Part shown: piece by piece, positions 1-64,000 of the stretch
How positions within the stretch are numbered: the first letter of the stretch is position 1
Layout of the letters: each line of letters begins with the position of its first letter
NCBI GenBank assembly: GCA_038063415.1
Contig: JBBTVD010000006.1
Coordinates: forward strand, 221,882-285,881
Source: Patescibacteria group bacterium
GTDB lineage: Bacteria > Patescibacteriota > Microgenomatia > Levybacterales > UBA12049
Direction of reading: 5' to 3'
Length of the DNA: 64,000 bases
Notes under the pieces: generated by a model
What the model saw: the letters and a program-made list of their open reading frames with translations, nothing else
What the model was told of the DNA's origin: nothing
The model's database searches: none
Translations under genes and position numbers: made by a program

Positions 1-2132
1 TTGTAGGCAAATTCCTGCAGCGGGAACTCTTTCTGCACACTACCATCTGCCACATCAAAAATAACGGTGAAATATTCAAGATCGCCACTGGACGTGGGGT
101 CAGCAATCACTTCTCGAGGATTAACGGTGAGGTAGCCACCATTGCCATTAGAAATATTTGGATAGGCATAGCTTGCGGCAATTGAACCGTCAGTATTCAT
201 GACCACAATCCGACCACTTTGCTCCCCAGCATAGGTGTCAGGATAGTATTGGCTGACAACAAACTTTTGAGAGAGTGGCAGAAGATCCATCTCGGCAAAA
301 CCCCGGCAGTTGCCTACTTGCTGTCCAAAAATATTTGCGCTTTGTGGACAGGTACTCGCTCCAAGCGCTCCTGTAGCATTTATTTGATTGGCAGATTTTG
401 AAAGTGTCGAGTTATAGCCAAGTTCTCCATTGTTTACATCCAAATAACCGAGTGTCGGATACTCCCCATTCGCCGCAATATCCCAGCCATGATAGGAAAC
501 CGCAGAGATAAAAGCGATACGAGTTTGTCCATCAACTGATACTGGCAAAAGCGTATCAACACTTGCACCACCCACCGTATAAAACGGATTGGTCACCGAT
601 TGAGCCCCTGTTGAGGTCGGGATAATGAGATTTCTGAAGGAATTTTCGACAGAATTAAAGATACCGACCGCCATATGATCAGCGGTTGCATAGGCTTGGT
701 TATCTGTTTGCGGATTAGTTCCAAGCACTATTTCACCATTTGGAGCAAGCGCGGAGAAAAATTCAGACTGTCCTGAAGTGAATCCCCACCCATCGACACC
801 TACTGTTTGTACCCCCTGCCCTGAAGGTAATGTCGTACCCAAATTACCAAATGTCCCTGCTTTTCCATATAAGGTTGCGACAGATGCTGCTGGGGTTGGA
901 GAAATGCTAGGGATTGCTGTTGGAGCAGTCGTCGGAGTAGCAGTTGGTAATGGGGGTGCTGTCGGAGTTGGCGTCGCCGTGACTGTATAGACTTCAGCTT
1001 TGTCTACCACAAAAACATATCCTGTTGACGCGGAATTCTTGCTAGAAGTAATAGTCATGGTCAGTGTATGATCCCCAGCAGAAAGAACAGGAGAGGTATA
1101 GATGAGTCCTTGTGTTTTTGTAGCCGCATAGGTATCAACGTTTACCGGAGTACCGTTATCGATTTTAAATGAGATTATTCCTCCCGGCTTCTCTTTGACA
1201 CCATAGAACTTTACTTGTGAGCCGTTAAAGCGAAATGTGACAGAGTTGCCTTGCGTATAGGAATATTGGGTTGTATTATTACCGCCAGTAACACATCCTC
1301 CACAGTTTACCCACGTACCAGTATATTGAAATTGATTATTGCCAGTACCTTTTACTGTATCCTCAACAGTAGTGCTTAATTGCACAACTGCATTTTGCTC
1401 AGGAACTGTTGTGGGGGTTGCTGTTGGAATAACGGTTGGCGTTGGAGTCATAGTAGCAGTTGGTGCGACCGTTGGAATTGCCGTGGGTGCTGCAGTTGGT
1501 GTTGGGGTTGCTGTCGGTGTGGCCGTTGGTTGTGGAGTTACGGTAGGTACAGGGACAACGGTTGGAGCCACTGTTGGGGTTGGCTCACCTACGGTTTCCA
1601 GAACTTCTACTTTATCAAGAGAAAAAACATTTCCTGTTGAGGCGACATTTTTCTGATTAGTATTGGTTATCGTAATCGTATGGTTTCCCGATGAAAGTGT
1701 CGGACTAGTATAGACAAGGGCTGCTACTTTAGTCGCAGCATACGTATCAACTGAAACCGCGGTTCCACCATCAATACTTACTGACACAATACCACCTAGA
1801 TTTTCTTTTACTGCATATACTTTAGCTTGATTACCGGTAAACCGAAGTACGACTTTGTTCCCAGAAGTATAGTTGTAATGGAAACTAGCATTAGACGTCG
1901 CAGGTTGACAGCCACCACATCTTACCCATGTTCCGACATATTCAAACTGATTTGTCCCTGTGCCTTTTGTCGTATCCTCAACAGTAGTTGTCGTCGTCGC
2001 AGCAAGAACAAAAGTTTTTTGAAGAGGTCTTACTACTTGCAGTAATACTAAAAAGGCAAAAAATACTATTGCGCTTGGAAGAAGAAGCGACCTGGGGGTT
2101 TTGGTTAATTTCTTCAATGATGTAAGCTTCAT
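1..2132 (-). CDS. Large secreted/cell-surface repeat protein; its C-terminus continues past the window start. It has an N-terminal signal/TM segment, two tandem ~130-aa beta-sandwich (CBM-like) repeats separated by Pro/Thr-rich linkers, then a Gly/Ser/Thr/Asn-rich C-terminal domain.
   Basis: I hand-translated the minus strand from the ATG at 2132 (an in-frame TAG lies 12 nt upstream) and found no stop down to position 1. Reading 5'->3', the protein starts MKLTSLKKLTKTPRSLLLPSAIVFFAFLVLL. It then has repeat 1 (TTVEDTTKGTGTNQFEYVGTWVRCGGC...GNHTITITNTNQKNVASTGNVFSLDKVEV), a PTPT linker, repeat 2 (TTVEDTVKGTGNNQFQYTGTWVNCGGC...GDHTLTMTITSSKNSASTGYVFVVDKAEV), another PT linker and a third domain. 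The ORF track omits it because it runs off the edge. The plus-strand GVAVG ORFs are the antisense of the PT linkers. Confidence 0.6.
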   Translation of the reverse strand, partial: MKLTSLKKLTKTPRSLLLPSAIVFFAFLVLLQVVRPLQKTFVLAATTTTTVEDTTKGTGTNQFEYVGTWVRCGGCQPATSNASFHYNYTSGNKVVLRFTGNQAKVYAVKENLGGIVSVSIDGGTAVSVDTYAATKVAALVYTSPTLSSGNHTITITNTNQKNVASTGNVFSLDKVEVLETVGEPTPTVAPTVVPVPTVTPQPTATPTATPTPTAAPTAIPTVAPTATMTPTPTVIPTATPTTVPEQNAVVQLSTTVEDTVKGTGNNQFQYTGTWVNCGGCVTGGNNTTQYSYTQGNSVTFRFNGSQVKFYGVKEKPGGIISFKIDNGTPVNVDTYAATKTQGLIYTSPVLSAGDHTLTMTITSSKNSASTGYVFVVDKAEVYTVTATPTPTAPPLPTATPTTAPTAIPSISPTPAASVATLYGKAGTFGNLGTTLPSGQGVQTVGVDGWGFTSGQSEFFSALAPNGEIVLGTNPQTDNQAYATADHMAVGIFNSVENSFRNLIIPTSTGAQSVTNPFYTVGGASVDTLLPVSVDGQTRIAFISAVSYHGWDIAANGEYPTLGYLDVNNGELGYNSTLSKSANQINATGALGASTCPQSANIFGQQVGNCRGFAEMDLLPLSQKFVVSQYYPDTYAGEQSGRIVVMNTDGSIAASYAYPNISNGNGGYLTVNPREVIADPTSSGDLEYFTVIFDVADGSVQKEFPLQEFAY

Positions 2133-2316
2133 AAAAATTATCTACAGTCTGTAGAACTCGTGCCCGAAAGATACCATCATTTGACACGTTTGTCAATCAT
2201 TAAATTATTACTATTGGATTAAATTGATGGGATGAAATAGTTTTAGAGCAAGAAAAGTTATAAAAGAGGTTGAATTTATAACACAACTAACAGTAGTGAT
2301 TTCGCGACAAGTAAAC

Positions 2317-3594
2317 TTAGCTAATACTATGTTCGGGGTATACAGCGCGGAATTCTCGAATTGCTGTTACTTTTACTTCTCCAGGGACGGCAAGAGAACG
2401 ACTTACTTCTTCTTGAATCTTTCGTGCAAGGACTACTGTCTGATTATCATCAAGGCTCCCAGGTTTGATAATCACACGAAGTTCTCTCCCTGCTTCAAAG
2501 GCATACGCATCGTCAACTCCCTCATAATTCTTGGCGATTTTCTCCATCTCTTGCAGCCGAACACCATATTTTTCAAGATCCTCATACCTGGCGCCAGGAC
2601 GTGCTGCAGAAATCGCATCAGCGATGTGGACAATAATTGACTCAACAGAAGAAAACGGCTTATCTTCATGATGTTCTCCAACTGCATTAATGATAGGATC
2701 TGGGAAATTGTATCGCTTCAGGAGATCAACACCGAGCTTAACATGACTGCCATCTCCTTCTAGAATCTTTCCAATATCATGGAAAAGGCAACCCAAGCGA
2801 ACAACATCCACATTGGCACCAATTTCTTGTGCAATATGAATACCTATCTTTGTTTCTTCAAGGGTGTGTACCAGCAAATTCTGACCATAAGAGGTGCGGA
2901 ATTTCATCCGTCCAAGTAGCGGATAGAGGTCTGCTGGGAGATTGTAGACACTGACTTCGGCCGCTAGCTTTTCTCCCTCTTCGGCCATGATTTTCTCCAT
3001 TTCTTTTTTGGTTTGCGCAACAACTTCTTCAATACGGAATGGTTGGATGCGGCTGTCTTTCAGGAGAACCTCAAGTGCACGTCTTGCAATTTCACGTCGA
3101 ACCTGATCAAAAGAAGAGAGACGGATAATTCCCTCTTCATCAAGGTCAACATCAACGCCAGTTGCTTGTTCAAATGCTCGAATATTGCGACCTTCTCTTC
3201 CAATGATCCGACCCTTTACTTCTTCATCTGCGACCTTAATTACTGAGACGGTATATTCTGGAATAAACTTAAGGGCACCGTGTTTGATACTATCAAGAAT
3301 AATTTCTTGTGCACGTTTGTCAGCGGTACTTTTGGCGGTTTCTTCTTGCTGTTTGATAATCTTGGCAAGCATCGCAGCGGCATCTTTTTCTGCCTCTTCA
3401 AGAAGTATTTTACGAGCTTCGTCAACGGTAAGACTTGATACATTTTCTAATTTTGCAGTATATTCTCGACGTTTTTTATCAAGCTGCTCTTTTTCTTTTT
3501 CTATTTCCTCTTGTTTTGCCTCGAGCTTTTCCTGGCGTTCAAGAAGCTTTTTTTCAAGGATAATTAAATCTTGTGATGATGTTTGGTTTGACAT
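2317..3594 (-). CDS. rny: Ribonuclease Y (KH + HD domains), with no N-terminal transmembrane anchor
   Basis: N-terminal coiled-coil region, a KH domain (GREGRNIRAFEQATGVDVDLDEEGIIRLSSFD) and an HD domain (GVDLLKRYNFPDPIINAVGEHHED...). 425 aa. Confidence 0.9.
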   Translation of the reverse strand: MSNQTSSQDLIILEKKLLERQEKLEAKQEEIEKEKEQLDKKRREYTAKLENVSSLTVDEARKILLEEAEKDAAAMLAKIIKQQEETAKSTADKRAQEIILDSIKHGALKFIPEYTVSVIKVADEEVKGRIIGREGRNIRAFEQATGVDVDLDEEGIIRLSSFDQVRREIARRALEVLLKDSRIQPFRIEEVVAQTKKEMEKIMAEEGEKLAAEVSVYNLPADLYPLLGRMKFRTSYGQNLLVHTLEETKIGIHIAQEIGANVDVVRLGCLFHDIGKILEGDGSHVKLGVDLLKRYNFPDPIINAVGEHHEDKPFSSVESIIVHIADAISAARPGARYEDLEKYGVRLQEMEKIAKNYEGVDDAYAFEAGRELRVIIKPGSLDDNQTVVLARKIQEEVSRSLAVPGEVKVTAIREFRAVYPEHSIS

Positions 3595-3617
3595 ACTACT
3601 GTGTTTGAGGCAAAAGC

Positions 3618-3636
3618 AAGTAACAACGTGTTACTT
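3618..3636 (-). terminator. Perfect 8-bp hairpin (AAGTAACA-ACG-TGTTACTT) followed by a U-rich tract on the minus strand, between the RodZ-like gene and rny; possible weak terminator or attenuator.
   Basis: Inverted repeat seen directly at 3618-3625 / 3629-3636. The minus-strand downstream sequence is GCUUUUGCC. The stem is AU-rich. Confidence 0.3.
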
Positions 3637-3726
3637 AGCAGTGTGCTATGAAGGTGTTTACTTTTTGCTTCATAATGCTTTCGCTGTGCTTATTATACTC
3701 TAAGTATTCCTTATTATGCAACTAGA

Positions 3727-4377
3727 CTATTCCACTACGTTTATTTCTCGACGCTCGACGGTTTCCTTACCCATTCTATTTTTGGCCTTAATGGTAATAA
3801 TCGATTTACCAGGAAACACAATCATCGTTTTGGAAAAAGTCCCATCAGAAGTAATAGCCACCGATTGATTATTAATTGATACGGTAGCATTGGGATCAGA
3901 TTTGCCAGAGACAGTGATCGTTGTTGCATCTAATTGTTCCTCTTTTGGGGTATCTATGGTGAGCGATGGTGGTAGTACAAGATATCGGTACTGAAATGCA
4001 AGGTATGCTGCAATTGCCACAAGTATAAGGATAACTACCATGAGTGACTGTTGCATACGTATTTTTGGTGAACTAAATGTTTTTGGTTTAGCTAAACTAT
4101 CGGGTAATACCCTGTAGGCTTTGCGGCCATCATATTCTCGTCTAAATAATGCAAGTGACTCTGTCGTGGGCAAACCTAGATATGCTGCGTAGTTTTTAAC
4201 AAACCCTTGTGCATAAGCAGGAGAAGGCAACTTTGCATATTCCCCTTTTTCTATGGCAGATAAGAATTGAGATTTTATTTTTGTTGCACGAGCTACTTCT
4301 TCAAGGGTTAACTCTTTTTGTAATCTTGCTTCATGTAGTCGTTGACCAAGCCGTACCATAATACTTTTGCGTACCAC
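3727..4377 (-). CDS. RodZ-like membrane protein with an N-terminal XRE-type HTH
   Basis: HTH segment LGQRLHEARLQKELTLEEVARATKIKSQFLSAIEKGEY, a single TM helix (MVVILILVAIAAYLAF) and a C-terminal extracytoplasmic domain. This is the RodZ architecture. Confidence 0.65.
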   Translation of the reverse strand: MVRKSIMVRLGQRLHEARLQKELTLEEVARATKIKSQFLSAIEKGEYAKLPSPAYAQGFVKNYAAYLGLPTTESLALFRREYDGRKAYRVLPDSLAKPKTFSSPKIRMQQSLMVVILILVAIAAYLAFQYRYLVLPPSLTIDTPKEEQLDATTITVSGKSDPNATVSINNQSVAITSDGTFSKTMIVFPGKSIITIKAKNRMGKETVERREINVVE

Positions 4378-4379
4378 GC

Positions 4380-6575
4380 TTATTGTTCTTGATTCTGAGA
4401 TGCAAGGAATTCTTCAGCATTTCTGACCAGTACTTCTCGTGGCTTTGCCCCATCCGCAGGACTGACAATCCCCATTTCTTCCAATTGATCAAGCATTCGA
4501 GCAGCTCTTGCGTAACCAACAGACATTTTGCGCTGGAGGAATGAAGCAGAAGCTGTATTAAATTGGCAAACGAGACGAATTGCTTCCTCGAGTTGCCCAT
4601 CTTTGCCATCTGCTCCAGTAGATGATGAACCTGCCCCTGCACCTTTTTTCAACGGAAGTGGTTGGTTTATCACTTCCTCCGTGTACTCCACAGGATAACT
4701 CCTCGACTTTAAGAAGTCAACCAGCTTATGCACTTCTTTCTCTGAGACAAAACTACCTTGGATACGGGTCGGTTTGGCTTGGTCTGGAGGAATATAGAGC
4801 ATATCTCCCCGACCGAGTAATTTCTCAGCTCCAGCAGAATCAATAATAACCCTGGAATCAATCATTGAAGATACGTTAAAGGCAATACGACAAGGGATGT
4901 TTGCCTTAATAAGCCCAGTAATAACATTAACGGATGGACGCTGGGTTGCGATTACCAAATGAATACCCGTTGCACGAGCCATTTGTGCAAGTCGGGCAAT
5001 CGCGTCTTCAACCTCAACTGGAGCAAACATCATGAGGTCTGCCAACTCATCAATAAAGATAACAATATAAGGCAATGCCTGAAAGCCAGATAATTCGTTG
5101 TATGAATCAATATTGCGGACTCCTCGTTCGGCAAAAATCTTGTAACGTTTGTCCATCTCATGCATCGCCCACTTGAGTGCTGACAATATCTTATCAGGCT
5201 CAACAATAACTGGTGTAAGGAGATGTGGAATACCATTATACGCTGAGAATTCGACACGCTTTGGATCAATAAGAATGAGGCGCACTTCCTGCGGAGATGC
5301 ACGGAAAAGTAAGGTGGCAATAAAGGAATTAATCAGCACTGATTTACCAGAACCTGTCGTACCAGCAACGAGAGAATGGGGTGTTTTTGCAATATCAATT
5401 GCCACGGGTGAGCCTGAAACATCCAGTCCCAAGGAGACAGTGAGTTTTGATTTGGCTTTTTGCATAACGGGAGAAGCAAGCATCGTACGGAGAGAAACCA
5501 GCTCAAGTGATCGGTTAGGAATTTCGATACCAATAAGATTACGTCCAGGGATAGGAGCTTCAATTCTGATTTGTCCGGTAGGAGCTTCGGTCGCGAGTGC
5601 CAAATCATTGGCAAGTGAGGTGATCTTTGAGACTTTGGTACCAAGAGCAATCTCAAGTGCATACTGAGTAACCGCTGGACCCAGATTTACTTCAGCAACT
5701 CGTGCTTCAATACCAAAACTCTGAAGCGTTTTCTCGATAATATTTGCTATCTTTTTGATGTCCCCCCGCTCTGCTTTTTTATTCATTGAATCTTCAAGTA
5801 TGGATAACGAAGGGTATTCCCACACACCTGTTCCTGAAGTTCCAGCGAGCATATTGGTAACGAGCTTCTCGGGAAGAAGCTCTGTCCCTTTCTTTTCTTT
5901 TTCTTCAGACTGTGACTGTTGCTGGACTGCCTTTGCGGGAGTAATAGCTTTTCTATCATCTTCCTTCTGTCCTCCCTTGATCTGAATTGGTTTATTTCGA
6001 TTAAATGCTGGCTTCTCACGTTTGAAAGAAGCAAAAAGTTGCCTCGGGATAAGTTTGTTGAGCGCTTTTCCAATAGCCATGAGGCCATGGAGTACTTCAT
6101 CAAGTGAGGTATCAAAAAGGACAATCAGGCCAACAGCAAGCCCTCCCAAAAGAATGATATCTGCTCCTGCAGTGGTCAGTATTTCTTCAAGGACTCCAAA
6201 CATTCTATCGCCAACGCTTCCCGATCGGGTGATACCAACGAGTGAAATGAAAAAAAGGAGATATCCCATACTTACGTTGAGACGAGAGAGGTACATTTTC
6301 ATATGGAGAAAGAGAAAACCAAAGAGGATAAAAATAAATGGGAAAAAGATCGTCACTCCACCAAATCGCTCGACAAGCAGACTATTTAGGTTTACTGATG
6401 AAGGACCTTGATTAACAAACGAAAGCAGACACAAGATACCGGCAATAAAAAAAGCTATCCCAAAAAGAGAATAGATAGTTTTTTTCTTGAGTTTGAGTTT
6501 AAATGGCTTTTTGCGACCACCACCACGACGAGCAGGCATAAAATCTATTATATACCTTTCGCCCCTAGACCTCAA
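4380..6575 (-). CDS. ftsK: DNA translocase FtsK/SpoIIIE
   Basis: N-terminal TM helices, Walker A GTTGSGKSV, the FtsK motor domain and a C-terminal gamma domain (ASFLQRKMSVGYARAARMLDQLEEMGIV). Confidence 0.9.
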   Translation of the reverse strand: MRSRGERYIIDFMPARRGGGRKKPFKLKLKKKTIYSLFGIAFFIAGILCLLSFVNQGPSSVNLNSLLVERFGGVTIFFPFIFILFGFLFLHMKMYLSRLNVSMGYLLFFISLVGITRSGSVGDRMFGVLEEILTTAGADIILLGGLAVGLIVLFDTSLDEVLHGLMAIGKALNKLIPRQLFASFKREKPAFNRNKPIQIKGGQKEDDRKAITPAKAVQQQSQSEEKEKKGTELLPEKLVTNMLAGTSGTGVWEYPSLSILEDSMNKKAERGDIKKIANIIEKTLQSFGIEARVAEVNLGPAVTQYALEIALGTKVSKITSLANDLALATEAPTGQIRIEAPIPGRNLIGIEIPNRSLELVSLRTMLASPVMQKAKSKLTVSLGLDVSGSPVAIDIAKTPHSLVAGTTGSGKSVLINSFIATLLFRASPQEVRLILIDPKRVEFSAYNGIPHLLTPVIVEPDKILSALKWAMHEMDKRYKIFAERGVRNIDSYNELSGFQALPYIVIFIDELADLMMFAPVEVEDAIARLAQMARATGIHLVIATQRPSVNVITGLIKANIPCRIAFNVSSMIDSRVIIDSAGAEKLLGRGDMLYIPPDQAKPTRIQGSFVSEKEVHKLVDFLKSRSYPVEYTEEVINQPLPLKKGAGAGSSSTGADGKDGQLEEAIRLVCQFNTASASFLQRKMSVGYARAARMLDQLEEMGIVSPADGAKPREVLVRNAEEFLASQNQEQ

Positions 6576-8274
6576 TCACTACAGGGAGCAGCAGTGGACG
6601 AGTGCGGAATTTCCTAGCGAGGTGTTTTCCGGCAGTTTCGGCAATAAGTCGTCTGATATGCGTCCAGTTGGTAACTTGTTCTTTCTTTCGTGACAATACC
6701 TGTTCTAATTCTTGTACAAGCGCACCAGAGAATCCTTGGACGTCGCCAAGCGATGAACCACGTAGAATGATTTCAGGCTTTGCCGCGAGTTGCCCGTCTT
6801 CAGTCTTAATCTCAGCAAGGATAACCACAATCCCCTCTCGGGAGAGACGCTCACGGTCTCGAACGACGAAGTGCTCTACTGCTTCCCCCGAAACTTCATC
6901 AACGTAAATATTGCGTACCGTTACTCGCTTCCCAGGGCGCATAGAGGTTGGTGTAAAGATCATTTCTTGCCCGTTTTCGACAAGCGCAATCTCGTTTGGC
7001 TTGTAGCCCATTTGTCCTGAGAACTCACGATAGGCAACCATATCCCGGTACGTACCACTAATAGGAAGTAAAAATTTGGGCTGGGCAAGCGCAATAAGTA
7101 ACATATGATCACCTGAGGATCCGTGTCCTGATACATGGAACGTACCGGTCAACTCTGAACGAGCAATACGTGCGCCTCGCTTGACTAAGGTGTCCAGAAG
7201 CGTATTTACCGCGATTTCGTTACCAGGGATAACATCTGAAGAGAACACTACGACATCCCCCTTTTCTAGTTTTATCTCCCGATGTTCACCATTTGCAATA
7301 CGGCTGAGCGCTGAGTTTTCTTGTCCCTGACTACCAGCAACAAGGAGGACAATCTTATTGCCAGGATAATTTTTCACGGCATCAATCGAGATTTCCGTAT
7401 CACTTTTTATATGCAGATAGCCTAATTGTTGCCCAATTTCTTTGACTTTGATCACTGATCTTCCAACAAAACAGACTTTTCTTCCCATTTTTTCGGCAGC
7501 CTCAACCACTTGGTTTACCCGCGAGATGTTTGAGGAGTAAGTTGTGAGGATAAATTTACCAGGACAATCACGCATTTCGTCAGCAAAGTTTTTGCCAAGC
7601 GTTTGTTCAGAAGGAGTATGCCCACTTTTATGTGCCCCAAGACAATCAGACATGAGCGCAAGCACTCCGGCTTGGGAAGCTTCAAGGATTTTATGGAACT
7701 CAGTTCGTTTGCCATCAGCGGGTGTGAGATCAAATTTATAATCACTCCCATGAAAAAAATTCCCGACTGGCGTCTTGATAAAAATGTTTGCACTATCAGG
7801 GACTGAGTGAGTTACTCTGATAAAAGAAATCGTAAAATCACCAAGCCGAATCTCTTTATCACCAAAGTTAACAATATTTATGGCCCTGGGTAGCTGGAAT
7901 TCAGCAAGTTTTTCATTGGCTAGCGCAGTTGTTAAGGGCGAGGCATAGAGAGGAAAAGGAATCTTTTTATCAGCAGTCAGCAGCTGTGGAAGGATAAATG
8001 GCAATCCTCCGATATGATCTTCATGACCATGTGTAAAGAGCATACCGACAATTTTCTTCCCTGCTTTGAGACGTTCTTGTAGTGGTGAGATATCAGGAAG
8101 CAACAGATCAACCCCAAGCATCGTTTCATCAGGGAACCCAAGACCACAATCAACAATCAAGATCTGATTGTTGTACTCATAGAGATACATATTACGGGTT
8201 ACTTCTTCTTCTCCACCGAGGGAGAGAAAAGAAACGGAGCCTTGAGGAAAATTTACTTGTTTCACTTCATTCAT
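6565..8274 (-). CDS. rnj: Ribonuclease J (metallo-beta-lactamase / beta-CASP / RMMBL)
   Basis: Motif LFTHGHEDHIGGLPF with the beta-CASP and C-terminal domains; 569 aa. Overlaps ftsK by 11 nt. Confidence 0.9.
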   Translation of the reverse strand: MNEVKQVNFPQGSVSFLSLGGEEEVTRNMYLYEYNNQILIVDCGLGFPDETMLGVDLLLPDISPLQERLKAGKKIVGMLFTHGHEDHIGGLPFILPQLLTADKKIPFPLYASPLTTALANEKLAEFQLPRAINIVNFGDKEIRLGDFTISFIRVTHSVPDSANIFIKTPVGNFFHGSDYKFDLTPADGKRTEFHKILEASQAGVLALMSDCLGAHKSGHTPSEQTLGKNFADEMRDCPGKFILTTYSSNISRVNQVVEAAEKMGRKVCFVGRSVIKVKEIGQQLGYLHIKSDTEISIDAVKNYPGNKIVLLVAGSQGQENSALSRIANGEHREIKLEKGDVVVFSSDVIPGNEIAVNTLLDTLVKRGARIARSELTGTFHVSGHGSSGDHMLLIALAQPKFLLPISGTYRDMVAYREFSGQMGYKPNEIALVENGQEMIFTPTSMRPGKRVTVRNIYVDEVSGEAVEHFVVRDRERLSREGIVVILAEIKTEDGQLAAKPEIILRGSSLGDVQGFSGALVQELEQVLSRKKEQVTNWTHIRRLIAETAGKHLARKFRTRPLLLPVVIEV

Positions 8275-8323
8275 GTAGTACAGCTAGTATACTCGTTTGC
8301 TTTCTTTTTTTCAATTTATCACT

Positions 8324-9670
8324 TTACCACTGTGGCATAAATTCTTTGAGATTTGCGTCAGTAATTTTGACTGTCTCTGCTTGCCCTGAGATAATAACAG
8401 TTGCGGCCTTTCTGCACATAGCGGTAATAATTCTGTCGAGACCTCGAACTCCAGGATCGTATCCAAGCGGTCTGATTAGTGGCTCCCAGACACTATCATC
8501 AATAATAAGTTGGTTGGGAAGTAGCCCTGTTTGCTGCATCGTCTTTGGAAGTACATGATCCTTGCCAATGACGGTCTTCTCGGTATCATTATAGGAAGGC
8601 ATGTGGACAATCTCAAGACGATCGAGTACCGCAGTTGCAACACTATTGACGTTGTTGGCCGTCGCGATAAAGATTACATCTTGCAAGTTAAATGGATAAT
8701 CAATGTAATGATCAGTAAATCGTGCATTCTGCTCAGGATCAAGAATTTCAATCAGCACACCCATAATGTCTGCACGAGCTGAATCAGTCACACGATCAAG
8801 CTCATCAAGCAGAATTACCGGATTTTTGGTCTTGGCATTCGCAAGACGCTTGATTATCTGTCCGGGCTCAGCATCAGGAAAATAGCGAGATTGTCCTCGA
8901 AGCACCCGAGAATCTGCCATGCCTCCAAAAGGAATACGTTCAAACTTCCGGCCTAAAGCATCAGCAAGAGACTTGGCAAAGGTCGTCTTACCGGTACCGG
9001 CAAGGCCAAGCAAACAAAGAATTGGCGCTTTAATGACATTTTCTTTACCACCATAGTTCTTGATATTCAACATAATAGACGCAATATACTCAAGCACTCT
9101 TTGCTTGAGGGGCTCAAGACCATAATGGTTTTTATCCATGAGCTGTTTGGCTTTTGCGAGATCCAATTGATCTTTACTTTTACTCTCCCAAGGAAGTGCA
9201 ACAACCCAATCAACAAACTTCTCCGTTGACTCGTATTCCATAATGTAGGTAGAACTCAAAAAGCCAGAACTGGAACGAATCATAGCGAGTCGTGAGATAC
9301 GTTCAAGGAGTTCTTCTTTGAAGTCGGCCGGAATCTTTGCCTGTTCAATTTGTTCACCGAGTCTTCTAATTTGATCTGATGATTTTCCATGGTCGGAAAC
9401 TCCGACGGTTCCTGTGGCTGTTGCTCCAATACTTACTCCACTCACTTCTTGGGCTGTTGTATCGTTATTAACCATTTGTGCGCTGGCAACGTTTTGCATT
9501 TTTTGCATAGCTTCACTTTCTTGCATCGCTGTCGCGGTGAGGCTATTATCAATGACTTGAGGAATATCTCCTCGTTGCATAGCAGCTTTATCTTCAGCGC
9601 TAGGTGCAGGAGGTTGTTGTGGAGATGGTATAGCCGATTGATCGGCTGGTTTCTGGGCAGATGGATCCAT
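8324..9670 (-). CDS. Lon-family AAA+ ATPase module with no S16 protease domain and no LON N-terminal domain; the N-terminus is a Q/P/A/T-rich low-complexity region.
   Basis: It aligns by eye to E. coli Lon residues ~260-600. Shared features are LPWESKS, HYGLEPLKQRVLEYIA, Walker A GLAGTGKTT, Walker B ILLDELDR, LDPEQNARFTDHY, sensor ATAN and the arginine region DPGVRGLDR. The protein ends where the protease domain would begin. The first ~200 aa are low complexity. Confidence 0.75.
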   Translation of the reverse strand: MDPSAQKPADQSAIPSPQQPPAPSAEDKAAMQRGDIPQVIDNSLTATAMQESEAMQKMQNVASAQMVNNDTTAQEVSGVSIGATATGTVGVSDHGKSSDQIRRLGEQIEQAKIPADFKEELLERISRLAMIRSSSGFLSSTYIMEYESTEKFVDWVVALPWESKSKDQLDLAKAKQLMDKNHYGLEPLKQRVLEYIASIMLNIKNYGGKENVIKAPILCLLGLAGTGKTTFAKSLADALGRKFERIPFGGMADSRVLRGQSRYFPDAEPGQIIKRLANAKTKNPVILLDELDRVTDSARADIMGVLIEILDPEQNARFTDHYIDYPFNLQDVIFIATANNVNSVATAVLDRLEIVHMPSYNDTEKTVIGKDHVLPKTMQQTGLLPNQLIIDDSVWEPLIRPLGYDPGVRGLDRIITAMCRKAATVIISGQAETVKITDANLKEFMPQW

Positions 9671-9838
9671 ATCTCTATATTACACCACGCGTTCTTCTTC
9701 ACGCAAGGATTTAAGTTTCTATTGCAGCTTGGCAAGTACCATTTATGGCATATATCCCCCCACGTCATGTTAGATAAGTTAAATCTTTTTAATGTAGTTT
9801 ACAGGCGGAAATTTCTTCTTTTGTAAAACCAAGAGTAA

Positions 9839-10039
9839 TTATCTGCTTATAATATTTTCTGCAATAATGGGATCATAGTCAGATTTACCTTGTAAGAGTG
9901 TTATAAATGGTCTTTTTCCTTTTTCGACAGAGCGAGGAGATGAATACTTGAGATGCCTTGATCCTGTCTGTGGTTCTTCTTTGAAACCCAAACAAAGAAG
10001 ACAAGCAACAAGCTCTCTTGAGCCAAATGATTGGCTCAT
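9839..10039 (-). CDS. hicA: HicA-like mRNA interferase toxin (YcfA family)
   Basis: 66 aa. Pattern LLCLGFKEEPQTGSRHLKY...GKRPFITLLQGKSDYDPIIAENII fits the HicA fold motif (GSHxxxxHP ... KDL..GTL..IL). Start overlaps the stop of the upstream partner (ATGA). Confidence 0.55.
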   Translation of the reverse strand: MSQSFGSRELVACLLCLGFKEEPQTGSRHLKYSSPRSVEKGKRPFITLLQGKSDYDPIIAENIISR

Positions 10040-10368
10040 TGGCCTATACTTCTATGCAAATTTCCTGCGTAGAAAGTATTTACTTTAAATTGACTTAGAT
10101 TGTTTGTCTTCTCTTCCCTAGAAATAGTCACCAATTCTTGTATCGTTTGGTCACTCGGTATAAATCTTACTTGGTCATGATATTTTTTAGGAATATCAAA
10201 GAATGTGTAAATAAGATCATTTACATTAATAAATAACTCGTTTAAATCATTCGCTTCTGTAAAAATGTCGAGCTCTGGTAAATCGGCTATTAAAATTCCT
10301 GTAGTACTCTTCTTTACATCTACTTTAATATATTGGGGTAATTTTGGTAAATCATTCTTTGCTTCCAT
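10036..10368 (-). CDS. hicB: HicB-like antitoxin (N-terminal RNase-H-like HicB fold only)
   Basis: YIKVDVKKSTTGILIADLPELDIFTEANDLNELFINVNDLIYTFF matches the HicB N-terminal pattern (Y.V..EK...G...A..PELPG..T.G.TLEEA..N..EAI). It is translationally coupled to hicA. Confidence 0.45.
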   Translation of the reverse strand: MEAKNDLPKLPQYIKVDVKKSTTGILIADLPELDIFTEANDLNELFINVNDLIYTFFDIPKKYHDQVRFIPSDQTIQELVTISREEKTNNLSQFKVNTFYAGNLHRSIGQ

Positions 10369-10686
10369 ATTATATCCTTCCTATCGGCATTATCTCTTTT
10401 TAGCCTCAATTTGTCAAGATAACATATTATGTCAAAGAACAACATTTAAAGGTATACTAAAACCGTTAATCTTTCTTCCATCACGTTTTCCAATAAGAAC
10501 TCTTTTGTTTTGCCATTCTCCATGCAGCTTTGTAAGTCACTCCTAACAATCTCTAATACTACCACTGGTTGCAGTCAACTATGATATCCTCTATATGTTA
10601 ATAAAGAATAAATCACCTCTTCCACCACCCCCATCGCATTAATATATCAATCTAGAATGAAGTTGTTCAATTTAAGGAAGTATCAA

Positions 10687-11559
10687 CTACTCTTCTCTTC
10701 GGAGCGCTTCAAACAGTTCTTTTTGTCTTTTCGACAATTTCCGAGGAACTTGTATCACAATTTTGACATAATGATCACCTTTGCCAGAACCTTGGACATG
10801 TTTTACCCCTCTGCCACTGAGTCGGATAAGTGTCCCAGGTTGTGTCCCGGCAGGAATCCGAATCTTTACTGACCCATCAATCGTTTCTACATTAATTTCC
10901 TCTCCCAACGCCGCTTGAGCATAGGAAACTTCTTTCTCCGAAACAATATCATACCCTTGTCTCTGGAAACGTGTATCCTGCGCAACCTCTACGACAACGT
11001 CATATGCATCAAATCGAATACGAGAACCACTATCAACACCCGCCGGAATCTTGATTTTTTGTGTTTTATTGTCAATGGTTACTTGCTTTTCAGTACCATG
11101 CACGGCTTCATCAAAACTAATCGTTATGCGATAAGCTGGACGACGTTGTCGACTGCCAAAAGGAGATCCCCCACCGCCAAAAAATTGTTCAAAAATATCA
11201 AAGGGATCAGAAAAACCTCCAAAGTCCCCAGCGCCACCATTACCAGAATAGGTATAGGTAAAGGGACCATATTGTCCTCCCTGTTGTCCACCAAACCCTC
11301 CAAAGGGACCGCCTGCTCCACCAGCACCTCCTTGCTCAAAGGCAGCATGGCCGAACTGATCATAGCTTTTTCTCTTCTCTTCATTGGAGAGCACTTCGTA
11401 GGCTTTGGTTACTTCTTTAAATTGTGCTTCCCCTTCTTTGGTTTTGTTATGATCGGGGTGGTACTTGAGGGCAAGTTTTCGATACGCTTTTTTGATCTCA
11501 TCATGTGAGGAGGTCTTTGTAACACCTAATATTTCATAATAATCTTTGTTCTCTGCCAT
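10687..11559 (-). CDS. dnaJ: DnaJ-family co-chaperone (type II/CbpA-like; J domain, G/F region and C-terminal domains, but no CxxCxGxG zinc finger)
   Basis: J domain KDYYEILGV...KKAYRKLALKYHPD, a Gly-rich region and the C-terminal substrate-binding domains. The start is moved from the ORF-track M1 (11580) to MAENKDYYEILGV (11559), which matches canonical DnaJ N-termini. Confidence 0.85.
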   Translation of the reverse strand: MAENKDYYEILGVTKTSSHDEIKKAYRKLALKYHPDHNKTKEGEAQFKEVTKAYEVLSNEEKRKSYDQFGHAAFEQGGAGGAGGPFGGFGGQQGGQYGPFTYTYSGNGGAGDFGGFSDPFDIFEQFFGGGGSPFGSRQRRPAYRITISFDEAVHGTEKQVTIDNKTQKIKIPAGVDSGSRIRFDAYDVVVEVAQDTRFQRQGYDIVSEKEVSYAQAALGEEINVETIDGSVKIRIPAGTQPGTLIRLSGRGVKHVQGSGKGDHYVKIVIQVPRKLSKRQKELFEALRREE

Positions 11560-11569
11560 ATATACTAAA

Positions 11570-11590
11570 AAGGGCGCCATCGCGCCTCAA
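11570..11590 (-). terminator. Intrinsic terminator/attenuator hairpin between dnaK and dnaJ (GGCGC-GAUG-GCGCC followed by CUUUUU on the minus strand)
   Basis: Seen directly: plus strand 11573-11577 ggcgc / 11582-11586 gcgcc, with an A5 run upstream on plus (U5 downstream on the transcribed strand). Partial termination between dnaK and dnaJ is common. Confidence 0.45.
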
Positions 11591-11605
11591 AATGCTATGA
11601 GTTAT

Positions 11606-11676
11606 TTTGTCATTCTGGCTTGTCCAGAATCAGAAACCTCTGATCCTGGATGCGCTCCGCTTACCAGGATGACGCT
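11606..11676. repeat. Structured palindromic intergenic repeat, copy 1 of 3, in the dnaK-dnaJ spacer
   Basis: gtcattctggcttgtccagaatc...gatcctggatgcgctccgcttaccaggatgacg contains hairpin ATTCTGG/CCAGAAT, hairpin ATCCTGG/CCAGGAT and an outer pair GTCAT/ATGAC. It is near-identical to 29531-29601 and to the reverse complement of 46703-46760. Confidence 0.6.
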
Positions 11677-11681
11677 ACATT

Positions 11682-13613
11682 TTACTCTACAACTTCGCCT
11701 TCGATAGGTTTCTCTTTGTCTTTTTTGTCTTTCTCTGCTTCTTTGCCATCCTCTTTTTTATCGTCAGTTTTAGTCTCAGATTCTTCGGTTTGACCAGCTG
11801 GTTGATCAGAAGGAGGTGTCTGAGCATAGGCTGCTTGCCCTATTTTTTGCAAACTATCTGACAATTCCTGTGTCTTTGCCTGAATGTCTTCTTTACTTCC
11901 TGAATCAAGAATATCTTTAAGCCCCTTTGCTTTTTCTTCAACTTCTTTTTTGACATCTTCTGCAATCTTATTCTCTTTATCCTCACGGATAGTTTTTTCT
12001 GCGGTAAAGATCAATGCATCTGCTTGATTGCGTACTTCAATCTTTTCTTTTTTCTCTTCGTCTTCTTTGGCATGCATTTCTGCTTCTTTAGTCATCTTTT
12101 CAACTTCTTCTTTGGAGAGACCTGTTGATCCCGTAATCTTAATGCTTTGCTCCTTGCCACTTGCCTTATCCTTTGCCGTAACGTTCAGGATGCCACTGGC
12201 ATCGATATCAAAGATTACTTCTACTTGCGGAACACCTCGAGGAGCTGGAGGAATACCATCAAGAACGAATTTCCCAAGAGATTTATTATCAGCAGCCATT
12301 GGACGCTCTCCTTGAAGAATGTTAATTTCAACCTGTGTTTGATTGTCACCAGCGGTTGAAAATACTTGCGATTTGGAAGTCGGGATTGTGGTGTTACGGG
12401 TAATAAGTGGTGTTGAGACACTCCCTAGGGTTTCGATACCAAGAGTCAATGGCGTTACATCAAGGAGTAAGACATCTTTCACTTCTCCACCAAGCACACC
12501 TGCTTGTACTGCCGCACCTACAGCGACTACTTCATCAGGATTAACCCCACGGTTAGGTTCTTTACCAAAGAACTTAGTTACTGCTTCAACCACTTTTGGC
12601 ATGCGGGTCATGCCACCCACCATAATAACTTCATCAATGTTTGCACTCTGCAATTTTGCATCCTCAAGTGATTTCTTCACTGGCTCCAGTGTCTTTTGAA
12701 TCAGTTCATCAACAATTTGCTCGAGCTTTGCTCGAGTCAAGGTCATAGTCAAATGGAGTGGACCATCTTTGCCTTGCGTGATAAACGGTTGATTAATGGA
12801 CGCTTCTTGACTGCTAGAAAGTTCAATCTTTGCCTTTTCTGCTGATTCTTTGAGTCTTTGCAATGCCTGTGGATCTTTACGCAGATCAACCCCATGCTCT
12901 TTTTGGAACTCATCAGCAAGGTAATCAATAATCTTCTGATCAAAATCATCACCACCAAGATGCGTATCACCATTGGTTGCTTTTACTTCATAAACACCAT
13001 CTCCGAGTTCAAGAACAGAGATATCAAAGGTTCCTCCTCCTAAATCATAGACAGCAATCGTGTGCGCATTTTTCTTATCAAGACCGTAGGCGAGAGCTGC
13101 TGCTGTTGGTTCATTGATAATACGAAGTACTTCAAGACCAGCAATTTCTCCAGCTTGCTTGGTGGCTTGGCGCTCACTATCATCAAAGTATGCAGGAACG
13201 GTAATAACAGCCTGAGTAACTTTTTCTCCAAGATAGGATTCTGCATCTGTTTTGATCTTCTGCAAAATCATTGCGGAGATCTCTTGTGGAGTAAAGGTCT
13301 TGCCATCGACTTCAACAACAGCCATATCATCGCGTCCTGCCTTGACTGAATAGGCAAGGAACTTCAGGTCATATTGTACCGATTTGTCAGAAAACTTCCT
13401 CCCCATCAAACGCTTAACTGAAGCAATCGTTTGCTTAGGTTTAAGAGCCATCTGTCGCTTTGCGACGTCTCCAACAATATGTGCTATCGGATCAACCACA
13501 GATGGGATAACATTGCGGCCTTCGGCAGAGTGAATTACTTTGGGAGATCCTCCCTCCATTACAGCTACACATGAATTTGTTGTTCCTAAATCAATTCCTA
13601 TTATTTTAGCCAT
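11682..13613 (-). CDS. dnaK: Molecular chaperone DnaK (Hsp70)
   Basis: [30 protein letters not shown] and a C-terminal acidic EVVE tail; 643 aa. Confidence 0.97.
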
Positions 13614-13614
13614 A

Positions 13615-14229
13615 TTAGTTTCCTTTCTTTCCGACTATTACTTGTGCTGCCCGGAGCACTTTATCATGCAACTGATAGCCTGCCCGAACTTCTTCTAGTA
13701 CTTTATTCTCTTCTCCTTCGGCAACTGTCAAACATTCCATCAGGTGTGGGTTAAACTCCTGACCAATTGTCTCAATTTTGGTGACTCCTTCAGATTTGAG
13801 TACATCCAAAAATTGATTAATCATTACTGTAACTTCCTGACCCTGCCTGCCGGCAGGCAGGTCTTGAATATGATTACTTGCTAGCATTAGTGTATCTAAA
13901 ACTGGCAATAATCGCAAGAGTATATCTTTATTTCCTGACCGTATCCATTCACTTCGTTCATCCTGTACGCGGCGCTGCAAATTTTGATAATCCGCAAGAG
14001 CCCTTTTATATTTTTGTTCACTCTCTTCAAGTTTTGTATCTAACTCAATTATGAGCTTTTCTTCTTTAGATACTGACTTCTTTTCTGTTTGTTTTTGAGC
14101 TTCAACAACATCCTCTAAATCTGCCATCTCTTCCTCTTTTTTTACATTCTTATCGTCATTTTTCATCTTCTTTATTGTAATTTCTTCGTAATAAATTTTC
14201 AACCCCGATCTGACCAAATCTTTTACCAA
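13615..14229 (-). CDS. grpE: Nucleotide exchange factor GrpE
   Basis: [42 protein letters not shown] is the GrpE signature. The true start may be an internal Met. Confidence 0.9.
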
Positions 14230-14954
14230 CCCTTCGCGCTTTCTTCAATAAGATCGCCAAAGTATCTCACCGTCGGAATAACAGTCATGTAATTAAGACG
14301 AGCTGGACCAATAACCCCGATTCGTCCGTGAACAGCCATAGGCGTGACATAATCAGTAAAGATAAAGCCGTATGGACCCCGTAGCTTTGCTCCAAGTTCA
14401 TCTTCAATTAAGATATGGATATCTTCATCTGGTTGTACGTTGGAGAAAATATTTTGAAAACAATCGTATTCATCAAGTGCGGAAAGGAGCGTTTTGGTCA
14501 CATCAATATCAAGAAACTCTGGCATCTCAAGGATATTGGCATATCCTGAAGCATAGAGATCTCCTTCATTGGTAGTCGCAATAGCAAGCGTATGCGTTTT
14601 CCCAGCAAGAGACCTCGTAACCTCCTTAAGGAATCGCTGCATTGTCTCACGATAATCCCACACTTTTTCTTTGAGAGCCACTTCTTCAACCGTTGAAAGT
14701 TCTTTTTCTTTCATCAGTTCACGCACATAGAATTTGAGGCCTTTTGCAGTCGGGATACGACCAGCAGAAGAATGTGGTTTTTTGAGATACCCATAGTCAG
14801 AAAGCTTTACCATTTCGTTACGAATGGTTGCCGGAGAAGCACTGAGATTATGTTTTTTTTCAATGGTTTCAGAGCCCACAGGTTCAGCAGAATTAATGTA
14901 TTCTTCAATGACACTTCGAAGAATATCTATTTGTCGCTGGGTCAAGTTATGCAT
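14223..14954 (-). CDS. hrcA: Heat-inducible transcription repressor HrcA
   Basis: MHNLTQRQIDILRSVIEEYINSAEPVGSETIEKK...ATIRNEMVKLSDYGYLKKPHSSAGRIPT aligns with the HrcA N-terminus. The start is set at MHNL (14954) rather than the ORF-track 15005, because a promoter and a CIRCE-like site occupy 14956-14992. Confidence 0.85.
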   Translation of the reverse strand: MHNLTQRQIDILRSVIEEYINSAEPVGSETIEKKHNLSASPATIRNEMVKLSDYGYLKKPHSSAGRIPTAKGLKFYVRELMKEKELSTVEEVALKEKVWDYRETMQRFLKEVTRSLAGKTHTLAIATTNEGDLYASGYANILEMPEFLDIDVTKTLLSALDEYDCFQNIFSNVQPDEDIHILIEDELGAKLRGPYGFIFTDYVTPMAVHGRIGVIGPARLNYMTVIPTVRYFGDLIEESAKGW

Positions 14955-14955
14955 A

Positions 14956-14982
14956 TTAGCACTAATATAACATGACTGCCAA
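14956..14982. promoter_or_regulatory. CIRCE-like inverted repeat (HrcA operator), TTAGCACTA-N9-GACTGCCAA, immediately upstream of hrcA
   Basis: 15 of 18 positions match the CIRCE consensus TTAGCACTC-N9-GAGTGCTAA. It lies directly in front of hrcA, which is the canonical position. Confidence 0.55.
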
Positions 14983-14992
14983 GCCATGTCAA
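14964..14992 (-). promoter_or_regulatory. Sigma-70-like promoter TTGACA-N17-TATATT for the hrcA-grpE-dnaK-dnaJ operon. It overlaps the CIRCE-like site, and the -10 ends 9 nt before the hrcA ATG, so the transcript is near-leaderless.
   Basis: On the minus strand, TTGACA is at 14992-14987, a 17-nt spacer follows, and TATATT is at 14969-14964. The hrcA ATG is at 14954. Confidence 0.5.
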
Positions 14993-15034
14993 GAGAACCT
15001 TGCAAAAATAATCGTAAAAAGCTATTCTACGATT

Positions 15035-15523
15035 ATGAGTTTTGGATCAAGTTCTGGTTTTTCACGCTTCGGAGGGATAGCCCAACATCATGATGAAAAA
15101 CGGTATGTTCTCAAAAAAATGGAGGCTGAAGGCAAAATTAAATTTTATGATGATGAAAAAAAAGAAACTGGAAAAGTAGAGATTATCGCAGAGAAGGGCA
15201 AAGTTGTATTTTATAAAGATTACCTGCCTTCCCCGGCTGGAGTCGGTTTTCTTGAACGGATTAAAAAGATTGATATTTTTTCAAGCGATGATGAGCTTCG
15301 AGATACCCTTTTTGTTATCACTGATGATAAGACAATGATGCATCCTATTTATCAATTTTCTCAAGGGAATATGGTACTTGGGAGAGGCAAAGGAGATATC
15401 GTTATGGCAATTGCCTATCATTTGCTTGGCGATGTTATTGATTCTCGTTTTATTCTTGGCTCAGCGGTTGATGAAGAAGTACTGACGACTATTAAGAAAT
15501 TGATTGAAGGGAAGACTATATAA
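15035..15523 (+). CDS. Hypothetical protein (no recognisable domain), divergent from hrcA
   Basis: ORF with a plausible start at MSFGSSSG (15035). ORF-track start is 14972. No motif recognised. Confidence 0.4.
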   Translation: MSFGSSSGFSRFGGIAQHHDEKRYVLKKMEAEGKIKFYDDEKKETGKVEIIAEKGKVVFYKDYLPSPAGVGFLERIKKIDIFSSDDELRDTLFVITDDKTMMHPIYQFSQGNMVLGRGKGDIVMAIAYHLLGDVIDSRFILGSAVDEEVLTTIKKLIEGKTI

Positions 15524-15547
15524 AAACTAAAACGGGCTACTGTCTAG

Positions 15548-15640
15548 ATCTTTATCGATATTACTACTGCTACTGCTTTGTTCCTTATGCTTGAAGCTAT
15601 TGGTGTTGTTATCCTCAAAATATCTGGCTGGACTTATTAA
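15548..15640 (+). pseudogene. Orphan 3' gene fragment (~30 codons) homologous to the C-terminus of the downstream 493-aa surface-protein gene, followed by a small hairpin
   Basis: In-frame translation *IFIDITTATALFLMLEAIGVVILKISGWTY* versus the downstream gene end AAIVGALFLTASFLMLEVIGIDILKIPGWTL*. About 80% nucleotide identity over the last ~57 nt. The hairpin TTGAGT-ATTTAG-ACTCAA at 15646-15663 follows its stop. Confidence 0.5.
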
Positions 15641-15680
15641 TAGAGTTGAGTATTTAGACTCAATATGACAAAATAAAAAG

Positions 15681-17162
15681 GTGCTAGATAGAAAGACTAA
15701 AAATAAAAAGAAGTGTTTTTTATACTTTTTCCTCTACGCTTTTCTGTTCCTTTTTTTTATTCCTTTTACTATCCCTGTTTATGCGGCAGGAGAAACTTAT
15801 ACATGGGTAAATGGTTCCATTCAACTTAGTGGCGGTGATGTTACAACTCAAAAAACTCTCACTGGTTCAGAAATTGCATCAGGAGGACAAACACAATATG
15901 GACCTGAATTTATGAGGATTAGTCCTGCAGGAGGAGAATGCGATATTAACATTGCTGTACGAGTGCCAACGGGAAATACTGCAACTGGGGTACTGACGGC
16001 CACATCGGGAATAAGTCAACCCAATAATATGGGCTGCAATCAAGATATTGTTAACACCTATAACGGAAAATCAGTCACAATTGGTGGCAATCAAGCAGAA
16101 GGACGAGAAGAAACCGCGGCAGAGAGAATTGTTACCCTGCTCCTCATCTCCCCTGAGACCGATACTGCACCAGCATCCATAACTATTACCGTTAATAATG
16201 TTGTTGACGGGGTTCCTCGTTCTGGATCATTTACCGCAAATAAGGAGATTAAAGAAACTCGCAGTGGTAATGGAATCGATAGTGCCTATTATACTTTTCA
16301 ATATACTATTAGTCCTGGAGAAATGCAGATATGTGCAGATGCCATTATAGAATGTGAAACAGCTACAAAACTTAAATATACTCCCTTATTTATCTCTTTT
16401 GGTCAAACAAAAGAGCAGAGAATGATCAATGTAACAGTTGAAGCAATTATTACTCATTTTATTTCACAGTCTTGCCAATCAAATGGCTTAACAGTTGAAC
16501 TTAAGCAAAACAATGAGGTCAAACAAACCGTCCAAACTGACCCTATAGAAATCACAGCAGATACAGAAAATACAGAATTTGGTGGAGAGGGTGCATTGTC
16601 GGAGACAACCAAATCTCTCAAAGTTACCTTTGAAAATGTCGATCCTGGAACATATCAAGTTTGTATTGCTGGCACAACTGATTGTCAGGGGGTGATACTT
16701 GTAGAGGGGCAATTACCAGCAAATGGACATACGGCAACAGTGCAGACACGAATTGAAAATGGAGCAGATATTTGTGAAGCACCGGGAGGAAGTGTTTTTG
16801 AAAAAAAAGAGAACATAATCCCACCCCCACCACCCTGTGCAGACCTCCGAGATGGTAAATGCTGGGCAGTTGCTACATCTTTCTTCGGTCTTGATGTTGA
16901 GGGTCTCTTTTACACTGACCCCGAAGAACTTATTGTTCAAGTTTTTAGTATTCTCTTGAGTATCTCTGGAGGTCTTTGTCTGCTTATTCTTATTATTGGT
17001 TTCTACCGCGTCATTATCTCTCGTGGCAAACCGGAAGCCCTTAAGGCTGCTCAAGAACAAATCCAAGCTGCTATTGTCGGAGCCCTCTTCCTTACGGCAT
17101 CTTTTCTTATGCTTGAGGTTATTGGTATTGATATTCTCAAAATCCCCGGCTGGACTTTGTAG
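15681..17162 (+). CDS. Secreted, Cys-containing surface protein with an N-terminal signal peptide and a C-terminal two-helix membrane hairpin (VirB2/TrbC-pilin-like topology, speculative)
   Basis: GTG start. Signal peptide ...FIPFTIPVYA|AGE, an extracellular region with several Cys and a PPPPP segment, and a C-terminal LLSISGGLCLLILIIGFYRVIISRGKPEALKAAQEQIQAAIVGALFLTASFLMLEVIGIDIL. Confidence 0.55.
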   Translation: MLDRKTKNKKKCFLYFFLYAFLFLFFIPFTIPVYAAGETYTWVNGSIQLSGGDVTTQKTLTGSEIASGGQTQYGPEFMRISPAGGECDINIAVRVPTGNTATGVLTATSGISQPNNMGCNQDIVNTYNGKSVTIGGNQAEGREETAAERIVTLLLISPETDTAPASITITVNNVVDGVPRSGSFTANKEIKETRSGNGIDSAYYTFQYTISPGEMQICADAIIECETATKLKYTPLFISFGQTKEQRMINVTVEAIITHFISQSCQSNGLTVELKQNNEVKQTVQTDPIEITADTENTEFGGEGALSETTKSLKVTFENVDPGTYQVCIAGTTDCQGVILVEGQLPANGHTATVQTRIENGADICEAPGGSVFEKKENIIPPPPPCADLRDGKCWAVATSFFGLDVEGLFYTDPEELIVQVFSILLSISGGLCLLILIIGFYRVIISRGKPEALKAAQEQIQAAIVGALFLTASFLMLEVIGIDILKIPGWTL

Positions 17163-17190
17163 TAATTTACGATTATCCTAATAAAATAGC

Positions 17191-17517
17191 ATGCAACACA
17201 AAAAATATCTTTTTTTGGGAGCTTGTTCCCTTATTGGATTAACAATAATAACTTTCTTTTTTTCACCAGGAAACGCATTTACGATTGCTTCCCTTTCTGT
17301 CCCGCTTATTTTCTTTTTCTTTCTCTGTATGTTTAATCTCCTTTTTTCTTTCTTAACGATGCTCTTTAAACGAAAAATCTATGGATTTCTTATCGCTGCA
17401 AGTGTCTTGATCGCACTAACGTTCTTGATGAATGGGCTCACGCATCCAATATTTTTTATCCTGCTCTTTGGCGTACTATGCCTCCTTCTTTTCTTTGTCA
17501 GTTACCAAAAAGAGTAG
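17191..17517 (+). CDS. Small polytopic membrane protein, hypothetical
   Basis: 108 aa with three hydrophobic helices. No motif recognised. Confidence 0.4.
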   Translation: MQHKKYLFLGACSLIGLTIITFFFSPGNAFTIASLSVPLIFFFFLCMFNLLFSFLTMLFKRKIYGFLIAASVLIALTFLMNGLTHPIFFILLFGVLCLLLFFVSYQKE

Positions 17518-17544
17518 GTTTGCCTTGTGCCTAAAGCGCTTGTC

Positions 17545-17553
17545 TGGTACAAT
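17545..17553 (+). promoter_or_regulatory. Extended -10 element TGGTACAAT 6 nt upstream of the metG ATG; possible leaderless metG transcript
   Basis: TGn-TACAAT at 17545-17553, ATG at 17560. No Shine-Dalgarno sequence in between. Confidence 0.3.
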
Positions 17554-17559
17554 TTGAGC

Positions 17560-18996
17560 ATGGCAAAATTTTATATCACTAATGCTATCCCTTATGTCAA
17601 TGCTAAGCCACATATTGGCCACGCCCTTGAATTTATCCAATCAGATACCGTAGCACGATATCATAAACTTATTGGCGATGACGTAAAGCTTCTCTGTGGT
17701 GGGGATGAAAACGCAATCAAAAATGTGCAAGCTGCAGAAAAAGCAGGTGAACCTGTTCAAGCATTTGTCGATCAAAATACGCAGCTCTTTGCTGATTTAG
17801 CACAAGCCTTAACTATCCATTTTGATGTCTGGCAAAAAGGCAGTAGCACCGACCATTTTACTGCTTCTCAAAAACTATGGGGGCTATGTGCTGACAATGG
17901 AGATATCTATAAAAAGTCCTATACTGGACTCTATTGTGTTGGCTGCGAGCTTTTTTATGAACGGGATGAGTTAAATGAAAACGGTGAATGTTTCGAGCAT
18001 CCTGGCAAAAAACTCGAAGAAGTATCTGAAGAAAACTACTTTTTTAAACTCTCAAAGTACCAACAACAAATTGAAGAGTTAATTAGCTCAGAGCAAATCG
18101 CTATTATCCCTGCATTCCGCAAAAACGAAATGTTGGCATTTCTTAAGCAAGGTCTCAAGGATATCAGTATTTCTCGCTCAAACGAACGAGCAAAAAACTG
18201 GGGGGTGCCAGTGCCAGGAGACAATACCCAACGGATGTATGTTTGGTTTGATGCGCTTAATATTTATCAAAGTGGCATTGGATTCGCGTCAAATGAAGAA
18301 ACGTATAAAAAATGGTGGCCAGCTGATGTCCATATGATCGGCAAAGGTATCTTGCGTTTTCATGCGATCTATTGGCCCGCTTTTTTACTTTCAGCGAAAC
18401 TTGCATTACCCAAAAAAGTCTTTGCTCACGGTTATTTAACCGTCAATGGGCAAAAAATGAGCAAAACTTTGGGCAATGTTGTCGATCCCGTGGACATGCT
18501 TAATAAATACGGCTCAGACGCTATCCGATACTATTTATTAAAAGAAATCTCCCCAACAGGTGATGGAGATTTCTCAGAGGAAAAGCTGAAAGCGGTTTAT
18601 AATGCGGATCTGGCAAATGGTTTAGGAAATGCTGTCTCCAGAATTGCCAAGCTAGCAGAAAAATCTGAGATCGATTTTACAGACACAAAGGCAGCTAAAG
18701 AACCTTATACACAGGAACTAAAAGATGCTTTTGAAGAATTTAGGTTTAACGATGTTTTACAAAACCTTTGGAATGTCCGTCTAAGAGCTATTGATCAGCA
18801 CATTAATCAAGAAAGTCCATGGGTCATAAGGGATAAAGAAAAACTCACAAGAATATTACAAGAAGAAATTGATATGTTAAGAGAGTTCGCTCGACAAATT
18901 GAACCATTTATGCCAGAAACGACAAAAAAAATCCTTGAGCAATTTAAGGGATCAAAAATTACTAGCCAAAAACCACTTTTCCCAAGAATGATATAA
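17560..18996 (+). CDS. metG: Methionyl-tRNA synthetase (core enzyme without the C-terminal tRNA-binding extension)
   Basis: HIGH motif PHIGHA, KMSKS motif KMSKTLGNVVDP, and MetRS-like N-terminal YITNAIPYVNAKPHIGHALEFIQSDTVARY. Start set at MAKFYIT. Confidence 0.85.
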   Translation: MAKFYITNAIPYVNAKPHIGHALEFIQSDTVARYHKLIGDDVKLLCGGDENAIKNVQAAEKAGEPVQAFVDQNTQLFADLAQALTIHFDVWQKGSSTDHFTASQKLWGLCADNGDIYKKSYTGLYCVGCELFYERDELNENGECFEHPGKKLEEVSEENYFFKLSKYQQQIEELISSEQIAIIPAFRKNEMLAFLKQGLKDISISRSNERAKNWGVPVPGDNTQRMYVWFDALNIYQSGIGFASNEETYKKWWPADVHMIGKGILRFHAIYWPAFLLSAKLALPKKVFAHGYLTVNGQKMSKTLGNVVDPVDMLNKYGSDAIRYYLLKEISPTGDGDFSEEKLKAVYNADLANGLGNAVSRIAKLAEKSEIDFTDTKAAKEPYTQELKDAFEEFRFNDVLQNLWNVRLRAIDQHINQESPWVIRDKEKLTRILQEEIDMLREFARQIEPFMPETTKKILEQFKGSKITSQKPLFPRMI

Positions 18997-19012
18997 GTAA
19001 AGATTTCTCACT

Positions 19013-19819
19013 ATGATTGATACGCATTGCCACTTACAATTTCAAGCCTTTGAACAGGACTATGATGCTGTTATCAAACGAGCACGAGAGGCTGGGGTTA
19101 CTACTATCATTAATGCAGGCACACAAGTAAGTTCAAGTAAAAATGGCGTAGTCTTTGCCGAAAAATATCCTGAACTGTATGCTGTGGTAGCTGTTCATCC
19201 CCATCATGCAGACAAAATTGAACCTCATTGGATTACTGAACTGGAGAAACTAACCAAGCATCCAAAAGTGGTCGGGATTGGTGAATGCGGCCTTGACTAC
19301 TTCAGTTATGCGTCAAATGGTATTGTCGATCCCAAAAAGCAAAAAGAGGTCTTTGAAGCTCAAATTGTTCTTGCTCATAAGGCAAAACTTCCCTTACAAA
19401 TTCATAATAGGCATGCTGGCAAAGACGTTCTTGAAATGCTCCGACACCATAAAAACCTATTACAATTGACACCTGGGATGTTCCATTGTTTTGCGGGAGA
19501 CATGGATGTTCTTAAAGGGGCACTCGATCTCGGCTTTGCAATCGGCATTGATGGAAATAGCACCTATAAAGGACTTGCTCCAGGAGAGACAGTCGAGTTA
19601 CGAGACATTATCAAAGCTACACCTCTTGATCGTATTGTTATTGAGACCGATAGTCCCTATCTCACACCTATCCCGCACCGAGGCGAACGGAATGAGCCTG
19701 CATATGCTATAATTACAGCACAATTTATTGCGGACGTGAAACAGACCTCTCTTGAAAAGCTCATAGAACAAACTGACAAAAATGTATATACTATATTTAC
19801 GAAACTTAAAATCTTTTAG
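19013..19819 (+). CDS. tatD: TatD-family metal-dependent DNase/hydrolase
   Basis: MIDTHCHLQF..., conserved His/Asp/Glu pattern; 268 aa. Confidence 0.9.
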   Translation: MIDTHCHLQFQAFEQDYDAVIKRAREAGVTTIINAGTQVSSSKNGVVFAEKYPELYAVVAVHPHHADKIEPHWITELEKLTKHPKVVGIGECGLDYFSYASNGIVDPKKQKEVFEAQIVLAHKAKLPLQIHNRHAGKDVLEMLRHHKNLLQLTPGMFHCFAGDMDVLKGALDLGFAIGIDGNSTYKGLAPGETVELRDIIKATPLDRIVIETDSPYLTPIPHRGERNEPAYAIITAQFIADVKQTSLEKLIEQTDKNVYTIFTKLKIF

Positions 19820-19827
19820 ATTTACTC

Positions 19828-21321
19828 ATGACAAGTTTTTTTAACAAAATCTTTACACGGTATCCGATAAAAACCCGTCGAGCACTTGAGCTACTACCGG
19901 GAGCTCTTGCCTGGACAGTTATTTTGGCACCCGTATGGGGCTCTCTTTTTATCCCAACAGCGCTTGCATACTTCATTCTCTTTTTTGATATTTACTGGCT
20001 ATACAAATCAGTCAAGCTTGTTATAACTAACTACCAGGCATCCCAAAAGATTAAAGAAGCAGAACAGACAGATTGGTATGCCAAGGCCAAGAAATTAGCT
20101 GATGTTGAGAAAGTACATCATGTGCTGGTTATCCTTAACTATAAGGAAAGTGTTGAAAAAATGAGAAAAACAATACAAGTACTTGCTCAGCAAACGTTTC
20201 CCCATAAACAGCTTCATATCGTTCTTGCGATGGAAGAACGAGAAGAAGAAGCAAAAGAACGTGCCAGAATTATTACCCATGAATTTAAAGATGAATTTGG
20301 AAGCATTTTTGCAACCTATCATCCTGATATTGAAGGAGAAGTCAAAGGGAAGTCTTCCAATGAAGCGTACGCCGGGAGAGTTGCGTATAAGAAGCTCTTT
20401 GCAGATGGTCCGTATGACATCAATTTTGCAACGATTTCTTCGATTGATGCTGATTCACTTTTTGATAAAGAATATTTTGCTTATCTTGGTTATGCATTTC
20501 TTAAAGATCCGAAACGACATAATAAATTCTGGCAGTCAGCCAATGTCTACCACAATAATCTCTGGGAAGTGCCTGCTCCGACCCGCATCCTCTCTTTCTT
20601 CGGCAGTTTGTGGAGGACTGCCCTCCTTGTCCAGGGCGATAGACTCATTACGAATGCAACATACTCACTTTCATTCAAACTGCTAAAAGATATTGATTTT
20701 TGGGATGTAGATGTTATTCCTGAAGACTATCGTATTTTCTTTAAAGCGTTCTTTAAGAAAAAAGGTGAGGTATGGGTTGAACCTATTTTTCTGAAGACCT
20801 CAATGGATGCTGCTCAATCAGTGGGATATATCAATAGTCTCAAAAATAAATATACCCAAGAAAGACGCTGGTCGTGGGGTGTATCAGATAATCCCCTTTT
20901 TATTACCTGGTGGTTTACCGTTCCTGGAGTCCCGTTTTTCCGAAAAACAACATTAGTCTACCATGTCCTCCTGGATCACGTTATGTGGCCAACCAATTGG
21001 TTTATTATTACCATTGCAGCCAACATCATGGCGGTCATTAATCCAGTTTATGCCAGGACAGCCTTAGGCTACAGTCTTCCACAGCTCGCAGGTATGATTC
21101 TTAATATCAGTCTGTTTGCACTCCTCGCGATGTTATATCTTGAGTATAAAAATAGACCTGAAAACAAAAAATTACCACTTCGAAGGCGATTACTTTTCCC
21201 TTTTGAATTTTTGCTTATGCCCATTATTGGTTTTTTCTTGTCTGCACTCCCTGCACTTATTTCGCATACACAGCTCATGTTTGGCAAAAGAATGGAGTAC
21301 AAGGTGACAGAAAAGGTGTAA
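19828..21321 (+). CDS. Membrane-embedded GT2-family glycosyltransferase, processive synthase type (DxD and QxxRW motifs)
   Basis: N- and C-terminal TM helices, a cytoplasmic GT-A domain with VLVILNYKE, SIDADS and QERRWSWG (the QxxRW motif of cellulose/chitin-synthase-like enzymes). Confidence 0.7.
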   Translation: MTSFFNKIFTRYPIKTRRALELLPGALAWTVILAPVWGSLFIPTALAYFILFFDIYWLYKSVKLVITNYQASQKIKEAEQTDWYAKAKKLADVEKVHHVLVILNYKESVEKMRKTIQVLAQQTFPHKQLHIVLAMEEREEEAKERARIITHEFKDEFGSIFATYHPDIEGEVKGKSSNEAYAGRVAYKKLFADGPYDINFATISSIDADSLFDKEYFAYLGYAFLKDPKRHNKFWQSANVYHNNLWEVPAPTRILSFFGSLWRTALLVQGDRLITNATYSLSFKLLKDIDFWDVDVIPEDYRIFFKAFFKKKGEVWVEPIFLKTSMDAAQSVGYINSLKNKYTQERRWSWGVSDNPLFITWWFTVPGVPFFRKTTLVYHVLLDHVMWPTNWFIITIAANIMAVINPVYARTALGYSLPQLAGMILNISLFALLAMLYLEYKNRPENKKLPLRRRLLFPFEFLLMPIIGFFLSALPALISHTQLMFGKRMEYKVTEKV

Positions 21322-21346
21322 CTTTCCTTATGGTTGGTCAATCAAC

Positions 21347-22837
21347 ATGAAAAACATTATACGTTTTATCGATCGGATCGAACATAGTAAGATTTTCTGG
21401 ACACTTCTTGGGATAAGTGTCCTCTTTTTCCTCCTCAGGCTTCCTTCGTTAATCGAACCTCATTGGTACGGAGACGAAGGTATTTATCAAGTAATTGGGA
21501 TGAAGTTACATCAAGGGAGTTTACTGTATGCCGATATTTGGGACAATAAACCACCCCTTTTATATCTTGTCTATGCATTCTTCAATGGAGAACAACACCA
21601 GGTTCGCCTCTTTTCACTTTTGATTGGGCTACTCACAACAATTTCTTTTTTCTTTCTTTCCAAAGCTCTTTTTCGTTCTTTTGGTGCAAGTGTACTTAGT
21701 ACAAGCATCTTTTGTCTTCTGTTGGCAACTCCTACCCTCGAAGGGAATATTGCCAATGCTGAAAACTTTATGCTTCTTCCAACGATTCTTTCAGCATTAC
21801 TTATTTACCAAGCAGCATTGACAACAACCAGGCACAGCAAAAAATATGGATTACTGTTTGCAGGAGTATTACTTGGCATTTCATTTCTTTTTAAAGCAGT
21901 GGCAATTTTTGACCTTGCCGCATTTTTACTTTTCTTTACTCTCTCTACAATGTCCAAAAAACACCCTTTTAAAAAAATGCTCCATTCATTGCTGTTCTTA
22001 GTGGGTGGATTTCTCATTCCATTTACGATAACGCTTCTCTTCTTTGCTGGACATAATGCACTGCCAGCATTCTTTGTCTCAGTATTTAGAGATACGGCAA
22101 CGTATGTTACCGGACAAGCAAATGATTTTCTCTTCCCCAATGGACTTCTTATTGCTAAAATGGTACTGCTGCTTGGAGCACTAGCAATTATCCTATGGAA
22201 ACGAAGTTATTTTACACAAAAGACACTTTTTATTAGCGTATGGACTGTGTTTGCCTTGTTTAGTACCTTTTTTTCCCAACTTCCCTATACACATTATCTT
22301 CTGCTTCTATTACCAAGTTTTTGTCTACTTGTAGGCCTCATCTTAACTCTGTCAACAAAAAAATCTATGATTTTTCTTTGGAGTGGCACGCTGTTGTTGG
22401 GAGCTTTTGTAACACAGCAAATTCCGATCTATCAACCGATAAAAACGATTGCCTATTACGACAATGCGATGCAATTTGTCACCGCAGGAAAATCAGTTGG
22501 TGCGTATCAGAGCTTCTTTGACTTACGAACGAAGCGCGATTATGAAATCGCCTCATTTATCAAATATCATATTCCTTCTGATAAATCACTTTTTATCTGG
22601 GGAGATTCTCCGCAAGTTTATGTACTCGCTGATAGATTGCCTGAGCAAAAATATATAGTAGCATATCATATTTTAGGTAAAGAAGACCGCGTACATGAAA
22701 TACAAAAGCAGCTAAAAGAACAATCGCCAGACTATATTGTTATTTTAGAAGAAGCTCCCTTCTTGCCATTTCAGTCATCTTTCTATAAAGTGAAATATTT
22801 ATTACAAGGAGCAACCGTCTATGAAAAAACTTTTTAA
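21347..22837 (+). CDS. GT-C-fold glycosyltransferase (ArnT/PMT-like, GT39/GT83 family), which uses a polyprenyl-phosphate-sugar donor
   Basis: About 11 TM helices, the first extracytoplasmic loop HWYGDEGIYQVIGMKL...DNKPPLLYLVYAFF (the DE motif region of the ArnT/PMT family) and a C-terminal soluble domain. Confidence 0.7.
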   Translation: MKNIIRFIDRIEHSKIFWTLLGISVLFFLLRLPSLIEPHWYGDEGIYQVIGMKLHQGSLLYADIWDNKPPLLYLVYAFFNGEQHQVRLFSLLIGLLTTISFFFLSKALFRSFGASVLSTSIFCLLLATPTLEGNIANAENFMLLPTILSALLIYQAALTTTRHSKKYGLLFAGVLLGISFLFKAVAIFDLAAFLLFFTLSTMSKKHPFKKMLHSLLFLVGGFLIPFTITLLFFAGHNALPAFFVSVFRDTATYVTGQANDFLFPNGLLIAKMVLLLGALAIILWKRSYFTQKTLFISVWTVFALFSTFFSQLPYTHYLLLLLPSFCLLVGLILTLSTKKSMIFLWSGTLLLGAFVTQQIPIYQPIKTIAYYDNAMQFVTAGKSVGAYQSFFDLRTKRDYEIASFIKYHIPSDKSLFIWGDSPQVYVLADRLPEQKYIVAYHILGKEDRVHEIQKQLKEQSPDYIVILEEAPFLPFQSSFYKVKYLLQGATVYEKTF

Positions 22838-23174
22838 ACATGTCTGGGATGACAAGATTATTAAATGGGGAATGGGTAGTGCAGCTATCGTCTTCTTCTT
22901 TTCCCTTATTATTCTTGCTATTTTTTATTGGAATCTTCCACCATACCTTCCTGTCTATAACCAAATGCCGTGGGGAGAAGAACGTCTTGCCACCAAGTAT
23001 GAGATTATTCTTCCACAACTCATTGCGTTTTCCTTCTTTGTTCTAAATTTCTCTTTATCAAGAAAATTGTATGACAAAATGCCGTTAATCTCCCGCATGC
23101 TTAGTATTACTACCTTACTGACAATGCTGCTTTCCTTTGTCTTTTTGGTTCGAACATTATTATTATTGTTGTAA
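22821..23174 (+). CDS. Small membrane protein, hypothetical; overlaps the end of the GT-C gene
   Basis: 117 aa with 3 predicted TM helices. No motif. Confidence 0.35.
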   Translation: MKKLFKHVWDDKIIKWGMGSAAIVFFFSLIILAIFYWNLPPYLPVYNQMPWGEERLATKYEIILPQLIAFSFFVLNFSLSRKLYDKMPLISRMLSITTLLTMLLSFVFLVRTLLLLL

Positions 23175-24262
23175 TGAATATACCATTTTATATTATTTTT
23201 TTACCGATTGTGGCTGCTCTTATTATCACCGCAATCGCCACACCTCTTAGTCTTAGGTGGATTAAAAAAGCAGGACTTGTTGATGACCCGCAAAAGCACA
23301 AGCATCCAGCAATCATTCATAAAAGAATTGTCCCAAGAGGGGGTGGATTACCTCTTTTTATCGGCACCTGGTTTACCATTCCATTTTTTCTTCCGATAAC
23401 ACCACAAATTATTGCCATATTTACTGCTTGTACCCTACTCTTGATTGTTGGGCTTATTGACGACAAGCAAAATAGTCGCGCAAAAGATTTCTCACCATAT
23501 AGTCGTTTTATTGTTACCGTTCTTAGCGCTATTATTGTTGTGGCAAGCGGCATTAGCATCCAATTTATTACCAATCCTTTTGGAGAAGGGGTGCTTGCGT
23601 TAAACACTATCCTTATACCCTTCTTTTTCTTTGCACTTCCCCTTTCTGATATTTTTTCTGTTTTGTGGCTTATCTGGATTATGAACATGATCAACTGGAG
23701 TAAAGGAGTAGACGGACAGATGCCTGGAATCGTTGCAATATCTGCCATTGTCATCGGGTTATTAAGCCTTCGAATCAATGGTGGAATACCACTAGCCCTT
23801 GATGCAACAATTTCCTTTATTATTGCGGGAAGTGCTATTGGGTTTTTATTTTATAACTTTTATCCCGCAAAGATATTTCCCGGTTGGAGTGCAACTTCGC
23901 TCTATCTTCTTTTAGGAGTTGTCTCTATTTTATCAAGCGCAAAATTAGCAACCGCTATTCTGGTCATGGGAGTACCAGCAGTCGATGCTCTTTTTACTAT
24001 TATAAGACGGCTACTCAATAAACGTTCTCCATTCCAAGGAGACAGAAAGCATTTACATCATCTCTTACTCTCACTAGGCTATGGACAGAGAAAAATTGCA
24101 TTGTTTTATTGGCTACTCTCTGCTATATTAGGGATACTTGCCCTCCAGCTTGAGAATAAAAGCAAATTTTTTGCTATTATTATGGTAGTAGTAGTTACGG
24201 TTGGCGCATTGCTTTTCTTGCATGCGGTAACAAAACATAAGGATGAAAAAAAAGCTTCTTAA
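23174..24262 (+). CDS. Polyprenyl-phosphate N-acetylhexosamine-1-phosphate transferase (GT4 MraY/WecA/TagO family)
   Basis: Polytopic protein with LVDDPQKHKHPAIIHKRIVPRGGGLPL (the WecA/TagO N-terminal cytoplasmic-loop motif) and later MNMINWSKGVDG. Confidence 0.8.
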   Translation: MNIPFYIIFLPIVAALIITAIATPLSLRWIKKAGLVDDPQKHKHPAIIHKRIVPRGGGLPLFIGTWFTIPFFLPITPQIIAIFTACTLLLIVGLIDDKQNSRAKDFSPYSRFIVTVLSAIIVVASGISIQFITNPFGEGVLALNTILIPFFFFALPLSDIFSVLWLIWIMNMINWSKGVDGQMPGIVAISAIVIGLLSLRINGGIPLALDATISFIIAGSAIGFLFYNFYPAKIFPGWSATSLYLLLGVVSILSSAKLATAILVMGVPAVDALFTIIRRLLNKRSPFQGDRKHLHHLLLSLGYGQRKIALFYWLLSAILGILALQLENKSKFFAIIMVVVVTVGALLFLHAVTKHKDEKKAS

Positions 24263-25184
24263 TATTCTTCGGCTGCTTCGGCCGCGGCAATGGAGTAAAA
24301 ATATTGCCGTTTTCGCCGCCATTACCTTTAGTGGAAGACTCTTTGAACTCGATCTTTTTCTCACTGTTTGTTATGCCATGCTTATTTTTTGTGCAATTTC
24401 AAGCGCAATTTATGTCATTAATGATTTATTTGATATTAAAAAAGACAAGCTCCATCCTTTTAAACGATTTAGACCTCTTGCCCATGGTGATGTCTCCAAA
24501 TCTGAGGCAATAGTCATAGCGACGATACTTATTGTTGTTGGATTAACAGCAAGTTATTTCATCAACCTCTCATTTTTCTTTATTGCACTTATTTACTTGT
24601 TTCTTCAATTGTCTTATACGTTATCGTTCAAACACATTACGGTTCTTGACGTCCTTGCGCTTGCCGGTGGATATATTCTTCGTGTCTATGCAGGAGAAGT
24701 TGTCAGCGAATTTCATATTTCTGTTTGGCTTCTCTTGACTACTATTTCTCTTTCTCTTTTTTTGGTAGTTGCAAAAAGAAGATCAGAGCTAACCCTTATC
24801 TCTCAATACACGAGTGCACAAATTGCCGCAACACGAAAAACCTTGTCACACTATTCAGAAAGATTACTTGATGTGTATGCGGCGATGTTTGCAACATCAA
24901 CATTTCTTTCCTACGCGCTTTTTACGTTTCTTGTCGATCCAAAGAATACCAATCCTGGCAGCGGAGAATTGATAAACACTCTCTTTCAAATTAATCTCGA
25001 TAAGAAATGGCTTATGTTGACCATTGTTCCGGTTGTCTATGGACTGATGCGATATTTACAAGATGTCTATGAAAAACATGAGGGAGAGAGTCCTGAACGA
25101 GTTGTTCTTTCAGATAAACCTCTCCTTGCAGCAGTTATCCTGTGGGGAGTACTGGTTGTGACAATTATTTACTTTGTTAACTAG
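24243..25184 (+). CDS. UbiA-family decaprenyl-phosphate phosphoribosyltransferase-like enzyme (DPPR synthase, Rv3806c-like)
   Basis: LRPRQWSKNIAVFAA and YVINDLFDIKKDKLHPFKRFRPLAHG are very close to the mycobacterial DPPR synthase motifs IRPRQWVKN and YLVNDVRDVEADREHPTKRFRPIAAG. Confidence 0.8.
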   Translation: MKKKLLNILRLLRPRQWSKNIAVFAAITFSGRLFELDLFLTVCYAMLIFCAISSAIYVINDLFDIKKDKLHPFKRFRPLAHGDVSKSEAIVIATILIVVGLTASYFINLSFFFIALIYLFLQLSYTLSFKHITVLDVLALAGGYILRVYAGEVVSEFHISVWLLLTTISLSLFLVVAKRRSELTLISQYTSAQIAATRKTLSHYSERLLDVYAAMFATSTFLSYALFTFLVDPKNTNPGSGELINTLFQINLDKKWLMLTIVPVVYGLMRYLQDVYEKHEGESPERVVLSDKPLLAAVILWGVLVVTIIYFVN

Positions 25185-25197
25185 TTCTCAATTAAGA

Positions 25198-26055
25198 TTA
25201 TTCCTCTGCTTTCTTTGCGTATTGACTACTAATCCAGCCTTCTACACCATCTGGCAAGGTGATCTTGAACCAACCAGCTTTTTCTTCAACCAGATCATAT
25301 GATTCACCAGGAGTAACTTGACCAATTTCTGAAGCTCCAACAGAGCTTTCTGCTCGAACTCGGAGAAACCCAGTAGGAGTATCGAGAATAAGTATCTTTG
25401 TCACGGCAACTGCCGGCGATGGACTAAGCGTAGCCGAAGGAGAAGCAGATCTTGATGCCTCTTGCGGTGCTTCAAGACTCGTACTCAGATATGCTGCAAC
25501 GGTTAGCTTATACCCCAATGGCGTTCTGATACGAATGGTCTTTTCTTTATATCCATCTTTTTTTACCTTCAAGACATGATCTGATTCTGTTGGATCCTTG
25601 TGGAGGACTGGTGTGTCACCAATGGAACTATTATCAAGAAGCACCATCGACCCTCGAGGGAAAGAGACGACAAGGAGTTCCGCCTTTGTTTTATCAGAAA
25701 GAGCAGTTAGAGAAATCACACTTCCTTCAGAAAGAGAGTCTTCGCCAAACTTCCGATCGACAACGGTTAATACTCCAGAGGCAATAGTTATCTTCTCTTG
25801 GAACTCTTGCATTTTTTTATCAAGTGGTTCAAGGCGAATCGTATAATCTCCCGCTTGGAGCATATCGGTTGCATCACATTCACAGAGAGGGGTTTGTCCA
25901 ATATAAGTATCGTCTAAATACACTTTACTCTCAGGACTAGAGGTTACTTGTAATGCTCCTTTTTGCCCCTGTCCTTTATACACATACTGTAAAACAAAGA
26001 AAATAAGTGACGCAAGGATAAGTGAAGGGATAATAATAAAGAACAATTTTCTCAT
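25198..26055 (-). CDS. Membrane-anchored protein with two PEGA domains and a C-terminal SH3b-like domain
   Basis: N-terminal TM, PEGA-like segments (VTSSPESKVYLDDTYIGQTP; VVSFPRGSMVLLDNSSIGDTP) and a C-terminal GWFKITLPDGVEGWISSQY (SH3b-like). Confidence 0.6.
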   Translation of the reverse strand: MRKLFFIIIPSLILASLIFFVLQYVYKGQGQKGALQVTSSPESKVYLDDTYIGQTPLCECDATDMLQAGDYTIRLEPLDKKMQEFQEKITIASGVLTVVDRKFGEDSLSEGSVISLTALSDKTKAELLVVSFPRGSMVLLDNSSIGDTPVLHKDPTESDHVLKVKKDGYKEKTIRIRTPLGYKLTVAAYLSTSLEAPQEASRSASPSATLSPSPAVAVTKILILDTPTGFLRVRAESSVGASEIGQVTPGESYDLVEEKAGWFKITLPDGVEGWISSQYAKKAEE

Positions 26056-26115
26056 AACGTATTGATTTGCAGGATATACTAACTATAGCATAGAAAGAGG
26101 GGCTCGTTAAGGGAA

Positions 26116-28407
26116 TTATCTAGTTACTAAGCCAAATTCGAGAACTTCTCCACCACAATAGGTGGTAATAAGATCACAAGATTCTTGCAAAGATTTACGT
26201 ACCTGCTCTGGCGTTATCTCATCAATGCCATCTACATTAAGATAGATATTTTTTGTTTGCTCTGTTACCGCTGTTCTCTGGGAATCTCGGAAATTGAAAT
26301 CAATATTGTATCCTCCTTGCTGATCAAAATAGGAAAGTTCTGTTTCCTTGTACTTTGTAGATTCAGTATCGCCAAGTAATAAAATCTCCTCCCCAGCTTT
26401 TGCAAAGCGAAGTTCAGTCGGGAACTGCAGAGTATCTAGATCAAATGCGCCAATCGAGATACGATGCCTCATTACAACTAGATTATATGCATCTACACAA
26501 GTATTGATTGTATATAAATCTTTTCCTTGAGCAACCCGTCGAAGTAACGCTTCAGGGCTGGGTCTGCGTGAATGCCAATCAATCCCCATTGCTTTATAGA
26601 GTTTTCGATAACTTAAGACTTCAAGATATTCTCCAATTTTTTCTGTCGTTAGTCCTTTTAAAGAATCCAACAATTTTTCCTTCTCTTTTTCAAGTTCTGG
26701 GTTTGTTTTACTAATAGTAACTCCCTTAATGACGGCAATACCAATGGAGATTGAAGGATGTTTTTCTTTGACGTTTTTATCTATTGAAAAAATGTTTGAG
26801 GAAATACCAGTCATTCTGGCAAGCGGAGCGCGTCCAGAATCTTTATTTTCGATTCTGGAGTCCTCGCTTTCGCTCGTCCCCAGAATGACGTCATTAAACC
26901 TCTTTTGTACAAAATCTTTCTCAAGAGAGAGGATAAACCAAGCAGCTTTTGGTCCATGGTCTTTGCCAATGAGGGACTGGTAGATTGCTGAAAAAGTTTG
27001 TTTACCATTGAGTCCCAAGGGCTTCCCTAATTCATAAATCTGTGTCTGTAAATCATCAGCATTCCACTCTTTATCTAACTCTGCAACTATTTTTTGTAAA
27101 AGTTCTTTTTGTTCAGCAGAGAGATGTTTTGCTCCCTCTGGCGTATCTTTCTGAACCAAGAATTTTGCAGAATCTGGCGCATACTTTTCTATCCACACTC
27201 TCGCATATTTCGCCCATTCCTCAAGTCCTTCCTCTTTAATTTTGTCTTGCATGTTCGGCATCTGCACCCACTGTGCAAGTACAGAGAAACGAATACTTGG
27301 CGGTTTGACTATATCACCAATTTGTGAGAGTTCAAAAGTACGAGCAAGATCTTCATCCGTTTTATCAAAATATGCTGCTGCTGCTTTTTGATACGCATCA
27401 AATAAATTTGGAATAGTATCTTTCTCCGTTGGATCAAAGTTTGTTTGCTGTTTTATATCCATTTTTACAATCAAAAAACGAACTAACTCTGCCGGTAAAA
27501 TAGAAAGCATATCTCCAGCTGAAAAACCTCTTCCTTTTGAAGAAGACATTTTTTTCCCACCAATCAACATAAATTCATAACTAACAGGATATGGCACAGG
27601 ATAATCAAGCACTTTCTTAGCAATAAGCGAGGTGAGGTCATGCGACCCACCCTTACTCATATGATCCTTTCCAGCACCCTCTACGGTCACACCAATCGCT
27701 TGCCATTTGCAAGCCCATTCTATTTTCCACGGCATTTTTCCTTTAATACCGTTTTCATCACTAAATGGAGAAGTTTTTCCTTCATGTCCACACCCTTTTG
27801 TCCATTCAGTGGCATCAACTGGGCAACGGTAGTGAACAAATTCTCCATCCCAGTCATAGACGCGAGTTGTTGAAACCTTGCCACAGGATTCACAGTAAAC
27901 CTGGAAAGGATACCAGTCAGCAGGCATTTCTTTTTTATACATTTGTTGATAAATACTTCGTATTTCGGAAGCGTTATCCAATGCTTTTTTAACCCCAGTA
28001 TTCATTTTGCCACTCGTATATAAGTCTTTCGTCCAGATGATTTCAGGATATGATCCGATTTGGTTAAAAGCTTTTTTGAATTCTAATGCATAATACTCAG
28101 CATAATCTTTGTAACCCTCAAGAGGTGAAGGAACTCTAAAAAGTGGCATACCAAGATACTTCTCAAATTTCTCTCGAGGGAGATAAGAAGGTATATCATC
28201 CATTGGGTCATGGTTTTCAAATACATAGGTATACTTTGCCGCTACACCTTGATCTTTTAATGCTCGGTAAACCAAATCATGGAAAACCACCCCAAAAAGT
28301 GAACCTACATGAATACGACCCGATGGTGTCTTCATATCGTCAACCCAATAAGGTGTATATTTACCTGAATCAATAATTTCTTTTGCTACTTTATCTGCCC
28401 AGAACAT
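26116..28407 (-). CDS. lysK: Class I lysyl-tRNA synthetase fused to a ~250-aa C-terminal extension carrying a B3/4 (PheT-type) domain
   Basis: The N-terminal 510 aa align to archaeal-type LysRS-I (MFWADKVAKEII..., TPSGRIHVGS, EGAGKDH, KMSSSKG, AWFILSLEKDFVQKRF). The C-terminal part contains NTCVDAYNLVVMRHRISIGAFDLDTLQ, matching the B3/4 core (vDitNyv...g.P.HaFDld). Confidence 0.8.
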   Translation of the reverse strand: MFWADKVAKEIIDSGKYTPYWVDDMKTPSGRIHVGSLFGVVFHDLVYRALKDQGVAAKYTYVFENHDPMDDIPSYLPREKFEKYLGMPLFRVPSPLEGYKDYAEYYALEFKKAFNQIGSYPEIIWTKDLYTSGKMNTGVKKALDNASEIRSIYQQMYKKEMPADWYPFQVYCESCGKVSTTRVYDWDGEFVHYRCPVDATEWTKGCGHEGKTSPFSDENGIKGKMPWKIEWACKWQAIGVTVEGAGKDHMSKGGSHDLTSLIAKKVLDYPVPYPVSYEFMLIGGKKMSSSKGRGFSAGDMLSILPAELVRFLIVKMDIKQQTNFDPTEKDTIPNLFDAYQKAAAAYFDKTDEDLARTFELSQIGDIVKPPSIRFSVLAQWVQMPNMQDKIKEEGLEEWAKYARVWIEKYAPDSAKFLVQKDTPEGAKHLSAEQKELLQKIVAELDKEWNADDLQTQIYELGKPLGLNGKQTFSAIYQSLIGKDHGPKAAWFILSLEKDFVQKRFNDVILGTSESEDSRIENKDSGRAPLARMTGISSNIFSIDKNVKEKHPSISIGIAVIKGVTISKTNPELEKEKEKLLDSLKGLTTEKIGEYLEVLSYRKLYKAMGIDWHSRRPSPEALLRRVAQGKDLYTINTCVDAYNLVVMRHRISIGAFDLDTLQFPTELRFAKAGEEILLLGDTESTKYKETELSYFDQQGGYNIDFNFRDSQRTAVTEQTKNIYLNVDGIDEITPEQVRKSLQESCDLITTYCGGEVLEFGLVTR

Positions 28408-28420
28408 AGTTAGTATTGTA

Positions 28421-29527
28421 TCATGCGATATAGCCTTTTTTCACCAGTAACTCTGCTGCCAGTATCGCTCCTCCAGCAGCGCCACGAATGGTATTGTGAG
28501 AAAGCGCAATAAACGAATAATCAAAATGTGTGTCCTCTCGAAGTCTCCCCATGGTAATCCCCATCCCATTTCCATAATCACGATCAAGCTTCGTTTGTGG
28601 TCTATTCTCTTCTGCAAAATACTTAATAAGTTTTGTGGGGGAAGAAGGCAAGTCAAGAGAAACGAGTGCATGGTTTTTATTAAAATTTTCTATCGCTTGC
28701 AGTAATTGCTCTTTGGTTGGTCTTTTGGCAAAAGAGACAGAGACACTTGCCATATGCCCATCTGCAACTGGTACTCGAATACAAGTTGCTGAAATCGATG
28801 GTTGGATTGCAGAAACTAATACATCTTCTTTAATTGTTCCCCAAATCTTCATGGGCTCTTTTTCTGACTTTTCTTCTTCTCCTCCGATAAGTGGGATCAC
28901 GTTATCAATCATTTCTGGCCAAGTTTCAAAATTCTTTCCCGCACCTGAAATTGCTTGGAGACTGGTCACCTGAACTTGTTTTGGTTGAAACTCTCGTAAT
29001 GCTGTCAAAATAATACTGTACGATTGGATCGAGCAGTTAGGTTTGACTGCAATAAAACCCTTTTTCCATCCTCTCTTTTTTTGCTGTACGGGGATAAGGT
29101 CTGCATGATGAGCATTTACTTCGGGTATAAACATTGGGATATCCTCAGTCCAACGATGTGCTGAGTTATTGGAGACAACTGGGACACCACGTGCCGCATA
29201 GGATTCTTCAATCTTTTGAATAGTCTCTTTATCAAGATCAAGCGCACAAAAAACAAAATCAACTGATTCTGTAATTTTCTCTTTATCATCAACTACCGAT
29301 TGTACAATAAGGTTACCTAAGCTGGTCGGAATTTTTTCTTGCATTTTCCAAGTCCCACTCACTGCTTCTCCATACTCTTTTCCAGCAGATCGAGGAGAAG
29401 CAGCAACAACAACCACTTTAAACCATGGATGATTCTCAAGAAGGGCAATGAATCGCTGTCCGACCATCCCAGTTGCGCCTAAGATACCTACTTTATATTT
29501 TTTTCTTTTCATAGTTTTTATTGTCAT
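28421..29527 (-). CDS. asd: Aspartate-semialdehyde dehydrogenase
   Basis: KVGILGATGMVGQRF NAD(P)-binding start, catalytic Cys region and the C-terminal dimerisation domain; 368 aa. Confidence 0.9.
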   Translation of the reverse strand: MTIKTMKRKKYKVGILGATGMVGQRFIALLENHPWFKVVVVAASPRSAGKEYGEAVSGTWKMQEKIPTSLGNLIVQSVVDDKEKITESVDFVFCALDLDKETIQKIEESYAARGVPVVSNNSAHRWTEDIPMFIPEVNAHHADLIPVQQKKRGWKKGFIAVKPNCSIQSYSIILTALREFQPKQVQVTSLQAISGAGKNFETWPEMIDNVIPLIGGEEEKSEKEPMKIWGTIKEDVLVSAIQPSISATCIRVPVADGHMASVSVSFAKRPTKEQLLQAIENFNKNHALVSLDLPSSPTKLIKYFAEENRPQTKLDRDYGNGMGITMGRLREDTHFDYSFIALSHNTIRGAAGGAILAAELLVKKGYIA

Positions 29528-29530
29528 CTT

Positions 29531-29601
29531 TCGTCATTCTGGCCGAGTCCAGAATCCGTTTCTATTAAGATCCTGGATGCGCTGCGGCTCACCAGGATGA
29601 C
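29531..29601. repeat. Structured palindromic intergenic repeat, copy 2 of 3, in the dapA-asd spacer
   Basis: cgtcattctggccgagtccagaatc...gatcctggatgcgctgcggctcaccaggatgacg. Same element as 11606-11676. Confidence 0.6.
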
Positions 29602-29625
29602 GGTTAGGTAAGGCAATTTATACTT

Positions 29626-30510
29626 CTAGATTAGTTCCATATTCTTTAATACTTTTTTCAACTCTTCTTTATTTTTCTTTTCCATTTGAACGAGCGGCAA
29701 GCGGAAAACTTCCTCGACCTTTCCCATCAGAGCAAGTGCCGTTTTAACTGGCTGGGGATTCGTCTCAATAAAATTAACATCCATGAGATCCAATAGCTGA
29801 TAATGCATCTTTTTTGCTTTCTCCCATTCTCCCGCAAGGGCGTGTTGAACAAGTTGGGTAAAGGCTTTCGGAGTTTCGTTTGCAACAACCGAAATGGCAC
29901 CCATTCCTCCAATTGCAATGATTGGCAAGGTGAAGTTGTCATCGCCAGAAAGAAGGGAGAAGTTTTTTGGAGCACTTCTGATAATCTCCATCATCTGGGG
30001 AAGATTCGCAGATGATTCTTTGATACCAATCACTTGTGGAATCTCTTGTGCTATACGTAGCGTCGTTGCCGCAGTCATATTACTCCCCGTTCTTCCCGGG
30101 ACATTATAAAGTAAAAACGGTAAGTCTACCGTTGCAGCAATCGCTTTATAGTGTGCAAGAAGACCAGCTGGTGTTGGTTTGTTGTAGTAGGGATTTACAT
30201 GCAGTAAAATATCCGCACCAGATTTTTTTGCAAGTTGCGATAAATGAATTGACTTATGCGTATCATTACTTACAGCACCAGCAATCACAGGAATACGTCC
30301 AGCTACCGTATCAACCACCGTTTTGATCACGAGTGAGTACTCTTCAAAACTCAGGGTTGCTGCCTCTCCAGTTGACCCACATGCTACGATACCATTGATA
30401 CCTTCTTTTATTTGAAAGGCAACGAGTTTTTGTAGCGTTGGCACGTCAACATTTCCCTTTTTATCAAAAGGAGTCACAAGCGCAGTGATGGCACCAGTCA
30501 GTTGTTTCAT
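29626..30510 (-). CDS. dapA: 4-hydroxy-tetrahydrodipicolinate synthase
   Basis: LTGAITALVTPF... TIM-barrel DapA/NAL family; 294 aa. Sits in the lysine operon. Confidence 0.9.
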   Translation of the reverse strand: MKQLTGAITALVTPFDKKGNVDVPTLQKLVAFQIKEGINGIVACGSTGEAATLSFEEYSLVIKTVVDTVAGRIPVIAGAVSNDTHKSIHLSQLAKKSGADILLHVNPYYNKPTPAGLLAHYKAIAATVDLPFLLYNVPGRTGSNMTAATTLRIAQEIPQVIGIKESSANLPQMMEIIRSAPKNFSLLSGDDNFTLPIIAIGGMGAISVVANETPKAFTQLVQHALAGEWEKAKKMHYQLLDLMDVNFIETNPQPVKTALALMGKVEEVFRLPLVQMEKKNKEELKKVLKNMELI

Positions 30511-31241
30511 ACGATGAGCTCCTCAAACACATCATCAAAAGAATAAAAGCCTTTTTTGTTATGAATAAATCTGGCCGCAACAAGCGCACCCTCAGCAAAG
30601 CCACGTCCACCGCGAGATTGATGAGTAAGAGAAATCTCATCAGCAATACTATCAAAGGTCACTTCATGTCTGCCACGATTATGCCCTCCTCTGAGGGAAG
30701 CAAAATGTAACTCTTCTTTTTTGATTGGCCGATCAATGGCATCGGTCTGGACAACTTTTTTTGCCGGAAAGCTCTCAAGAATGATACTCGTTAGTTTTTT
30801 TGCAGTTCCACTTGGACTATCTTTTTTAGCCGTGTGATGGACCTCAAATCCATACACATCATATGCTTCAAACTTCTGTGCTAGTTTACTGGCATAACCT
30901 GTTAGTTTATAGAAAATGTTAACCCCAATGGAAAAATTTGGACCATAGACAAATGCACCATTTTCTTTTTTTATCATATCTTTTACTTGATCCAAGTTGT
31001 CATACCAACCAGTTGTCCCGATAACCAATGGTTTTTTAAGTTCGAGAATTTTTGGAATGTTTTCAAGAACAATAGCTGCTGAGGTAAAATCTATCACCAC
31101 ATCTGCTTCTTGGATACCTATGATGTCCAGCTCTTTTTGCTCACCATACGAAACAGATACGATTTTATCCGTTGTTGACTGCTCAACAATACTTGCAATT
31201 TCACGTCCAACTTTACCAAATCCAACAAGTGCGATATTCAT
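30507..31241 (-). CDS. dapB: 4-hydroxy-tetrahydrodipicolinate reductase
   Basis: MNIALVGFGKVGREI Rossmann start and the DapB C-terminal domain (HHTAKKDSPSGTA); 244 aa. Confidence 0.9.
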   Translation of the reverse strand: MNIALVGFGKVGREIASIVEQSTTDKIVSVSYGEQKELDIIGIQEADVVIDFTSAAIVLENIPKILELKKPLVIGTTGWYDNLDQVKDMIKKENGAFVYGPNFSIGVNIFYKLTGYASKLAQKFEAYDVYGFEVHHTAKKDSPSGTAKKLTSIILESFPAKKVVQTDAIDRPIKKEELHFASLRGGHNRGRHEVTFDSIADEISLTHQSRGGRGFAEGALVAARFIHNKKGFYSFDDVFEELIV

Positions 31242-32578
31242 TTTGCTCCTTTCTGGTTAATTAACCTTGCATGCAATAATACAACTGCGGTATCAATCTG
31301 CTCAGAAGGAATAACCAAACTGATATTAATATTTGCCGTACTCTGAGAAATCATTTGTGTGACAATATTGTTACTTTCAAATGTTGAAAAAACGGTATGC
31401 ATGATGTGACCAACACTTCCGACGCCTTCGCCAATTAATGCAATCATACCACAACTTTCAGATCGTGTAACGGTACCGATCGCCTTAAGATCAGCCATTG
31501 CGGCAGAAAGATGTTCATCATTTTCTAGAGAAATAGACACACTGACCTCAGACACACTGACTAAATCAACAGAAATATGGTGCTTGGTGAAAAGGGCAAA
31601 AACTTCTGCCAAAAACCCTTTCTTAAAAAGCATCTCTGTTGAATAAATAGTCACGAGTGTTATGTGTTTTTTAGTAGCGATAGCAGCAATACGTTTCTCA
31701 ACAGCAATATCTTTGGTTATAATGGTTCCTTCGTTTGTCGGATTAAGCGTATTACAAACTCGTACAGGAATGTTTTTCTGCATTGCCGGACGAATGGTAC
31801 GAGGATGCAGTACTTTTGCTCCAAAGGCAGCAAGCTCGGCTGCTTCTCGATAGGAAACTTGTGGCAACAGTTTTGCGTCTTTAATAAAACGTGGATCGGC
31901 ACTATAAATACCATCAACATCAGTCCAAATCTGAATTTCTTCTGCAGAAAGCGCGTAGCCAATGATTGCTGCGCTATAGTCAGAACCACCACGGCCAAGC
32001 GTCGTCACTTTTCCGTTGCTAGTTGATCCAATAAACCCAGTAATAACAGGAACGATACCTTCTTTAAGCAATGGATCAAGTATCGCTTTTGTTTTTGCTG
32101 TTGTTTCTTTTGGCAAGAACTCTGCTGAACCAAATTCATTGTCTGTCACAATAAGTTCTGTTGCTTTTATTGCTTTTGCGCTTATTCCAAAGTGGTCCAT
32201 AACTGTAGCAATAAGATAAGAAGACATAATTTCTCCATACGATACTATTGCATCGGATAATTCGCTGTTCTTTTTTTTACTTGCAAGTATTTTTTGTATT
32301 TCTTGCTCGCATTGCTCAAGAAAAGGAAGTACCTGATCTTGGAGAGAAGAGTCGTACTGATCAAGTAATTTACCATGTAAGCCTCGTATTTGGACAAAAA
32401 TACTTTTTCGTTCGTTAACAGAAGCTGAAGGAAGCGAGAGTAATAAATCTGTCACGCCACGAATTGCAGAGACTACAACCACTGGCTGTCGTTCCTTCTC
32501 CTCCTGGACAATAGTACAGATTGTCTCAAGTCTTTCGTGGGTACTGACAGATGTTCCGCCAAATTTTAAAATAATCAT
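31238..32578 (-). CDS. lysC: Aspartate kinase
   Basis: MIILKFGGTSV, an amino-acid kinase fold, and C-terminal ACT domains; 446 aa. Confidence 0.9.
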   Translation of the reverse strand: MIILKFGGTSVSTHERLETICTIVQEEKERQPVVVVSAIRGVTDLLLSLPSASVNERKSIFVQIRGLHGKLLDQYDSSLQDQVLPFLEQCEQEIQKILASKKKNSELSDAIVSYGEIMSSYLIATVMDHFGISAKAIKATELIVTDNEFGSAEFLPKETTAKTKAILDPLLKEGIVPVITGFIGSTSNGKVTTLGRGGSDYSAAIIGYALSAEEIQIWTDVDGIYSADPRFIKDAKLLPQVSYREAAELAAFGAKVLHPRTIRPAMQKNIPVRVCNTLNPTNEGTIITKDIAVEKRIAAIATKKHITLVTIYSTEMLFKKGFLAEVFALFTKHHISVDLVSVSEVSVSISLENDEHLSAAMADLKAIGTVTRSESCGMIALIGEGVGSVGHIMHTVFSTFESNNIVTQMISQSTANINISLVIPSEQIDTAVVLLHARLINQKGAK

Positions 32579-32594
32579 ACAAGTGCTCCTTTCA

Positions 32595-33929
32595 TCAAAA
32601 CTGATTCTCCTTTGGTAGTATTTGTTTTTTGAGAAATGTTTTTGGATGTTCTGATTTTCTTATGACGAAGAATTTTCCATTGTTCACAAGTACTTCGGAG
32701 GCAGTATGCATACTCATAAAATAAGGCATTGCCTCACTCCATCCATAGGCTCCCGCAACAAAAACGCCAATCAGATCTCCTCGTTTGGTATCTTTTGGCA
32801 AAGAGACATCTTTTCGCAAAAAATCTATCGGAGAACACAATGATCCTCCAATATCCATTGTTTCACCTTCCTCTGAATCTAAACGACTGAGGTTGTATGC
32901 TGGATGTGTACTGGCAGTGTCTACCAAACTCGGCCGTAATAAATGATGCACTCCACCATCGACCAGAACTATCTTCTTGCCATAAGACTCTTTTACTGAA
33001 TCTACTCGAGCAATATAAATGCCACTCTGTCCAACAATATATCTGCCTGGTTCAACAGAAAGTGCTACCTTATTTTCTTGCAAAAAAGGGAACGCAGCCA
33101 GCACATCACCAAGTTTCTTTGAGATAGTTGCAAGCTGTAATGGTTGCTCTGACTCAGCATAAGGAATACCCAATCCTCCACCAAAATCAATCGATCGAAT
33201 TGGGAAATATTTATTGAGTTTTTGAGCAACTCGACAAATATTTGTGACATTCGTTAAAAAAGTTTCTGTGTTGAGCATATTTGCTGCATAGACATGCATA
33301 CCAACAAGTTCACTATGTGGTAATTGTTGCACCCTTTGGATAAAGTCTTTGGTAACTATCGCTTCATCGATGCCAAATTTGGATACACCCCCAGCCATTA
33401 TTTGATGTGCTGCATGCTCTGTTGGTTGTTCGATGTTTATCCGAAGTGCAATTCGTTGCCGTACTCCTTTTGCTTTTGCGATAGTATTGATTCGCTCTAT
33501 TTCTTCTTCACCTTCTACATTGATGACATCAATACCATAGGAGATAGCAAACGCAAGTGCTTCATCAGTTTTTACTGGCCCAGCAAAAGAAACTTTTTTT
33601 GGATCTGCTCCAATTTTTTGTGCAACGAGTAATTCACCAAGAGATGCAACATCAAGTCCTGCACCTAATTTGTATAAACCATCGACAATCGCAAGTGCGG
33701 TGTTTGGTTTGACTGCATAATAGATAGAAATCCCATATGGAGCAAGTGCATCACGCAGTCCTTCATACTGTCTTTTGATTGTTGCAGCATCATAGACATA
33801 GAAAGGTGGAGGGACTTTGGCTACAATTTCTTCAAGAGAAACACCACTAATAAAAAAGCTCTCTTTTCCCTGATGTTTTTCCGTCGCAAAACTTTCACTT
33901 ATCCAACTTGTTTTATTTTTTACTGCCAT
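32595..33929 (-). CDS. lysA: Diaminopimelate decarboxylase (PLP-dependent Orn/DAP/Arg decarboxylase family)
   Basis: YYAVKPNTALAIVDGLYKLGAGLDVASLGEL, the PLP-binding Lys region, and a C-terminal beta-sandwich. Confidence 0.88.
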   Translation of the reverse strand: MAVKNKTSWISESFATEKHQGKESFFISGVSLEEIVAKVPPPFYVYDAATIKRQYEGLRDALAPYGISIYYAVKPNTALAIVDGLYKLGAGLDVASLGELLVAQKIGADPKKVSFAGPVKTDEALAFAISYGIDVINVEGEEEIERINTIAKAKGVRQRIALRINIEQPTEHAAHQIMAGGVSKFGIDEAIVTKDFIQRVQQLPHSELVGMHVYAANMLNTETFLTNVTNICRVAQKLNKYFPIRSIDFGGGLGIPYAESEQPLQLATISKKLGDVLAAFPFLQENKVALSVEPGRYIVGQSGIYIARVDSVKESYGKKIVLVDGGVHHLLRPSLVDTASTHPAYNLSRLDSEEGETMDIGGSLCSPIDFLRKDVSLPKDTKRGDLIGVFVAGAYGWSEAMPYFMSMHTASEVLVNNGKFFVIRKSEHPKTFLKKQILPKENQF

Positions 33930-35086
33930 TTTGAAAAAACTCCTTTCATTCGTTCCAGTCCTTCTGTTATTTCCTCTTCCGATGCTGCATACGAAAGTCT
34001 GATAAAATTTCTCCCAGCAGATCCAAAAGCAAGCCCTGGAACTGTTACCACATTTGCTTCCTCAATTAACTTTTTGGCAATATGCATGCCATCACCAAAT
34101 CTTGATACGTCAACAAAATAATAAAATGCCCCATGCGATTCTTGAACACTAAGTCCATTAATTCCTTTGAGGAGTTTCCCCATTAGCTTCCTTCGAGTAG
34201 CAAGTTGCTCATGATAAAAAATAAGTTCTTCTTCACATGCTCCTTGCACCACAGGAAGTGCCGCATATTGCGAATCAGTTGGGGCACACACATACGCTGC
34301 CTGCTGGGATTTGACCGCATCTTTGATAAAAAAATCAGGACCGACTAACCAACCAAGTCTTTTCCCTGTTTGACTTGCTTGCTTTGATAACCCATCTATA
34401 ATAATTGCACGGTCTGTATACTCAGCAATTGAATGATGCTTTGCTCCGTCAAAAATACAGGTAGAATAAATCTCATCTGAGAGAAAGAATAATGATGGAT
34501 GATCTGTTGTTTCTTTTGCTAGTATTTTTAATACGTTTTCTGAGGCGACTTGTCCTGTTGGATTAGAAGGAGAGTTAATAACGATAATTTTTGTCTGAGG
34601 AGTTATTTTTTTCAAAAGATCAGCTACATCAACATCAAACCTGTCGGTTAGTGCATAAGTAATTACTTTTGCTCCCCATTTTCCAGGAAGGGTTTTATAG
34701 AGAGGATAAAAAAGTGCAGGAATTAATACTTCATCCCCAGGATTAAGCATTGTTTCAAAGGTAATAAAAAGCCCACCTGTTGAGCCGGAAGTAATAATAA
34801 CGTTCTCACGATTTGCTTCAAAAGAAAACGTGTTTTTGTAATTGCTAGCAATAGCATCACGCAACGCTGGTAAACCCGCATTTGGCGTATAGCCAGTTTT
34901 CCCTTCAGTAATTGCCCGACGATTTGCTTCTTGTGCTTTTTGCGGCATAGGAAACGGTAGCTCCCCTAATCCCAGACTAACTCTGGATAATGTTCCGGTA
35001 TAGGGTGTTTCCATAATTGAACGAATGAGCGATATTGCTGTTTGTGCAATTCGTTCATTCGGTTGGTAATAGTGCTGCATGCTCAT
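33920..35086 (-). CDS. dapC: Class I (AspC-like) aminotransferase, probably N-succinyl-diaminopimelate aminotransferase
   Basis: Fold-type I aminotransferase motifs (NSPSNPTG, the PLP Lys region SKQASQTGKRLG). The assignment as dapC is inferred from its position between dapD and lysA. Confidence 0.65.
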   Translation of the reverse strand: MSMQHYYQPNERIAQTAISLIRSIMETPYTGTLSRVSLGLGELPFPMPQKAQEANRRAITEGKTGYTPNAGLPALRDAIASNYKNTFSFEANRENVIITSGSTGGLFITFETMLNPGDEVLIPALFYPLYKTLPGKWGAKVITYALTDRFDVDVADLLKKITPQTKIIVINSPSNPTGQVASENVLKILAKETTDHPSLFFLSDEIYSTCIFDGAKHHSIAEYTDRAIIIDGLSKQASQTGKRLGWLVGPDFFIKDAVKSQQAAYVCAPTDSQYAALPVVQGACEEELIFYHEQLATRRKLMGKLLKGINGLSVQESHGAFYYFVDVSRFGDGMHIAKKLIEEANVVTVPGLAFGSAGRNFIRLSYAASEEEITEGLERMKGVFSKWQ

Positions 35087-35970
35087 CGCAAAGCCTCCTC
35101 AAGTAGTGTTTTGAGAGCAGTTTTTTCATCTCGATATTTGATAATAACTGGCACTTGGATATGAATACCTTGTGCATCAGCAAATGCATTCTCACCTTTT
35201 GGCCGTGTCCCATTCACAACAACTGCTCCTTCTGGGATTTCAAGAGGCGTACTCCTTGTTGCTCTATACACTTTTTCCTTAACTAAATCATATACAGGTG
35301 TTGCCGAGGTAATATTGACGCCAGGTGTCAGAACAACCCGAGAATGAAGAATAACTCCTTCTGCAATTGAGGTATTAATACCCATAAGCACCTCATCCTC
35401 AACAATACAAGGATTTGCATTTACTGGCTCAAGCACTCCTCCAACTTGCGCACCTGCTGAGATGTGGCATCGCTCCCCAACCTGTGCACAACTTCCAACA
35501 AGCGCATGCGAATCAATCATCGTACCGCTCCCAATGTAGGAGCCAATAGCAATATAACTTGGCGGCATGACAATCACATTTTTGCCAAAATAAACGCCAT
35601 CCCGAACACTCGTCCCACCAGGCACAATACGCAAGTTATCACCAGCAAAATCAAACGAGCGCAACGGTAATGTATCCTTATCTGAAAATTGAAGTGTTTC
35701 TTTTTTGTGAGACATCCTTGTGAGTTCTCCCAAACGCATACAGACCAAGATGCCTTCTTTCACCCAGGCATTTGCTTGCCAGATTCCTTTTGTATTTTTT
35801 TCAGCCGAACGAAGAGATCCCTCGTTGAGCGCTTGAAGAAAGGCTACAACAACAGCGTGAGCAGCAGCAGTACGACGCAATTCTTCGACTGAAAGTGTTG
35901 CTAACGCTATCATTTTTTTGTGTAATTGTTCTTTTCTCATAGTATTAGTATAAACAGACAGCTTCAACAA
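35083..35970 (-). CDS. dapD: Tetrahydrodipicolinate N-succinyltransferase (hexapeptide-repeat)
   Basis: GSLRSAEKNTKGIWQANAWVKEGILVCMR and TMIDSHALVGSCAQVGERCHISAGAQVGGVLEPVNANPCIVED match E. coli DapD closely ([63 protein letters not shown]). Confidence 0.88.
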   Translation of the reverse strand: MLKLSVYTNTMRKEQLHKKMIALATLSVEELRRTAAAHAVVVAFLQALNEGSLRSAEKNTKGIWQANAWVKEGILVCMRLGELTRMSHKKETLQFSDKDTLPLRSFDFAGDNLRIVPGGTSVRDGVYFGKNVIVMPPSYIAIGSYIGSGTMIDSHALVGSCAQVGERCHISAGAQVGGVLEPVNANPCIVEDEVLMGINTSIAEGVILHSRVVLTPGVNITSATPVYDLVKEKVYRATRSTPLEIPEGAVVVNGTRPKGENAFADAQGIHIQVPVIIKYRDEKTALKTLLEEALR

Positions 35971-37005
35971 TAGCCACCTGTTTTTCTAAATCTGCAACGG
36001 CAATTGATTCATGAGTACTATGTGAATCGTTTGTCCCATCGCCGATATTAACTACCTGAAGTCCTTTTTGATTAAAGTAATTCGCATCCGAAACGCTCCA
36101 ACTTTGAGTATATACTGGATTAATTTTCTGCTGTCGCATAACTTCGGCGATCGATTGTACCCATGGATCATTCTCGGCAAAACGGTACACTCGTTGCTCA
36201 AGTTGTGCTGTTGTCTGTGCTTTAAGTTGATACTTCGTTGCAATCGACTCTACTTGGGTAAACACTTTTTGTGTATAGGTGTGCAAACGTTCTTCATCAA
36301 AACCACGCATATCTCCTTGAAGGATCCCTTCACCAGGTACAGTATTGCGAGTAGAACCAAACTTACCGACACCGATATTAAAGGTTGTCTGATTGTCAAG
36401 ATGTCCTGTTTTTACTGAAGTTAATAATTCTCCAAGTGCAGGGATTATGCTTTTTGCTCTTTCAGGGAAAGATGAGTGACCGCTTTTCCCAATCAAGGAG
36501 ATATCAATACGCATATATGCTGCTGAACCCAGCACTATAGTTCCAACTGGTAAAGCAATATCACAAATAAGTCCCTTGGTTGCGGTAAGTTTTTTGTAAT
36601 TAAATCCCAAAGCACCTGTATTGGTTGACTCTTCATCAACAGTAAACAGTATTTCGAGTGGGCGATGTTCTTTCTCTTTAATTCGTTCGATCACTTCCAG
36701 GATAACGGCAATCATAACTTTATTATCTGCTCCAAGGATAGTATCTCCTTGCGATCTGATTACGCCATCCTCAATGAGAGGAACGATACCGCGCCCTGGT
36801 TCAACGGTATCCATATGTGCGGATAGAAAGAGCGGTTCGCCCTTGCCAGATATACGTACAAAAACATTGCCTATCGTATCTTTCTCAACAAAAATATTTC
36901 TTTGTGCAAAATGAGACATAAGATACGCAGCCATTTTTTCTTCATGACCGGTTGGACTGTCGATTTGTACCAATTTTATAAAAGTATCTATTAGACTATT
37001 CATAT
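35945..37005 (-). CDS. dapE: M20-family metallopeptidase, probably succinyl-diaminopimelate desuccinylase
   Basis: M20 motifs (SAHMDTVEPG, GKSGHSS). Start set at MNSLIDT (37005), which is preceded by AGGAGA. The ORF-track start (37030) would run through the terminator hairpin. Confidence 0.7.
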
Positions 37006-37015
37006 TTCTCCTCAT

Positions 37016-37155
37016 AAAAAAACCCCTCATCGGAGGGGTACTTCTTCTGCGTCAGCAAAAATTCCCCTCTTACGAGAAGCGCTTCTTGCCGATTAATTTC
37101 ACAGATGCTATAGTCATATAAGACCTATATTAACAGAGAGTAATCAAAATAACAA
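37016..37155 (-). promoter_or_regulatory. Putative promoter plus attenuator leader for the lysine operon: TTGTTA-N17-TAATAT, a 15-aa leader ORF (MTIASVKLIGKKRFS) and mutually exclusive antiterminator/terminator hairpins (GAGGGG ... CCCCUC ... GAGGGG-U7)
   Basis: On the minus strand, -35 is at 37155-37150 and -10 at 37132-37127. The leader ORF runs 37117-37070 and contains AAA and AAG-AAG Lys codons. Segment 1 GAGGGG (37069-37064) directly abuts the stop codon. The terminator is CCCCUC-CGAU-GAGGGG (37038-37023) followed by U7 (37022-37016). Confidence 0.4.
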
Positions 37156-37165
37156 GAGGATAAAG

Positions 37166-37660
37166 ATGGCAAAGACAATAAAACACACTACAGGAAATAA
37201 CATTGCTATTACTGCGCTTATTATTTCTATCCTTAGTTTATTACTTAATTTTTATTTCTCTTTTGATACGACAAACTTTGAACGAGTATCCAGAAGCCAA
37301 GAACTTGTGGATGCAAATTATGAGCTTTTGTATGATGGTGGCACCAATCAGAAGATTATGCATGCCATAAAAAATGGAGAAGATATTACTCCTCTTTTTT
37401 CAAAAGAAGAGATTAATCAGTATATTGACGTATTTGAAGGATTAGGTGCATATTATTGCCAAGGTGATGTCTATAAAAAAAGTCTTACGAATACGTTTTA
37501 TAACTCACTACAATACTATTGTGAAGATCCGTATATCTTCCAAAACTTTAAAGGGAAAAAGAATGGCTCAGCAACGCTTTGTGCGGCATTTTTTCCAAAC
37601 TCAAAATTTGCTCAGACAGTTGATACAACAAATCTCAATACCTGTCATTTTAGGAACTAA
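37166..37660 (+). CDS. Hypothetical membrane-anchored protein (N-terminal TM helix); no recognisable domain
   Basis: Good RBS AGAGGA 8 nt upstream of the ATG. 164 aa with an N-terminal hydrophobic helix (IAITALIISILSLLLNFYF). Convergent 4-nt overlap with murB. Confidence 0.5.
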   Translation: MAKTIKHTTGNNIAITALIISILSLLLNFYFSFDTTNFERVSRSQELVDANYELLYDGGTNQKIMHAIKNGEDITPLFSKEEINQYIDVFEGLGAYYCQGDVYKKSLTNTFYNSLQYYCEDPYIFQNFKGKKNGSATLCAAFFPNSKFAQTVDTTNLNTCHFRN

Positions 37661-38667
37661 TGCACAATCTCCACCTCAACCTCAGGCATAAAACCAAAGG
37701 TTTCTGAAACCTTTTCTTGGATATGTCCGATAATCGTTAAGACATCCGCGGCTTTCCCCTCACCAAGATTAATAATGAAATTGGAGTGTTTGGTAGAGAC
37801 TTCCATATTGCCAATGCGATAGCCTGAAAAGCCTAAGCGTTTAATAATATACCCCATTGATACCTTCCCATGCCAGCGATCGGTGATAAACTCCTGTGTG
37901 TCCGGCCAAATGGTCAAGACTTTCTGGACATTTTTTTGATCACGAATGTTCTTAAAGACGGAACCACAAGTAGGGTATTCAATGGGATGATGCTCTTTTC
38001 GATATAAGATATTCTTGGCAGCTACTTCTTGTGCCTGATCGAACTCGGTGTCATTTGCTGCATGCATGCCAAAGAGTGCGGACATCACCAGTAATTTTTT
38101 TTCTTGCTTGATCGAGCTCTCTCGGTAGGCAAAGTGTAATTGCTCATTGGTTAGTCGGGAAAAGTGAAACCCTTCTTCCCGCAGATCAAGGACTTCAGCA
38201 CTCACCAAACGATCTTTGATTTCCCCCCCAAATGCCCCAACGTTCCCCCGTACCCCAGCACCCACCGTCCCGGGAAGTCCACCTGCCCATTCAAGTCCAG
38301 TTAGTTTTTGGGTAAAAGAATAGGTGATCAGATCATCGAGAATCACTCCAGAGAAAGCCTCAATCATATTGTCAGGCTTCACGACCATACCATCTGTTGC
38401 ATGTTTTGGTGACGCAATTTGGAGTACTGCTCCATCAAAGTACTCATCAGGCATAATGAGGTTGGAGCCAAGCCCACAGACAAAAAGACGCTTGGGCTTT
38501 TCTTTGTTGATAAAATCAAGGGATCTGAGGAGACCTTCGCGGTTTTCGGCCAAGAGAAAATGGCGTGCAACACCCCCAACCTTATACCAGGTTATTTTTG
38601 AAAGAGGGAAGTCAGAAAAAACATGCATATGCAGCTTCATTCTAGTCAATTTTGTAAGAATACGCAA
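37657..38667 (-). CDS. murB: UDP-N-acetylenolpyruvoylglucosamine reductase
   Basis: FAD-binding PCMH domain (ITWYKVGGVARHFLLAENREGLL...LFVCGLGSNLI) and the MurB C-terminal domain; 336 aa. Confidence 0.88.
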   Translation of the reverse strand: MRILTKLTRMKLHMHVFSDFPLSKITWYKVGGVARHFLLAENREGLLRSLDFINKEKPKRLFVCGLGSNLIMPDEYFDGAVLQIASPKHATDGMVVKPDNMIEAFSGVILDDLITYSFTQKLTGLEWAGGLPGTVGAGVRGNVGAFGGEIKDRLVSAEVLDLREEGFHFSRLTNEQLHFAYRESSIKQEKKLLVMSALFGMHAANDTEFDQAQEVAAKNILYRKEHHPIEYPTCGSVFKNIRDQKNVQKVLTIWPDTQEFITDRWHGKVSMGYIIKRLGFSGYRIGNMEVSTKHSNFIINLGEGKAADVLTIIGHIQEKVSETFGFMPEVEVEIVH

Positions 38668-38988
38668 TGACCTGGTAAATGACGGTTCGAATCTGTGTAC
38701 CCTATCGCCTCAGAAATTGTTCTCTAAGCTAGAATGTAGGATACCATTCCATAATTAAACTGCTTTATTACGATGCATGGAAAAGAATCTACGCCACGCC
38801 AAGACAATCTTGCTACATTACCTGAAAGAAAACAAGCCGAAGCATTAGCCAGAGCCAATTTAGGACTTTATCGTCCCGACAATTTAGTAGTATCCCTCAG
38901 ACGGATAGCACAAAAGACAGATGCTTCGATGTGGACAAATAGACTTACTCAAGGAGATGATGTTGAGACAGCTGCTTATTTTTTAGTA

Positions 38989-40788
38989 CTAGGACTGTAT
39001 TTCGGCTTCAGAAACCAGATTCTCAGGTAAACGGAAAATCCCTTCATCAAGCCTTTTTTGATCAAGGAAATGAGAGATAAACCCAACAGAGCGGGAAAGC
39101 ACAAAAAGAGCGTTAAAGAATTCACTTGCCACCAGTCGCTTCAGTTCACGATCAGAGACTCCTTCTTTTTCTGACAAAAGGTCCAGAAGCACCGCAGCAA
39201 TCGCGCCATCAACATTAAGGATGAGATTACCTTTTTTTGCTGTAGTAATCTTTTCAACAGAGAGTGCAAAGTGAGTAAAGCGTTTATGTGTTAACGATTT
39301 GGCAAACTGTTCGATTTCTTTGACCCGTGGATCGGGAGCGTCACTACGATACTTTTTGTGACCAATACCGGAGATGTATTGTCTTTTACTTGCAAACTCC
39401 TCGACAAAATTAGCAGGGTCTTTTTCTGAGCTAACACCTGTCAGCCAATTGGCTGCAGCTTGGTTAATTGCTCCACCAAATCGTGGCCCAATAGTAAGCA
39501 GTCCAGCAGAAAGTGAGGAAACCAGATCGCGTCCTGCTCTTGCCGTCACAATCGTATTCATCGCTCCAGAAACGTACGGCCCATGATCAGCAAGAAGCCG
39601 TAGAACAAAATCCGTAAAGTTCTCGAGTTCTTTGGAATGGATCTTCTTGCCCAAGAACATCGACATGACCAGGGTTGCAAACGACTCTTGTTTAACAATG
39701 GTCAATAAATCTTCTCCCAAGAGTTGCGGTTGTCCGTTCTTCACTCCAGAAATACTGGTGGTGATAAGCGCCCGTTGACGATTAATAAGGCTGTCGATAT
39801 CAAAGGTATAAGCTAACCCTTCAGGCACAAAGTCTTCAGGAATTGCTTGAATTTGACTCAGAAACTCAGCGTATGAATCAGCAACCTGTGCTCCTGATTG
39901 ACGAAGCATGATTCGTTTCCCGCGAGCACTTTCTTCTTGCTTTGATGCCATAGCTTTTGCATGACCAAACTGCGGGGGAGTGACAAACATTTCAGCAACG
40001 GTTCCAGCGATATAACAAATAACTTTCTTCGTTATTTTTTTTGCTTTAAGTAGATCAGCAAGTAGCGCTTCATCCGTCCCTCCGAGTTCACCAAAATACA
40101 CGATTGTCTTGGTCTGTGGGTCTTTTTCTGCTGCCAGAAAAGCCATCTCAGGCGTCGTCATCGGGAAGCGCTCACCACCAAATGACAATGAGAAAGAAAT
40201 TCGCTTGCCATAATGGGTAACCGTATTAATAATTTCATTGGTCATTCCACCAGATGAAGATAACACCGCCACTGATCCTGGAGTAAAAAGATGTGCAGTT
40301 GTTAGTTGTCGCACGTCTACCCCACCAATGGCTCCAAGCTTCATTACCGAGGGAAGAATAATACCGATACTCGCAGGCCCAGTCAGAAAGATTTTTTTCT
40401 TTTGCGCTTGCGCGTAGAGTGCAATAGCATGTTGTTCTGGGACATTTTCGGCGAAAACAATCCCACCAATCAAAGAGGGAAGAGTAGTAAGTGCTTCTTC
40501 CGTTGAGGAAAAGGTTCTTCTCCCCGATGAGAGATTAATAAAAAAGTTTGCTTCCTCTCGAATCTTTTTGGGGACATCACTGACTGATGGGAAGACAGGG
40601 ATGAGCACTTCACGCTTTCCCCAGAAGTATCGTTCGTAATTGCGTCCTGCTGCGATAATTGCTCTGATACTTGGTTCCTTTTTCCCGGATACATAATCAA
40701 AATCAAGCATTGACTGCATGATTGCAGGATAGCTACCAAGAGCAATTACTTGCACCTGTGTTTTTCGTAATGTTTGAATGTCTAACAT
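38989..40788 (-). CDS. aclA: ATP-citrate lyase alpha-type subunit (CoA-binding plus CoA-ligase domains, fused to a citrate-synthase-like C-terminal domain)
   Basis: Phospho-His region PPQFGHAKAMAS. C-terminal segments HGPYVSGAMNTIVTARAGRDLVSSLSAGLLTIGPRFGGA, IGHKKYRSDAPDPRV, LILNVDG and GFISHFLDQKRLDEGIFRLP mirror the ACLY citrate-synthase-like domain. The start is set at MLDIQ (40788), 1 nt after the aclB stop. ORF-track start is 40920. Confidence 0.85.
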   Translation of the reverse strand: MLDIQTLRKTQVQVIALGSYPAIMQSMLDFDYVSGKKEPSIRAIIAAGRNYERYFWGKREVLIPVFPSVSDVPKKIREEANFFINLSSGRRTFSSTEEALTTLPSLIGGIVFAENVPEQHAIALYAQAQKKKIFLTGPASIGIILPSVMKLGAIGGVDVRQLTTAHLFTPGSVAVLSSSGGMTNEIINTVTHYGKRISFSLSFGGERFPMTTPEMAFLAAEKDPQTKTIVYFGELGGTDEALLADLLKAKKITKKVICYIAGTVAEMFVTPPQFGHAKAMASKQEESARGKRIMLRQSGAQVADSYAEFLSQIQAIPEDFVPEGLAYTFDIDSLINRQRALITTSISGVKNGQPQLLGEDLLTIVKQESFATLVMSMFLGKKIHSKELENFTDFVLRLLADHGPYVSGAMNTIVTARAGRDLVSSLSAGLLTIGPRFGGAINQAAANWLTGVSSEKDPANFVEEFASKRQYISGIGHKKYRSDAPDPRVKEIEQFAKSLTHKRFTHFALSVEKITTAKKGNLILNVDGAIAAVLLDLLSEKEGVSDRELKRLVASEFFNALFVLSRSVGFISHFLDQKRLDEGIFRLPENLVSEAEIQS

Positions 40789-40789
40789 A

Positions 40790-42025
40790 TTAGATTGTTT
40801 TAATTGCTTTACCAATAATGTCTGGCAGGGGAGTGGTCTGGTCTCCAACAAACCCCAATAGTTTTTCTTTTTCAAGAAATGCTTCCATCTGGGCAAGTCC
40901 TTCTTCTTGATGTGGTCCACCTCGTCTGACGAATACTTGAATATGCTGCTTATGCAATGCTCCTGCTACTTCTTGTAATGCTCGTATCAGTCCACTAAAG
41001 GTAATTCGAACATCTGAAAAATTGGCAACGCCTCCAGCAATGATGAGTACTTTCTTTTTTGCTTTTGATCTCAAAAGGAGACTTACCAAATTTTTGGTAT
41101 ATAAATATACTTCTTCAGCATTGGGGTTACCACTGTATTCCCCATAGTTGGCAAGTTGTTTACCATAACCCAAATTATATCCTTCATCAGCAAGCACAAT
41201 ACTTGCCCCTCCACCGGAAAGAAGCATAAAGATGCCGCCATCCAAGTTGAGCATCTCAAGACTAAATGACGCTTGGCTTTTTTCGGACAATGCGTCTATG
41301 TTGTTTTCTTCTGTCGTTTTCTCTCTGGTCTGCGCTGCTCGGAAATCTGTTTCTGTCCAGGCATGGTGGACAAAAAAGAGTCCCGAACTATCAACTTCAG
41401 CCGCAACATCAAGCAGTGAGATGTTAGTTCCTTCCACTACCAATGGATTTATTTCAAAAAAAGAGAAATGATACTCATTAAAGGTAGAAATAAGTTTTTT
41501 TAAAAATTCTTTTGGCAAATTTAAAGCCTTTATAACTTTGTCATTCTCGCGAAGGCGGGAATCCAGCCCTGCTAAAGCACGATCCATAGATTCCGGCTCG
41601 GAGGCCGGAATGACAGGAATAAGCAGTTGATTAATTGAATTCCGATTCTCTTCAATATCGATCCCTCCCTTTACTGAAAATAACACTTCGATACCTTCAC
41701 GCGTCCGAGAAAGTGAAAGATACTTTTCTGATTCTTGTGAATGGGGGAGAAATGCTTCAATAATGACATGCGAGTATCCCTTGGCAAACAGTTTCTTTGC
41801 TTCCTTCTCTACATCAATTGACGAAACCTTCAGCGCGACAAGCCCTTGTTTCATGCGCTTTTTGACTCCTTCATCGACTTTTACGACATACGTCTGTTTC
41901 GGATCAAGTTTTTCAAGTATTTTTCTATCATCAGTTTTTGTAAAACTAATCCCCTGGTAGGGGAGACCGAGTTCTTTTGTGAGGATTCCTTTTGCACTGT
42001 ATTCACTTATTTTTTTTCGTGCCAT
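40790..42025 (-). CDS. aclB: ATP-citrate lyase beta-type subunit (ATP-grasp, SucC-like, corresponding to the ACLY N-terminal half)
   Basis: [41 protein letters not shown] and [15 protein letters not shown] correspond to the ACLY motifs [41 protein letters not shown] and IFVRRGGPNYQEGL. Confidence 0.85.
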   Translation of the reverse strand: [411 protein letters not shown]

Positions 42026-42052
42026 GAGGTAATTATACCATGAGTTAAGGAG

Positions 42053-43810
42053 TTAATACTCTTCAAGAGTTGAGGTGTCTCCAACTTCTTGTCCGAGCTC
42101 TTTTGCTTTAAGGATTCTCCGCATAATCTTTCCCGAACGAGTCTTGGGGAGCTTGTCAATAAAAGCAATCTCTCGAGGATAGGCATGCCCTGCAAGATGT
42201 TTTTTGACATGTATCTTAAGTTTTTCTTTCAGTTCATCGTTTTGTTCAACACCTGGTTTTATGACAACAAATGCTTTGATAATCTCCCCTCTGACTGGAT
42301 CTGGCTTGCCAATAACTCCTGCTTCAACCACGTCAGGATATTCCACAAGGGCACTCTCCACTTCAAATGGTCCGACTCGCTCCCCGGCGGTATTGATCAC
42401 ATCATCAGCTCTCCCGATAAACCAGAAGTAGCCATCTTTATCTTGGTATGCCTTATCACCCGAAAGATACCATTGACCATTAAAGTAAGAATCAAACTTT
42501 GCTTTATTGTGCCAGATTGTTTTCATGAGAGAAGAAACAGTGCTTGCTTTGAGTGCCAGATGCCCTTCCTCCCCTACTGGTACTTCCTTACCCTCATCAT
42601 CGATAATAGCAGCTTTTATTCCTGGTAACGGTTTCCCCATTGAACCAGGCTTTATGTCCAGAGCAGGATAGTTGGTAATACTAATCCCCCCCAGTTCTGT
42701 CTGCCACCACGTATCATGAAATGCTAGCCCGTACGTCTCAAGACCCCACCAGATGGCTTCAGGATTGAGTGGCTCCCCCACACTGCAAAGATGTCGCAAA
42801 GAAGAAAGGTTAAACCCTTTGACATCAACCGTTGCTCCCATGAGCAGTCGAATTGCTGTGGGAGCGGTATACCAGACGGTTACTTTGTATTCTGCAAGAA
42901 GCGTATGCCAATTCTCAGGATTAAACCTTCCTTCATAAAGAACGGATGTGCTTCCAAGCCCCATGGGGCCAAGCACGCCGTACACAACCCCTGTTACCCA
43001 GCCAAGATCTGCCGTACACCAATACACGTCATCTTCATGGAGATCGAGCACATATTTGGTTGTTACCATAGCTTGCAGAACATCATAATGACTGTGGACA
43101 ACTCCTTTTGGCTTGCCTGTTGTTCCTGAAGTATAAAGCATGTACGAGTAGTCTTCTTTTTGCATATGGGCGATTGCAAAGTTGTCGCTAGCTTTTTTCA
43201 TCTCTTCTTCGTAAGAAATGATGTTCTCTCCTACCGGCTTAGTTACTGACCCCCGACCAATAATAATCACTTTCTCAAGATGAGGCAGGTCTTTCCAGAT
43301 CTTTTCGATTCGAGGATAAAGAGAAGCTGTTGTTATCACGACTTTGGCTTCACTATCGGAAAGTCGGTCGGAAAGCGCCATCTCCTGAAATGCGGAGAAA
43401 AGTACTCCCGCAATCGCTCCTACTTTGAGCGTCCCGAGGAAGGCAACTACACGCTCTGGAATCGCTGGAACAAAGAGAAAGACTCTATCGCCTTTGTGGA
43501 CATCATACGAGGTAAGTACATTGGCAAACTTGTCCGTTAGTTTCTTAAGCTTTGCATACGAATATACTTCTTTGTCACCATCTGCACTTTCAAAAAGTAT
43601 TGCAGCTTTATTTTTGTTCTTTCCTTTGGCATGTCGATCAACACAATTGTACGCGATGTTTAGTGTCCCATCAGGAAAGAACTCTATCAGCTCTTTCTCT
43701 GCTTTTTGCCACGTAAACACTTTATATGTTTTTGTGTAAGTAGTTATATTTGGCGCTACAGGAACATTCTGTATCGCTTTTTTAATGATAGTTCCTTTCT
43801 GTGTGTTCAT
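42053..43810 (-). CDS. acs: AMP-forming acetyl-CoA synthetase family (acetate-CoA ligase-like)
   Basis: AMP-binding motif YTSGTTGKPKGVVHSH, then WWQTELGG, YLSGDKAYQDKDGYFWFIGRADDVIN and the C-terminal lysine region. 585 aa. Its start abuts the xfp stop. Confidence 0.8.
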   Translation of the reverse strand: MNTQKGTIIKKAIQNVPVAPNITTYTKTYKVFTWQKAEKELIEFFPDGTLNIAYNCVDRHAKGKNKNKAAILFESADGDKEVYSYAKLKKLTDKFANVLTSYDVHKGDRVFLFVPAIPERVVAFLGTLKVGAIAGVLFSAFQEMALSDRLSDSEAKVVITTASLYPRIEKIWKDLPHLEKVIIIGRGSVTKPVGENIISYEEEMKKASDNFAIAHMQKEDYSYMLYTSGTTGKPKGVVHSHYDVLQAMVTTKYVLDLHEDDVYWCTADLGWVTGVVYGVLGPMGLGSTSVLYEGRFNPENWHTLLAEYKVTVWYTAPTAIRLLMGATVDVKGFNLSSLRHLCSVGEPLNPEAIWWGLETYGLAFHDTWWQTELGGISITNYPALDIKPGSMGKPLPGIKAAIIDDEGKEVPVGEEGHLALKASTVSSLMKTIWHNKAKFDSYFNGQWYLSGDKAYQDKDGYFWFIGRADDVINTAGERVGPFEVESALVEYPDVVEAGVIGKPDPVRGEIIKAFVVIKPGVEQNDELKEKLKIHVKKHLAGHAYPREIAFIDKLPKTRSGKIMRRILKAKELGQEVGDTSTLEEY

Positions 43811-46603
43811 TTATTTCTCCTCTTTTTTCATTTCTTTGTATGCATCCATAATACAAAAATTGGTGACTAGTGACAAACCATAATCCTGTGCAAACGCTAC
43901 GGCCTCTGGGCTACTCACGCCATCTTGCAGCCACACCATACGGATATCCCCTCGTTCGACCACTTCCTGCAAATGGGGAATTACTTCTGTCGGCCTGCGA
44001 AAGATGTCAACGATATCTATGGGAATTTCTTTGGGTATAGCTTGTAATGTTGCATAAGACTTCTCACCAAGGATAGTAGTAAGTTTTGGGTTCACTGGAA
44101 TGATTCTATAGCCTTTTCCCTGGAAATATTTTGCGACTCGATAACTGTGTCTTTCAGGATTATCCGACAAACCAATCACCGCAATGGTACGAGCATACTT
44201 CAATACATCCTCATAATTCACATCACTTCCGATTTCTTTCATTGAACGTTTTCCTGCCCATTGCCAGTTCTCAATCGCGCCAGGATCTGCTCCAACTTTG
44301 GTGATGTAAATAAAGTGATCCTTGAGAGCTTTCTTATACTTTTTAATCAGTGTCGCAGCTTTTGATGGCATGATTGCATGTTCATGCACAGCTTTTTCAA
44401 GTGTTTCTATCGCAAGGTGATACCTGTCTGTTTCGTTACGAACCTGCATATCAAAGGGCGTGGTCGTTCCTCCTTCTTCACGATAGCCATGGATACTAAA
44501 CCGTTCAGGGTGCTTCACCGTAAAGAGCATACTTTTAAGTACTTCAGGATATCCATGGAAGGTCACAATGACGGACTTATCAACCGTCAAGTATTTCTCT
44601 GCATCAGGAATTTGTGGCTGGAAATGATCGGTTAGCGCTGATGCAGCTTGGAGTCGAAGCATATTGACGAAACGAATACGTACTTCTGGAGCATCTTGTT
44701 TGACCAGTTCAATCGCAGCAAGAGCCTCTTTGGTAACATAATCACCAATGCCCACAAGCACCACATGCGGATTATCATCACTGGCAAAGTCCCACGTTGC
44801 AATCCCTTTTTTGAGCGCCTGTTTTGCTTGAGGATACGTTAACCAACGAGGTTCAGGAGTTTTGCCAGCAACAACAATATTCATTTGATTTTTAGACGCC
44901 ATTGTCTCATCAAGGGTAGCCAGCATACTATTGTCATCAACGGGGAAATATACCTTGATAAAATCATTTTGTTTTTCAAGCATGCCAGAGATAAAACTAG
45001 GGTTTTGGTGGGAGTACCCATTGTGCTCCTGTCGCCAGGCTGTTGAGGTCAAAAAATAATTAATCGAAGGGATGTCTTCTCGCCAAGGCATCTTGCGGAC
45101 ATATTTCAAAAACTTCTGATACATATGACTCATACTTGAGAAAATCTGGGAGAAAGCTTCATACGTCGTAAAGACCGCATGACGACCAGTTAAGACATAC
45201 CCCTGGGCAAGTCCATGCATCGTGTGTTCTGAAAGCATTTCCATCACACGACCATCGGTAGTGATATCTTTGTCTCCTGGATCATGCGGCCAGACAAATC
45301 CCCGCGCTGTTTCTGTAAACACAGCATCAAGCCGATTAGAATAGGTTTCATCAGGAGACATAAGACGGAAGTTCTTTTGTTTTTTGTTGAGGGCAAAGAT
45401 TTCTTTGAGATATGTTCCTGCCATACGCATTGCATTTGAGTGAATCTCACCGGGTGTTTCAAGTGGCTTTGCGAGCTTCTTGCCATCAGGTAAGGTAAGT
45501 GGTGTATAATTTTTGCCAAACATGTGCGGATTATCTCCCAATCGGAGATCCCCTGTTGGAATGCTATCCGTTACTTCTTTTGCAAAACCTTTTGTACGAT
45601 CAAAGAGTTCTTCAAAATGGTACGAGCGCAACCACTCTTCCAAGGCCTGCAGTTCTTGCTCATCACCTCGAACATTGGGCATAACCACTTGATGGGCTTG
45701 TATTGTTCCCTCAATGGCTTTCCCTCGAAGCTTTTTGATCGTCGTCCAGCCTTTGGGAGTCTGAAGAATAATCATTGGGAATCGAGGTCTGACGGCATCT
45801 TTTTTCTTGGCTGACTCCTGAATTGCACGAATACGCTGATAACACGTCTCCATCGTCTCTGCCATTTCTTCATAAATATTTTCTCCTCCGACAAAAAATG
45901 GTTCGTACCCATAGCCAGTGAAGAGTGCTTTTAGTTCTGTTTTACTCATCCGACCAAAGATTGTTGGACCTGAAATTTTGTAGCCATTGACATGCAGGAT
46001 TGGAAGGACTGCTCCATTGGTTGCTGGATTAATGAGTTTATTGGTATGCCATGCAGCGGCAATCGCGCCAGTCTCAGCTTCTCCATCGCCAATCAAGCAA
46101 ACTGCCAGAAGATCAGGATTATCAAGCACTGCTCCGTAGGCTGAAGCAAGTGAATAGCCAAGTTCTCCACCTTCAAGAATTAACCCAGGAGTTTCGGGAC
46201 TACAATGACTGGAAAAGCCATACGGCCAGGCAAACATTTTGGAAACGTATTTGATACCTTTCTCGTCAAGCGTTGCCTGTGGGTAGTATTTTTTAAGCGT
46301 ACCTTCAAGAAATAAATTTGCCTGGAGACCCGGCATCCCATGCCCTGGACCAAGGACAAAAACTGATGACTGATTGTGTCTTTTGACAAGCGCATTGGTG
46401 TGAGCATAGACAAAGTTTATTCCAGGACAAGTTCCCCAATGACCAAAAAGTTTTGGTTTGATATCAGATGACTTAAGCGGACGCTCGAGAAGAACGTTCT
46501 CCTGAAGATAGATTTGGGTAACCGTCAAATAGTTTGCGGCTCGTACATATGTTTTGATTTGCTCGATAGTTGTGTTCATAAGTAGTATAGATTTACTTCC
46601 CAA
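43811..46603 (-). CDS. xfp: Xylulose-5-P/fructose-6-P phosphoketolase fused to a C-terminal CoA-binding domain (YccU/PF13380-like)
   Basis: Xfp motifs GHWGTCPGINFVYAH, GPGHGMPG and TPP-binding GGELGYSLASAYGAVLDNPDLLAVCLIGDGEAETG. The extra ~140 aa at the C-terminus are ARTIAVIGLSDNPERHSYRVAKYFQGKGYRIIPVNPK...DIVDIFRRPTEVIPHLQEVVERGDIRMVWLQDGV, which is the CoA-binding Rossmann-like domain pattern. Confidence 0.85.
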   Translation of the reverse strand: MGSKSILLMNTTIEQIKTYVRAANYLTVTQIYLQENVLLERPLKSSDIKPKLFGHWGTCPGINFVYAHTNALVKRHNQSSVFVLGPGHGMPGLQANLFLEGTLKKYYPQATLDEKGIKYVSKMFAWPYGFSSHCSPETPGLILEGGELGYSLASAYGAVLDNPDLLAVCLIGDGEAETGAIAAAWHTNKLINPATNGAVLPILHVNGYKISGPTIFGRMSKTELKALFTGYGYEPFFVGGENIYEEMAETMETCYQRIRAIQESAKKKDAVRPRFPMIILQTPKGWTTIKKLRGKAIEGTIQAHQVVMPNVRGDEQELQALEEWLRSYHFEELFDRTKGFAKEVTDSIPTGDLRLGDNPHMFGKNYTPLTLPDGKKLAKPLETPGEIHSNAMRMAGTYLKEIFALNKKQKNFRLMSPDETYSNRLDAVFTETARGFVWPHDPGDKDITTDGRVMEMLSEHTMHGLAQGYVLTGRHAVFTTYEAFSQIFSSMSHMYQKFLKYVRKMPWREDIPSINYFLTSTAWRQEHNGYSHQNPSFISGMLEKQNDFIKVYFPVDDNSMLATLDETMASKNQMNIVVAGKTPEPRWLTYPQAKQALKKGIATWDFASDDNPHVVLVGIGDYVTKEALAAIELVKQDAPEVRIRFVNMLRLQAASALTDHFQPQIPDAEKYLTVDKSVIVTFHGYPEVLKSMLFTVKHPERFSIHGYREEGGTTTPFDMQVRNETDRYHLAIETLEKAVHEHAIMPSKAATLIKKYKKALKDHFIYITKVGADPGAIENWQWAGKRSMKEIGSDVNYEDVLKYARTIAVIGLSDNPERHSYRVAKYFQGKGYRIIPVNPKLTTILGEKSYATLQAIPKEIPIDIVDIFRRPTEVIPHLQEVVERGDIRMVWLQDGVSSPEAVAFAQDYGLSLVTNFCIMDAYKEMKKEEK

Positions 46604-46702
46604 GCTAAGGGGAACATTCCTCCTTGCCTGCTCTCTTAATCAATACGCTACTGCTCAGACAAGACGATACACAATCATCCGTCTAAACTATTCTCTTTCG
46701 GC

Positions 46703-46760
46703 CGTCATCCTGGTAAACGAAGTGCATCCAGGATCGATTCTGGACAAGCCAGAATGACGG
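46703..46760. repeat. Structured palindromic intergenic repeat, copy 3 of 3, inverted orientation and lacking the 10-nt internal spacer, in the greA-xfp spacer
   Basis: The reverse complement reads ccgtcattctggcttgtccagaatcgatcctggatgcacttcgtttaccaggatgacgg. Same element as 11606-11676 and 29531-29601. Confidence 0.6.
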
Positions 46761-46762
46761 TG

Positions 46763-47236
46763 TCAACCAATAGACACGACTCTATACATAACTGTTCCTG
46801 CTGGGGCTTCAACAGCAACCTCATCACCAACGGTTTTTCCAAGTAATGCTTTCCCAAGTGGTGATTCATGGGAAATTTTCTTTTGCTCAGGATCTGCCTC
46901 CCATTCACCAACAACATGAAAGACTGCTTCACGTGAGTTAATCTTGACCGTCACTTGTGAACCAAGCTCAACCATATTTGATGTATGATTACTATCATCG
47001 ATCAAAACAACTTGTTTCAGTAATAATTCAAGTTCTTCAATGCGTCCATCGATAAACGCGAGTTCTTCTTTTGCTGCAATATATTCTGCATTTTCTGAAA
47101 GATCTCCTTGATCGCGTGCTTCAGAAAGTCGTGCAACAATAGCCGGACGTTTCGTATTAAGGAGTTCGTTATATTCTTTTTTAAGGTCGTCAAGACCCTG
47201 TTTGGTGAGATACATTTTTTTGCTGTTTGGATTCAT
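46763..47236 (-). CDS. greA: Transcription elongation factor GreA
   Basis: N-terminal coiled-coil (YLTKQGLDDLKKEYNELLNTKRPAIVARLSEARDQGDLSENAEY) and a C-terminal FKBP-like domain; 157 aa. Confidence 0.9.
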   Translation of the reverse strand: MNPNSKKMYLTKQGLDDLKKEYNELLNTKRPAIVARLSEARDQGDLSENAEYIAAKEELAFIDGRIEELELLLKQVVLIDDSNHTSNMVELGSQVTVKINSREAVFHVVGEWEADPEQKKISHESPLGKALLGKTVGDEVAVEAPAGTVMYRVVSIG

Positions 47237-47278
47237 AAGATGATTTGTTTAGTAAATCTGAGCCAGTATATGTAATAT

Positions 47279-48211
47279 TCAAAACTTTGTCAATAAGCCT
47301 ACTTTTTCGCATTTCTCCCTGAAATTACGCAAAATATGCGTCTCATAATTATATGGGTGAAAAGCAAGTTTATGTTTTGTCACAATTTCATGCGTGTGAT
47401 GCTTACGAATGGTACGTAATTGTAACGCTTTGGAAACGTTGATAATAAGACCCTTACTGAGCAATGACTGCAGGACGTGTAAGACGAGATACTCCCGGCG
47501 CCATATCCGGCCAACAATGGGTAATAACTCCTGCGTGCTATTGGGTAAAAAAGTATGTATCCAGTCGTTTGCCGCAAGAAATCGTCTAAAGATATTCTCC
47601 CGTTCAAATAATGGCCGAACTTGTGCAATTTCATGCGCTGTATAGAGATTTTGTTTTGCTTTTTCCCAGTGAAGATGTGTTTCATCAATAAGTAAATTGA
47701 CACACACTTTATCAGGAGCAGTCTGCTCCCCTGCACGACGACGAAGGCCATATGCCTCAAGTAAAGACAAAATAATAAGTCGAGTACTATACAGTGTTTC
47801 TTTTTTGGTGATGATAAAAAAATCAATATCATCTTGTGGACGGGCATCTCCAACAGCAAGACTACCACTCACGCCAATAAAAAGTATTGTCGGGATATAC
47901 GAAAGCTTCTGAGCGATGGTATTGGCAGCATGCATTTTCTGCAGAAAAAGCTCGCGATGCTCCTCTCTTTTGGAAAGAGAAGCTTCACTGCCTGATAAGC
48001 AATACAAGCCATCTTTGGTGATAACATGTGGGATACCATCTTGTAATACTTTTTCAAACCCCTTTTTGCTTAGTGGTCGACGGGTAATCAAAAACTTCCA
48101 TAGCTCTTCTTTTGCCAAGGGAAAGGCAAAGAGATCACTATAGAGTACGGTTCTAAGGATTGCTTGTTGCTGATATGTCATATTTCTGTAAAGTTTGGGC
48201 AACTCCTCCAT
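47279..48211 (-). CDS. Predicted nucleotidyltransferase-fold protein (Pol-beta-like GS...DxD motif); function unknown
   Basis: GVSGSLAVGDARPQDDIDFFII (GS-x10-DxD), and a later acidic residue in LLIDE. The N- and C-terminal regions are unassigned. Confidence 0.45.
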   Translation of the reverse strand: MEELPKLYRNMTYQQQAILRTVLYSDLFAFPLAKEELWKFLITRRPLSKKGFEKVLQDGIPHVITKDGLYCLSGSEASLSKREEHRELFLQKMHAANTIAQKLSYIPTILFIGVSGSLAVGDARPQDDIDFFIITKKETLYSTRLIILSLLEAYGLRRRAGEQTAPDKVCVNLLIDETHLHWEKAKQNLYTAHEIAQVRPLFERENIFRRFLAANDWIHTFLPNSTQELLPIVGRIWRREYLVLHVLQSLLSKGLIINVSKALQLRTIRKHHTHEIVTKHKLAFHPYNYETHILRNFREKCEKVGLLTKF

Positions 48212-49727
48212 TGAATGAAGTCATTACTGATTTCGGACTTGTCCCGTCATTAACGATAGCATTCACGGCATCTCCCAAATAGGTATTGGCAAGAGAATTA
48301 AGTCCTCCTTCACCATCCTGTGTGTCGCTGACAAAAAAAGACGAGTCCGCAGTCTCCATTTGTGCGACAAAAGGAGCAACAATTTTATTGTCTTTTACTG
48401 AATCTGCTAAATCAATCCGTGCAGGAGGCTCTCCAAATCCTCGAGCTTTCGCTGCTTCACTATAAAATTTTTGTGCAGTTTCTTTTTTGGCAAGATATTG
48501 CATAAAGAGCAGCGCTTCTTTTTGGTTTGCGCTTCTTGCTGAAACTCCTTCAACCCAATAACTAGCAATCGTTGTGTTTTTCCCGTACAGGCCAGGAACA
48601 GGATGTACAGCAAAAGGTAAGTTTGCATTGAGTCGTTGCAAACGAAAAACATCCCAAGAATACCCAAAGTACATAGCGACAGTTCCTTTGCTAAAAGCAA
48701 GTAATGACTCATCAAGACGACTATCCCACACACGCTGATCGTCAGCTCCGAATCCTGTATAGAACGTAAGTGCCTCAATTTCTGCATCAAGAGACGTATC
48801 CAAATCTAACAAATTAATACCTTGCTGTTTGAACAGTACAGAAATGATATCGGGAGCATGGGTAATATTGCCATAGACACCGATCGCCGCACCAGAAGTT
48901 TTAATCTCGCCCTGCTCATCTTTAACCGTCATTTTTTTGGCAGCTTTGGTAAAATCATCCCAATTGGTTGGTGGAGGGACACCTGCTGATTCAAGAAGCT
49001 CGGTGTTTACAAAGAGTGCAAGACTATCCGTACCAAGTGGAATACCATAAATTGCACCCTTACGAACAAGATCATCCTGCATCACCGGGTAATACGTCTT
49101 TTTAAAATCTGCCGCACTTATGACATCTGAAGATAATGGTACAAGCATATCTTGCATTATCGGAAGCCAGGTGTTATGAAAACGGAAAATATCTGGGCCA
49201 GTATCATTATTAATTCGACTGATAAGACGGTCACGATACTGTTTGGGATCTTGTTTGATATATTCGACTAGAATAGTCGGATTTTCTTTTTCAAAATCGC
49301 TAATAAGCGCCTGCATCGTTGCGTTTTCTTCCCATAATCCCCACCATACAAGCTTCACATTTTTTGATGTTTCTTTTTTGGGCAGAAAAAGAAAGATGAG
49401 CAAAATAATAACTGCAAGGATACCTACCCCAATAAGAATCTTTTTAAGTAATCCATTCCCTCCTGCCGATTGTGACGCAGGTTCTTCTGGAACAGTATCG
49501 TCAGGTGGAGGGCTCTCTGTTCCAACACCACCAGTATCTCCTGTCGTGCTTGTCGCATCCGCAGTAGGTTGTTCACCTACTGCTGCAGGAGTACCTGTGG
49601 GAGACTGCGGATTTGCCTGATCCTGCTGCTCTTGATCTGTACTATTTCCATTAAAAACAACATTTCCATCCATAATAATAAGCCAAGTATAGTATAATAC
49701 GAGAGGGATACGCATAGCAATGCTCAC
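48153..49727 (-). CDS. Extracellular solute-binding protein (ABC-type, family 1 sugar-binding-like), anchored by an N-terminal TM helix and preceded by a long low-complexity segment; no cognate permease is adjacent.
   Basis: A Gly/Thr/Pro/Glu-rich N-terminus, then a TM helix (ILIGVGILAVIILLIFLFL), then the SBP fold (LVWWGLWEENATMQALISDFEKENPTILVEY...). Confidence 0.65.
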   Translation of the reverse strand: MSIAMRIPLVLYYTWLIIMDGNVVFNGNSTDQEQQDQANPQSPTGTPAAVGEQPTADATSTTGDTGGVGTESPPPDDTVPEEPASQSAGGNGLLKKILIGVGILAVIILLIFLFLPKKETSKNVKLVWWGLWEENATMQALISDFEKENPTILVEYIKQDPKQYRDRLISRINNDTGPDIFRFHNTWLPIMQDMLVPLSSDVISAADFKKTYYPVMQDDLVRKGAIYGIPLGTDSLALFVNTELLESAGVPPPTNWDDFTKAAKKMTVKDEQGEIKTSGAAIGVYGNITHAPDIISVLFKQQGINLLDLDTSLDAEIEALTFYTGFGADDQRVWDSRLDESLLAFSKGTVAMYFGYSWDVFRLQRLNANLPFAVHPVPGLYGKNTTIASYWVEGVSARSANQKEALLFMQYLAKKETAQKFYSEAAKARGFGEPPARIDLADSVKDNKIVAPFVAQMETADSSFFVSDTQDGEGGLNSLANTYLGDAVNAIVNDGTSPKSVMTSFNGGVAQTLQKYDISATSNP

Positions 49728-51165
49728 ACAGATACGGGAATCAACAAAAAAATTACACCCTCACCACCCCAAACATGTTGGTATAAAGGTGATAAAGGCA
49801 AGCATTTGGTTTTCTTTGGGAGCTATACTTGGCTTATTCTTTTTTACCAGCTTTCTCTATATTGGATACAAACAATGGTATAGCGACCGAGTCTATCTCG
49901 GAGTTACTGTCGATGGTATTAACTTCAGTGGGAAAACACAAGAGGAAGTGCGTCATTATTTTGCGCAAAAAAATAAGATCCTTCAACAAAGTAGCGTTAC
50001 CTTGCACTATGCAGACACCACAGCAACCATTGCAGCAAAGCAAATTGGCTTTGGGTATGATGAAAACTTACTCGCTGAACAAGCCGTTGACATTGGCAAA
50101 TCAGGCACAACACTTTCTGATATGAGTATTATCACGCAAGCATATATGGATGGGATAAGACTTCCCGGCACCTTCCATTATGATGATAAAAAACTCCAGA
50201 AATTACTCTTACCGCTACAAAAAAAGCTTGATAAGAGACCAATCGATCCTCTCTTTACTGTCACCAACGATAAAGTGGTTACCTTTAGACTGGCAACAAA
50301 TGGACAAGCAGTTGATGTAGCAAAGATTAAAGAAATACTTTTTGAGAAGTTTAAAGAAACTGCTCGAGACAACACCTCCAGTCAAATAACCATGCCTGTA
50401 CCAATTACGGTGGTTACACCTGCTATAGCTGATCAGGCCACAGATCTAGGAATCAAAGAATTGATTGCTCAGGGAAGTTCTTTATTTCAAGGATCAATTG
50501 AAAACCGAATATTCAATATCGGACTTGCGGCATCGAGGCTTAACGGGATTGTTATCAAGCCAGAAGAAGTTTTTTCCTTTAATGAGCATGTCGGAGATAT
50601 TTCCAAGCTAAGTGGATTTAGACAAGCCTATGTTATTGAAAATGGCAAAACCGTTCTGGGCGACGGAGGAGGAGTTTGCCAGGTATCAACCACACTCTTT
50701 CGAGCTGCTCTTAAAGCAGGATTACCCATTATCGAAAGAAACCAACATGCGTATCGGGTGGGGTATTATGAACAAGATGCAGGACCAGGCGTTGATGCTG
50801 CAATCTACTCACCTACTGTTGATCTTAAATTTAAAAATAATACAGGGTACCACATTCTTATTCAGACATATTTTGATCCTACCGTACAAAGCCTGACCTT
50901 TAGCTTGTATGGTACCGATGATGGACGGGAAGTGATCGTTAACGACCCTATCATTCTTTCACAAAGCCCAGCTCCTGAGCCTCGTTATCAAGACGATCCG
51001 AATCTTCCCAAAGATCAAATTCGACAAGTTGATTTTGCAGCCCCCGGAGCGAAAGTTGCCTTTACTCGTGTCGTAAAAAAAGATGATAAAATAATTCTCT
51101 CTGATAAATTTGCTTCAAATTATCGTCCCTGGCAGGCTGTTTATCTCCGGGGGACAAAAGAGTGA
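49720..51165 (+). CDS. VanW-domain protein with an N-terminal TM anchor
   Basis: GGGVCQVSTTLFRAALKAGLPIIERNQHAY is the VanW core, and there is an N-terminal TM helix. 481 aa. Confidence 0.7.
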   Translation: MLTQIRESTKKLHPHHPKHVGIKVIKASIWFSLGAILGLFFFTSFLYIGYKQWYSDRVYLGVTVDGINFSGKTQEEVRHYFAQKNKILQQSSVTLHYADTTATIAAKQIGFGYDENLLAEQAVDIGKSGTTLSDMSIITQAYMDGIRLPGTFHYDDKKLQKLLLPLQKKLDKRPIDPLFTVTNDKVVTFRLATNGQAVDVAKIKEILFEKFKETARDNTSSQITMPVPITVVTPAIADQATDLGIKELIAQGSSLFQGSIENRIFNIGLAASRLNGIVIKPEEVFSFNEHVGDISKLSGFRQAYVIENGKTVLGDGGGVCQVSTTLFRAALKAGLPIIERNQHAYRVGYYEQDAGPGVDAAIYSPTVDLKFKNNTGYHILIQTYFDPTVQSLTFSLYGTDDGREVIVNDPIILSQSPAPEPRYQDDPNLPKDQIRQVDFAAPGAKVAFTRVVKKDDKIILSDKFASNYRPWQAVYLRGTKE

Positions 51166-51175
51166 TCTATAGAAA

Positions 51176-51667
51176 ATGGAAAAGAGTATAAAAAAAATTT
51201 TATCAGTAGACCAAGCTGCTCAAAGAGCAGTAGATCTACAGAAAAAAAACAAAACGATAGTTCTAGCGGGAGGATGTTTTGACGTTCTCCATCGTGGGCA
51301 TGTTGCCTTTCTCCAAAAAGCAAAAGAGCAAGGAGATATCCTACTCGTGCTCCTTGAACATGATGACCGGATCAAAAAGTGGAAAGGGCCGACAAGGCCA
51401 GTTAATAACCAACAGGATCGAGCATATATTTTGGCACATATGACTCCTGTTGATTATGTCGTTCTCCTTCCTGCAGTAATGGACAATAAGGCCTATGATA
51501 CACTGGTAAATCAGCTAAAACCTGCTATAATCGCTACAACGGCAGGAGACAGGAATCGAGGCCACAAAGAAAGACAGGCCAAACAAATCGGTGCGCGCGT
51601 AATAGATGTTACGCCAATGATTGAAAATCAATCGACGACGAATGTCCTTGCTATCTTACAAGATTAA
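51176..51667 (+). CDS. Cytidylyltransferase-like nucleotidyltransferase (HxGH family; RfaE domain II / TagD-like)
   Basis: IVLAGGCFDVLHRGHVAFLQKAKEQGDILLVLLEHDDRI...TRPVNNQQDRAYILAHMTPVDYVVLL shows the HxGH motif and the RfaE-II-like pattern. Confidence 0.65.
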   Translation: MEKSIKKILSVDQAAQRAVDLQKKNKTIVLAGGCFDVLHRGHVAFLQKAKEQGDILLVLLEHDDRIKKWKGPTRPVNNQQDRAYILAHMTPVDYVVLLPAVMDNKAYDTLVNQLKPAIIATTAGDRNRGHKERQAKQIGARVIDVTPMIENQSTTNVLAILQD

Positions 51668-51670
51668 CGT

Positions 51671-52135
51671 ATGAATCTTAACGGTGTTATTATTATCTTT
51701 GTCATTGTTCTTGCGGTCTTCTTTGGTGTTATCTTTACGCAATTTAATCAAGGAAGCAAAAAACTTGAGGCAACGAAAGTAACGATTAATGAAGCTACTT
51801 ATACTGCTGAGATTGCCCAAACCGACGAACAAAAAGAAATTGGCTTATCCGGTCGGGATTCGATAGCTGATGATCGTGCGATGCTTTTTGTCTTTGAAAA
51901 GCCAGGAACCTATCAATTCTGGATGAAGGATATGAAGTTCCCTATTGATATCATCTTTATCAATGGCGATAAGATTGTCTCTTTTGTTGAGAATACCCAA
52001 CCTTCACCAAATAATGATAATTTGCAACGATATGCTCCAGAAGGGACCATTGATAAAGCACTTGAAGTCAAAGCCGGAACCGTACAAAAAAGTGGCTTTA
52101 AAAAAGGTGATACGGTAACAATTGAAAAGAAATAG
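51671..52135 (+). CDS. DUF192 (COG1430) family secreted protein
   Basis: N-terminal TM/signal, then EIGLSGRDSIADDRAMLFVFEKPGTYQFWMKDMKFPIDIIFI, the typical DUF192 core. Confidence 0.6.
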   Translation: MNLNGVIIIFVIVLAVFFGVIFTQFNQGSKKLEATKVTINEATYTAEIAQTDEQKEIGLSGRDSIADDRAMLFVFEKPGTYQFWMKDMKFPIDIIFINGDKIVSFVENTQPSPNNDNLQRYAPEGTIDKALEVKAGTVQKSGFKKGDTVTIEKK

Positions 52136-52147
52136 CAAAAGACTATT

Positions 52148-53227
52148 ATGGTTATCCTCGGTATAGAAACCTCATGTGACGAAACAGCAGCAGCAGTTGT
52201 TGAAAAGAAAGAAGATAGAGCTGTATTGCGTTCAACTTCTGTCGCATCCTCTTTAAAACTTCATGCAGAGACGGGAGGAATTATCCCTGAAATTGCCGCA
52301 CGAAAACAAATAGAATATATGCTGCCTGTGATCAAACAAGCAGTAAAAGAAGCAGCTATTGATCTGTCAAAAGATATTGATGCAATCGCCGTGACCTATG
52401 GACCAGGACTTATTGGCTCACTCCTTGTTGGTGTAGAAACAGCAAAGACACTTGCGTACGTCTTGAATAAGCCAATTATTCCGGTGAATCATATGCTCGG
52501 ACATATATATGCGAATTGGATCATCCCCGACAAAAACCCTCCAACACTCCCGGCCCTTGCAATGGTAGTATCGGGAGGACATACCGATTTATTGCTTCTA
52601 AAAAAACATGGTGAGATACAACTACTGGGAGGAACTCGTGATGATGCTGCAGGAGAATGTTTTGACAAATGCGCAAGGCTGCTTGGCTATGCATACCCTG
52701 GAGGACCAAAGATTGCACTCCTCGCAAAAAAAGGCAACCCTGATGCCTTTAACTTCCCTCGCCCAATGATTGGGAGTCATGATTATGATTTTTCCTTTTC
52801 CGGATTAAAGACAGCATTCCTGAATACAACAAAAAAACTTTTCCCGATTCTTCGCTCTTCAGATACAAAAATCGGCTGGCAACAAATTGATCTTGAGACG
52901 CAACTTGCCGATACACAAAAACAAACACTCTATGACCTTTGTGCATCGCTTGAGAAAGCTATTGTTCAAGTACTTGTCAGAAAGGCCATGAAAGCAATCG
53001 AACAACACAACGTTCATTCGTTTCTCCTCTCAGGAGGCGCTGCTGCCAATGAAAGTTTACGTGATTTATTTACCAGCAAATGTGAACAAGCAGACATCGA
53101 TTTTTTTGTCCCGAACATCCACTTGTGTACAGATAATGCAGCTATGATTGCTGCTGCTGCTGCGTATAACTATCATCCAGTTCCTTGGAAAGAAGTTACG
53201 GCTGATCCACAACTCTATTTTAGCTAA
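52148..53227 (+). CDS. tsaD: tRNA N6-adenosine threonylcarbamoyltransferase TsaD (Kae1/YgjD family)
   Basis: MVILGIETSCDETAAAVV, the HMLGHIYAN metal-binding motif and VSGGAAANESLR; 359 aa. Confidence 0.9.
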   Translation: MVILGIETSCDETAAAVVEKKEDRAVLRSTSVASSLKLHAETGGIIPEIAARKQIEYMLPVIKQAVKEAAIDLSKDIDAIAVTYGPGLIGSLLVGVETAKTLAYVLNKPIIPVNHMLGHIYANWIIPDKNPPTLPALAMVVSGGHTDLLLLKKHGEIQLLGGTRDDAAGECFDKCARLLGYAYPGGPKIALLAKKGNPDAFNFPRPMIGSHDYDFSFSGLKTAFLNTTKKLFPILRSSDTKIGWQQIDLETQLADTQKQTLYDLCASLEKAIVQVLVRKAMKAIEQHNVHSFLLSGGAAANESLRDLFTSKCEQADIDFFVPNIHLCTDNAAMIAAAAAYNYHPVPWKEVTADPQLYFS

Positions 53228-53273
53228 TATTCTTACCAACTTTTCCATAGATTCTTGCTAGTATAGATAAATT

Positions 53274-53813
53274 ATGTGGAAATTCTTCTTTAGCCTTTCT
53301 TTTCTCTGTTTCCTTGCTTCTCTGCTTCTCGTTACCCAAGTACTTGCTGCAAATCCTCAATCCTGGACATGGCATAACTCCACCGTACAAGCATTGATCA
53401 AGGCAATCACTCCTACCCCTACTGCGCGAGTCTTAGGCGTCCAAACACCGAAAAAAGTTCCAACGACTGATCACTCATTATTTCTCGCAGAAATTAATGC
53501 CTATCGGGCAAAATATAACTTAACTCCTGTCCAAGCAAGTAACCAAACCTGTGCTTTTGCTAAGACACGAGCACAAGAAATTGTCAGTGATTTTTCTCAC
53601 AGAGGATTTCGAAGCAGGATAAATGCCAAAACGCTTCCCTATACACAATGGTCATCAGCGACCGAGAATATCGCTATGACAACAAAATCTGAAGAAGTAG
53701 TAAGCCTCTGGATCAATTCTCCTGCTCATGCAGCAAATATGAGGAAGGATACCCCTTTTGTCTGTGTACAAAAATATGGAGACAATTATGCGTATGAGGG
53801 GATGAAGCTGTAA
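53274..53813 (+). CDS. Secreted CAP/SCP/PR1-like domain protein
   Basis: Signal peptide, then NAYRAKYNLTPVQ...CAFAKTRAQEI...HRGF...ENIAM...WINSPAHAANM (CAP signature segments). Confidence 0.75.
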   Translation: MWKFFFSLSFLCFLASLLLVTQVLAANPQSWTWHNSTVQALIKAITPTPTARVLGVQTPKKVPTTDHSLFLAEINAYRAKYNLTPVQASNQTCAFAKTRAQEIVSDFSHRGFRSRINAKTLPYTQWSSATENIAMTTKSEEVVSLWINSPAHAANMRKDTPFVCVQKYGDNYAYEGMKL

Positions 53814-53932
53814 GAGAATTAATTTCCATTTGACAAGTACTATTTCTCATTTTATATTTGACTAACTAAGAACGACAACGCGACAGCTGTCTTTAAGGAG
53901 AAAATGGAAGACGAAAAATGGAAAATAAAGTA

Positions 53933-55075
53933 TTAATAGTTTTCCCCAGCATTGGTAATGAGGATATCATGAGGATGACTCTCGGTAAGTGATGCCTGGG
54001 TTATTTGCATAAACTTTGCTTTCTCCCATAATTCAGTAATAGTCTTTGTCCCAAGATAATACATGCCTGATTTAATCCCGCCAATGGCCTGATCAACAAG
54101 ATCCGATACGCTTCCTTTTACGGGGACATATCCTTCAACGCCTTCTGCAACCAAGACGCGGTCTTTATAACTCTTGCCATGATATTCATCTTCAGATTTT
54201 ATCTTTGCCCCTTGCTCCATAGCACCTTGAGAACCCATGCCACGATAGGTCTTGAATTGATACATCTCCACATCAGGTCGTAAAATACTCTTGAATCGAT
54301 GCGGTACTTGCTCCCTGGGCAATTCGACAACCTCACCAGCTGATTCGCGAGTACTTGCAAAATAGCCACCCATCATTACGTTTGAGGCACCAGCTGCAAG
54401 AGCTTTGACCATATCTCCTGAATATTTGATAGCTCCATCAGCAATAACCGGAACACCATGCCGCTTTCCAGCCTTTGCTGCTTCAAGAATAGCGGTCAGC
54501 TGCGGGACACCCATCCCGGAAATAATCCGTGTCGTACAAATAGCTCCTCCTCCCATCCCCACCCGAATACCATCAGCACCAGCTGCAATCATCGCTTGTG
54601 CGCCTGCTTCAGTCGCCACATTGCCACCAACTACTTCCATCTGTGGATATGTCTTTTTGATAAATCTGATTGCTTCAATAATCCCTGTCGCAAATCCATG
54701 GGCTGAATCGACAAGCAAAACCGATACTCCTGCCTTTATAAGTGCTGCAACTCGATCTTCAAATCCTTTGCTTGCACCAACGGCAGCCCCGACCAAGAGC
54801 TTTTTATCGCTGACTTTTTTGACTTGATCTGCCTGATCGTCAATGGCGAGATTACGATGCAAAATACCAATACCACCTATTTCGGCAAGGGCGATAGCCA
54901 GATTTGCTTCAGTGACGGTATCCATGGGAGAGGAAACGAGTGGGATCTTGAGGGTTATCTTTTTGGTCAGTTGAGTGGAGAGATTAATATCCTGACGCTT
55001 AAAATCAGCATAATCTGGGATAAGCAGTACGTCATCAAAGCTGAGACCGAGGGGGGGAATATTTTTAGCGTCCAT
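53933..55075 (-). CDS. guaB: IMP dehydrogenase family enzyme without a CBS subdomain (IMPDH/GMP-reductase-like)
   Basis: TIM-barrel IMPDH motifs: catalytic GGGAICTTR, GIGILHRN, VLLVDSAHGF and the flap YRGMGS. 380 aa, with no CBS pair. Confidence 0.72.
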   Translation of the reverse strand: MDAKNIPPLGLSFDDVLLIPDYADFKRQDINLSTQLTKKITLKIPLVSSPMDTVTEANLAIALAEIGGIGILHRNLAIDDQADQVKKVSDKKLLVGAAVGASKGFEDRVAALIKAGVSVLLVDSAHGFATGIIEAIRFIKKTYPQMEVVGGNVATEAGAQAMIAAGADGIRVGMGGGAICTTRIISGMGVPQLTAILEAAKAGKRHGVPVIADGAIKYSGDMVKALAAGASNVMMGGYFASTRESAGEVVELPREQVPHRFKSILRPDVEMYQFKTYRGMGSQGAMEQGAKIKSEDEYHGKSYKDRVLVAEGVEGYVPVKGSVSDLVDQAIGGIKSGMYYLGTKTITELWEKAKFMQITQASLTESHPHDILITNAGENY

Positions 55076-55112
55076 AATGCATATTATACTACATTAGGAA
55101 TTCTGTCAAGCA

Positions 55113-55583
55113 TTAACGCTTTGGAGATTGTTTTTCGCGTCGTGCTTTACCACCGGTTCCAACATTTCGTCGTTGGCGAACGCGAGCGTCCCGAGTAAGA
55201 AATCCTTTTTTCTTAAGAATTGGACGGAATTGCTCCCGATCAACTTTATTTAATGCATTAGAAATTGCTGCGATAACTGCATCGAGTTGCCCAGCAGTAC
55301 CACCACCGGTTACACGAATAGTAAAAGCGTAATGCTTCTGGTGCGCATTGGTTATACGGATAGGTTCTGTATAGAGTTGGCGTTCGCGCTCACTTGGGAA
55401 ATATTCTGCGATAAGTTTTCCATTAACGAGGATATCTCCTTTGCCAACAGGAGTCTCTCCCCATGCCAAGTCAGCAGGGACTGTTTGATAGAGCCTTGCT
55501 CGAGCAGAAGCTTCTTTGCGTCTTCCAACGGCAAAGATATAGTCTCTCTTTTGTTTTTTTGATGGTATTGTTTTGTCTGCCAT
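55113..55583 (-). CDS. rpsI: 30S ribosomal protein S9
   Basis: YFAVGRRKEASARARL...GGGTAGQLDAVIAAISNAL...RRNVGTGGKARR. Confidence 0.95.
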   Translation of the reverse strand: MADKTIPSKKQKRDYIFAVGRRKEASARARLYQTVPADLAWGETPVGKGDILVNGKLIAEYFPSERERQLYTEPIRITNAHQKHYAFTIRVTGGGTAGQLDAVIAAISNALNKVDREQFRPILKKKGFLTRDARVRQRRNVGTGGKARREKQSPKR

Positions 55584-55598
55584 AGATTTATATAAGCA

Positions 55599-56033
55599 TT
55601 ACGATTTAAGTGCTAATTTATCTTGATATTTGTGCTCTTCTCCTTCAAAAACAAACAGTCTCTTGAGTAATCGATCTCGCAATTTGTTTTGTGGCAGCAT
55701 GCCTTTAACTGCATGCGTAATGATTTCAGCTGGTTTTCGTATGCGTAACTCTTTTAGGGTTTCTACTTTAAAACCACCTGGATAGCCAGAATGACGATAA
55801 TATTTCTTTTGTTCTTCTTTGTTACCGGTTACGGCAACATCTTTCGCATTTATGATAACCACATAGTCACCACAGTCAAGATTTCGAACAAAGTATGACT
55901 TACTTTTACCCATTAAGAGATGTGCAATTTCAGTTGAGATTCTCCCAAGTGGCTTATCTTTCACATCAATGAGATGCCATGCCCGCTTAATATCTGCTGC
56001 TTTTGTCGGTTGTGTTGCTACTGTATAATTCAT
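55599..56033 (-). CDS. rplM: 50S ribosomal protein L13
   Basis: KRAWHLIDVKDKPLGRISTEIAHLLMGK... Confidence 0.95.
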   Translation of the reverse strand: MNYTVATQPTKAADIKRAWHLIDVKDKPLGRISTEIAHLLMGKSKSYFVRNLDCGDYVVIINAKDVAVTGNKEEQKKYYRHSGYPGGFKVETLKELRIRKPAEIITHAVKGMLPQNKLRDRLLKRLFVFEGEEHKYQDKLALKS

Positions 56034-56038
56034 ATTTT

Positions 56039-56563
56039 TTAGAGACCACTCCTTACTCTACTTCGAGCTTGCTTTTGTACTGCTTCTTTCCCTGCTTTTG
56101 CTTCTTTTTTCGCAGTCAATTTTACTTGTGATGGAACATCTTTCTTCTCAACCTTTTCTTCTTTTGTTTCTTTGGTTGCCTTTACCTTAGTACTTGCTGT
56201 TTGTTTGACAGTTTTTTCAGTCCATTCAAGATAGACCATTGGCGCATTATCTGCAACTCGGTGACTATCTCTGATAATGCGAGTGTAGCCACCTTGGCGA
56301 TTAGTAAAGAGTGGCGCAAGTGATTCAATTAGCTTCGTTACTGCTGGCTGGTTTACTTTGGGATGTAATGCTCGAGTAGCACTTGTTCCACCCTTTTTTG
56401 CCTTGGTGATCAGATTATCTGCTGCGCCTTTAATAGCCTTTGCTTTGGCTTCTGTTGTTCTGATTCGTTCGTGCAAGACAAGAGAAGTCAGCAAGTTCTT
56501 AAATAACGCTTTTCTCTCATTTGCATCTCTCTTAAATTGTCTTCCAAAAACATTTTTCTTCAT
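56039..56563 (-). CDS. rplQ: 50S ribosomal protein L17 with a Lys/Glu/Ala-rich C-terminal extension
   Basis: FGRQFKRDANERKALFKNLLTSLVLHERIRTTEAKAKAI...GGYTRII, followed by a ~60-aa KEA-rich tail. Confidence 0.9.
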   Translation of the reverse strand: MKKNVFGRQFKRDANERKALFKNLLTSLVLHERIRTTEAKAKAIKGAADNLITKAKKGGTSATRALHPKVNQPAVTKLIESLAPLFTNRQGGYTRIIRDSHRVADNAPMVYLEWTEKTVKQTASTKVKATKETKEEKVEKKDVPSQVKLTAKKEAKAGKEAVQKQARSRVRSGL

Positions 56564-56570
56564 AAACCAA

Positions 56571-56697
56571 AAAAAATCGAATCTCGAAAAACGAAACTCG
56601 AAACAATGAAAAATACAAACTTTCGAAACTCAAAACATTACTTTAGCATTTTGAACGTTCGAATTTGTTTCGGATTTCGAATTTCGATATTCGAATT
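56571..56697. repeat. AT-rich palindromic array of degenerate TCGAAAC / GTTTCGA heptamers (about 9 units) between rpoA and rplQ
   Basis: Left arm aaatcgaatctcgaaaaacgaaactcgaaac. The reverse complement of the right arm is aaattcgaatatcgaaattcgaaatccgaaac. TTCGAA-type cores recur every 7-9 nt. Confidence 0.5.
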
Positions 56698-56704
56698 TAG
56701 GTCC

Positions 56705-57631
56705 TTATATATTTAAACTAACACCTTTTTCTTGCAGTTTCTCTTCAATAATTGAGATTGACTTACCACCCATATTTCTCATTGAAATGAGTTCTTTTCG
56801 TGGGGTAGCAAGAAGCTGCTCGATGTTTTCAATGCCACCATTTCTCAAACTATTATAGATTCTTGTTGGAAGATCAAGTTCATCAATCGTCATCTGTAAG
56901 ACTGCTTGTGAGATAGACGCAGTTGCTGCTGGAACTTCGTCAGTCGTTTCGACTGCTGATGGTTCATAAATCTGTCGGAAAGAATTCGTTAAGATCTTTG
57001 CTGCTTGATTAAGACTTTCTCGAGGTGAAACAGTCCCGTTTGTCCAAATCTTAAGTACTAGTTTATCAAGATCAGTTCGGCGACCAACGCGAGTTGAAGA
57101 AATAGTGTAGGTAACTCGGCGAACTGGAGTAAATACTGCATCAGTTGTCATAGAACCAAGCTCTTCACCCTTTCGCTCTTCAGCAAGTGAATAACCATAT
57201 CCTTTTTCAACGACGAGTTCCATCTCAAACTTTGACTTTTCCCCTGAGAGAGAACCAATGTAGTGATCTTTGTTTAAGATTTCAACACCATCTGGTAATT
57301 GCAAATCTGCTGCGGTAATTTCCTTTGTTCCTTTTACAGAAACTTTCACGATGACACTCTCTTTGCCATCTGCCAACTTAAAGTTAAGTTCTTTAATGTT
57401 AAGCAGTAAATCAATAATATTTTCTTTGAGACCTTGCAGTGTTGAGAATTTGTGTTTGACACCAGCAATCTTTACTGAGGTAACAGCTGATCCTGGGATA
57501 GATCCGTAGAGTACTCGTCGGATAGCATTTCCAAGAGTGTGTCCGTAACCTGATTCAAGTGGTTCAAGGACGAACTCACCAAAGTCTGGTGACGCGGTTA
57601 CTTCTTTGACTGTAAAGTGTAAATCTTGCAT
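56705..57631 (-). CDS. rpoA: DNA-directed RNA polymerase subunit alpha
   Basis: N-terminal dimerisation domain and C-terminal alpha-CTD (IDELDLPTRIYNSLRNGGIENIEQLL); 308 aa. Confidence 0.95.
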   Translation of the reverse strand: MQDLHFTVKEVTASPDFGEFVLEPLESGYGHTLGNAIRRVLYGSIPGSAVTSVKIAGVKHKFSTLQGLKENIIDLLLNIKELNFKLADGKESVIVKVSVKGTKEITAADLQLPDGVEILNKDHYIGSLSGEKSKFEMELVVEKGYGYSLAEERKGEELGSMTTDAVFTPVRRVTYTISSTRVGRRTDLDKLVLKIWTNGTVSPRESLNQAAKILTNSFRQIYEPSAVETTDEVPAATASISQAVLQMTIDELDLPTRIYNSLRNGGIENIEQLLATPRKELISMRNMGGKSISIIEEKLQEKGVSLNI

Positions 57632-57649
57632 AAGATGTATATTATATCA

Positions 57650-58252
57650 CTATCTTGAATAATATTCAATGATCATTCTTGTATTAAAAGGTGCCTGGAT
57701 ATCTGCTGCTTTTGGCATACGAGCAAACTTTCCTACAGGTCCTTTCTTATCCAAAAATGCTGCGATTTCCTTTATTTCGACAAGTTCTTTTGCAACATCT
57801 GGATTCTTTTGCATTGCTGCATCAATGGTAATAACATCACCTTCATTAACGACGTATGAAGGAATACTCATTTTTTTATCATTTACCATAACATGTCCAT
57901 GAGAAACCATTTGCCTTGCCATCATACGAGATTTTGCAAAACCTAATCGATACACAACATTGTCGAGTCTTCTTTCCAAGAATGCTAAGAGTAATTCTTC
58001 GGTATCTCCTTGCTGTGCTCGGGCGGTATTCACCAATTTTTTGAATTGCTTCTCGTACAAACCATACATTACCTTTGCTTTTTGTTTTTCACGAAGCTGT
58101 AATCCAAATTCAGATGGACGACGCTTTCCTTTACGTGCATGTACGCCTGGTGGGACATTGAGTCTTCGTAGAAGACTTGCAGATGTTTTTTCAAGAAGAT
58201 TAACTCCTTCACGTCTAGCAAGTCTATGTTTTGGTCCAGTATATCTTCCCAT
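57650..58252 (-). CDS. rpsD: 30S ribosomal protein S4
   Basis: MGRYTGPKHRLARREGVNL..., S4 domain. Confidence 0.95.
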   Translation of the reverse strand: MGRYTGPKHRLARREGVNLLEKTSASLLRRLNVPPGVHARKGKRRPSEFGLQLREKQKAKVMYGLYEKQFKKLVNTARAQQGDTEELLLAFLERRLDNVVYRLGFAKSRMMARQMVSHGHVMVNDKKMSIPSYVVNEGDVITIDAAMQKNPDVAKELVEIKEIAAFLDKKGPVGKFARMPKAADIQAPFNTRMIIEYYSR

Positions 58253-58659
58253 TACACTCTCCTCCTGTTCTTTGGTCGAGGTCCATTATGTGGCATCGGG
58301 GTAATATCTGCAATAGAAAGAATTGATGCACCTGCGCTTTTAATACCACGAAGGGATGAGTCACGACCTGCTCCAGGTCCTTTGACAAAAACATCAACTG
58401 TTTTAAGTCCTTTAGCAACGATTTGCTTCACAATATCCTCAACAGCCATACTTGCTGCATACGGGGTTGATTTTCGTGTTCCTTTAAATCCTTTAGCACC
58501 AGATGAACTCCAACCAAGTGTATCACCTTTATCATTGGTAACGGTGACCAACGTATTATTAAAGGTAGAAGTAATATATACACGTCCGTGATCAGTCACA
58601 TCTGCTGCATTTTTCTTCTTTGTTTTCTTTACTGCTGTTTTTTTCGTTATTTTTGCCAT
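58252..58659 (-). CDS. rpsK: 30S ribosomal protein S11
   Basis: GRVYITSTFNNTLVTVTNDKGDTLGWSSSG...KGTRKSTPYAA... Confidence 0.95.
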   Translation of the reverse strand: MAKITKKTAVKKTKKKNAADVTDHGRVYITSTFNNTLVTVTNDKGDTLGWSSSGAKGFKGTRKSTPYAASMAVEDIVKQIVAKGLKTVDVFVKGPGAGRDSSLRGIKSAGASILSIADITPMPHNGPRPKNRRRV

Positions 58660-58672
58660 AGGTTATTTATAG

Positions 58673-59080
58673 TTACTTTCCTTTTGCTTTTTGAGCTGCT
58701 TCCATCTTTGCCATCACTTCTTTTTTGATAGCTCCGATAGTAACACGCTTACCTCGCTTGGTACGAGCATTTGACCTAGTTCTCTGACCACGACTTGGTA
58801 ACCCTCGTGTATGCCTAAGACCACGATAACTTCCGATATCTCGCAATCGTCGGACATTGGATGCAACATCTGCTTTGAGATCTCCTTCAACTTTATATGC
58901 TTCAAGAACCTTTGTGATACGCTTTACTTCGTCTTCAGTTAATGTCTTCGTACGCTTGGCTGGGTCAATCTCAGCTTTCTCAAGAACTGGAATAACATTT
59001 TTTCTTCCAATGCCATAAATATAGCTTAGTGCTATATCAATTCTCTTTTCATCTGGTATATTTACTCCAACAATACGCAT
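58673..59080 (-). CDS. rpsM: 30S ribosomal protein S13
   Basis: MRIVGVNIPDEKRIDIALSYIYGIG... Confidence 0.95.
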   Translation of the reverse strand: MRIVGVNIPDEKRIDIALSYIYGIGRKNVIPVLEKAEIDPAKRTKTLTEDEVKRITKVLEAYKVEGDLKADVASNVRRLRDIGSYRGLRHTRGLPSRGQRTRSNARTKRGKRVTIGAIKKEVMAKMEAAQKAKGK

Positions 59081-59088
59081 ATCAATTT

Positions 59089-59202
59089 TTATCCCTGTCT
59101 TTGTTTATGACGAGGGTTCTCGCACGTCACTCGCACCACGCCACGGCGGCGGATAATTTTACATTTAAGGCATCGCTTTTTAACACTTGCTTGTACTTTC
59201 AT
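59089..59202 (-). CDS. rpmJ: 50S ribosomal protein L36 (37 aa). It is not in the ORF track because it is below the size cut-off.
   Basis: Hand translation of the minus strand gives [37 protein letters not shown], with the classic Cx2Cx12Cx4H zinc ribbon. Confidence 0.85.
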
Positions 59203-59204
59203 AG

Positions 59205-59423
59205 TTACTTATATCGATAGATAATTCGGCCTCGAGCAACATCATAAGGTGTCATTTCAATACGAACCTTATCTCCAGGAAGAATTTTGATAAAATTCAC
59301 ACGCATTTTCCCGGAAAGATGACAAAGGACTAATGATCCATCAGAAAGCTCCACCCGAAAGAGCGTGTTGGGCAGCGCCGCTCTAACGACACCATCTTTT
59401 TCAAATGCTCCTTGGTGAGCCAT
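59205..59423 (-). CDS. infA: Translation initiation factor IF-1
   Basis: [31 protein letters not shown]...[26 protein letters not shown]. Confidence 0.95.
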
Positions 59424-59485
59424 TGGAGCATTATAGCAAAGCTAGCCTACATTTTCAATGCCGATTTAATCGGATTAAAAATCAG

Positions 59486-60259
59486 CTAGGTTAATAGCAT
59501 AGTTCCCTGCTTAGTTATGGCAATGGTACGCTCAAAAAGCCCGGCAAGACTAGCATCTTCACTTCGAATTGTCCACCCATCGTGGTCAAGAACGACTTCT
59601 GCTCCACCCATATTGTAAATCACTTCAACAGCAATTGTCATCCCCTCCCGTAACAGGGGAGTATTTTCAATTTTGCCAACGAGATATCCTGGAACTTCAG
59701 GCGCTTCATGCAGCTCTCGTCCCACACCATGGCCAATCAGACTTCGTACAATTGAATAGCCACCTTTTTTTTGGACAATATCTTGAATGGTCTTTGAGAT
59801 ATCTCCAATATGATTACCAATAGTAGCCACCTTTATTGCTTCATCCAAGGCCTGCTTGCCAAGATTGAGAAACTTGACGGAACTTTCTGCTGGAATAAAG
59901 CCTTCATCTGGCACGATGGTGGACTCGGACATATCGGTATGGAATCCTTTATAGTAAACACCACAGTCAATTCCAACGATGTCCCCAGGCTTAAAAGCAT
60001 AATTCCCCGGGATACCATGAACAACGACATCATTGGTTGAGATACAGATAGTATAGGTGTAGCCTTCTACCCGCTTGAACCCGGGTTCGCCTCCTTGTGC
60101 ACGGATCAATTTCTCAGCTAATTGATCAATTGCAAGCTCTGTGACACCTGGTTTTACCGCGGCAATAAGCTGTCCCATGACATTTGCTAAAATCTTTCCC
60201 CCATGATGCATGATAGCTACTTGCTCTGGTGTTTTAATAGCAATTTTTTCTCTTTTCAT
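59486..60259 (-). CDS. map: Methionine aminopeptidase, type I
   Basis: Pita-bread fold motifs (IKTPEQVAIMHHGGKIL; HGIPG; GHGVGRELHEAP). Start set at MKREKIAIKTPEQ (60259), 1 nt after the cmk stop. ORF-track start is 60331. Confidence 0.88.
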   Translation of the reverse strand: MKREKIAIKTPEQVAIMHHGGKILANVMGQLIAAVKPGVTELAIDQLAEKLIRAQGGEPGFKRVEGYTYTICISTNDVVVHGIPGNYAFKPGDIVGIDCGVYYKGFHTDMSESTIVPDEGFIPAESSVKFLNLGKQALDEAIKVATIGNHIGDISKTIQDIVQKKGGYSIVRSLIGHGVGRELHEAPEVPGYLVGKIENTPLLREGMTIAVEVIYNMGGAEVVLDHDGWTIRSEDASLAGLFERTIAITKQGTMLLT

Positions 60260-60260
60260 A

Positions 60261-60944
60261 TTAGTTTCTTTTCCTCCATTCAACGATAATACTTTCGACT
60301 GTTTGTTCTTCTGATAAGGTTGAATCATCAATTATAACATACCCTGCTGCAACTGGATCACTTACCAACGGATCTGTCTCTCGATGTTGATCACGATAAT
60401 CCCGTTCTTTAATATCTATAATCAACGCATCCAGCGAAACTGGCTCTCCTTGTGCTTGTAATTGAGCAAGCCGACGTTTTGCCCGAACTTCCTGACTTGC
60501 AGTAAGGAATATCTTGAGCGTTGCCTGCGGGAAAACAATGGTTCCCACGTCCCTTCCTTCAGCAATGACAATATGCCCTTGTGTTATTTGCTCATTACCA
60601 ATCCGCTGTTGCTCGGCCACCATATAGGAACGAACCTCCTTTATCGCCGCGACGACTGAGGAACCTTTGGCAGGCTCTGGTGCAGTGATGAGTTCTGTGA
60701 CGTCTTCGTCATGCAGAAAAACATGATTTCCCACAAATGTAACCGTAACGTCAGGGAGTGTCTCAATAACAGCTGCAGTATCATGCAGGTCAATTCCTTT
60801 CCGCAGACAAACTAAAGCAAGGCTCCGATACATAGATCCTGTATACAGATAGAATCCTCCAAGTCCTTTTGCGAGCAATCGTGCAATGGTTCCCTTACCT
60901 GCTGCCACAGGACCATCGATCGCAATAATGCCTCCCTTTATCAT
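60261..60944 (-). CDS. cmk: Cytidylate kinase, embedded in the ribosomal/secY operon
   Basis: IIAIDGPVAAGKGTIARLLAKGLGGFYLYTGSMYR (P-loop plus the Cmk N-terminal signature). Confidence 0.85.
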   Translation of the reverse strand: MIKGGIIAIDGPVAAGKGTIARLLAKGLGGFYLYTGSMYRSLALVCLRKGIDLHDTAAVIETLPDVTVTFVGNHVFLHDEDVTELITAPEPAKGSSVVAAIKEVRSYMVAEQQRIGNEQITQGHIVIAEGRDVGTIVFPQATLKIFLTASQEVRAKRRLAQLQAQGEPVSLDALIIDIKERDYRDQHRETDPLVSDPVAAGYVIIDDSTLSEEQTVESIIVEWRKRN

Positions 60945-60946
60945 GA

Positions 60947-61492
60947 TTATTTCTTCTTCGCAATTTTCTTGAGTATTTCAGCATGAATCGTGTCAATGTC
61001 TTGTTCTCCGTCAATTTCTACTAATTGCCCTTTCTTTTTGTAATATTCAATAACTGGATCGGTAAATTCATGAAAGAGCCGAATACGTTTATGAATTGCC
61101 TTGAGTGTTTCATCCTCACGGCTTTCGTCCTCACGAAATGACAAACGCCACAGTGCTTCCTTATCCGAGACTTTTAAATACACAACCTTGTCAATCCCAT
61201 TTGCAAAGGATTCTGCCTGTGTTACTGTACGGGGGAAGCCATCAAGGATATAGCCCTTGTTGTACGTTGGACGACCGAGGTATTCTGAAACGATTTCAAG
61301 CGTCTTGTCATCAGGAATAAGATATCCAGCATTCATGGTTTCTTTGATATAGCGACCCAAAGGAGTCCTCTCTTTGGCAATGGTTCTAAAAATATGTCCT
61401 GTCGAAAGATAAGAGACATCAAGTATTTTGTGTAATAGATTCCCCTGTGTTGACTTGCCTGATCCTTGAATACCAATAAGAATAAGTTTCAT
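60947..61492 (-). CDS. adk: Adenylate kinase (short form with no zinc lid)
   Basis: MKLILIGIQGSGKSTQG, and the LID/NMP regions. Start set at MKLIL (61492), 1 nt after the secY stop. Confidence 0.9.
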   Translation of the reverse strand: MKLILIGIQGSGKSTQGNLLHKILDVSYLSTGHIFRTIAKERTPLGRYIKETMNAGYLIPDDKTLEIVSEYLGRPTYNKGYILDGFPRTVTQAESFANGIDKVVYLKVSDKEALWRLSFREDESREDETLKAIHKRIRLFHEFTDPVIEYYKKKGQLVEIDGEQDIDTIHAEILKKIAKKK

Positions 61493-61493
61493 A

Positions 61494-62795
61494 TTATTTT
61501 GTTGTTGGTGTGACAAAACTTTCATAATTCCTCATTACCAACTGTGAGGAAATCGAACGGTACGTTTCAAGCACCACGCTAACGACAATCAAAATACTTG
61601 TCCCTCCAATAAGTAAACTCTGTACACCTGTCAGTGCTCGAGCAATCTCGGGTAAGATAGCAATCAAGCCCAAGAAACAGGCACCCACTAAAGTAATACG
61701 GAGAAGAATATAGGTCAAATATTTCTCCGTGGGTTTACCAGGACGAATGCCAGGGATAAAACCACCATATTTCTGAATATCTTCAGCAATCTTTTTGGGA
61801 TTAAAGACGATGGCAGTATAGAAGAAAGTGAATCCAACAACGAGTAAGAAATAGAAAACATTATAGGCAATACCTGTTGGAGCAAACCATAGGTTTATTT
61901 GTTCAGCAATGCCTCGAGCAGCAGCGTTCTGAGAGGCAAGAAGCATATTGGCAATAAGTGAAGGAAGGAGCACGAGTGACACCGCAAAAATAATTGGAAT
62001 CACTCCAGCCTGATTAAGCCTTAATGGCAGATGGGTTGTCTGGCCTCCTCCTTGGACTTTATTTCCACGAGATCGGCGTGCATAATATACCGTAATTTTT
62101 CGAGTAGCTTCATTTACCAAGATAACGCCTGCAATAACCAAAATACCGAGTGCAGTAATGCTGGCAACGTTGATAAGATTTTGTGAGTCTGTGGTCGTGA
62201 ACGTTCTTCCAAGCAGTACGGGCAGTTGCCCGACGATACCTGCAAAAATAAGTAACGAAATCCCATTACCAACACCACGCTCGCTAATCAGTTCTCCGAG
62301 CCAAACCAGGAACATTGCCCCGGCAACCAACGTCACTATAAAGGAGATAAAACCGAGTGGAGGCAAGACAGAGATAATCTCCTGACTACGAAGTAAAGCA
62401 TACATACCCATTGCTTGCAGACACGCTAGTGGAAGGGTCAAGAGGCGAGTGTACTGCATAAATTTTTTACGACCTGCCTCACTTTCTTTTTGGAGTGCTT
62501 CAAGCTTAGGGAATACCATAGTTAAAAGTTGCATAATAATTGAGGCATTAATATATGGGTTAAGACCAAGTGCCATTATCGAAAAATTGGTCAACGTACC
62601 ACCAGAAAAAATATCAAGAAGCCCGAGGAATTGATTGCCTGCAAATAAGTTACGAAGCTGGACAAGGTCGACACCTGCTACCGGAATGTGAGCAAAAAAA
62701 CGAAAGACAAAAATGATACCAAGAGTAAAGAGGATTTTTTTTCGCACCTCAGGAGATTTGAAACTATTACGAAGGGTACTAAAAATATTGTTCAT
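61494..62795 (-). CDS. secY: Preprotein translocase subunit SecY
   Basis: 10-TM SecY with conserved plug/hinge segments ([15 protein letters not shown]; [10 protein letters not shown]); 433 aa. Confidence 0.95.
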
Positions 62796-62804
62796 CTTCC
62801 CTTA

Positions 62805-63242
62805 TTATTCTACACTACCACCAGCTTGTTGTATCTTTTCTGCCGCGCTTTTTGAGACTGCAACCTTAACGGTTAAGGCAATTGAGAGGTCGCCATCACC
62901 AAGAATTTTAACACCATTTTGCTTTGCCTGAGCAGCATCAACTAAATTATGGGCTACCAAGGTCTCGATGTCTACGGTTGTTTTTGCTGGAAGTTTTGCA
63001 AGAGCACTTACATTAAGGACGACTGGAGCTGGTTTCATAGGTTTATTTTTGCCTTTACCACGAAGATATGGCATGCGTTTAATAAGTGGAAGTGCTCCTC
63101 CCTCAAAATCTAACGGGACACTTGTTCGTGCTTTTTGTCCTTTTTGGCCACGTCCGGCTGTTTTACCACGACCAGATCCATGGCCTTGACCGACACGCTT
63201 TTTACTTTTTTTGACAATACTTCCAAGTGATCCTATGTTCAT
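62805..63242 (-). CDS. rplO: 50S ribosomal protein L15
   Basis: GQGHGSGRGKTAGRGQKGQKARTSVPLDFEGGALPL... Confidence 0.9.
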   Translation of the reverse strand: MNIGSLGSIVKKSKKRVGQGHGSGRGKTAGRGQKGQKARTSVPLDFEGGALPLIKRMPYLRGKGKNKPMKPAPVVLNVSALAKLPAKTTVDIETLVAHNLVDAAQAKQNGVKILGDGDLSIALTVKVAVSKSAAEKIQQAGGSVE

Positions 63243-63757
63243 GCTATTTTTTCACTCCTTTGCTTTTTTCGATCTACTTGATCACTTACACGCTTGAGTG
63301 CTTCAAGAGTCGCATAAATATTACTTAGTTTGTTTTCGGTACCAAGTACCTTTGAAGAGATATTTTGGATACCAGCGGCTGATACAACAGCACGAACTGC
63401 TCCACCAGCAATAATACCACTTCCTGGAGGTGCTGGCTTAAGCATCACTTTAGCTGCTCCTAGTTTGATATCAATTCGGAAAGGAATAGTACCGTGTTGC
63501 AATGGAACGACGATCAGATGTTTTTTTGCCGTACTTATCCCTTTACGAATAGCTGACGCGACATCTGGTGCTTTACCAAGTCCGACTCCTACACGACCCT
63601 TTTTGTCACCGACAACGGTCAGAGCTGAAAAACCAACTTTGTTTCCTCCCTTAGTTTTTTTGGAGACTCTGTTTACCTGCACTACTTGCTCCTCAAACTC
63701 GCTTGGTGTAGCGTCAAATCTGTTTCTTTGATTGTTTTGCATATTTCGATGATACAT
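63239..63757 (-). CDS. rpsE: 30S ribosomal protein S5
   Basis: VNRVSKKTKGGNKVGFSALTVVGD...GAAKVMLKPAPPGSGIIAGGAVRAVV. The start is moved to an internal Met (63757) to avoid a 38-nt overlap with L18. ORF-track start is 63796. Confidence 0.9.
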   Translation of the reverse strand: MYHRNMQNNQRNRFDATPSEFEEQVVQVNRVSKKTKGGNKVGFSALTVVGDKKGRVGVGLGKAPDVASAIRKGISTAKKHLIVVPLQHGTIPFRIDIKLGAAKVMLKPAPPGSGIIAGGAVRAVVSAAGIQNISSKVLGTENKLSNIYATLEALKRVSDQVDRKKQRSEKIA

Positions 63758-63758
63758 A

Positions 63759-64000
63759 TTAGAACTGTAACCCTCCTTCTCGTGCACCTTCGGCAAGTGC
63801 TTTTACTCGACCATGATACGCAAATCTTCCTTTATCAAAAACAACTTCCTTGATCTTTTTTTCAATTGCTAGTTTTGCTATCATTTGGCCAACTGCTTTT
63901 GCTCCATCAAGAGGAGATTTTTTCTCCTTTGTCTGAATCGTTTTTTCAGAGATACCCACAACGGTATTACCGGTAACATCAATAATTTGCGCATAACAAT
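63759..64000 (-). CDS. rplR: 50S ribosomal protein L18; its N-terminus lies beyond the window end
   Basis: The minus-strand translation continues past 64000: ...CYAQIIDVTGNTVVGISEKTIQTKEKKSPLDGAKAVGQMIAKLAIEKKIKEVVFDKGRFAYHGRVKALAEGAREGGLQF* (L18 C-terminal half). Confidence 0.85.
   Translation of the reverse strand, partial: CYAQIIDVTGNTVVGISEKTIQTKEKKSPLDGAKAVGQMIAKLAIEKKIKEVVFDKGRFAYHGRVKALAEGAREGGLQF

What the first reader, a model, noticed from the sequence alone, without database searches (positions are those of the whole stretch)
8324..9670. Lon-family AAA+ module with no protease domain and a disordered Q/P-rich N-terminus, adjacent to HicAB
The C-terminal ~250 aa are co-linear with the Lon ATPase core, including Lon-specific segments flanking the Walker motifs (LPWESKS, HYGLEPLKQRVLEYIA, LDPEQN..F.DHY, DPGVRGLDR). 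The ORF terminates exactly where the S16 protease domain would start. The next gene, rnj, begins 49 nt later, so there is no room for a split protease gene. The LON substrate-recognition N-domain is replaced by ~200 aa of low-complexity sequence. The protein could be a Lon-derived unfoldase/chaperone, LonC-like proteins being a known precedent, or a decaying lon. Its position next to a HicB/HicA toxin-antitoxin pair is notable because Lon normally degrades antitoxins.
Basis: partly seen in the sequence, partly recalled or inferred. Interest (0 to 1): 0.5.

Follow-up and report, generated by a model that had tools for sequence, protein, structure and literature searches.

The report
Protease-free Lon-type ATPase in CPR bacteria
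This gene encodes the ATP-driven motor of the Lon protease without its protein-cutting domain; it is an intact, strongly conserved gene found across a large group of tiny-genome bacteria (Microgenomates), so it is a working stand-alone motor and not a broken lon gene.

Summary
The ORF at 8324-9670 (-) is real. Residues 95-445 are a LonA-type module made of a three-helix bundle, an AAA+ domain and a lid (E 1e-81 to B. subtilis Lon; model TM 0.90 to the E. coli Lon fragment 6N2I). It has no S16 protease domain and no LON N-domain. It is not a pseudogene. At least 151 species-level genomes of CPR Microgenomates (Levybacteria, Roizmanbacteria) carry orthologues. All 84 that I examined stop at the same position after the lid. 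All ATPase motifs are invariant in 81/81 sequences, and core dN is 0.087 against saturated dS. No S16 remnant was found in the window or in 1.36 Mb of related loci. The unique N-terminal extension is about 94 aa, not about 200, and part of it is predicted helical. LonC is the opposite case: it keeps the protease and has no ATPase activity. The HicA-like pair is absent from every relative, including the closest at 83% identity. The conserved context is rpsO-pnp-X-rnj-ftsK, or divergent groES-groEL. The gene has its own promoter of the leaderless type. The best reading is a stand-alone hexameric Lon-derived unfoldase or remodeller. Whether the genome holds a protease partner or a canonical Lon elsewhere could not be tested. 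This is a new variant of a known kind, of moderate interest.

The parts
8324..9670 (-). Complete CDS (448 aa plus stop) of the protease-less Lon-type AAA+ ATPase
   Evidence: ORF list. Pfam AAA and Lon_lid only. TIGR00763 positions 249-571. PDB LonA hits at E 1e-81. hhalign against a canonical LonA profile gives probability 100%, E 5e-91, for aa 99-446.
9599..9670 (-). N-terminal tip and P/Q-rich tail (aa 1-24). It starts with MDPSAQ, which is conserved as MD[PS]xAQ in the Levybacteria clade. 'MD' begins nearly every family member.
   Evidence: Alignments. pLDDT below 50 for aa 1-16. The extension varies in length from 5 to about 280 aa across the family.
9437..9598 (-). Clade-specific N-extension (aa 25-78). 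It holds a short helix, the conserved RGDIP motif (G34, D35 and P37 nearly invariant) and a long predicted helix at aa 43-78.
   Evidence: invariant columns. (helices 25-33 and 43-78, pLDDT 76-86). No homology to the LonA N region by hhalign. dN/dS about 0.26.
9392..9436 (-). Low-confidence linker (aa 79-93)
   Evidence: pLDDT below 50 for aa 78-92. Variable and gapped in the alignments.
9053..9391 (-). Lon three-helix bundle and pre-AAA helices (aa 94-206), equivalent to E. coli Lon residues from about 247. It carries an 8-residue family-specific insertion (GFLSSTYI).
   Evidence: alignment starts at Lon 247-253. Model helices 94-110, 115-135 and 140-158. PMC8244335 describes this bundle as the first ordered part of E. 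coli Lon.
8597..9052 (-). AAA+ alpha/beta subdomain (aa 207-358). It holds Walker A GLAGTGKTT (8981-9007), pore-loop-1 Y263-F264 (8879-8884), Walker B D289-E290 (8801-8806), sensor-1 N339 (8654-8656) and Arg finger R351 (8618-8620).
   Evidence: Pfam AAA aa 218-354. Motif columns are invariant in 81/81 family members, except the pore-loop aromatics.
8327..8596 (-). Lon lid (alpha) subdomain (aa 359-448) with sensor-2 R409 (8444-8446). The protein ends F-M-P-Q-W, three residues after the position where LonA continues into the protease domain.
   Evidence: Pfam Lon_lid aa 380-431. PDB alpha-domain hits 1X37 and 1QZM over aa 357-445. All 84 orthologues end at query aa 444-448.
9677..9706 (-). Promoter-like element of the gene itself: TTGCGT-N16-TG-TAATAT, with the -10 box ending 6 nt before the ATG. 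This implies a leaderless or near-leaderless mRNA.
   Evidence: Exact pattern located. A TAnnnT box lies 5-7 nt before the ATG in 42 of 51 orthologues of this context type, against 24% of other genes and 4% of pnp. The function is inferred, not shown.
8275..8323 (-). 49-nt spacer to rnj. It contains no coding remnant of an S16 domain.
   Evidence: Sequence. tblastn is negative. The single E=0.25 hit lies in the rnj reading frame over the RNase J N-terminal motif and is a chance match.

Best explanation
The gene encodes a functional stand-alone Lon-derived AAA+ motor made of the LonA three-helix bundle, the ATPase domain and the lid. In the ancestor of CPR Microgenomates it lost both the N-terminal substrate-binding domain and the S16 protease domain, and it has been kept since as a core housekeeping gene.

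The most likely mechanism is as follows. The protein assembles into a ring or spiral hexamer, with ATP bound at subunit interfaces. It uses ATP hydrolysis and the Tyr263-Phe264 pore loop to grip and thread client polypeptides, and so to unfold or remodel them. Because there is no proteolytic chamber, clients are released rather than degraded. In this it would resemble ClpX or HslU acting without their peptidases, or the protease-independent chaperone activity of Lon. The flexible N-terminal extension, with its conserved tip (MDPxAQ ... RGDxP), would take over partner or substrate recruitment from the missing LON domain.

Shown here: the homology, the architecture, the conservation, purifying selection, intact catalytic motifs and the gene context. 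Inferred: hexamer formation, threading, release without cleavage, and the role of the tail.
For: - Lon identity of aa 95-445. The structure model has pLDDT 83.7 and superposes on the E. coli Lon AAA+ fragment 6N2I with TM 0.90 and rmsd 2.5 A.
- No Lon_C or LON domain.
- Family breadth: more than 100 clusters at 56-83% identity, and at least 151 relatives among GTDB species genomes. All informative record titles are Levybacteria, Roizmanbacteria, Microgenomates or Patescibacteria.
- Same C-terminal end in 84/84 orthologues.
- Invariant in 81/81 sequences: Walker A, Walker B (D289, E290), sensor-1 (N339), the trans-acting Arg finger (R351) and sensor-2 (R409). A conserved Arg finger only makes sense in an oligomer.
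- The aromatic pore-loop-1 residue is retained in this clade as QSR[YF][FY]PDA.
- Against the relative at 83% identity, core dN is 0.087 with saturated dS.
- The gene has its own conserved promoter.
- Chaperone neighbourhoods: hrcA-grpE-dnaK-dnaJ lies upstream in the window, and groES-groEL lies divergently adjacent in about 24 Roizman-type loci.
- In the all-against-library search the family scores 300-526 bits, while canonical LonA scores at most 262 bits. It is therefore a distinct clade and not a set of fragments.
Against: - No experiment exists, and no paper in the searchable library mentions Lon in CPR bacteria.
- From general knowledge of Lon structures (not tested here): in LonA the protease-domain ring contributes much of the hexamer stability. 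Self-assembly of an AAA+-only protein is therefore an assumption.
- The Roizman-type half of the family has the pore-loop QSKTSPEA with no aromatic residue. Polypeptide threading therefore cannot be the universal family mechanism.
- The most conserved gene order is rpsO-pnp-X-rnj, which points to RNA metabolism as much as to proteostasis.
- I could not check the rest of the genome for a stand-alone S16 peptidase or a canonical Lon.
Confidence: 0.5

Rival explanations
1. Split or trans-acting protease system. The protein is the ATPase half of a two-component protease and docks onto a separately encoded peptidase somewhere else in the genome. That partner could be a stand-alone S16 domain, a second Lon, or an unrelated self-compartmentalising peptidase. 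Clients would then still be degraded.
For: - The C-terminal residues F-[LMI]-P-x-[WYF] are well conserved in the Levybacteria clade and are exposed right where the protease domain would attach.
- ATPase-peptidase pairs encoded apart (ClpX/ClpP, HslU/HslV) are the rule in the same AAA+ clade (general knowledge).
- Lon proteases with 2-3 stacked Lon-type AAA+ modules exist. This shows that Lon AAA+ rings can work on top of another Lon ring.
Against: - No S16 domain lies within +/-10 kb in any of 84 loci (1.36 Mb) or in the 64-kb window and its two 10-kb extensions.
- The C-terminal motif is not conserved across the whole family. Tails end in ...FTSEV...KQFIS and ...REYL, among others.
- No known Lon works as a split enzyme (PMC9569914).
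Confidence: 0.2
2. RNA-decay or nucleoprotein remodeller. The motor acts on the RNA-degradation machinery (PNPase, RNase J, RNase Y) or on nucleic-acid-protein complexes rather than on misfolded proteins. It would use the DNA/RNA-binding capacity known for the Lon AAA+/alpha domains.
For: - The gene sits between pnp and rnj in about 35-40 of 81 loci, co-directionally. The gap to rnj has a median of 33 nt, and 16 of 35 gaps are 17 nt or less, including overlaps.
- RNase Y is 5 kb further along in the window.
- The Roizman-type pore loop (QSKTSPEA) is polar and basic rather than aromatic. This resembles nucleic-acid-translocating AAA+ proteins (general knowledge).
Against: - rpsO-pnp...rnj...ftsK is an old housekeeping gene order, also seen in Firmicutes (my recollection, not tested). 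The synteny may therefore be inherited rather than functional.
- The gene has its own promoter.
- In Roizman-type genomes it has left this context and sits next to groES-groEL.
- In the window and its two closest relatives the upstream neighbour has already been replaced.
Confidence: 0.15
3. Decaying or truncated lon pseudogene, or an assembly artefact.
For: The gene lacks two of the three LonA domains, and it scores half the TIGR00763 cutoff.
Against: - The identical protein occurs on independent assemblies.
- 84/84 orthologues have the same ends and no frameshifts.
- The catalytic motifs are invariant.
- Core dN/dS is far below 0.1.
- The promoter is conserved.
- There is no S16 remnant downstream.
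Confidence: 0.01
4. Functional partner of the neighbouring HicA/HicB-like pair, for example an antitoxin unfoldase.
For: The pair lies 168 nt upstream on the same strand. Lon degrades antitoxins in model bacteria (general knowledge).
Against: - The pair is found in none of the other 84 loci, not even in the relative at 83% identity.
- HicA is sub-threshold and the 'HicB' is unassigned.
- The pair has its own 11/12 promoter-like site.
- The ATPase gene has its own promoter.
- There is no protease activity with which to degrade an antitoxin.
Confidence: 0.03

Closest known systems
LonA protease (endopeptidase La; E. coli Lon, B. subtilis LonA, human LONP1; MEROPS S16, TIGR00763)
   Same: The three-helix bundle, AAA+ alpha/beta domain and lid are co-linear with LonA at 37-42% identity. 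They carry Lon-type Walker A/B, sensor-1, Arg finger and sensor-2 motifs, and an aromatic residue at the pore-loop-1 position.
   Different: There is no S16 Ser-Lys protease domain and no LON/PUA-like N-domain or long coiled-coil region. The motif variants are distinctive: GLAGTGKTT instead of GPPGVGKTS, RGQSRYFPDAEPG instead of RGHRRTY(V/I)GAMPG, and an 8-residue insertion in the helical bundle. The family forms a separate high-scoring clade.
Engineered E. coli Lon fragment 235-584 (PDB 6N2I, 'Lon protease AAA+ domain')
   Same: The domain boundaries are almost identical to the natural protein's core (query aa 98-445). The model superposes with TM 0.90 and rmsd 2.5 A.
   Different: 6N2I is a laboratory truncation of a protease. 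This protein is a naturally evolved, selected stand-alone gene with an added N-terminal extension.
LonC (Meiothermus taiwanensis Lon-like protease)
   Same: It is a degenerate member of the Lon lineage in which one of the two activities has been lost.
   Different: It is the opposite loss. LonC keeps the protease and has an AAA-like domain without ATPase activity (PMC3391209, PMC13069640). Here the ATPase is intact and the protease is gone. It is not a precedent for this architecture.
ClpX / HslU / ClpB (other AAA+ unfoldases related to Lon that are encoded without a fused peptidase)
   Same: They are single-polypeptide AAA+ motors without an intrinsic protease. They work as hexameric unfoldases or remodellers, and ClpX and ClpB have protease-independent roles (general knowledge).
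   Different: They are different families. ClpX and HslU have dedicated peptidase partners and docking loops. No such partner or docking element is known here.
Other protease-less Lon AAA+ proteins in CPR (Dojkabacteria P0165 and P0162; P0144)
   Same: They have Lon AAA+ plus a lid and no Lon_C.
   Different: They form a separate subfamily with Walker A GVQGAGKTS, no aromatic pore loop, and an S/N-rich low-complexity C-terminal tail instead of an N-terminal one.

Membership tests
LonA protease (TIGR00763 / MEROPS S16 subfamily A) | Lon-type AAA+ module with a Lon lid domain | tested here: met
   Pfam AAA and Lon_lid. PDB LonA at E 1e-81. hhalign probability 100%. Foldseek top hits are all LonA.
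LonA protease (TIGR00763 / MEROPS S16 subfamily A) | C-terminal S16 proteolytic domain with a Ser-Lys dyad (PF05362) | tested here: not met
   No Lon_C hit. The ORF ends 3 aa after the lid. tblastn with S16 domains is negative in the window and in 1.36 Mb of related loci.
LonA protease (TIGR00763 / MEROPS S16 subfamily A) | N-terminal LON substrate-binding domain (PF02190) and long helical/coiled-coil region | tested here: not met
   No PF02190 hit. The profile alignment starts at Lon residue about 253-270. tblastn with full-length Lons gives no N-domain match.
LonA protease (TIGR00763 / MEROPS S16 subfamily A) | Full-length score above the curated equivalog cutoff | tested here: not met
   316.7 bits against a cutoff of 608.05. 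For NF008053, 258 bits against 891.
LonC | Protease domain present; AAA-like domain lacking functional Walker motifs and ATPase activity | tested here: not met
   The protease is absent, and Walker A/B, sensor and Arg-finger residues are all intact and invariant. Definition taken from PMC3391209.
LonB / LonBA | Protease domain; membrane anchor inserted in the AAA+ module (LonB); no three-helix-bundle N region | tested here: not met
   There is no protease domain. The AAA+ module is co-linear with LonA without a large insertion between Walker A and B, and the LonA-type three-helix bundle is present. Definitions from PMC9569914.
Active AAA+ ATPases that work as oligomeric rings (the group that includes Lon, ClpX and HslU) | Walker A Lys, Walker B Asp-Glu, sensor-1 Asn, trans Arg finger, sensor-2 Arg | tested here: met
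   K228, D289/E290, N339, R351 and R409 are invariant in 81/81 family members. This is sequence-level evidence only; enzymatic activity was not tested.
Polypeptide-threading AAA+ unfoldase | Aromatic-hydrophobic pore-loop-1 | tested here: met
   Y263-F264 align with the Lon T-Y position. This is conserved in the Levybacteria-type clade but absent (QSKTSPEA) in the Roizman-type clade.
Polypeptide-threading AAA+ unfoldase | Hexameric ring assembly and ATP-dependent unfolding | not testable with these tools
   Only single-chain prediction was available. Needs SEC-MALS or cryo-EM and unfolding assays.
HicAB toxin-antitoxin (neighbouring genes) | HicA toxin domain (PF07927) at or above the gathering score, plus a HicB antitoxin partner | tested here: inconclusive
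   HicA_toxin E 0.0025, 18.3 bits against a gathering score of 27, covering half the profile. The 110-aa partner has no Pfam, PADLOC or PDB match better than E 0.03-1.8. The 4-nt overlap and small sizes fit a TA pair.
Anti-phage defence Lon-like proteins (e.g. BrxL) | Match to a PADLOC defence model beyond a generic AAA match | tested here: not met
   Only weak generic AAA hits (E at least 1e-6, local matches within aa 98-355).

The most novel reading that the evidence does not exclude
Microgenomates replaced the universal Lon protease by a protease-free Lon motor that no longer works in proteolysis at all. In this reading it is a dedicated remodeller tied to the RNA-decay gene cluster (pnp-X-rnj) or to the chaperonin locus. 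It would be recruited through a short conserved N-terminal peptide on a variable-length tether. In the Roizmanbacteria branch it has even given up the aromatic pore loop, implying a non-threading or nucleic-acid-directed mechanism that is new for the Lon lineage.
Probability: 0.2. Interest if true: 0.7.

Novelty: new variant of a known kind. Interest (0 to 1): 0.5.

Why it matters
Reviews of the Lon family state that every Lon has an ATPase domain followed by a protease domain. Here a whole CPR superphylum-level group keeps only the motor, under strong selection. This gives three things:
1. A natural test of whether a Lon AAA+ ring can assemble and work without its protease ring.
2. A handle on how organisms with genomes of about 1 Mb organise protein, and perhaps RNA, quality control.
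3. A correction for automatic annotation. JGI labels these proteins 'ATP-dependent Lon protease', which would wrongly credit Microgenomates with Lon proteolysis in metabolic reconstructions.

It also removes a tempting but unsupported story linking Lon to a toxin-antitoxin pair.

Tried and rejected
- Frameshifted or split S16 domain. tblastn with the E. coli Lon P-domain and six full-length Lons against the window and 84 related loci gave nothing. The only hit (E 0.25, 8343-8239) is in the rnj frame over the RNase J N-terminal motif.
- Heat-shock control through CIRCE. One CIRCE-like site lies at the hrcA start (14956-14982). There is none in front of this gene or in the groES-divergent spacers at 3 mismatches or fewer.
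- Canonical Lon or S16 elsewhere in the genome. I then tried to match contig lengths, seeding two protein searches with the nearest protease-bearing hits. P0167 turned out to be a fragment of an Acidobacteria LonA. P0221 is a Dependentiae Lon. Neither shares a contig with the Microgenomates genomes. This question remains unresolved.
- The N-extension as a relic of the LonA coiled-coil or N-domain. hhalign of the family profile against a LonA profile does not extend N-terminal of aa 99.
- Defence-system membership. PADLOC gave only generic AAA hits.
- HicB identification by Pfam, PADLOC and PDB gave no significant hit.
- The first structure model, from 20 close sequences, was poor (pLDDT 62). 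It was replaced by a 51-sequence alignment (pLDDT 83.7).
- The afdb50 fold library was not available.
- Literature searches for protease-less Lon, or for Lon in CPR bacteria, returned nothing relevant. Melnikov 2008 on isolated Lon fragments is not held.
- Rfam and tRNA scans of the window found nothing.
Full report
**Observation**

The ORF 8324..9670 on the minus strand (448 aa, ATG start) exists as described. Pfam finds only AAA (aa 218-354) and the Lon-specific lid (aa 380-431). It finds no Lon_C and no LON_substr_bdg. The NCBIfam equivalog for endopeptidase La aligns aa 95-433 to model positions 249-571 of 795, at half the full-length cutoff (316.7 against 608 bits). The best matches among solved structures are all LonA: B. 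subtilis 3M6A at E 1.7e-81 over aa 95-445, and the E. coli fragment 6N2I at E 2.2e-75 over aa 98-445.

A profile-profile comparison of the family with 18 canonical LonA sequences aligns aa 99-446 at probability 100%, E 5e-91 and 41% identity. It does not extend further N-terminal. A 51-sequence AlphaFold model (pLDDT 83.7) superposes on 6N2I with TM 0.90 and rmsd 2.5 A.

The ORF stops three residues after the lid. rnj (RNase J beta-CASP and C-terminal domains) begins 49 nt later. tblastn with S16 domains and with full-length Lons finds only the AAA+ region in the 64-kb window.

The core observation is therefore correct, but two numbers are off. The Lon-homologous part is about 350 aa and includes the three-helix bundle, which is the first ordered element of E. 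coli Lon (residues 245/247 onward, PMC8244335). The unique N-terminal extension is therefore about 94 aa. Only aa 1-16 and 78-92 are modelled with low confidence, and aa 43-78 are predicted as one long helix.

**It is a conserved family, not a decaying gene**

The window comes from a Hainich groundwater 0.2-um metagenome, and the identical protein is found on independent assemblies. The protein database holds more than 100 clusters of 420-470 aa with the same AAA+Lon_lid architecture at 56-83% identity, some on contigs of 1.0-1.6 Mb. A scan of GTDB species genomes found at least 151 relatives. Every informative record title names Levybacteria, Roizmanbacteria, the Microgenomates group or the Patescibacteria group. 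The many 'uncultured Gammaproteobacteria' titles sit on the same syntenic CPR-type loci, and I take them to be placeholder names.

All 84 orthologues I extracted end at query residues 444-448, whatever their length (346-512 aa). None of the 84 loci (1.36 Mb in total) contains an S16 or LON N-domain.

Across 81 non-redundant members the following are invariant: Walker A (GLAGTGKTT), Walker B (D289, E290), sensor-1 (N339/N340), the Arg finger (R351) and sensor-2 (R409). Against the closest relative (83% identity), the core has dN 0.087 with saturated dS. The N-extension has dN 0.35 and dS 1.33, giving omega of about 0.26.

In an exhaustive search of 1.84 billion representatives, protease-less single-module proteins score 300-526 bits, while ordinary LonA (770-850 aa, all three domains, e.g. 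P0166) starts at 262 bits. The pseudogene reading is refuted.

**Anatomy**

The protein has these parts:
- aa 1-24: a P/Q-rich tail beginning MDPSAQ.
- aa 25-78: a clade-specific helical segment with the nearly invariant G34-D35-x-P37 motif.
- aa 79-93: a linker.
- aa 94-206: the Lon three-helix bundle region, with an 8-residue insertion.
- aa 207-358: the AAA+ alpha/beta domain.
- aa 359-448: the lid.

Almost every family member starts with Met-Asp, but the extension ranges from 5 residues (Roizman-type) to 163 and about 280 residues of Q/P-rich spacer. In the long forms the tip motifs (MDxxAQ ... NGDxxxxNGDxP) are still retained. That is the signature of a short linear motif on a flexible tether.

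Pore-loop 1 aligns RGQSRYFPDAEPG with Lon RGHRRTY(V/I)GAMPG, so F264 takes the place of the Lon pore tyrosine. Aromatic or large hydrophobic residues are kept in the Levybacteria-type clade. The Roizman-type clade has QSKTSPEA, with no aromatic residue at all.

**Context**

Two conserved arrangements exist:
- Type A, about 40 loci: typA - DHH-like gene - rpsO - pnp - X - rnj - ftsK - HTH_25 gene, all co-directional. The median gap is 61 nt from pnp and 33 nt to rnj, and 16 of 35 gaps to rnj are 17 nt or less.
- Type B, about 24 loci, Roizman-type: groEL<groES< X>, with a divergent spacer of 75-195 nt.

The window keeps the type A downstream half (rnj, ftsK, HTH gene, then RNase Y). Upstream it has hrcA-grpE-dnaK-dnaJ followed by a small two-gene cassette.

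The 66-aa protein is a sub-threshold HicA hit, and the 110-aa protein has no significant match. It has its own 11/12 promoter-like site. It is absent from all other loci, including the two closest relatives, whose upstream neighbours are again different. The adjacency is incidental.

The ATPase gene has its own promoter-like element, TTGCGT-N16-TG-TAATAT, ending 6 nt before the ATG. The same geometry occurs in 42 of 51 type A orthologues, against 24% of other genes and 4% of pnp. This suggests a leaderless transcript. No CIRCE operator precedes the gene.

**Mechanism**

The invariant nucleotide-binding and hydrolysis residues, and especially the trans-acting Arg finger, argue for an active oligomeric ATPase. 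The Lon fold and the retained aromatic pore loop in this clade argue for polypeptide gripping. The absence of any proteolytic chamber means that clients would be released.

My favoured reading (confidence about 0.5) is a stand-alone Lon-derived unfoldase or remodeller whose N-terminal tether replaces the LON domain in recruitment. The steps from sequence to hexamer, threading and release are inferences.

The rivals are:
- A trans-acting peptidase partner (0.2). None lies nearby, but the rest of the genome is untested.
- A role tied to the RNA-decay cluster or to nucleic acids (0.15). It is supported by the pnp-X-rnj order and by the non-aromatic Roizman-type pore loop. It is weakened by the gene having its own promoter and by the gene's relocation next to groESL in other lineages.
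- A pseudogene (0.01).
- A HicAB partner (0.03).

**Comparison with known families**

The protein works like, and descends from, LonA. It fails three of the four defining LonA features: the S16 domain, the LON domain and the equivalog score. It should not be filed or annotated as a Lon protease.

Its core matches the boundaries of the engineered E. coli fragment 6N2I.

A recent classification states that all Lon proteases have an A domain followed by a P domain (PMC9569914).

Related protease-less forms exist in Dojkabacteria, with a low-complexity C-terminal tail instead. I found no paper in the library describing a natural protease-less Lon, or Lon in CPR bacteria.

**Limits**

I could not determine whether these genomes also encode a canonical Lon or a stand-alone S16 domain. 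Two follow-up protein searches seeded with the nearest protease-bearing hits led to Acidobacteria and Dependentiae Lons. Oligomeric state, ATPase activity and substrates are untested.

**Verdict**

This is a new variant of a known kind, of moderate interest (0.5).

Noticed in passing
Proteins P0123-P0129 (representative library; P0123 = MFC1854773.1, Candidatus Dependentiae): These are Lon proteases carrying two or three tandem Lon-type AAA+ and lid modules in front of a single Lon_C domain (992-1675 aa). They outrank canonical Lon in the search because several modules match. Stacked-ring Lon proteases appear not to be part of the usual LonA/B/C scheme.
   Followed up: partly
Loci L049-L084 (Roizman-type), immediately 5' of the Lon-AAA start, e.g. 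L068:777-803 and L075:5539-5565: A 27-nt element, TTGTCAAG-N11-TCTGCTAA, lies right before the start codon in 28 loci, in the short divergent spacer to groES. A 41-nt variant has an extra TTATCA. The element occurs nowhere else in those loci. Its right half resembles the right arm of the CIRCE operator (GAGTGCTAA). It is sometimes coding and sometimes not, so it is conserved at the DNA level. It could be a promoter or an operator; this is unresolved.
   Followed up: partly
Family alignment, pore-loop-1 column (window aa 263-264); loci L049-L084: The groES-adjacent clade keeps every ATPase motif but has a polar pore loop (QSKTSPEA) without any aromatic residue. The pnp/rnj-adjacent clade keeps [YFA][FYLMH]. 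The two context types may therefore differ in mechanism.
   Followed up: partly
window 14956-14982: A CIRCE-like inverted repeat, TTAGCACTA-N9-GACTGCCAA (3 mismatches to the consensus), lies at the start of hrcA, at the head of the hrcA-grpE-dnaK-dnaJ operon. A similar site occurs in L018.
   Followed up: partly
window 43811-46603 (-): A 930-aa phosphoketolase (XFP_N/XFP/XFP_C) is fused to a C-terminal CoA_binding_2 domain. It sits next to an AMP-binding (acyl/acetyl-CoA synthetase-like) gene at 42053-43810.
   Followed up: no
window 26116-28407 (-): A 763-aa class-I lysyl-tRNA synthetase (tRNA-synt_1f) carries a C-terminal B3_4 domain, the domain otherwise typical of the PheRS beta subunit.
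   Followed up: no
window 38989-40920 (-): A 643-aa protein combines CoA-ligase/succinyl-CoA-ligase-like domains with the C-terminal part of citrate synthase, an ATP-citrate-lyase-like or citryl-CoA-type architecture. This is unusual for a CPR genome with sparse metabolism.
   Followed up: no
window 2317-3594 (-), 6565-8274 (-); loci L005-L053: The RNA-decay genes cluster. RNase Y, RNase J and (in relatives) PNPase with rpsO all lie within about 10 kb of the Lon-AAA gene, in an order reminiscent of the Firmicutes rpsO-pnp...rnj...ftsK region.
   Followed up: partly
Levy-type loci L003-L053 (all predicted genes): Shine-Dalgarno-like motifs precede only about 15% of naively called ATG starts. 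About a quarter of the genes have a TAnnnT box 5-7 nt before the ATG. This suggests that leaderless or SD-independent initiation is common in these genomes.
   Followed up: no
P0122 (669 aa) and L038 (512 aa): Some orthologues have expanded the N-terminal spacer to 160-280 residues of Q/P-rich sequence while keeping the MDxxAQ ... NGDxxxxNGDxP tip.
   Followed up: partly
Loci L052, L057, L060, L061, L075, L081-L084, directly downstream of the type B gene: An RNaseH_like (PF04308, E 4.5e-45) gene of about 160-200 aa lies convergent to the Lon-AAA gene. It often overlaps its 3' end by 4 nt.
   Followed up: no

Follow-up and report, generated by a model that had tools for sequence, protein, structure and literature searches.

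Palindromic repeat dimers in a Patescibacteria genome: probable CGTC/TGTC-tagged REP hairpins related to the targets of Ssn nucleases

What are the near-identical palindromic elements that occupy short spacers between co-directional genes in a Patescibacteria genome, and do they act as DNA or as RNA? The stretch analysed here, called the window, is 64 kb long. A sequence-only reading had described three copies in it, between dnaK and dnaJ, dapA and asd, and greA and xfp, and had proposed a REP/MITE-like element or an RNA processing or stability motif. Our analysis indicates that the elements are probably inverted dimers of CGTC/TGTC-tagged REP hairpins of the Ssn-related (NTS/SRM) class, acting at the DNA level and not at the RNA level.

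All three copies were found where they had been placed (Table 1). The third is inverted and lacks the internal spacer, as described; this spacer is 10-12 nt long in copies 1 and 2. Pfam bore out the three flanking gene pairs, all on the minus strand, with intergenic spacers of 101 nt (dnaK>dnaJ), 98 nt (dapA>asd) and 159 nt (greA>xfp). Both pairs of hairpin arms, ATTCTGG/CCAGAAT and ATCCTGG/CCAGGAT, are exact; the two hairpin patterns occur 3 and 5 times in the window, where dinucleotide shuffles predict 0.00 and 0.01. The alternative folds that had been claimed are also predicted, as two hairpins or as a single long hairpin formed through the outer arms. A GC hairpin with five T after copy 1 corresponds to a terminator-like site on the minus strand (11586->11573), which stands outside the repeat family. 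Only the outer pair of copy 1 had been misread: it was given as CGTCAT...ATGACG, and the actual letters are TGTCAT...ATGACG.

The copy number of three was too low. Two more copies lie in frame within genes, one for a class I LysRS and one for an ATP-citrate-lyase-like (ACL-like) subunit. The window thus has five copies, three in operon spacers and two intragenic. These five dimers comprise 10 modules, and the GTCAT tags face outward in every dimer. A sixth site at 55775-55796 (CGTCATTCTGGCTATCCAGG) was rejected. It encodes RHSGYPGG within an uninterrupted Ribosomal_L13 domain, a stretch that corresponds to a conserved motif of L13; the right arm of the site is degenerate.

Table 1. Coordinates of the repeat dimers, their modules and neighbouring features in the 64-kb window.
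Feature	Position	Strand	Description
Dimer 1	11608..11674		dnaK-dnaJ spacer; GTCAT...ATGAC span 11609-11673
Dimer 1, short-loop module	11609-11631	+	GTCATTCTGG-CTTGT-CCAGAATC; 10-nt spacer next
Dimer 1, long-loop module	11642-11673	-	GTCATCCTGG-TAAGCGGAGCGCAT-CCAGGATC
Dimer 2	29532..29602		dapA-asd spacer; copy at 29533-29601; 12-nt spacer between modules
Dimer 2, module	29533-29556	+	
Dimer 2, module	29569-29601	-	
Dimer 3	46703..46759		greA-xfp spacer; copy at 46704-46758; orientation opposite to dimers 1 and 2; no spacer between modules
Dimer 3, long-loop module	46704-46735	+	
Dimer 3, short-loop module	46736-46758	-	
Dimer 4	26809..26890		in frame in class I LysRS-B3_4 fusion gene; copy at 26810-26889
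Dimer 4, module	26810-26841	+	
Dimer 4, module	26851-26889	-	
Dimer 5	41539..41615		in frame in ATP-citrate-lyase-like ATP-grasp subunit gene; copy at 41540-41614
Dimer 5, module	41540-41563	+	GTCATTCTCGCGAAGGCGGGAATC; NTS-like
Dimer 5, module	41589-41614	-	GTCATTCCGGCCTCCGAGCCGGAATC
Terminator-like hairpin	11573..11586	-	GGCGCGATGGCGCC then CTTTTT; between dimer 1 and dnaJ
dnaK (HSP70)	11682..13613	-	upstream neighbour of dimer 1; Pfam
dnaJ	10687-11580	-	other neighbour of dimer 1; Pfam
dapA	29626-30510	-	flanks dimer 2; Pfam
asd	28421-29527	-	flanks dimer 2; Pfam
greA	46763-47236	-	flanks dimer 3; Pfam
xfp-CoA_binding_2 fusion	43811-46603	-	flanks dimer 3; Pfam
LysRS-B3_4 gene	26116-28407	-	host of dimer 4; translated insert VILGTSESEDSRIENKDSGRAPLARMT, residues 507-533
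ACL-like subunit gene	40790-42025	-	host of dimer 5; translated insert VIPASEPESMDRALAGLDSRLREND, residues 138-162

Each copy is an inverted pair of modules with the layout YGTC-AT[Y]CNNG-loop-CNNG[R]AT-C. Five parts make up a module: the 5' tag YGTC, which is unpaired, a stem beginning with A-T and T-A, a core that varies in sequence and is always complementary, a loop, and a C right 3' of the palindrome. The loop either has 5 nt or carries an expandable extra stem-loop; the stem has 7 bp, and loops of the short type measured 5-6 nt, those of the long type 14-60 nt. GTC tag and 3' C were present in every one of the 10 window modules; four of them read CGTC, four read TGTC, and the other two have A or G before GTC. 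Neither the base before GTC nor the base after the palindrome belonged to the search pattern, and among 556 unique modules the former was a pyrimidine in 515 (T in 295, C in 220) and the latter was C in 507. The same C was present in 127/134 modules of a metagenomic set selected by protein.

The dimers are equally regular. The ends read GTCAT...ATGAC, preceded by Y and followed by R, in 123 of 126 dimers. The terminal inverted repeats are 10 nt long (GTCATYCTGG...CCAGRATGAC), and the inner arms repeat the outer arms. Among 104 clean dimers, 54 combined two long-type modules (LL), 44 one of each type (LS) and 6 two short ones (SS), with spacers of 0-34 nt; single modules and trimers were also found. 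Dimer 5 differs from the other copies on both sides of both stems. The search returned 582 modules in real sequence versus 49 in the reversed-sequence control. Members of the family occur in >115 stretches from other genomes, mostly labelled Patescibacteria, and near-identical module ends occur in records titled Levybacteria, Daviesbacteria, Curtissbacteria, Roizmanbacteria, Gottesmanbacteria, Saccharibacteria and others. In 2.9 million viral contigs, the dimer pattern gave 0 matches.

In relatives of this genome, the same modules bracket a gene. Single-domain GIY-YIG genes (Pfam PF01541) lie between outward-tagged modules at four loci (L046, L041, L028 and L070), and likewise in Levybacteria (L201, L202) and Daviesbacteria (L203, L204). 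The bracketed gene encodes 91-102 aa in Levybacteria, Daviesbacteria, Curtissbacteria and further genomes of the candidate phyla radiation (CPR); the module-ssn-module unit is ~355 bp long with a gene of ~95 codons. The right module of L201 is identical to window positions 11609-11631 at 23/23 nucleotides and doubles as the coding sequence for the C-terminus of the nuclease (...DSGQARMT). At another locus (L036), two dimers stand 490 bp apart with a GIY-YIG remnant, and no intact gene, between them.

The association was also seen in 80 metagenomic ssn-like loci that were picked by protein alone. A module lies within 150 bp upstream of the ssn-like gene in 48 of these loci, downstream in 55 and on both sides in 41, with an orientation bias of 47:15 upstream and 68:16 downstream. 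Module density near the ssn-like genes is ~20-fold that elsewhere in the same loci, and GTCAT pentamers have a perfect 7-bp hairpin next to them in 134/276 flanking cases versus 51/439 elsewhere. The set contains 25 distinct arm sequences, all beginning with AT and each with its complement.

As the ssnA reference we used the gonococcal chromosomal homologue (a mislabelled PLSDB record), not N. meningitidis SsnA. The CPR proteins align with it end to end at 43-50% identity, and the L070 protein matched it by tblastn with E = 4e-25 and 50% identity. The published criterion for Ssn homology is a blastp E < 1e-10, and the family is CDD cd10448 (PMC11893778). GIY-YIG is the sole Pfam domain of the CPR nucleases, no NCBIfam model names them, and in the PDB they matched only distant UPF0213 GIY-YIG structures (E = 5e-4). 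A Parcubacteria Ssn-like protein shares 78% identity with the Curtissbacteria one, whereas LysRS is only ~60-74% identical among the matches listed, which we take as a sign of spread. The 64-kb window itself has no ssn-like gene detectable by tblastn at E <= 1.

In Neisseria and Wolbachia, the nuclease Ssn, a GIY-YIG protein of 94 aa, binds and nicks NTS/SRM hairpins, and does so only when they are ssDNA (Chenal 2025, Nat Commun, PMC11893778). The 3 nt upstream of the SRM palindrome matter for cleavage and the C after it for binding, and SsnA does not bind RNA (PMC11893778). The modules described here share with NTS/SRM the (C/T)GTC tag, the palindrome starting with AT and the C directly after it, and window module 41540-41563 is nearly an NTS itself. 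The NTS-ssnA-NTS arrangement is mirrored by the CPR nuclease gene with modules on both sides. Canonical NTS also stand on both sides of the gonococcal ssnA homologue; however, the tags point inward at this locus and outward from the gene in CPR. The dominant stem of the window family differs as well (7 bp, ATTCTGG or ATCCTGG), and its loops are often of the long type with the extra stem-loop. The published SRM pattern HGTCWYN(0-2)YYVSBRHN(0-5)WNVSBRGN(0-2)RNCYNB, which is a search tool and not a biochemical definition, matches 1/10 window modules (41539-41566) and none of those with a CTGG stem. The host, a CPR/Patescibacteria MAG, belongs to a group with 0 occurrences in PMC11893778.

The modules also fit the CGTC REPs, which are defined by a CGTC/TGTC tag and A-T residues at stem positions 1 and 2 (Di Nocera, De Gregorio, Rocco, BMC Genomics 2013, PMC3733652). 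This superfamily, CGTC-1 to CGTC-4, includes Neisseria dRS3, and in 2013 no dedicated enzyme was known for it (PMC3733652). Shared features are the tag, the A-T stem start, a short 3' tail from C, a predominance of inverted dimers with heterodimers common, spacers of 0 to a few tens of nt, and intragenic dimers encoding 20-30 aa. The published stem is 8-9 bp and the loop 4-5 nt, against a 7-bp stem and loops of 5 to ~60 nt in our modules; some member families do have unusual loops (PMC3733652). The published hosts are Proteobacteria, Chlorobi, Bacteroidetes, Spirochaetes and Thermotogae, not CPR (PMC3733652).

The class is thus a known one, the CGTC-tagged REP of the Neisseria NTS/Rickettsia RPE type; what is new is the host phylum, Patescibacteria/CPR, in which we found no literature report of a CGTC-REP/Ssn system. 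The CGTC-tagged hairpins (Neisseria dRS3/NTS, Rickettsia RPE-4 and RPE-6) had been a puzzle for two decades and were linked to an enzyme only in 2025. With our results, the known hosts of the system come to include bacteria with the most reduced free-standing genomes, and new Ssn/target pairs become available for ssDNA tools.

Since the same modules bracket a homologous GIY-YIG gene in relatives, we regard the window copies as gene-less dimers of this nuclease system. The 55-80-nt window elements are the two ends of the module-ssn-module unit without the gene. We infer that a CPR Ssn acts on these modules and that this genome encodes one. By analogy with the Neisseria and Wolbachia enzymes, its binding and cleavage would be restricted to ssDNA. 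When DNA becomes single-stranded, as lagging-strand template, during repair or on uptake from outside, one of the two modules would stand at the 5' end of each dimer strand in the orientation that is recognised. The tag, the A-T/T-A pairs and the 3' C would serve an Ssn-type nuclease as contacts at the base of this hairpin, and the enzyme would then nick a few nucleotides 5' of the tag. Slow spread and turnover might follow by a nick-and-repair or copy mechanism, together with transfer between CPR lineages. Repeats would survive only where they are harmless, in short intra-operon spacers and in in-frame linkers at the protein surface.

The copies might instead be selected RNA motifs of polycistronic mRNAs, that is, stabilisers, RNase III/Y sites or attenuators tuning dnaK/dnaJ, dapA/asd and greA/xfp. 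The three intergenic copies lie in short spacers of co-directional genes and are therefore probably transcribed, their stems covary, and their folds are stable, with DNA folding z-scores of -2.8 to -4.9. Many REPs are moreover placed downstream of ORFs, possibly as RNA elements (PMC3733652). But the covariation of a palindrome fits DNA and RNA hairpins equally, copy 3 would be transcribed in the orientation opposite to copies 1 and 2, and two copies are translated within ORFs. Nuclease-gene units have these modules as their ends, the conservation of an unpaired tag and a 3' C is characteristic of DNA recognition by a protein, and the lack of RNA binding by SsnA (PMC11893778) points the same way. 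The Rfam check that had been proposed gave 0 matches in the window at gathering scores, and only chance-level ones at E up to 10 around copy 1. A role in RNA processing or stability, for which we obtained no positive support, is superfluous for explaining the copies, and we consider it improbable; they may have secondary effects on mRNA.

Two other kinds of mobile repeat resemble these dimers and are less compatible with their details. In classical MITEs, internally deleted insertion sequences with TIRs are moved in trans by a DDE-type transposase, and the 10-nt inverted repeats at the outer ends, the size of 55-130 nt and the combination of dispersed copies with a longer gene-carrying relative all recall them. 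That relative, however, encodes only a ~95-aa GIY-YIG nuclease and no known transposase, single modules and trimers exist, and inner arms that echo the outer arms are the architecture of a REP dimer, not of TIRs plus filler. Around 126 dimers there was no direct repeat beyond chance at any offset, and hence no target-site duplication. The earlier label "REP/MITE-like" holds for its REP half, as inverted dimers of CGTC/TGTC-tagged hairpins, and fails for a strict MITE, which we judge very unlikely. GTAG-type REP doublets (REPINs) of Gammaproteobacteria, moved by RAYT, an IS200/IS605-like Y1 transposase, are built alike: hairpin units with a short unpaired tag form inverted doublets that fold separately or as one long hairpin, they cluster in intergenic regions, and a small ssDNA-hairpin-specific enzyme gene, probably domesticated, is flanked by its own repeats. 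The tag here is YGTC, not GTAG, and the gene between the modules is GIY-YIG, not Y1_Tnp; PMC3733652 keeps the two superfamilies apart and links no RAYT to CGTC repeats. There is accordingly very little room for a REPIN origin. A local duplication artefact or chance similarity, for which nothing speaks except the small copy number in one window, is almost certainly wrong: shuffles expect 0.00-0.01 matches, the five copies stand in unrelated contexts, and neither the matching stretches in other genomes nor the excess over the reversed control would be expected.

The ~355-bp hairpin-ssn-hairpin unit might be an autonomous minimal mobile element whose 95-aa GIY-YIG ssDNA nuclease serves as transposase or homing enzyme, with the 55-80-nt dimers as non-autonomous derivatives. 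We think this doubtful. If it were true, it would add a new enzymatic class to prokaryotic transposition, and the dimers would, over evolutionary time, give rise to new peptide linkers in the essential proteins that ultra-small genomes encode. CPR cells are thought to depend on DNA uptake, and in that case the dimers might also mark self DNA during this process. The data examined hold no sign of recent mobility. Joined dimer flanks, compared by BLAST with all fetched loci, gave no filled/empty site pair at high identity; every match was either divergent or a filled orthologous site. A single Curtissbacteria ssn protein, identical on 24 contigs, had the neighbourhood HD-ssn-serS-secA every time. 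The 355-bp unit, in which the right hairpin codes for the C-terminus of the protein, is a compact natural unit with which to ask whether Ssn can mobilise DNA.

Both intragenic window copies leave the Pfam domains on either side intact. The LysRS insert sits in a variable linker that joins the anticodon-binding domain to B3_4. Only 4/120 homologues have a dimer in this linker, and one homologue has a dimer elsewhere in the protein. In the model of the ACL-like subunit, which is otherwise confident, pLDDT falls below 50 in the insert and nowhere else; in other lineages, the corresponding loop holds other translated CGTC-type modules. Such insertions explain the odd CPR peptides VILG...ARMT and RHSG...QND, as well as spurious small ORFs in CPR annotations. 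They resemble the Rickettsia RPEs as summarised in PMC10969869 and PMC3733652: palindromic repeats interrupt, in frame, unrelated housekeeping genes of a bacterium with a small genome, the added peptide occupies fold-compatible sites (Ogata et al. 2000, 2002, via the same two papers), and RPE-4 and RPE-6 are CGTC-type (PMC3733652). RPE-1-type elements differ in being ~150 bp long and genus-specific, whereas the window family spans many CPR lineages. In-frame palindrome insertion into housekeeping genes is thus not peculiar to Rickettsia.

Across the family, 35/113 dimers lie within long ORFs. These use only the frames without the TGA of CCAGAATGA. Their lengths fall into all three residue classes modulo 3 (23, 9 and 3 dimers), and insertion was therefore not by fixed-length cut and paste.

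The sequence-only reading had reported three related repeats in intergenic spacers of the window. All three were recovered (dimers 1-3), the third inverted and without a spacer when its sequence was read out, and Pfam confirmed the neighbouring genes, all on the minus strand. The hairpin arms ATCCTGG-N-CCAGGAT and ATTCTGG-N-CCAGAAT occurred three and five times in the window, compared with 0.00 and 0.01 expected from dinucleotide shuffles. When folded as single-stranded DNA, the elements gave z-scores of -2.8 to -4.9 and took either of the alternative forms proposed for them, two hairpins on a shared outer stem or one long hairpin. The GC hairpin and T-run between copy 1 and dnaJ formed a separate terminator-like site (11586->11573). 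The copy number of three was too low: searches with the ATTCTGG pattern and with GTCATYCTGG, allowing one mismatch, found two more dimers, both inside ORFs. The reported repeats are thus confirmed, and there is more to them than the first description gave.

Dimers of the window and ssn units (small GIY-YIG nuclease gene with its modules) of two relatives
Feature	Positions	Context	Structure or product
Dimer 1	11609-11673	dnaK/dnaJ spacer	one orientation: GTCATTCTGG-CTTGT-CCAGAATC-(spacer 10)-GATCCTGG-ATGCGCTCCGCTTA-CCAGGATGAC
Dimer 2	29533-29601	dapA/asd spacer	layout as dimer 1, but loop CCGAGT and spacer 12 nt
Dimer 3	46704-46758	greA/xfp spacer	reverse complement of the dimer 1/2 layout, no spacer
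Dimer 4	26810-26889	in a class I LysRS-B3_4 fusion	translation VILGTSESEDSRIENKDSGRAPLARMT
Dimer 5	41540-41614	in ATP-citrate-lyase-like (ACL) ATP-grasp subunit	translation VIPASEPESMDRALAGLDSRLREND
L201 ssn unit	9951-10305	Levybacteria, GCA_016182235.1	355 bp: module 9951-9992, ORF 10001-10309, module 10283-10305
L203 ssn unit	2938-3303	Daviesbacteria	modules bracket the GIY-YIG gene, tags outward

When one genome per GTDB species was scanned with the dimer pattern, at least 115 stretches matched. The outcome named beforehand as refuting the sequence-only reading, an absence of further copies, thus did not occur, and chance or a local duplication was refuted as the origin of the copies. By record title the matches came from Roizman-, Levy-, Curtiss-, Davies-, Gottesman- and Shapirobacteria, as well as Kazan, Berkelbacteria, Saccharibacteria and Magasanikbacteria. 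Many matching MAGs were titled "uncultured Gammaproteobacteria", some of them with chromosomes of the size found in the candidate phyla radiation (CPR), and a few were Myxococcota, Elusimicrobia and Weeksellaceae MAG contigs. Viral contigs searched with the same pattern gave no match.

The family is built from single hairpin modules. Two of them, inverted and with the GTCAT tags outward, make up each reported element; trimers were also seen. Among 556 unique modules, T or C preceded GTC in 515 and C followed the palindrome in 507, both positions being outside the detection rule. The stem start (A-T, T-A) was invariant, while positions 3 and 5-7 varied on both sides (T-A/C-G, G-C/C-G/T-A, G-C/A-T). 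In dimer 5, both sides of the stems ATTCTCGC/GCGGGAAT and ATTCCGGC/GCCGGAAT were altered relative to the other copies. Short loops had 5-7 nt, most commonly CTTGT. Long loops had 14-60 nt; their base is conserved (for example GGAGCG...CGACT or ATGCG...CTTA), whereas the apical stem can expand. The 104 clean dimers, with spacers of 0-34 nt, comprised 54 long+long, 44 long+short and 6 short+short pairs.

Small GIY-YIG genes were present in six fetched CPR loci (L046, L041, L028, L070, L050 and L112), and PF01541 was the sole Pfam domain in the five scanned. In L046, L041, L028 and L070 one module lay on each side of the gene with tags pointing outward, as in the window dimers. The Levybacteria unit has this polarity too, and its right module is identical to window 11609-11631 (23/23). 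That hairpin codes the nuclease's eight C-terminal residues, DSGQARMT, with the stop codon falling immediately beyond it. The ORF of the Daviesbacteria unit ends a few nt before its right module. The examined units carried a long-loop module upstream and, at the stop codon, a short-loop module with CTTGT; dimers 1-3 of the window are long+short pairs. The dimers resemble both termini of an ssn unit with the gene missing. The 64-kb window itself has no ssn gene. Gene callers often place the ssn start too far upstream, so that the ORF also covers the left module and the product has 107-165 aa. A repeat-dense stretch of L036 (5500-6650) holds two almost identical dimers, separated by 490 bp, on either side of a ~30-codon GIY-YIG remnant, with an NTS-type module (the target hairpin of Neisseria) GTCATTCCCGCGCAGGCGGGAATC near them, and looks like a decayed unit.

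CPR Ssn-like proteins aligned end to end with the gonococcal ssnA homologue at 43-50% identity (E = 4e-25 for the L070 protein). The latter was taken from L117 250-710 (NZ_CP119142.1, a 2.17-Mb chromosome that PLSDB lists as a plasmid). It has no clean start, and its sole listed ORF of at least 70 aa begins at alignment residue 21, which may reflect a frameshift. NTS flank it on both sides with tags facing the gene, whereas the tags of the CPR units face outward.

The 556-module table is conditioned on pairing, and the pairing test was redone on loci selected by protein only. A metagenome scan by Ssn protein alignment gave 80 loci, with a module within 150 bp upstream in 48, downstream in 55 and on both sides in 41. 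Orientation near the ssn-like genes favoured tags outward (47:15 upstream, 68:16 downstream), and module density was 146 in ~24 kb of flanks versus 56 in 193 kb elsewhere. GTCAT was followed by a perfect 7-bp Watson-Crick hairpin at 134 of 276 flanking pentamers versus 51 of 439 elsewhere. The set has 25 distinct arm sequences. This covariation check, called for in the sequence-only reading, supports the hairpin, in DNA and RNA alike. C followed the palindrome in 127 of the 134 flanking hairpins. Some modules close to ssn-like genes in the metagenome loci L132, L135, L159 and L174 have arms GTCATTGCGAG..., which may resemble Rickettsia RPE ends.

SsnA of Neisseria is a 94-aa single-domain GIY-YIG nuclease (CDD cd10448) that binds and cuts its NTS, CGTCATTCCCGCGMAVGCGGGAATCYRG, as ssDNA only; the NTS encompasses dRS3 (Chenal et al. 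2025, PMC11893778). Cleavage depends most on the three bases before the palindrome and binding most on the C after it, and motif-flanked ssnA homologues occur across bacteria (PMC11893778). The CGTC-tagged REP superfamily was defined by Di Nocera et al. 2013 (PMC3733652) in five phyla and "apparently lacks a dedicated transposase". Its members, including dRS3 (CGTC-1) and Rickettsia RPE-6 and RPE-4, are tagged with CGTC or TGTC; their stem of 8-9 bp begins with A-T residues at positions 1 and 2, the loop has 4-5 nt and the tail is short. They form mostly inverted dimers, and intragenic dimers code 20-30 aa (PMC3733652). The window elements agree in the tag, in how the stem begins, in the C of the tail, in occurring as dimers and in having intragenic copies, but differ in their 7-bp stem and loop size. 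Nine of the ten window modules fall outside the published search pattern for SRM, the target hairpins of Ssn. Judged by sequence, the window repeats are Ssn-associated CGTC-type REP dimers in a phylum for which we found no report: literature searches combining Patescibacteria or CPR with palindromic elements or MITEs returned nothing relevant, and neither PMC11893778 nor PMC3733652 mentions Patescibacteria.

Like the Rickettsia RPEs, the window family inserts in frame into essential genes. Dimer 4 lies in the linker between the anticodon-binding and B3_4 domains of LysRS (alignment A1), and dimer 5 in a loop after an ATP-grasp domain strand of the ACL subunit (alignment A2). By these alignments, both are variable sites of their proteins. 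AlphaFold modelled the ACL subunit at a mean pLDDT of 83, and values fell below 50 only at residues 141-145 and 147-149, within the element-encoded residues 138-162. Four of 120 LysRS homologues (P0001, P0002, P0012, P0053) carry a dimer in the linker. The P0012 and P0002 elements were confirmed at the DNA level (L199, L200), and the P0004 DNA (L198) had none. The element lies 8, 5 and 2 residues past the conserved KRF in P0012, P0002 and the window LysRS, respectively. Other lineages have different CGTC-type translated modules in the ACL loop (P0194, P0203, P0171). Such patchy occupancy is consistent with permissive sites that gained or lost elements repeatedly. Among the 120 homologues, P0067 has a dimer at another site (A1 columns 366-380 in P0017): a translated dimer (RHSGKRSQ...DSGQARMT) lies at its residues 353-385, and P0017 has an unrelated-looking 15-aa insert there, ARPPASLIAGEVGRG.

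Of 113 dimers, 35 lay inside ORFs that continue for 50 codons or more to either side; the remaining dimers are therefore concentrated in the non-coding fraction, assumed to be small in these genomes. Translated dimers start with VIL(G)... or (R)HSG... and end with ...(A)RMT or ...Q(N/D)D, and none of the in-ORF dimers used the frame reading CCAGAATGA as P-E-stop. Their lengths fell into all three residue classes modulo 3 (23, 9, 3), which means that what was inserted is not "dimer plus a constant". Variable insert ends could, we infer, come from cleavage in the non-conserved flank, as SsnA reportedly does. One gene has a dimer at a homologous position in two Daviesbacteria and a MAG labelled Gammaproteobacteria (L035 7131-7215, L064 6078-6132, L010 332-362; flanks ~75% identical): either the insertion is old and was retained, or the site is a hot spot.

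The repeats had been described as a REP/MITE-like element or an RNA motif; the REP kind held, in the form of CGTC-type dimers. A classical MITE fails because the duplication test was negative: no target duplication was found at the dimers. A RAYT-type REPIN also fails, since the tag does not match and a GIY-YIG gene is the one linked to the modules. A role in stabilising or processing RNA is conceivable as a side effect, but as the reason for the family it is not supported: both orientations occur, copies lie within ORFs, a unit with a nuclease gene has the modules at its ends, RNA is not bound by SsnA, and there is no Rfam family.

A DNA-level role is the best-supported reading. Once the DNA is single-stranded, the 5' end of each dimer strand would present one module oriented for recognition; a nuclease of the Ssn type would bind this module and nick the strand just beyond its tag. 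No empty site matching a filled one was found. One Curtissbacteria ssn gene had the same neighbourhood in 24 of 24 contigs read; activity, if any, is therefore slow. Transfer between lineages is suggested because a Parcubacteria Ssn-like protein is 78% identical to the Curtissbacteria protein, above the LysRS identity among the listed homologues.

Other features of the window were recorded. The candidate module CGTCATTCTGGCTATCCAGGTGG at 55775-55796 (minus) was rejected as a coincidence, with tag and left arm exact and right arm degenerate. This site, in the ribosomal protein L13 gene, codes RHSGYPGG, presumably a conserved L13 motif. The class I lysyl-tRNA synthetase at 26116-28407 (minus) has a C-terminal B3_4 domain, the fold of the PheRS beta subunit, and the fusion is kept in ~750-aa homologues from Levybacteria-like genomes; Candidatus Levybacteria account for several of the closest named relatives of this LysRS. 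The phosphoketolase at 43811-46603 (minus; XFP_N, XFP, XFP_C) carries a C-terminal CoA_binding_2 domain, an unusual fusion. Immediately adjacent, in this CPR genome, is the ACL pair (38989-43810, minus; Citrate_bind/ATP-grasp and CoA-ligase/citrate-synthase subunits), adjoined by an AMP-binding acetyl-CoA-synthetase-like gene. A Gly/Val-rich repeat GGnGTTGCTGTTGG of 12-nt period at 900-1550 and an 81-nt direct repeat (1293-1373 and 1908-1988; 77% identical, 615 nt apart) probably belong to a repetitive surface protein region. A 72-nt direct repeat (15571-15642 and 17093-17164; 78% identity), with one copy shortly before the start of ORF 15681-17162 and the other at its 3' end, is probably a duplicated short coding segment.

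Follow-up and report, generated by a model that had tools for sequence, protein, structure and literature searches.

On balance, we read a cluster of five genes as an envelope-glycan assembly line organized around a lipid-linked pentofuranose donor, with a glycan primed by a polyprenyl-phosphate N-acetylhexosamine-1-phosphate transferase (PNPT) as the acceptor. The donor is most likely a lipid-linked ribose, which would be used outside the cell on a cell-envelope glycan or a surface protein. The cluster lies in a 64-kb stretch of DNA (hereafter the window) from a groundwater MAG of Candidatus Levybacteria (Patescibacteria, a candidate-phyla-radiation bacterium), and the function of the cluster as a whole is predicted here from comparison of its sequences. 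The pathway is of a known kind, in a phylum for which it had no earlier description, and several of its standard parts are missing.

Donor synthase

The last gene of the cluster (24243..25184, plus strand) encodes a 313-aa protein of the UbiA superfamily (Pfam UbiA, 77 bits), regarded in the preliminary description as a homologue of decaprenyl-phosphate phosphoribosyltransferase, that is, a polyprenyl-phosphate 5-phosphoribosyltransferase (PPPR/DPPR synthase). Grouping with menaquinone/ubiquinone prenyltransferases had been named beforehand as an outcome that would refute the proposal. The assignment was borne out, as DPPR-synthase models gave the protein 236, 220 and 167 bits, with the NCBIfam decaprenyl-phosphate phosphoribosyltransferase equivalogs NF008977 at 235.8 (cutoff 234) and NF008978 at 219.9 (cutoff 207), whereas the models for heme-o, ubiquinone, menaquinone, chlorophyll and GGGP enzymes gave at most 59 bits. 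Searching PDB sequences revealed a match to Rv3806c (8j8j) at E = 2.3e-38, compared with E = 8.5e-8 for DGGGP synthase; the identity to Rv3806c was 34% across 276 positions. The motifs RPRQWSKN and NDLFDIKKDKLHPFKRFRPLA, quoted earlier for this protein, were both found in its translation. Furthermore, all 11 PRPP/Mg-binding residues of Rv3806c were present: R13, K19, Y57, N60, D64, K74, R77, Q122, Y125, K130 and Y144 correspond to R22, K28, Y70, N73, D77, K87, R90, Q135, Y138, K143 and Y157 of Rv3806c, respectively (PMC10994848), and were invariant in 70 orthologues, except that position 122 was Q or H (S in one). The phosphoribose-binding residues of Rv3806c are absent from the rest of the UbiA superfamily (PMC10994848); those specific for phosphoribose, K19, Y57, Q122 and Y144, were kept in the Levybacteria protein. 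Judged by its sequence, the protein is a polyprenyl-phosphate phosphoribosyltransferase and not a quinone prenyltransferase, and the step predicted for it, transfer of 5-phosphoribose from PRPP to polyprenyl phosphate at the cytoplasmic face to give polyprenyl-P-ribofuranose-5-P, is well supported. The notion of an ordinary aromatic prenyltransferase of quinone, heme or lipid synthesis, which would make the cluster unrelated to pentoses and which has membership in the Pfam UbiA family in its favor, is effectively refuted by the model scores, the Rv3806c match and the retention of the phosphoribose-specific residues.

Gene organization and the GT2 synthase

The five plus-strand ORFs described at 19828-25184 were recovered with exactly these coordinates. 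The UbiA gene is preceded by genes for a GT2 with a cellulose/hyaluronan-synthase-like fold (module A; 19828..21321, 497 aa), a GT-C of the ArnT/PMT type (21347..22837, 496 aa), an orphan basic membrane protein, sm117 (22821..23174, 117 aa), and a WecA-like PNPT (23174..24262, 362 aa), and is followed on the minus strand by a gene for a membrane-anchored PEGA-PEGA-SH3 protein (25198..26055; PEGA and SH3_3 domains) with a Ser/Thr/Pro-rich linker. In the window, the GT2 and GT-C genes do not overlap, unlike the other four genes, which overlap by 17 nt (GT-C/sm117), 1 nt (sm117/PNPT) and 20 nt (PNPT/UbiA); the ORFs of the first of these pairs overlapped in 99% of the loci, and those of the last in 68 of 68. 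Synteny in relatives had been set beforehand as a test of the proposal, and the gene order was conserved in 67 of 68 informative loci, each from a different species genome, as well as in distant lineages with 38-57% GT2 identity, so that the five-gene arrangement is far beyond chance. It was also noticed that the cluster is modular, with sm117, PNPT, UbiA and PEGA-SH3 being constant and GT-C and GT2 variably present. The GT-C gene was missing from six clusters (L045, L113, L115-L117 and L124), and in L135 sm117, PNPT and UbiA had neither GT-C nor GT2 adjoining; these absences indicate that the link between GT-C and UbiA is not obligatory at the locus level. Thus, the idea of one cluster holds for the conserved order but not for an indivisible unit, in view of these losses and of the behavior of the GT2 gene described below.

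Pfam, NCBIfam and PDB sequence searches with the window GT2 itself yielded no matches, and its orthologues barely exceeded the Glyco_trans_2_3 cutoff (29-30 bits vs 27). In this protein, two transmembrane helices at the N terminus are followed by a GT-A domain and then by further transmembrane and interface helices at the C terminus. The D, DxD, ED and QxxRW motifs (QERRW at residues 344-348, as previously noted) are invariant, and a C-terminal YKVTxK is also present; the structural model, of moderate confidence (pLDDT 75), had a TM score of about 0.45 to hyaluronan synthase. The predicted fold and the motifs match those of processive membrane synthases and not those of lipid-sugar synthases of the GtrB/ArnC type. 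Of the earlier wording "processive GT2 synthase", the GT2 identity is confirmed by fold and motifs, and processivity is predicted from these same two features. HAS/BcsA/PgaC-type synthases and WbbF of Salmonella O:54, which acts with WecA, are likewise membrane-integrated GT2 enzymes with D, DxD, ED and QxxRW, and the O:54 system (PMC2841628) resembles the present one in that its synthase is co-encoded with a WecA-like initiator; unlike them, the Levybacteria GT2 could be placed by sequence in no characterised synthase family.

Lone relatives of the GT2 (29-42% identity) occurred in five other contexts, in one of them directly 3′ of a GH18 gene, and unrelated insertions of about 4 kb were located exactly between GT2 and GT-C in two loci (L019 and L056). 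These results suggest that the GT2 may be functionally independent. It could accordingly be an autonomous exopolymer synthase (e.g. of a beta-glucan or a chitin-like polymer), leaving a system of GT-C, sm117, PNPT and UbiA only; the lack of overlap between the GT2 and GT-C genes points in the same direction, and a lipid primer is usually dispensable for synthases of this fold. We regard this as a real possibility, though the less probable one, and prefer to keep the GT2 as a part of the assembly line.

Proposed glycan initiation, transfer and acceptor

The 362-aa protein had been assigned to the WecA/MraY family, and this was upheld by a Glycos_transf_4 match of 78.3 bits (cutoff 27, E 8e-22) and by a BLASTP alignment with E. 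coli WecA (25% identity, E 5e-19) in which SPFxxDRxH[LI]HH was aligned, although its scores with the equivalog models for WecA (81 bits), archaeal MraY (64) and MraY (44) were each below the cutoff. In an alignment of 70 PNPT sequences, D96, N174, G178/G181, D290, H293 and L294 were invariant or nearly so, and H295 was present in 69. The PNPT is therefore likely the initiator of a polyprenyl-PP-linked glycan. As the invariant gene coupling suggests, the acceptor of the pentofuranose would be a glycan primed by this enzyme as polyprenyl-PP-HexNAc. In Levybacteria, the GT2 probably synthesizes and exports a polymer that either extends this glycan or occurs alongside it.

The GT-C protein matched PMT_2 (38.7 bits vs a cutoff of 26.1) and PMT (29.1 bits). 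A fold search with its AlphaFold model (pLDDT 91) gave ArnT as the top PDB match (5f15, a structure bound to undecaprenyl phosphate; E 1.4e-7, TM 0.58), followed by AglB/STT3, DPY19 and Pmt4, and the protein carries a C-terminal extracytoplasmic alpha/beta domain. Invariant in 72 orthologues were E37, D43, E44, D66, K68, P69, P70, E132, N137, E139, K183, D189 and H316, including the acidic and KPPL motifs. At the family level, these data support an ArnT/PMT-type enzyme that would use a polyprenyl-phosphate-sugar donor at the extracytoplasmic side of the membrane and pass the pentofuranose to an acceptor there.

The neighboring PEGA-SH3 protein could be the acceptor or serve as a wall anchor. 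Its gene was present in 65 of the 69 loci reaching at least 4.2 kb past GT2, as well as in the distant clusters L093, L094 and L097 and in variant clusters, and the median of the maximum S+T+P content per 25 aa was 0.52 in its linker, compared with 0.32 in neighboring proteins. By the same chemistry, the PMT-like GT-C might O-glycosylate Ser/Thr of a protein with pentofuranose, either in this linker or in pilin-like proteins. Such a role would be consistent with the match to both PMT and PMT_2, with the Pmt4 structures among the fold matches, with the PEGA-SH3 gene being the most constant neighbor and its linker variable in sequence, and with a T4SS_pilin-like protein encoded upstream of the cluster; a parallel exists in TfpW, which arabinosylates the Pseudomonas aeruginosa pilin (bioRxiv 10.1101/2020.04.19.049825). 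However, a protein acceptor leaves both the constant translational coupling of PNPT to UbiA and the role of the GT2 unexplained, and S/T/P-rich linkers are common among surface proteins. We consider it rather unlikely, and the PNPT-primed glycan is retained as the acceptor.

The small protein sm117 is predicted to span the membrane three times, and its outer loop is conserved (LPPxxPxxNQxPWGxxRL), with D11, P44, W51, G52, N76 and R92 being invariant. No similarity to Pfam, PDB, ArnE or PgaD was detected, and a search of 5.8 billion proteins yielded no more than 402 relatives, of which the best 120 were nearly all 117 aa (110-146) and included no fusions. With hhalign, an orthologue was still recognisable in the distant cluster L094 (probability 97.5%). 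This orphan may serve as an accessory protein, a hub or a subunit of a flippase. In the streptococcal group A carbohydrate side-chain system (GacO, GacI, GacJ and GacL; bioRxiv 10.1101/180810), which similarly combines a WecA-like PNPT primer, a lipid-sugar synthase and a GT-C decorating a polymer outside the membrane, its counterpart in the cast is GacJ (DUF2304), a 113-aa activator with three transmembrane segments; sm117, however, had no DUF2304 match. The donor synthase also differs, being a GtrB-type GT2 making GlcNAc-P-Und in group A streptococci and a UbiA-type phosphoribosyltransferase in Levybacteria, where the GT2 has a cellulose-synthase-like fold.

Sugar identity and comparison with known pentofuranose systems

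The logic of a PPPR synthase, a flippase and a GT-C has been demonstrated experimentally in other bacteria, namely with the three-component pentofuranose glycosylation system ORF15-ORF14-ORF12 of Citrobacter youngae O1/O2 (Kelly et al., PNAS 2024, PMC11127046), and this lends support to the earlier suggestion that a polyprenyl-P-pentose feeds the GT-C for decoration of the envelope or of a protein. The Levybacteria cluster is a variant of such systems. In both, a UbiA-type polyprenyl-phosphate phosphoribosyl synthase (34% identical to Rv3806c in Levybacteria and 31% in ORF15) is located beside an ArnT-like GT-C, and the lack of an epimerase, as seen in the Levybacteria cluster, stands for Ribf in that study. 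Unlike the Citrobacter system, the Levybacteria cluster has no fused HAD domain or other phosphatase, has sm117 in the position of the MATE flippase, has a GT-C that matches PMT_2, and has a PNPT translationally coupled to the synthase together with an adjoining synthase-type GT2. No phosphatase (PAP2, HAD) and no recognised flippase (MATE, GtrA/SMR, Wzx) were found in the cluster, window or flanks, and consequently two parts of the published system are unaccounted for. A phosphatase would presumably remove the 5-phosphate, after which the lipid-linked ribofuranose would cross to the outer face, with sm117 perhaps assisting the transfer.

In the published systems, the sugar is decided by the epimerase, and no epimerase means Ribf (PMC11127046). 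The preliminary statement that the window has no DprE1/DprE2 genes agrees with our scan of its ORFs (except about a dozen short ones of 85-200 aa, mostly after 55 kb), in which no DprE1/DprE2-like gene was found and the sole FAD_binding_4 protein was MurB. Likewise, no epimerase was found among the recurrent flank families and cluster insertions examined at 80 related genome loci (flanks of ±8 kb). Therefore, ribofuranose is the default sugar, and the donor would remain in this form in the absence of a cluster-linked epimerase. Should an epimerase be encoded elsewhere, the donor could be arabinofuranose or xylofuranose; the search covered these flanks and 64 kb of a genome of roughly 1 Mb, and mycobacterial dprE1/E2 do not adjoin ubiA. 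On the other hand, every listed candidate system with a Xylf- or Araf-containing glycan encodes an ORF13 or DprE1/E2 homologue in its modification system (PMC11127046), which, with the negative scans, makes this unlikely, and lipid-linked ribofuranose is kept as the donor.

The mycobacterial decaprenyl-P-arabinose/arabinan pathway (Rv3806c, Rv3807c, DprE1/E2, Rv3789, Emb/Aft and a WecA-primed linker) begins with the same type of enzyme, with the PRPP-binding residues all kept in Levybacteria, and follows the same logic as our proposal, in that a WecA-type enzyme provides the primer, the pentofuranose donor is lipid-linked and GT-C enzymes transfer the sugar extracytoplasmically. The likeness drawn previously holds for the UbiA step but not beyond it, since no DprE1/E2 were found in the ORFs scanned and the cluster has no Emb/Aft-type GT-C, EmbA/EmbB appearing in the fold search of the GT-C with E 0.3-0.9 only. 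The D-Araf glycosylation system of P. aeruginosa group IV pilin (PsPA7_6245-6249 plus TfpW/TfpX) also brings together a homologue of DPPR synthase, a GT-C and a small, basic protein with three transmembrane segments; the latter (6247), a proposed hub or flippase (bioRxiv 10.1101/2020.04.19.049825), belongs to the GtrA family, while no family could be detected for sm117. In addition, DprE1/E2 and a homologue of Rv3807c are part of the Pseudomonas system but missing from the Levybacteria cluster, and the Pseudomonas acceptor is pilin, with no linked PNPT or GT2.

Finally, the GT-C might be an oligosaccharyltransferase or ligase that transfers the PNPT-primed, PP-linked glycan en bloc, the UbiA product being used by another enzyme. 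In the fold search, the scores of the AglB and STT3 oligosaccharyltransferases came close to that of ArnT, and a PNPT is present in every cluster; nevertheless, we hold this to be quite improbable, as the sequence family is PMT_2 and not STT3, and the protein has DE and KPPL motifs, which are typical of enzymes using polyprenyl-monophosphate sugars. Moreover, a UbiA gene and a PMT_2 GT-C gene were found close to each other in another, unrelated context (L126), an independent recurrence of this gene pair.

Gene order and conservation of the cluster

Five ORFs were located on the plus strand at 19828-25184, as the preliminary description had placed them, and the motifs that it quoted were all present in the translations. 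They encode a GT2 glycosyltransferase (19828-21321), a GT-C glycosyltransferase (21347-22837), a protein of 117 aa (22821-23174), a WecA/MraY-family transferase (PNPT, 23174-24262) and a UbiA-superfamily protein (24243-25184). The GT2 gene begins 8 nt after TatD and ends 25 nt before the GT-C gene, and the subsequent ORFs have operon-like overlaps of 17 nt (GT-C/117-aa), 1 nt (117-aa/PNPT) and 20 nt (PNPT/UbiA). Scanning of the region from 17 to 26.5 kb for promoters and terminators gave nothing above the shuffled expectation. The window has a GC content of about 40%, gave no matches in tRNA and Rfam scans, and includes genes for a class I LysRS and T4SS_pilin-like proteins. Its GT2 protein matched with 100% identity a protein that NCBI lists under a "Patescibacteria group bacterium" MAG and was also found on Hainich groundwater contigs, and the nearest genome relatives of this protein carry the labels Candidatus Levybacteria or Levyibacteriota.

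Scanning one genome per species revealed 468 genomes with a GT2 relative, and synteny was counted in the best 80 of these. The order TatD, GT2, GT-C, 117-aa, PNPT, UbiA and, on the opposite strand, a PEGA-SH3 gene was essentially universal in these 80; the five genes were in order in 67 of the 69 loci having enough downstream sequence and in 67 of the 68 informative genomes, in line with the synteny on which the preliminary description had made its pathway depend. The synteny is deep, since the entire cluster was kept at GT2 identities of only 57%, 42% and 38% (loci L093, L094 and L097, respectively), and the PNPT and UbiA ORFs overlapped in 68 of 68 loci. GT2 identity was 64-80% across the 80 species, compared with 42-69% for the adjacent MetRS, and the cluster is among the most conserved non-housekeeping loci of the lineage. 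One locus, L045, was an exception in being without GT-C; the genes in its extra DNA are those of a PsbP-like protein and of an AAA ATPase. The other apparent exception, L038, was rejected as an assembly chimera; this public MAG contig, labelled Actinomycetota, switches from AT-rich Levybacteria DNA to GC-rich DNA at about position 9290, inside the 117-aa gene. An apparent loss of UbiA in L094 was likewise a gene-calling artefact, as tblastn recovered the full-length gene. Two loci (L019 and L056) had unrelated 4-kb insertions exactly between GT2 and GT-C, which were rejected as accessory glycan genes because they contained toxin-antitoxin-like genes and a histidine operon.

Variants of the cluster were found by a metagenome scan seeded with UbiA. 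One lineage (L113, L115-117 and L124) had GT2, 117-aa, PNPT and UbiA without GT-C; in locus L104, GT2 was missing and PMT_2 was present as a tandem pair of genes, and in L135 an AlaRS gene was directly 5′ of 117-aa, PNPT, UbiA and PEGA. Sequence reaching at least 3.9 kb upstream of PNPT was available for 25 metagenome loci; 22 of these had GT2 and 19 had GT-C, with 17 having both genes and one having neither. Because GT2 and GT-C come and go among loci, the constant unit consists of the 117-aa, PNPT, UbiA and PEGA-SH3 genes. The last of these (25198-26055, minus strand) encodes a membrane-anchored PEGA-PEGA-SH3 protein and was the most constant neighbour of PNPT/UbiA across all cluster variants; its linker varied in sequence among orthologues and was constant in its Ser/Thr/Pro richness. 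More distant UbiA homologues (35-40% identity) were found in other contexts, one of them beside a Wzy_C ligase gene. Another was in L126, where a stretch at 6572-11780 carries BacA (undecaprenyl-PP phosphatase), a cyclase, a 38%-identical UbiA, DUF362 and a 599-aa PMT_2 GT-C, and may represent a second, independent pentofuranose system.

Activities predicted for the encoded proteins

In Pfam, the UbiA protein (313 aa) matched the UbiA superfamily only, with no additional domain. It scored above the cutoffs of two NCBIfam equivalogs for decaprenyl-phosphate phosphoribosyltransferase (NF008977, 235.8 vs 234; NF008978, 219.9 vs 207), and reached at most 59 bits on prenyltransferase models (heme o, ubiquinone, menaquinone, chlorophyll and GGGP). 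The closest solved structure was that of Rv3806c, the Mycobacterium tuberculosis enzyme (8j8j; E = 2.3e-38, residues 7-305, 34% identity), compared with 8.5e-8 for DGGGP synthase in PDB. In Rv3806c, R22, N73, D77, K87, R90, Y138 and K143 contact Mg/pyrophosphate, and K28, Y70, Q135 and Y157 the phosphoribose, the latter set not being conserved across the wider UbiA superfamily (PMC10994848). Alignment revealed that all 11 ligand residues are identical in the UbiA protein (R13, K19, Y57, N60, D64, K74, R77, Q122, Y125, K130 and Y144), and 10 of them were invariant among 70 orthologues, Q122 being Q, H or S. At the level of sequence and structure, the protein therefore belongs to the polyprenyl-phosphate phosphoribosyltransferase (PPPR synthase) class with an intact active site, and is predicted to convert PRPP and polyprenyl-P to polyprenyl-P-ribose-5-P. 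The equivalog scores and the Rv3806c match thus bear out the homology to DPPR synthase proposed in the preliminary description and place the protein apart from the quinone prenyltransferases.

The PNPT matched Glycos_transf_4 (PF00953) with 78.3 bits (cutoff 27, 8e-22), and kept the signature motifs DD, NxxNxxxGxDG and HxHH, which align with those of Escherichia coli WecA. BLASTP gave 25% identity to the latter (E 5e-19), with the SPFxxDRxH[LI]HH segment aligned. WecA was also the top-scoring curated model, though scores were below the equivalog cutoffs both for WecA (TIGR02380, 81 vs 326 bits) and for MraY (TIGR00445, 44 vs 192). Judged by these matches, the PNPT is an initiating phosphoglycosyl transferase of the WecA-like kind, with unproven specificity for the sugar.

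The GT-C protein scored above the Pfam cutoffs for PMT_2 (PF13231, 38.7 vs 26.1) and PMT (PF02366, 29.1 vs 22.7), and a sequence-level search of PDB gave no relative. AlphaFold modelling with 41 homologues gave a structure (pLDDT 91, pTM 0.91) whose top PDB fold match was ArnT in complex with undecaprenyl phosphate (E 1.4e-7, TM 0.58), followed by AglB/STT3 oligosaccharyltransferases, DPY19 and Pmt4. EmbA/EmbB matched the model with E values of only 0.3-0.9, and Arabinose_trans was not matched in the Pfam scan. The first outer loop contains EPxWYGDEG, in which D43 and E44 were invariant in 72 orthologues, as were the motifs DNKPPL and NAEN; D43/E44 and DNKPPL are presumably catalytic, as judged from what is known of the family. 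The protein is thus ArnT/PMT-like and not Emb/Aft-like.

For the GT2 protein, no sequence matches were obtained in Pfam, NCBIfam or PDB, and its class was resolved only via orthologues, structure prediction and fold search. Orthologues narrowly passed Glyco_trans_2_3 (29-30 bits vs cutoff 27), which the window protein did not match. Foldseek searching with the model (pLDDT 75) gave hyaluronan synthases and BcsA as top matches, and comparison with the lipid-sugar synthases GtrB, DPMS and ArnC gave scores of 12-13. With hhalign, the DxD, ED and QxxRW motifs aligned to PgaC and BcsA, and nothing was aligned to ArnC. Residues invariant in 80 orthologues were D167, GK174-175, D207xD209, E299-D300 and Q344xxRW348. 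The extreme C-terminus, RxEYKVTxK, was also invariant, and its YKVTxK tail resembles in sequence the FxVTxK motif of E. coli BcsA (FNVTAK at residue 617). In BcsA, FxVTxK is a gating-loop motif on the cytoplasmic side. These results support a cellulose/hyaluronan-synthase-like GT2; the preliminary description had called it a processive synthase, of which the synthase-like fold stands and processivity would follow by inference.

Stand-alone GT2 relatives (29-42% identity) were also found elsewhere, one after a GH18 gene and one after MetRS. The former is a 40%-identical homologue in L089 (2209-5047; also in L090), a contig labelled Chloroflexota, and lies immediately 3′ of the GH18 (chitinase-family) gene; this adjacency is a possible hint that the product of this GT2 family contains GlcNAc. 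The MetRS-(TatD)-GT2 adjacency of the window (17527-21321) was kept in L096, where the remaining cluster was absent.

The 117-aa protein is basic, with three predicted transmembrane segments and a conserved loop, LPPxxPxxNQxPWGxxRL, predicted to be outside. It could not be placed in a family by Pfam at E <= 10, by a PDB profile search or by hhalign against E. coli ArnE and PgaD. Profile searching of 5.8 billion proteins revealed only 402 relatives; the best 120 of these were nearly all 117 aa long and unnamed, and included no Rosetta-stone fusion. Small proteins with three transmembrane segments are known in related pathways, namely GacJ/Rv3632 (DUF2304), a partner that activates polyprenyl-P-sugar synthase, and the GtrA-like PsPA7_6247/Rv3789, a proposed hub or flippase; membership of the 117-aa protein in either family was not found.

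Proposed pathway and comparison with known systems

Pfam scanning of the window took in ORFs down to about 100 aa, with about a dozen shorter ones, mostly after 55 kb, outside its scope. DprE1/DprE2 were found neither in these ORFs, consistent with the absence from the window reported in the preliminary description, nor in the cluster insertions or the genes that recur in the flanks of the 80 loci, and no other sugar epimerase was detected in the scanned window ORFs. A PAP2 or HAD phosphatase was likewise absent from the scanned window ORFs and the recurrent flank genes, and no MATE, GtrA, SMR or Wzx flippase was matched in the former. The genes recurring in these flanks encode chaperones, Ham1 and aminoacyl-tRNA synthetases, together with an inositol-monophosphatase-family protein in seven loci and an EamA transporter in four.

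In experiments, Kelly et al. (2024, PMC11127046) showed undecaprenyl-P-Ribf to be formed from PRPP by a UbiA-type synthase; the donor is exported by a flippase, an ArnT-like GT-C (GT136) adds alpha-Ribf to the finished glycan, and epimerases, where present, turn the donor into Xylf or Araf. By analogy, the Levybacteria locus fits the logic of these three-component systems, in that genes for a PPPR synthase and a GT-C lie in one overlapping string and the two synthases are alike in identity to Rv3806c (34% for the Levybacteria protein, 31% for that of Kelly et al.). It differs from the system of PMC11127046 in that 1) no 5′-phosphatase was found, either as a fused HAD PRP domain or as a PAP2 Rv3807c-type gene, 2) an orphan small protein takes the place of the MATE or SMR flippase, 3) PNPT is always coupled to the synthase, and 4) a synthase-type GT2 usually adjoins. 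The logic of PNPT, pentose donor and GT-C recalls mycobacterial arabinogalactan assembly and streptococcal GacO/I/J/L, and the pairing of a WecA with a GT2 synthase of the integral type is reminiscent of the synthase-dependent O:54 pathway (PMC2841628). Of the mycobacterial DPA/arabinan pathway, only the UbiA step was matched; the DprE1/E2 pair and an Emb/Aft arabinosyltransferase were not encountered.

Because no epimerase was found in the DNA seen, the lipid-linked donor would probably be ribofuranose. It would be dephosphorylated and flipped, the orphan 117-aa protein being the sole candidate, and consumed as a pentofuranose donor by the GT-C, with the PNPT product possibly serving as the primer of the acceptor and the GT2 contributing the polymer. 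As far as sequence analysis reaches, these results support the interpretation in the preliminary description, namely that a polyprenyl-P-pentose decorates an envelope polymer or a glycoprotein. The PEGA-SH3 protein could be the acceptor, in which case protein O-glycosylation would be the outcome, or it could be a wall anchor.

A route lacking dephosphorylation was also considered, because none of the loci examined had a phosphatase linked to the cluster. The 117-aa protein, PNPT, PPPR synthase and PEGA-SH3 protein would then form a wall-polymer pathway of a new kind, in which polyprenyl-P-ribose-5-phosphate is kept phosphorylated and phosphoribosyl is transferred or polymerised onto a GlcNAc-PP-polyprenyl primer; the product would be a protein modification or else an anionic ribose-phosphate glycan resembling teichoic acid. 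We consider such a pathway very improbable, and know of no teichoic acid pathway described in this phylum.

With a dephosphorylated ribofuranose donor, the prediction is an envelope polymer or glycoprotein that bears ribofuranose and derives from PRPP via a lipid carrier. The cluster would carry the pentofuranose three-component paradigm, defined only recently, into a new phylum, and offers naturally minimal variants in which a fused phosphatase is lacking, the small subunit is an orphan and PNPT is an obligatory partner. Levybacteria and other cells of the candidate phyla radiation live as episymbionts or are ultra-small, and attachment to a host presumably takes place through their surface; to our knowledge, nothing is known experimentally of envelope glycans in Levybacteria, and very little for the radiation generally.

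Other genes in the window

Upstream of the cluster, a 493-aa secreted protein (15681-17162, plus strand) terminates in a T4SS_pilin-like transmembrane domain that scored just below the Pfam cutoff (25.4 bits), and such proteins recur upstream of MetRS in related loci. Downstream, all on the minus strand, are a class I LysRS with a C-terminal B3_4 domain (763 aa, 26116-28407), a near-complete diaminopimelate/lysine string (asd, dapA, dapB, lysC, lysA, aminotransferase, dapD and dapE; 28421-37030), the completeness of which is unusual for a CPR genome, and a carbon-metabolism block (38989-46603). LysRS homologues recur at the same position in many related loci, two of which (L001 and L004) were confirmed to encode a protein of about 750 aa combining tRNA-synt_1f and B3_4. 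The carbon-metabolism block encodes a 930-aa phosphoketolase with a fused CoA_binding_2 domain and an AMP-binding enzyme resembling acetyl-CoA synthetase. It also encodes a pair of the ATP-citrate-lyase-like or citryl-CoA type (citrate-synthase and CoA-ligase domains, 643 aa), the start of which is overlapped by a 411-aa ORF (40790-42025).
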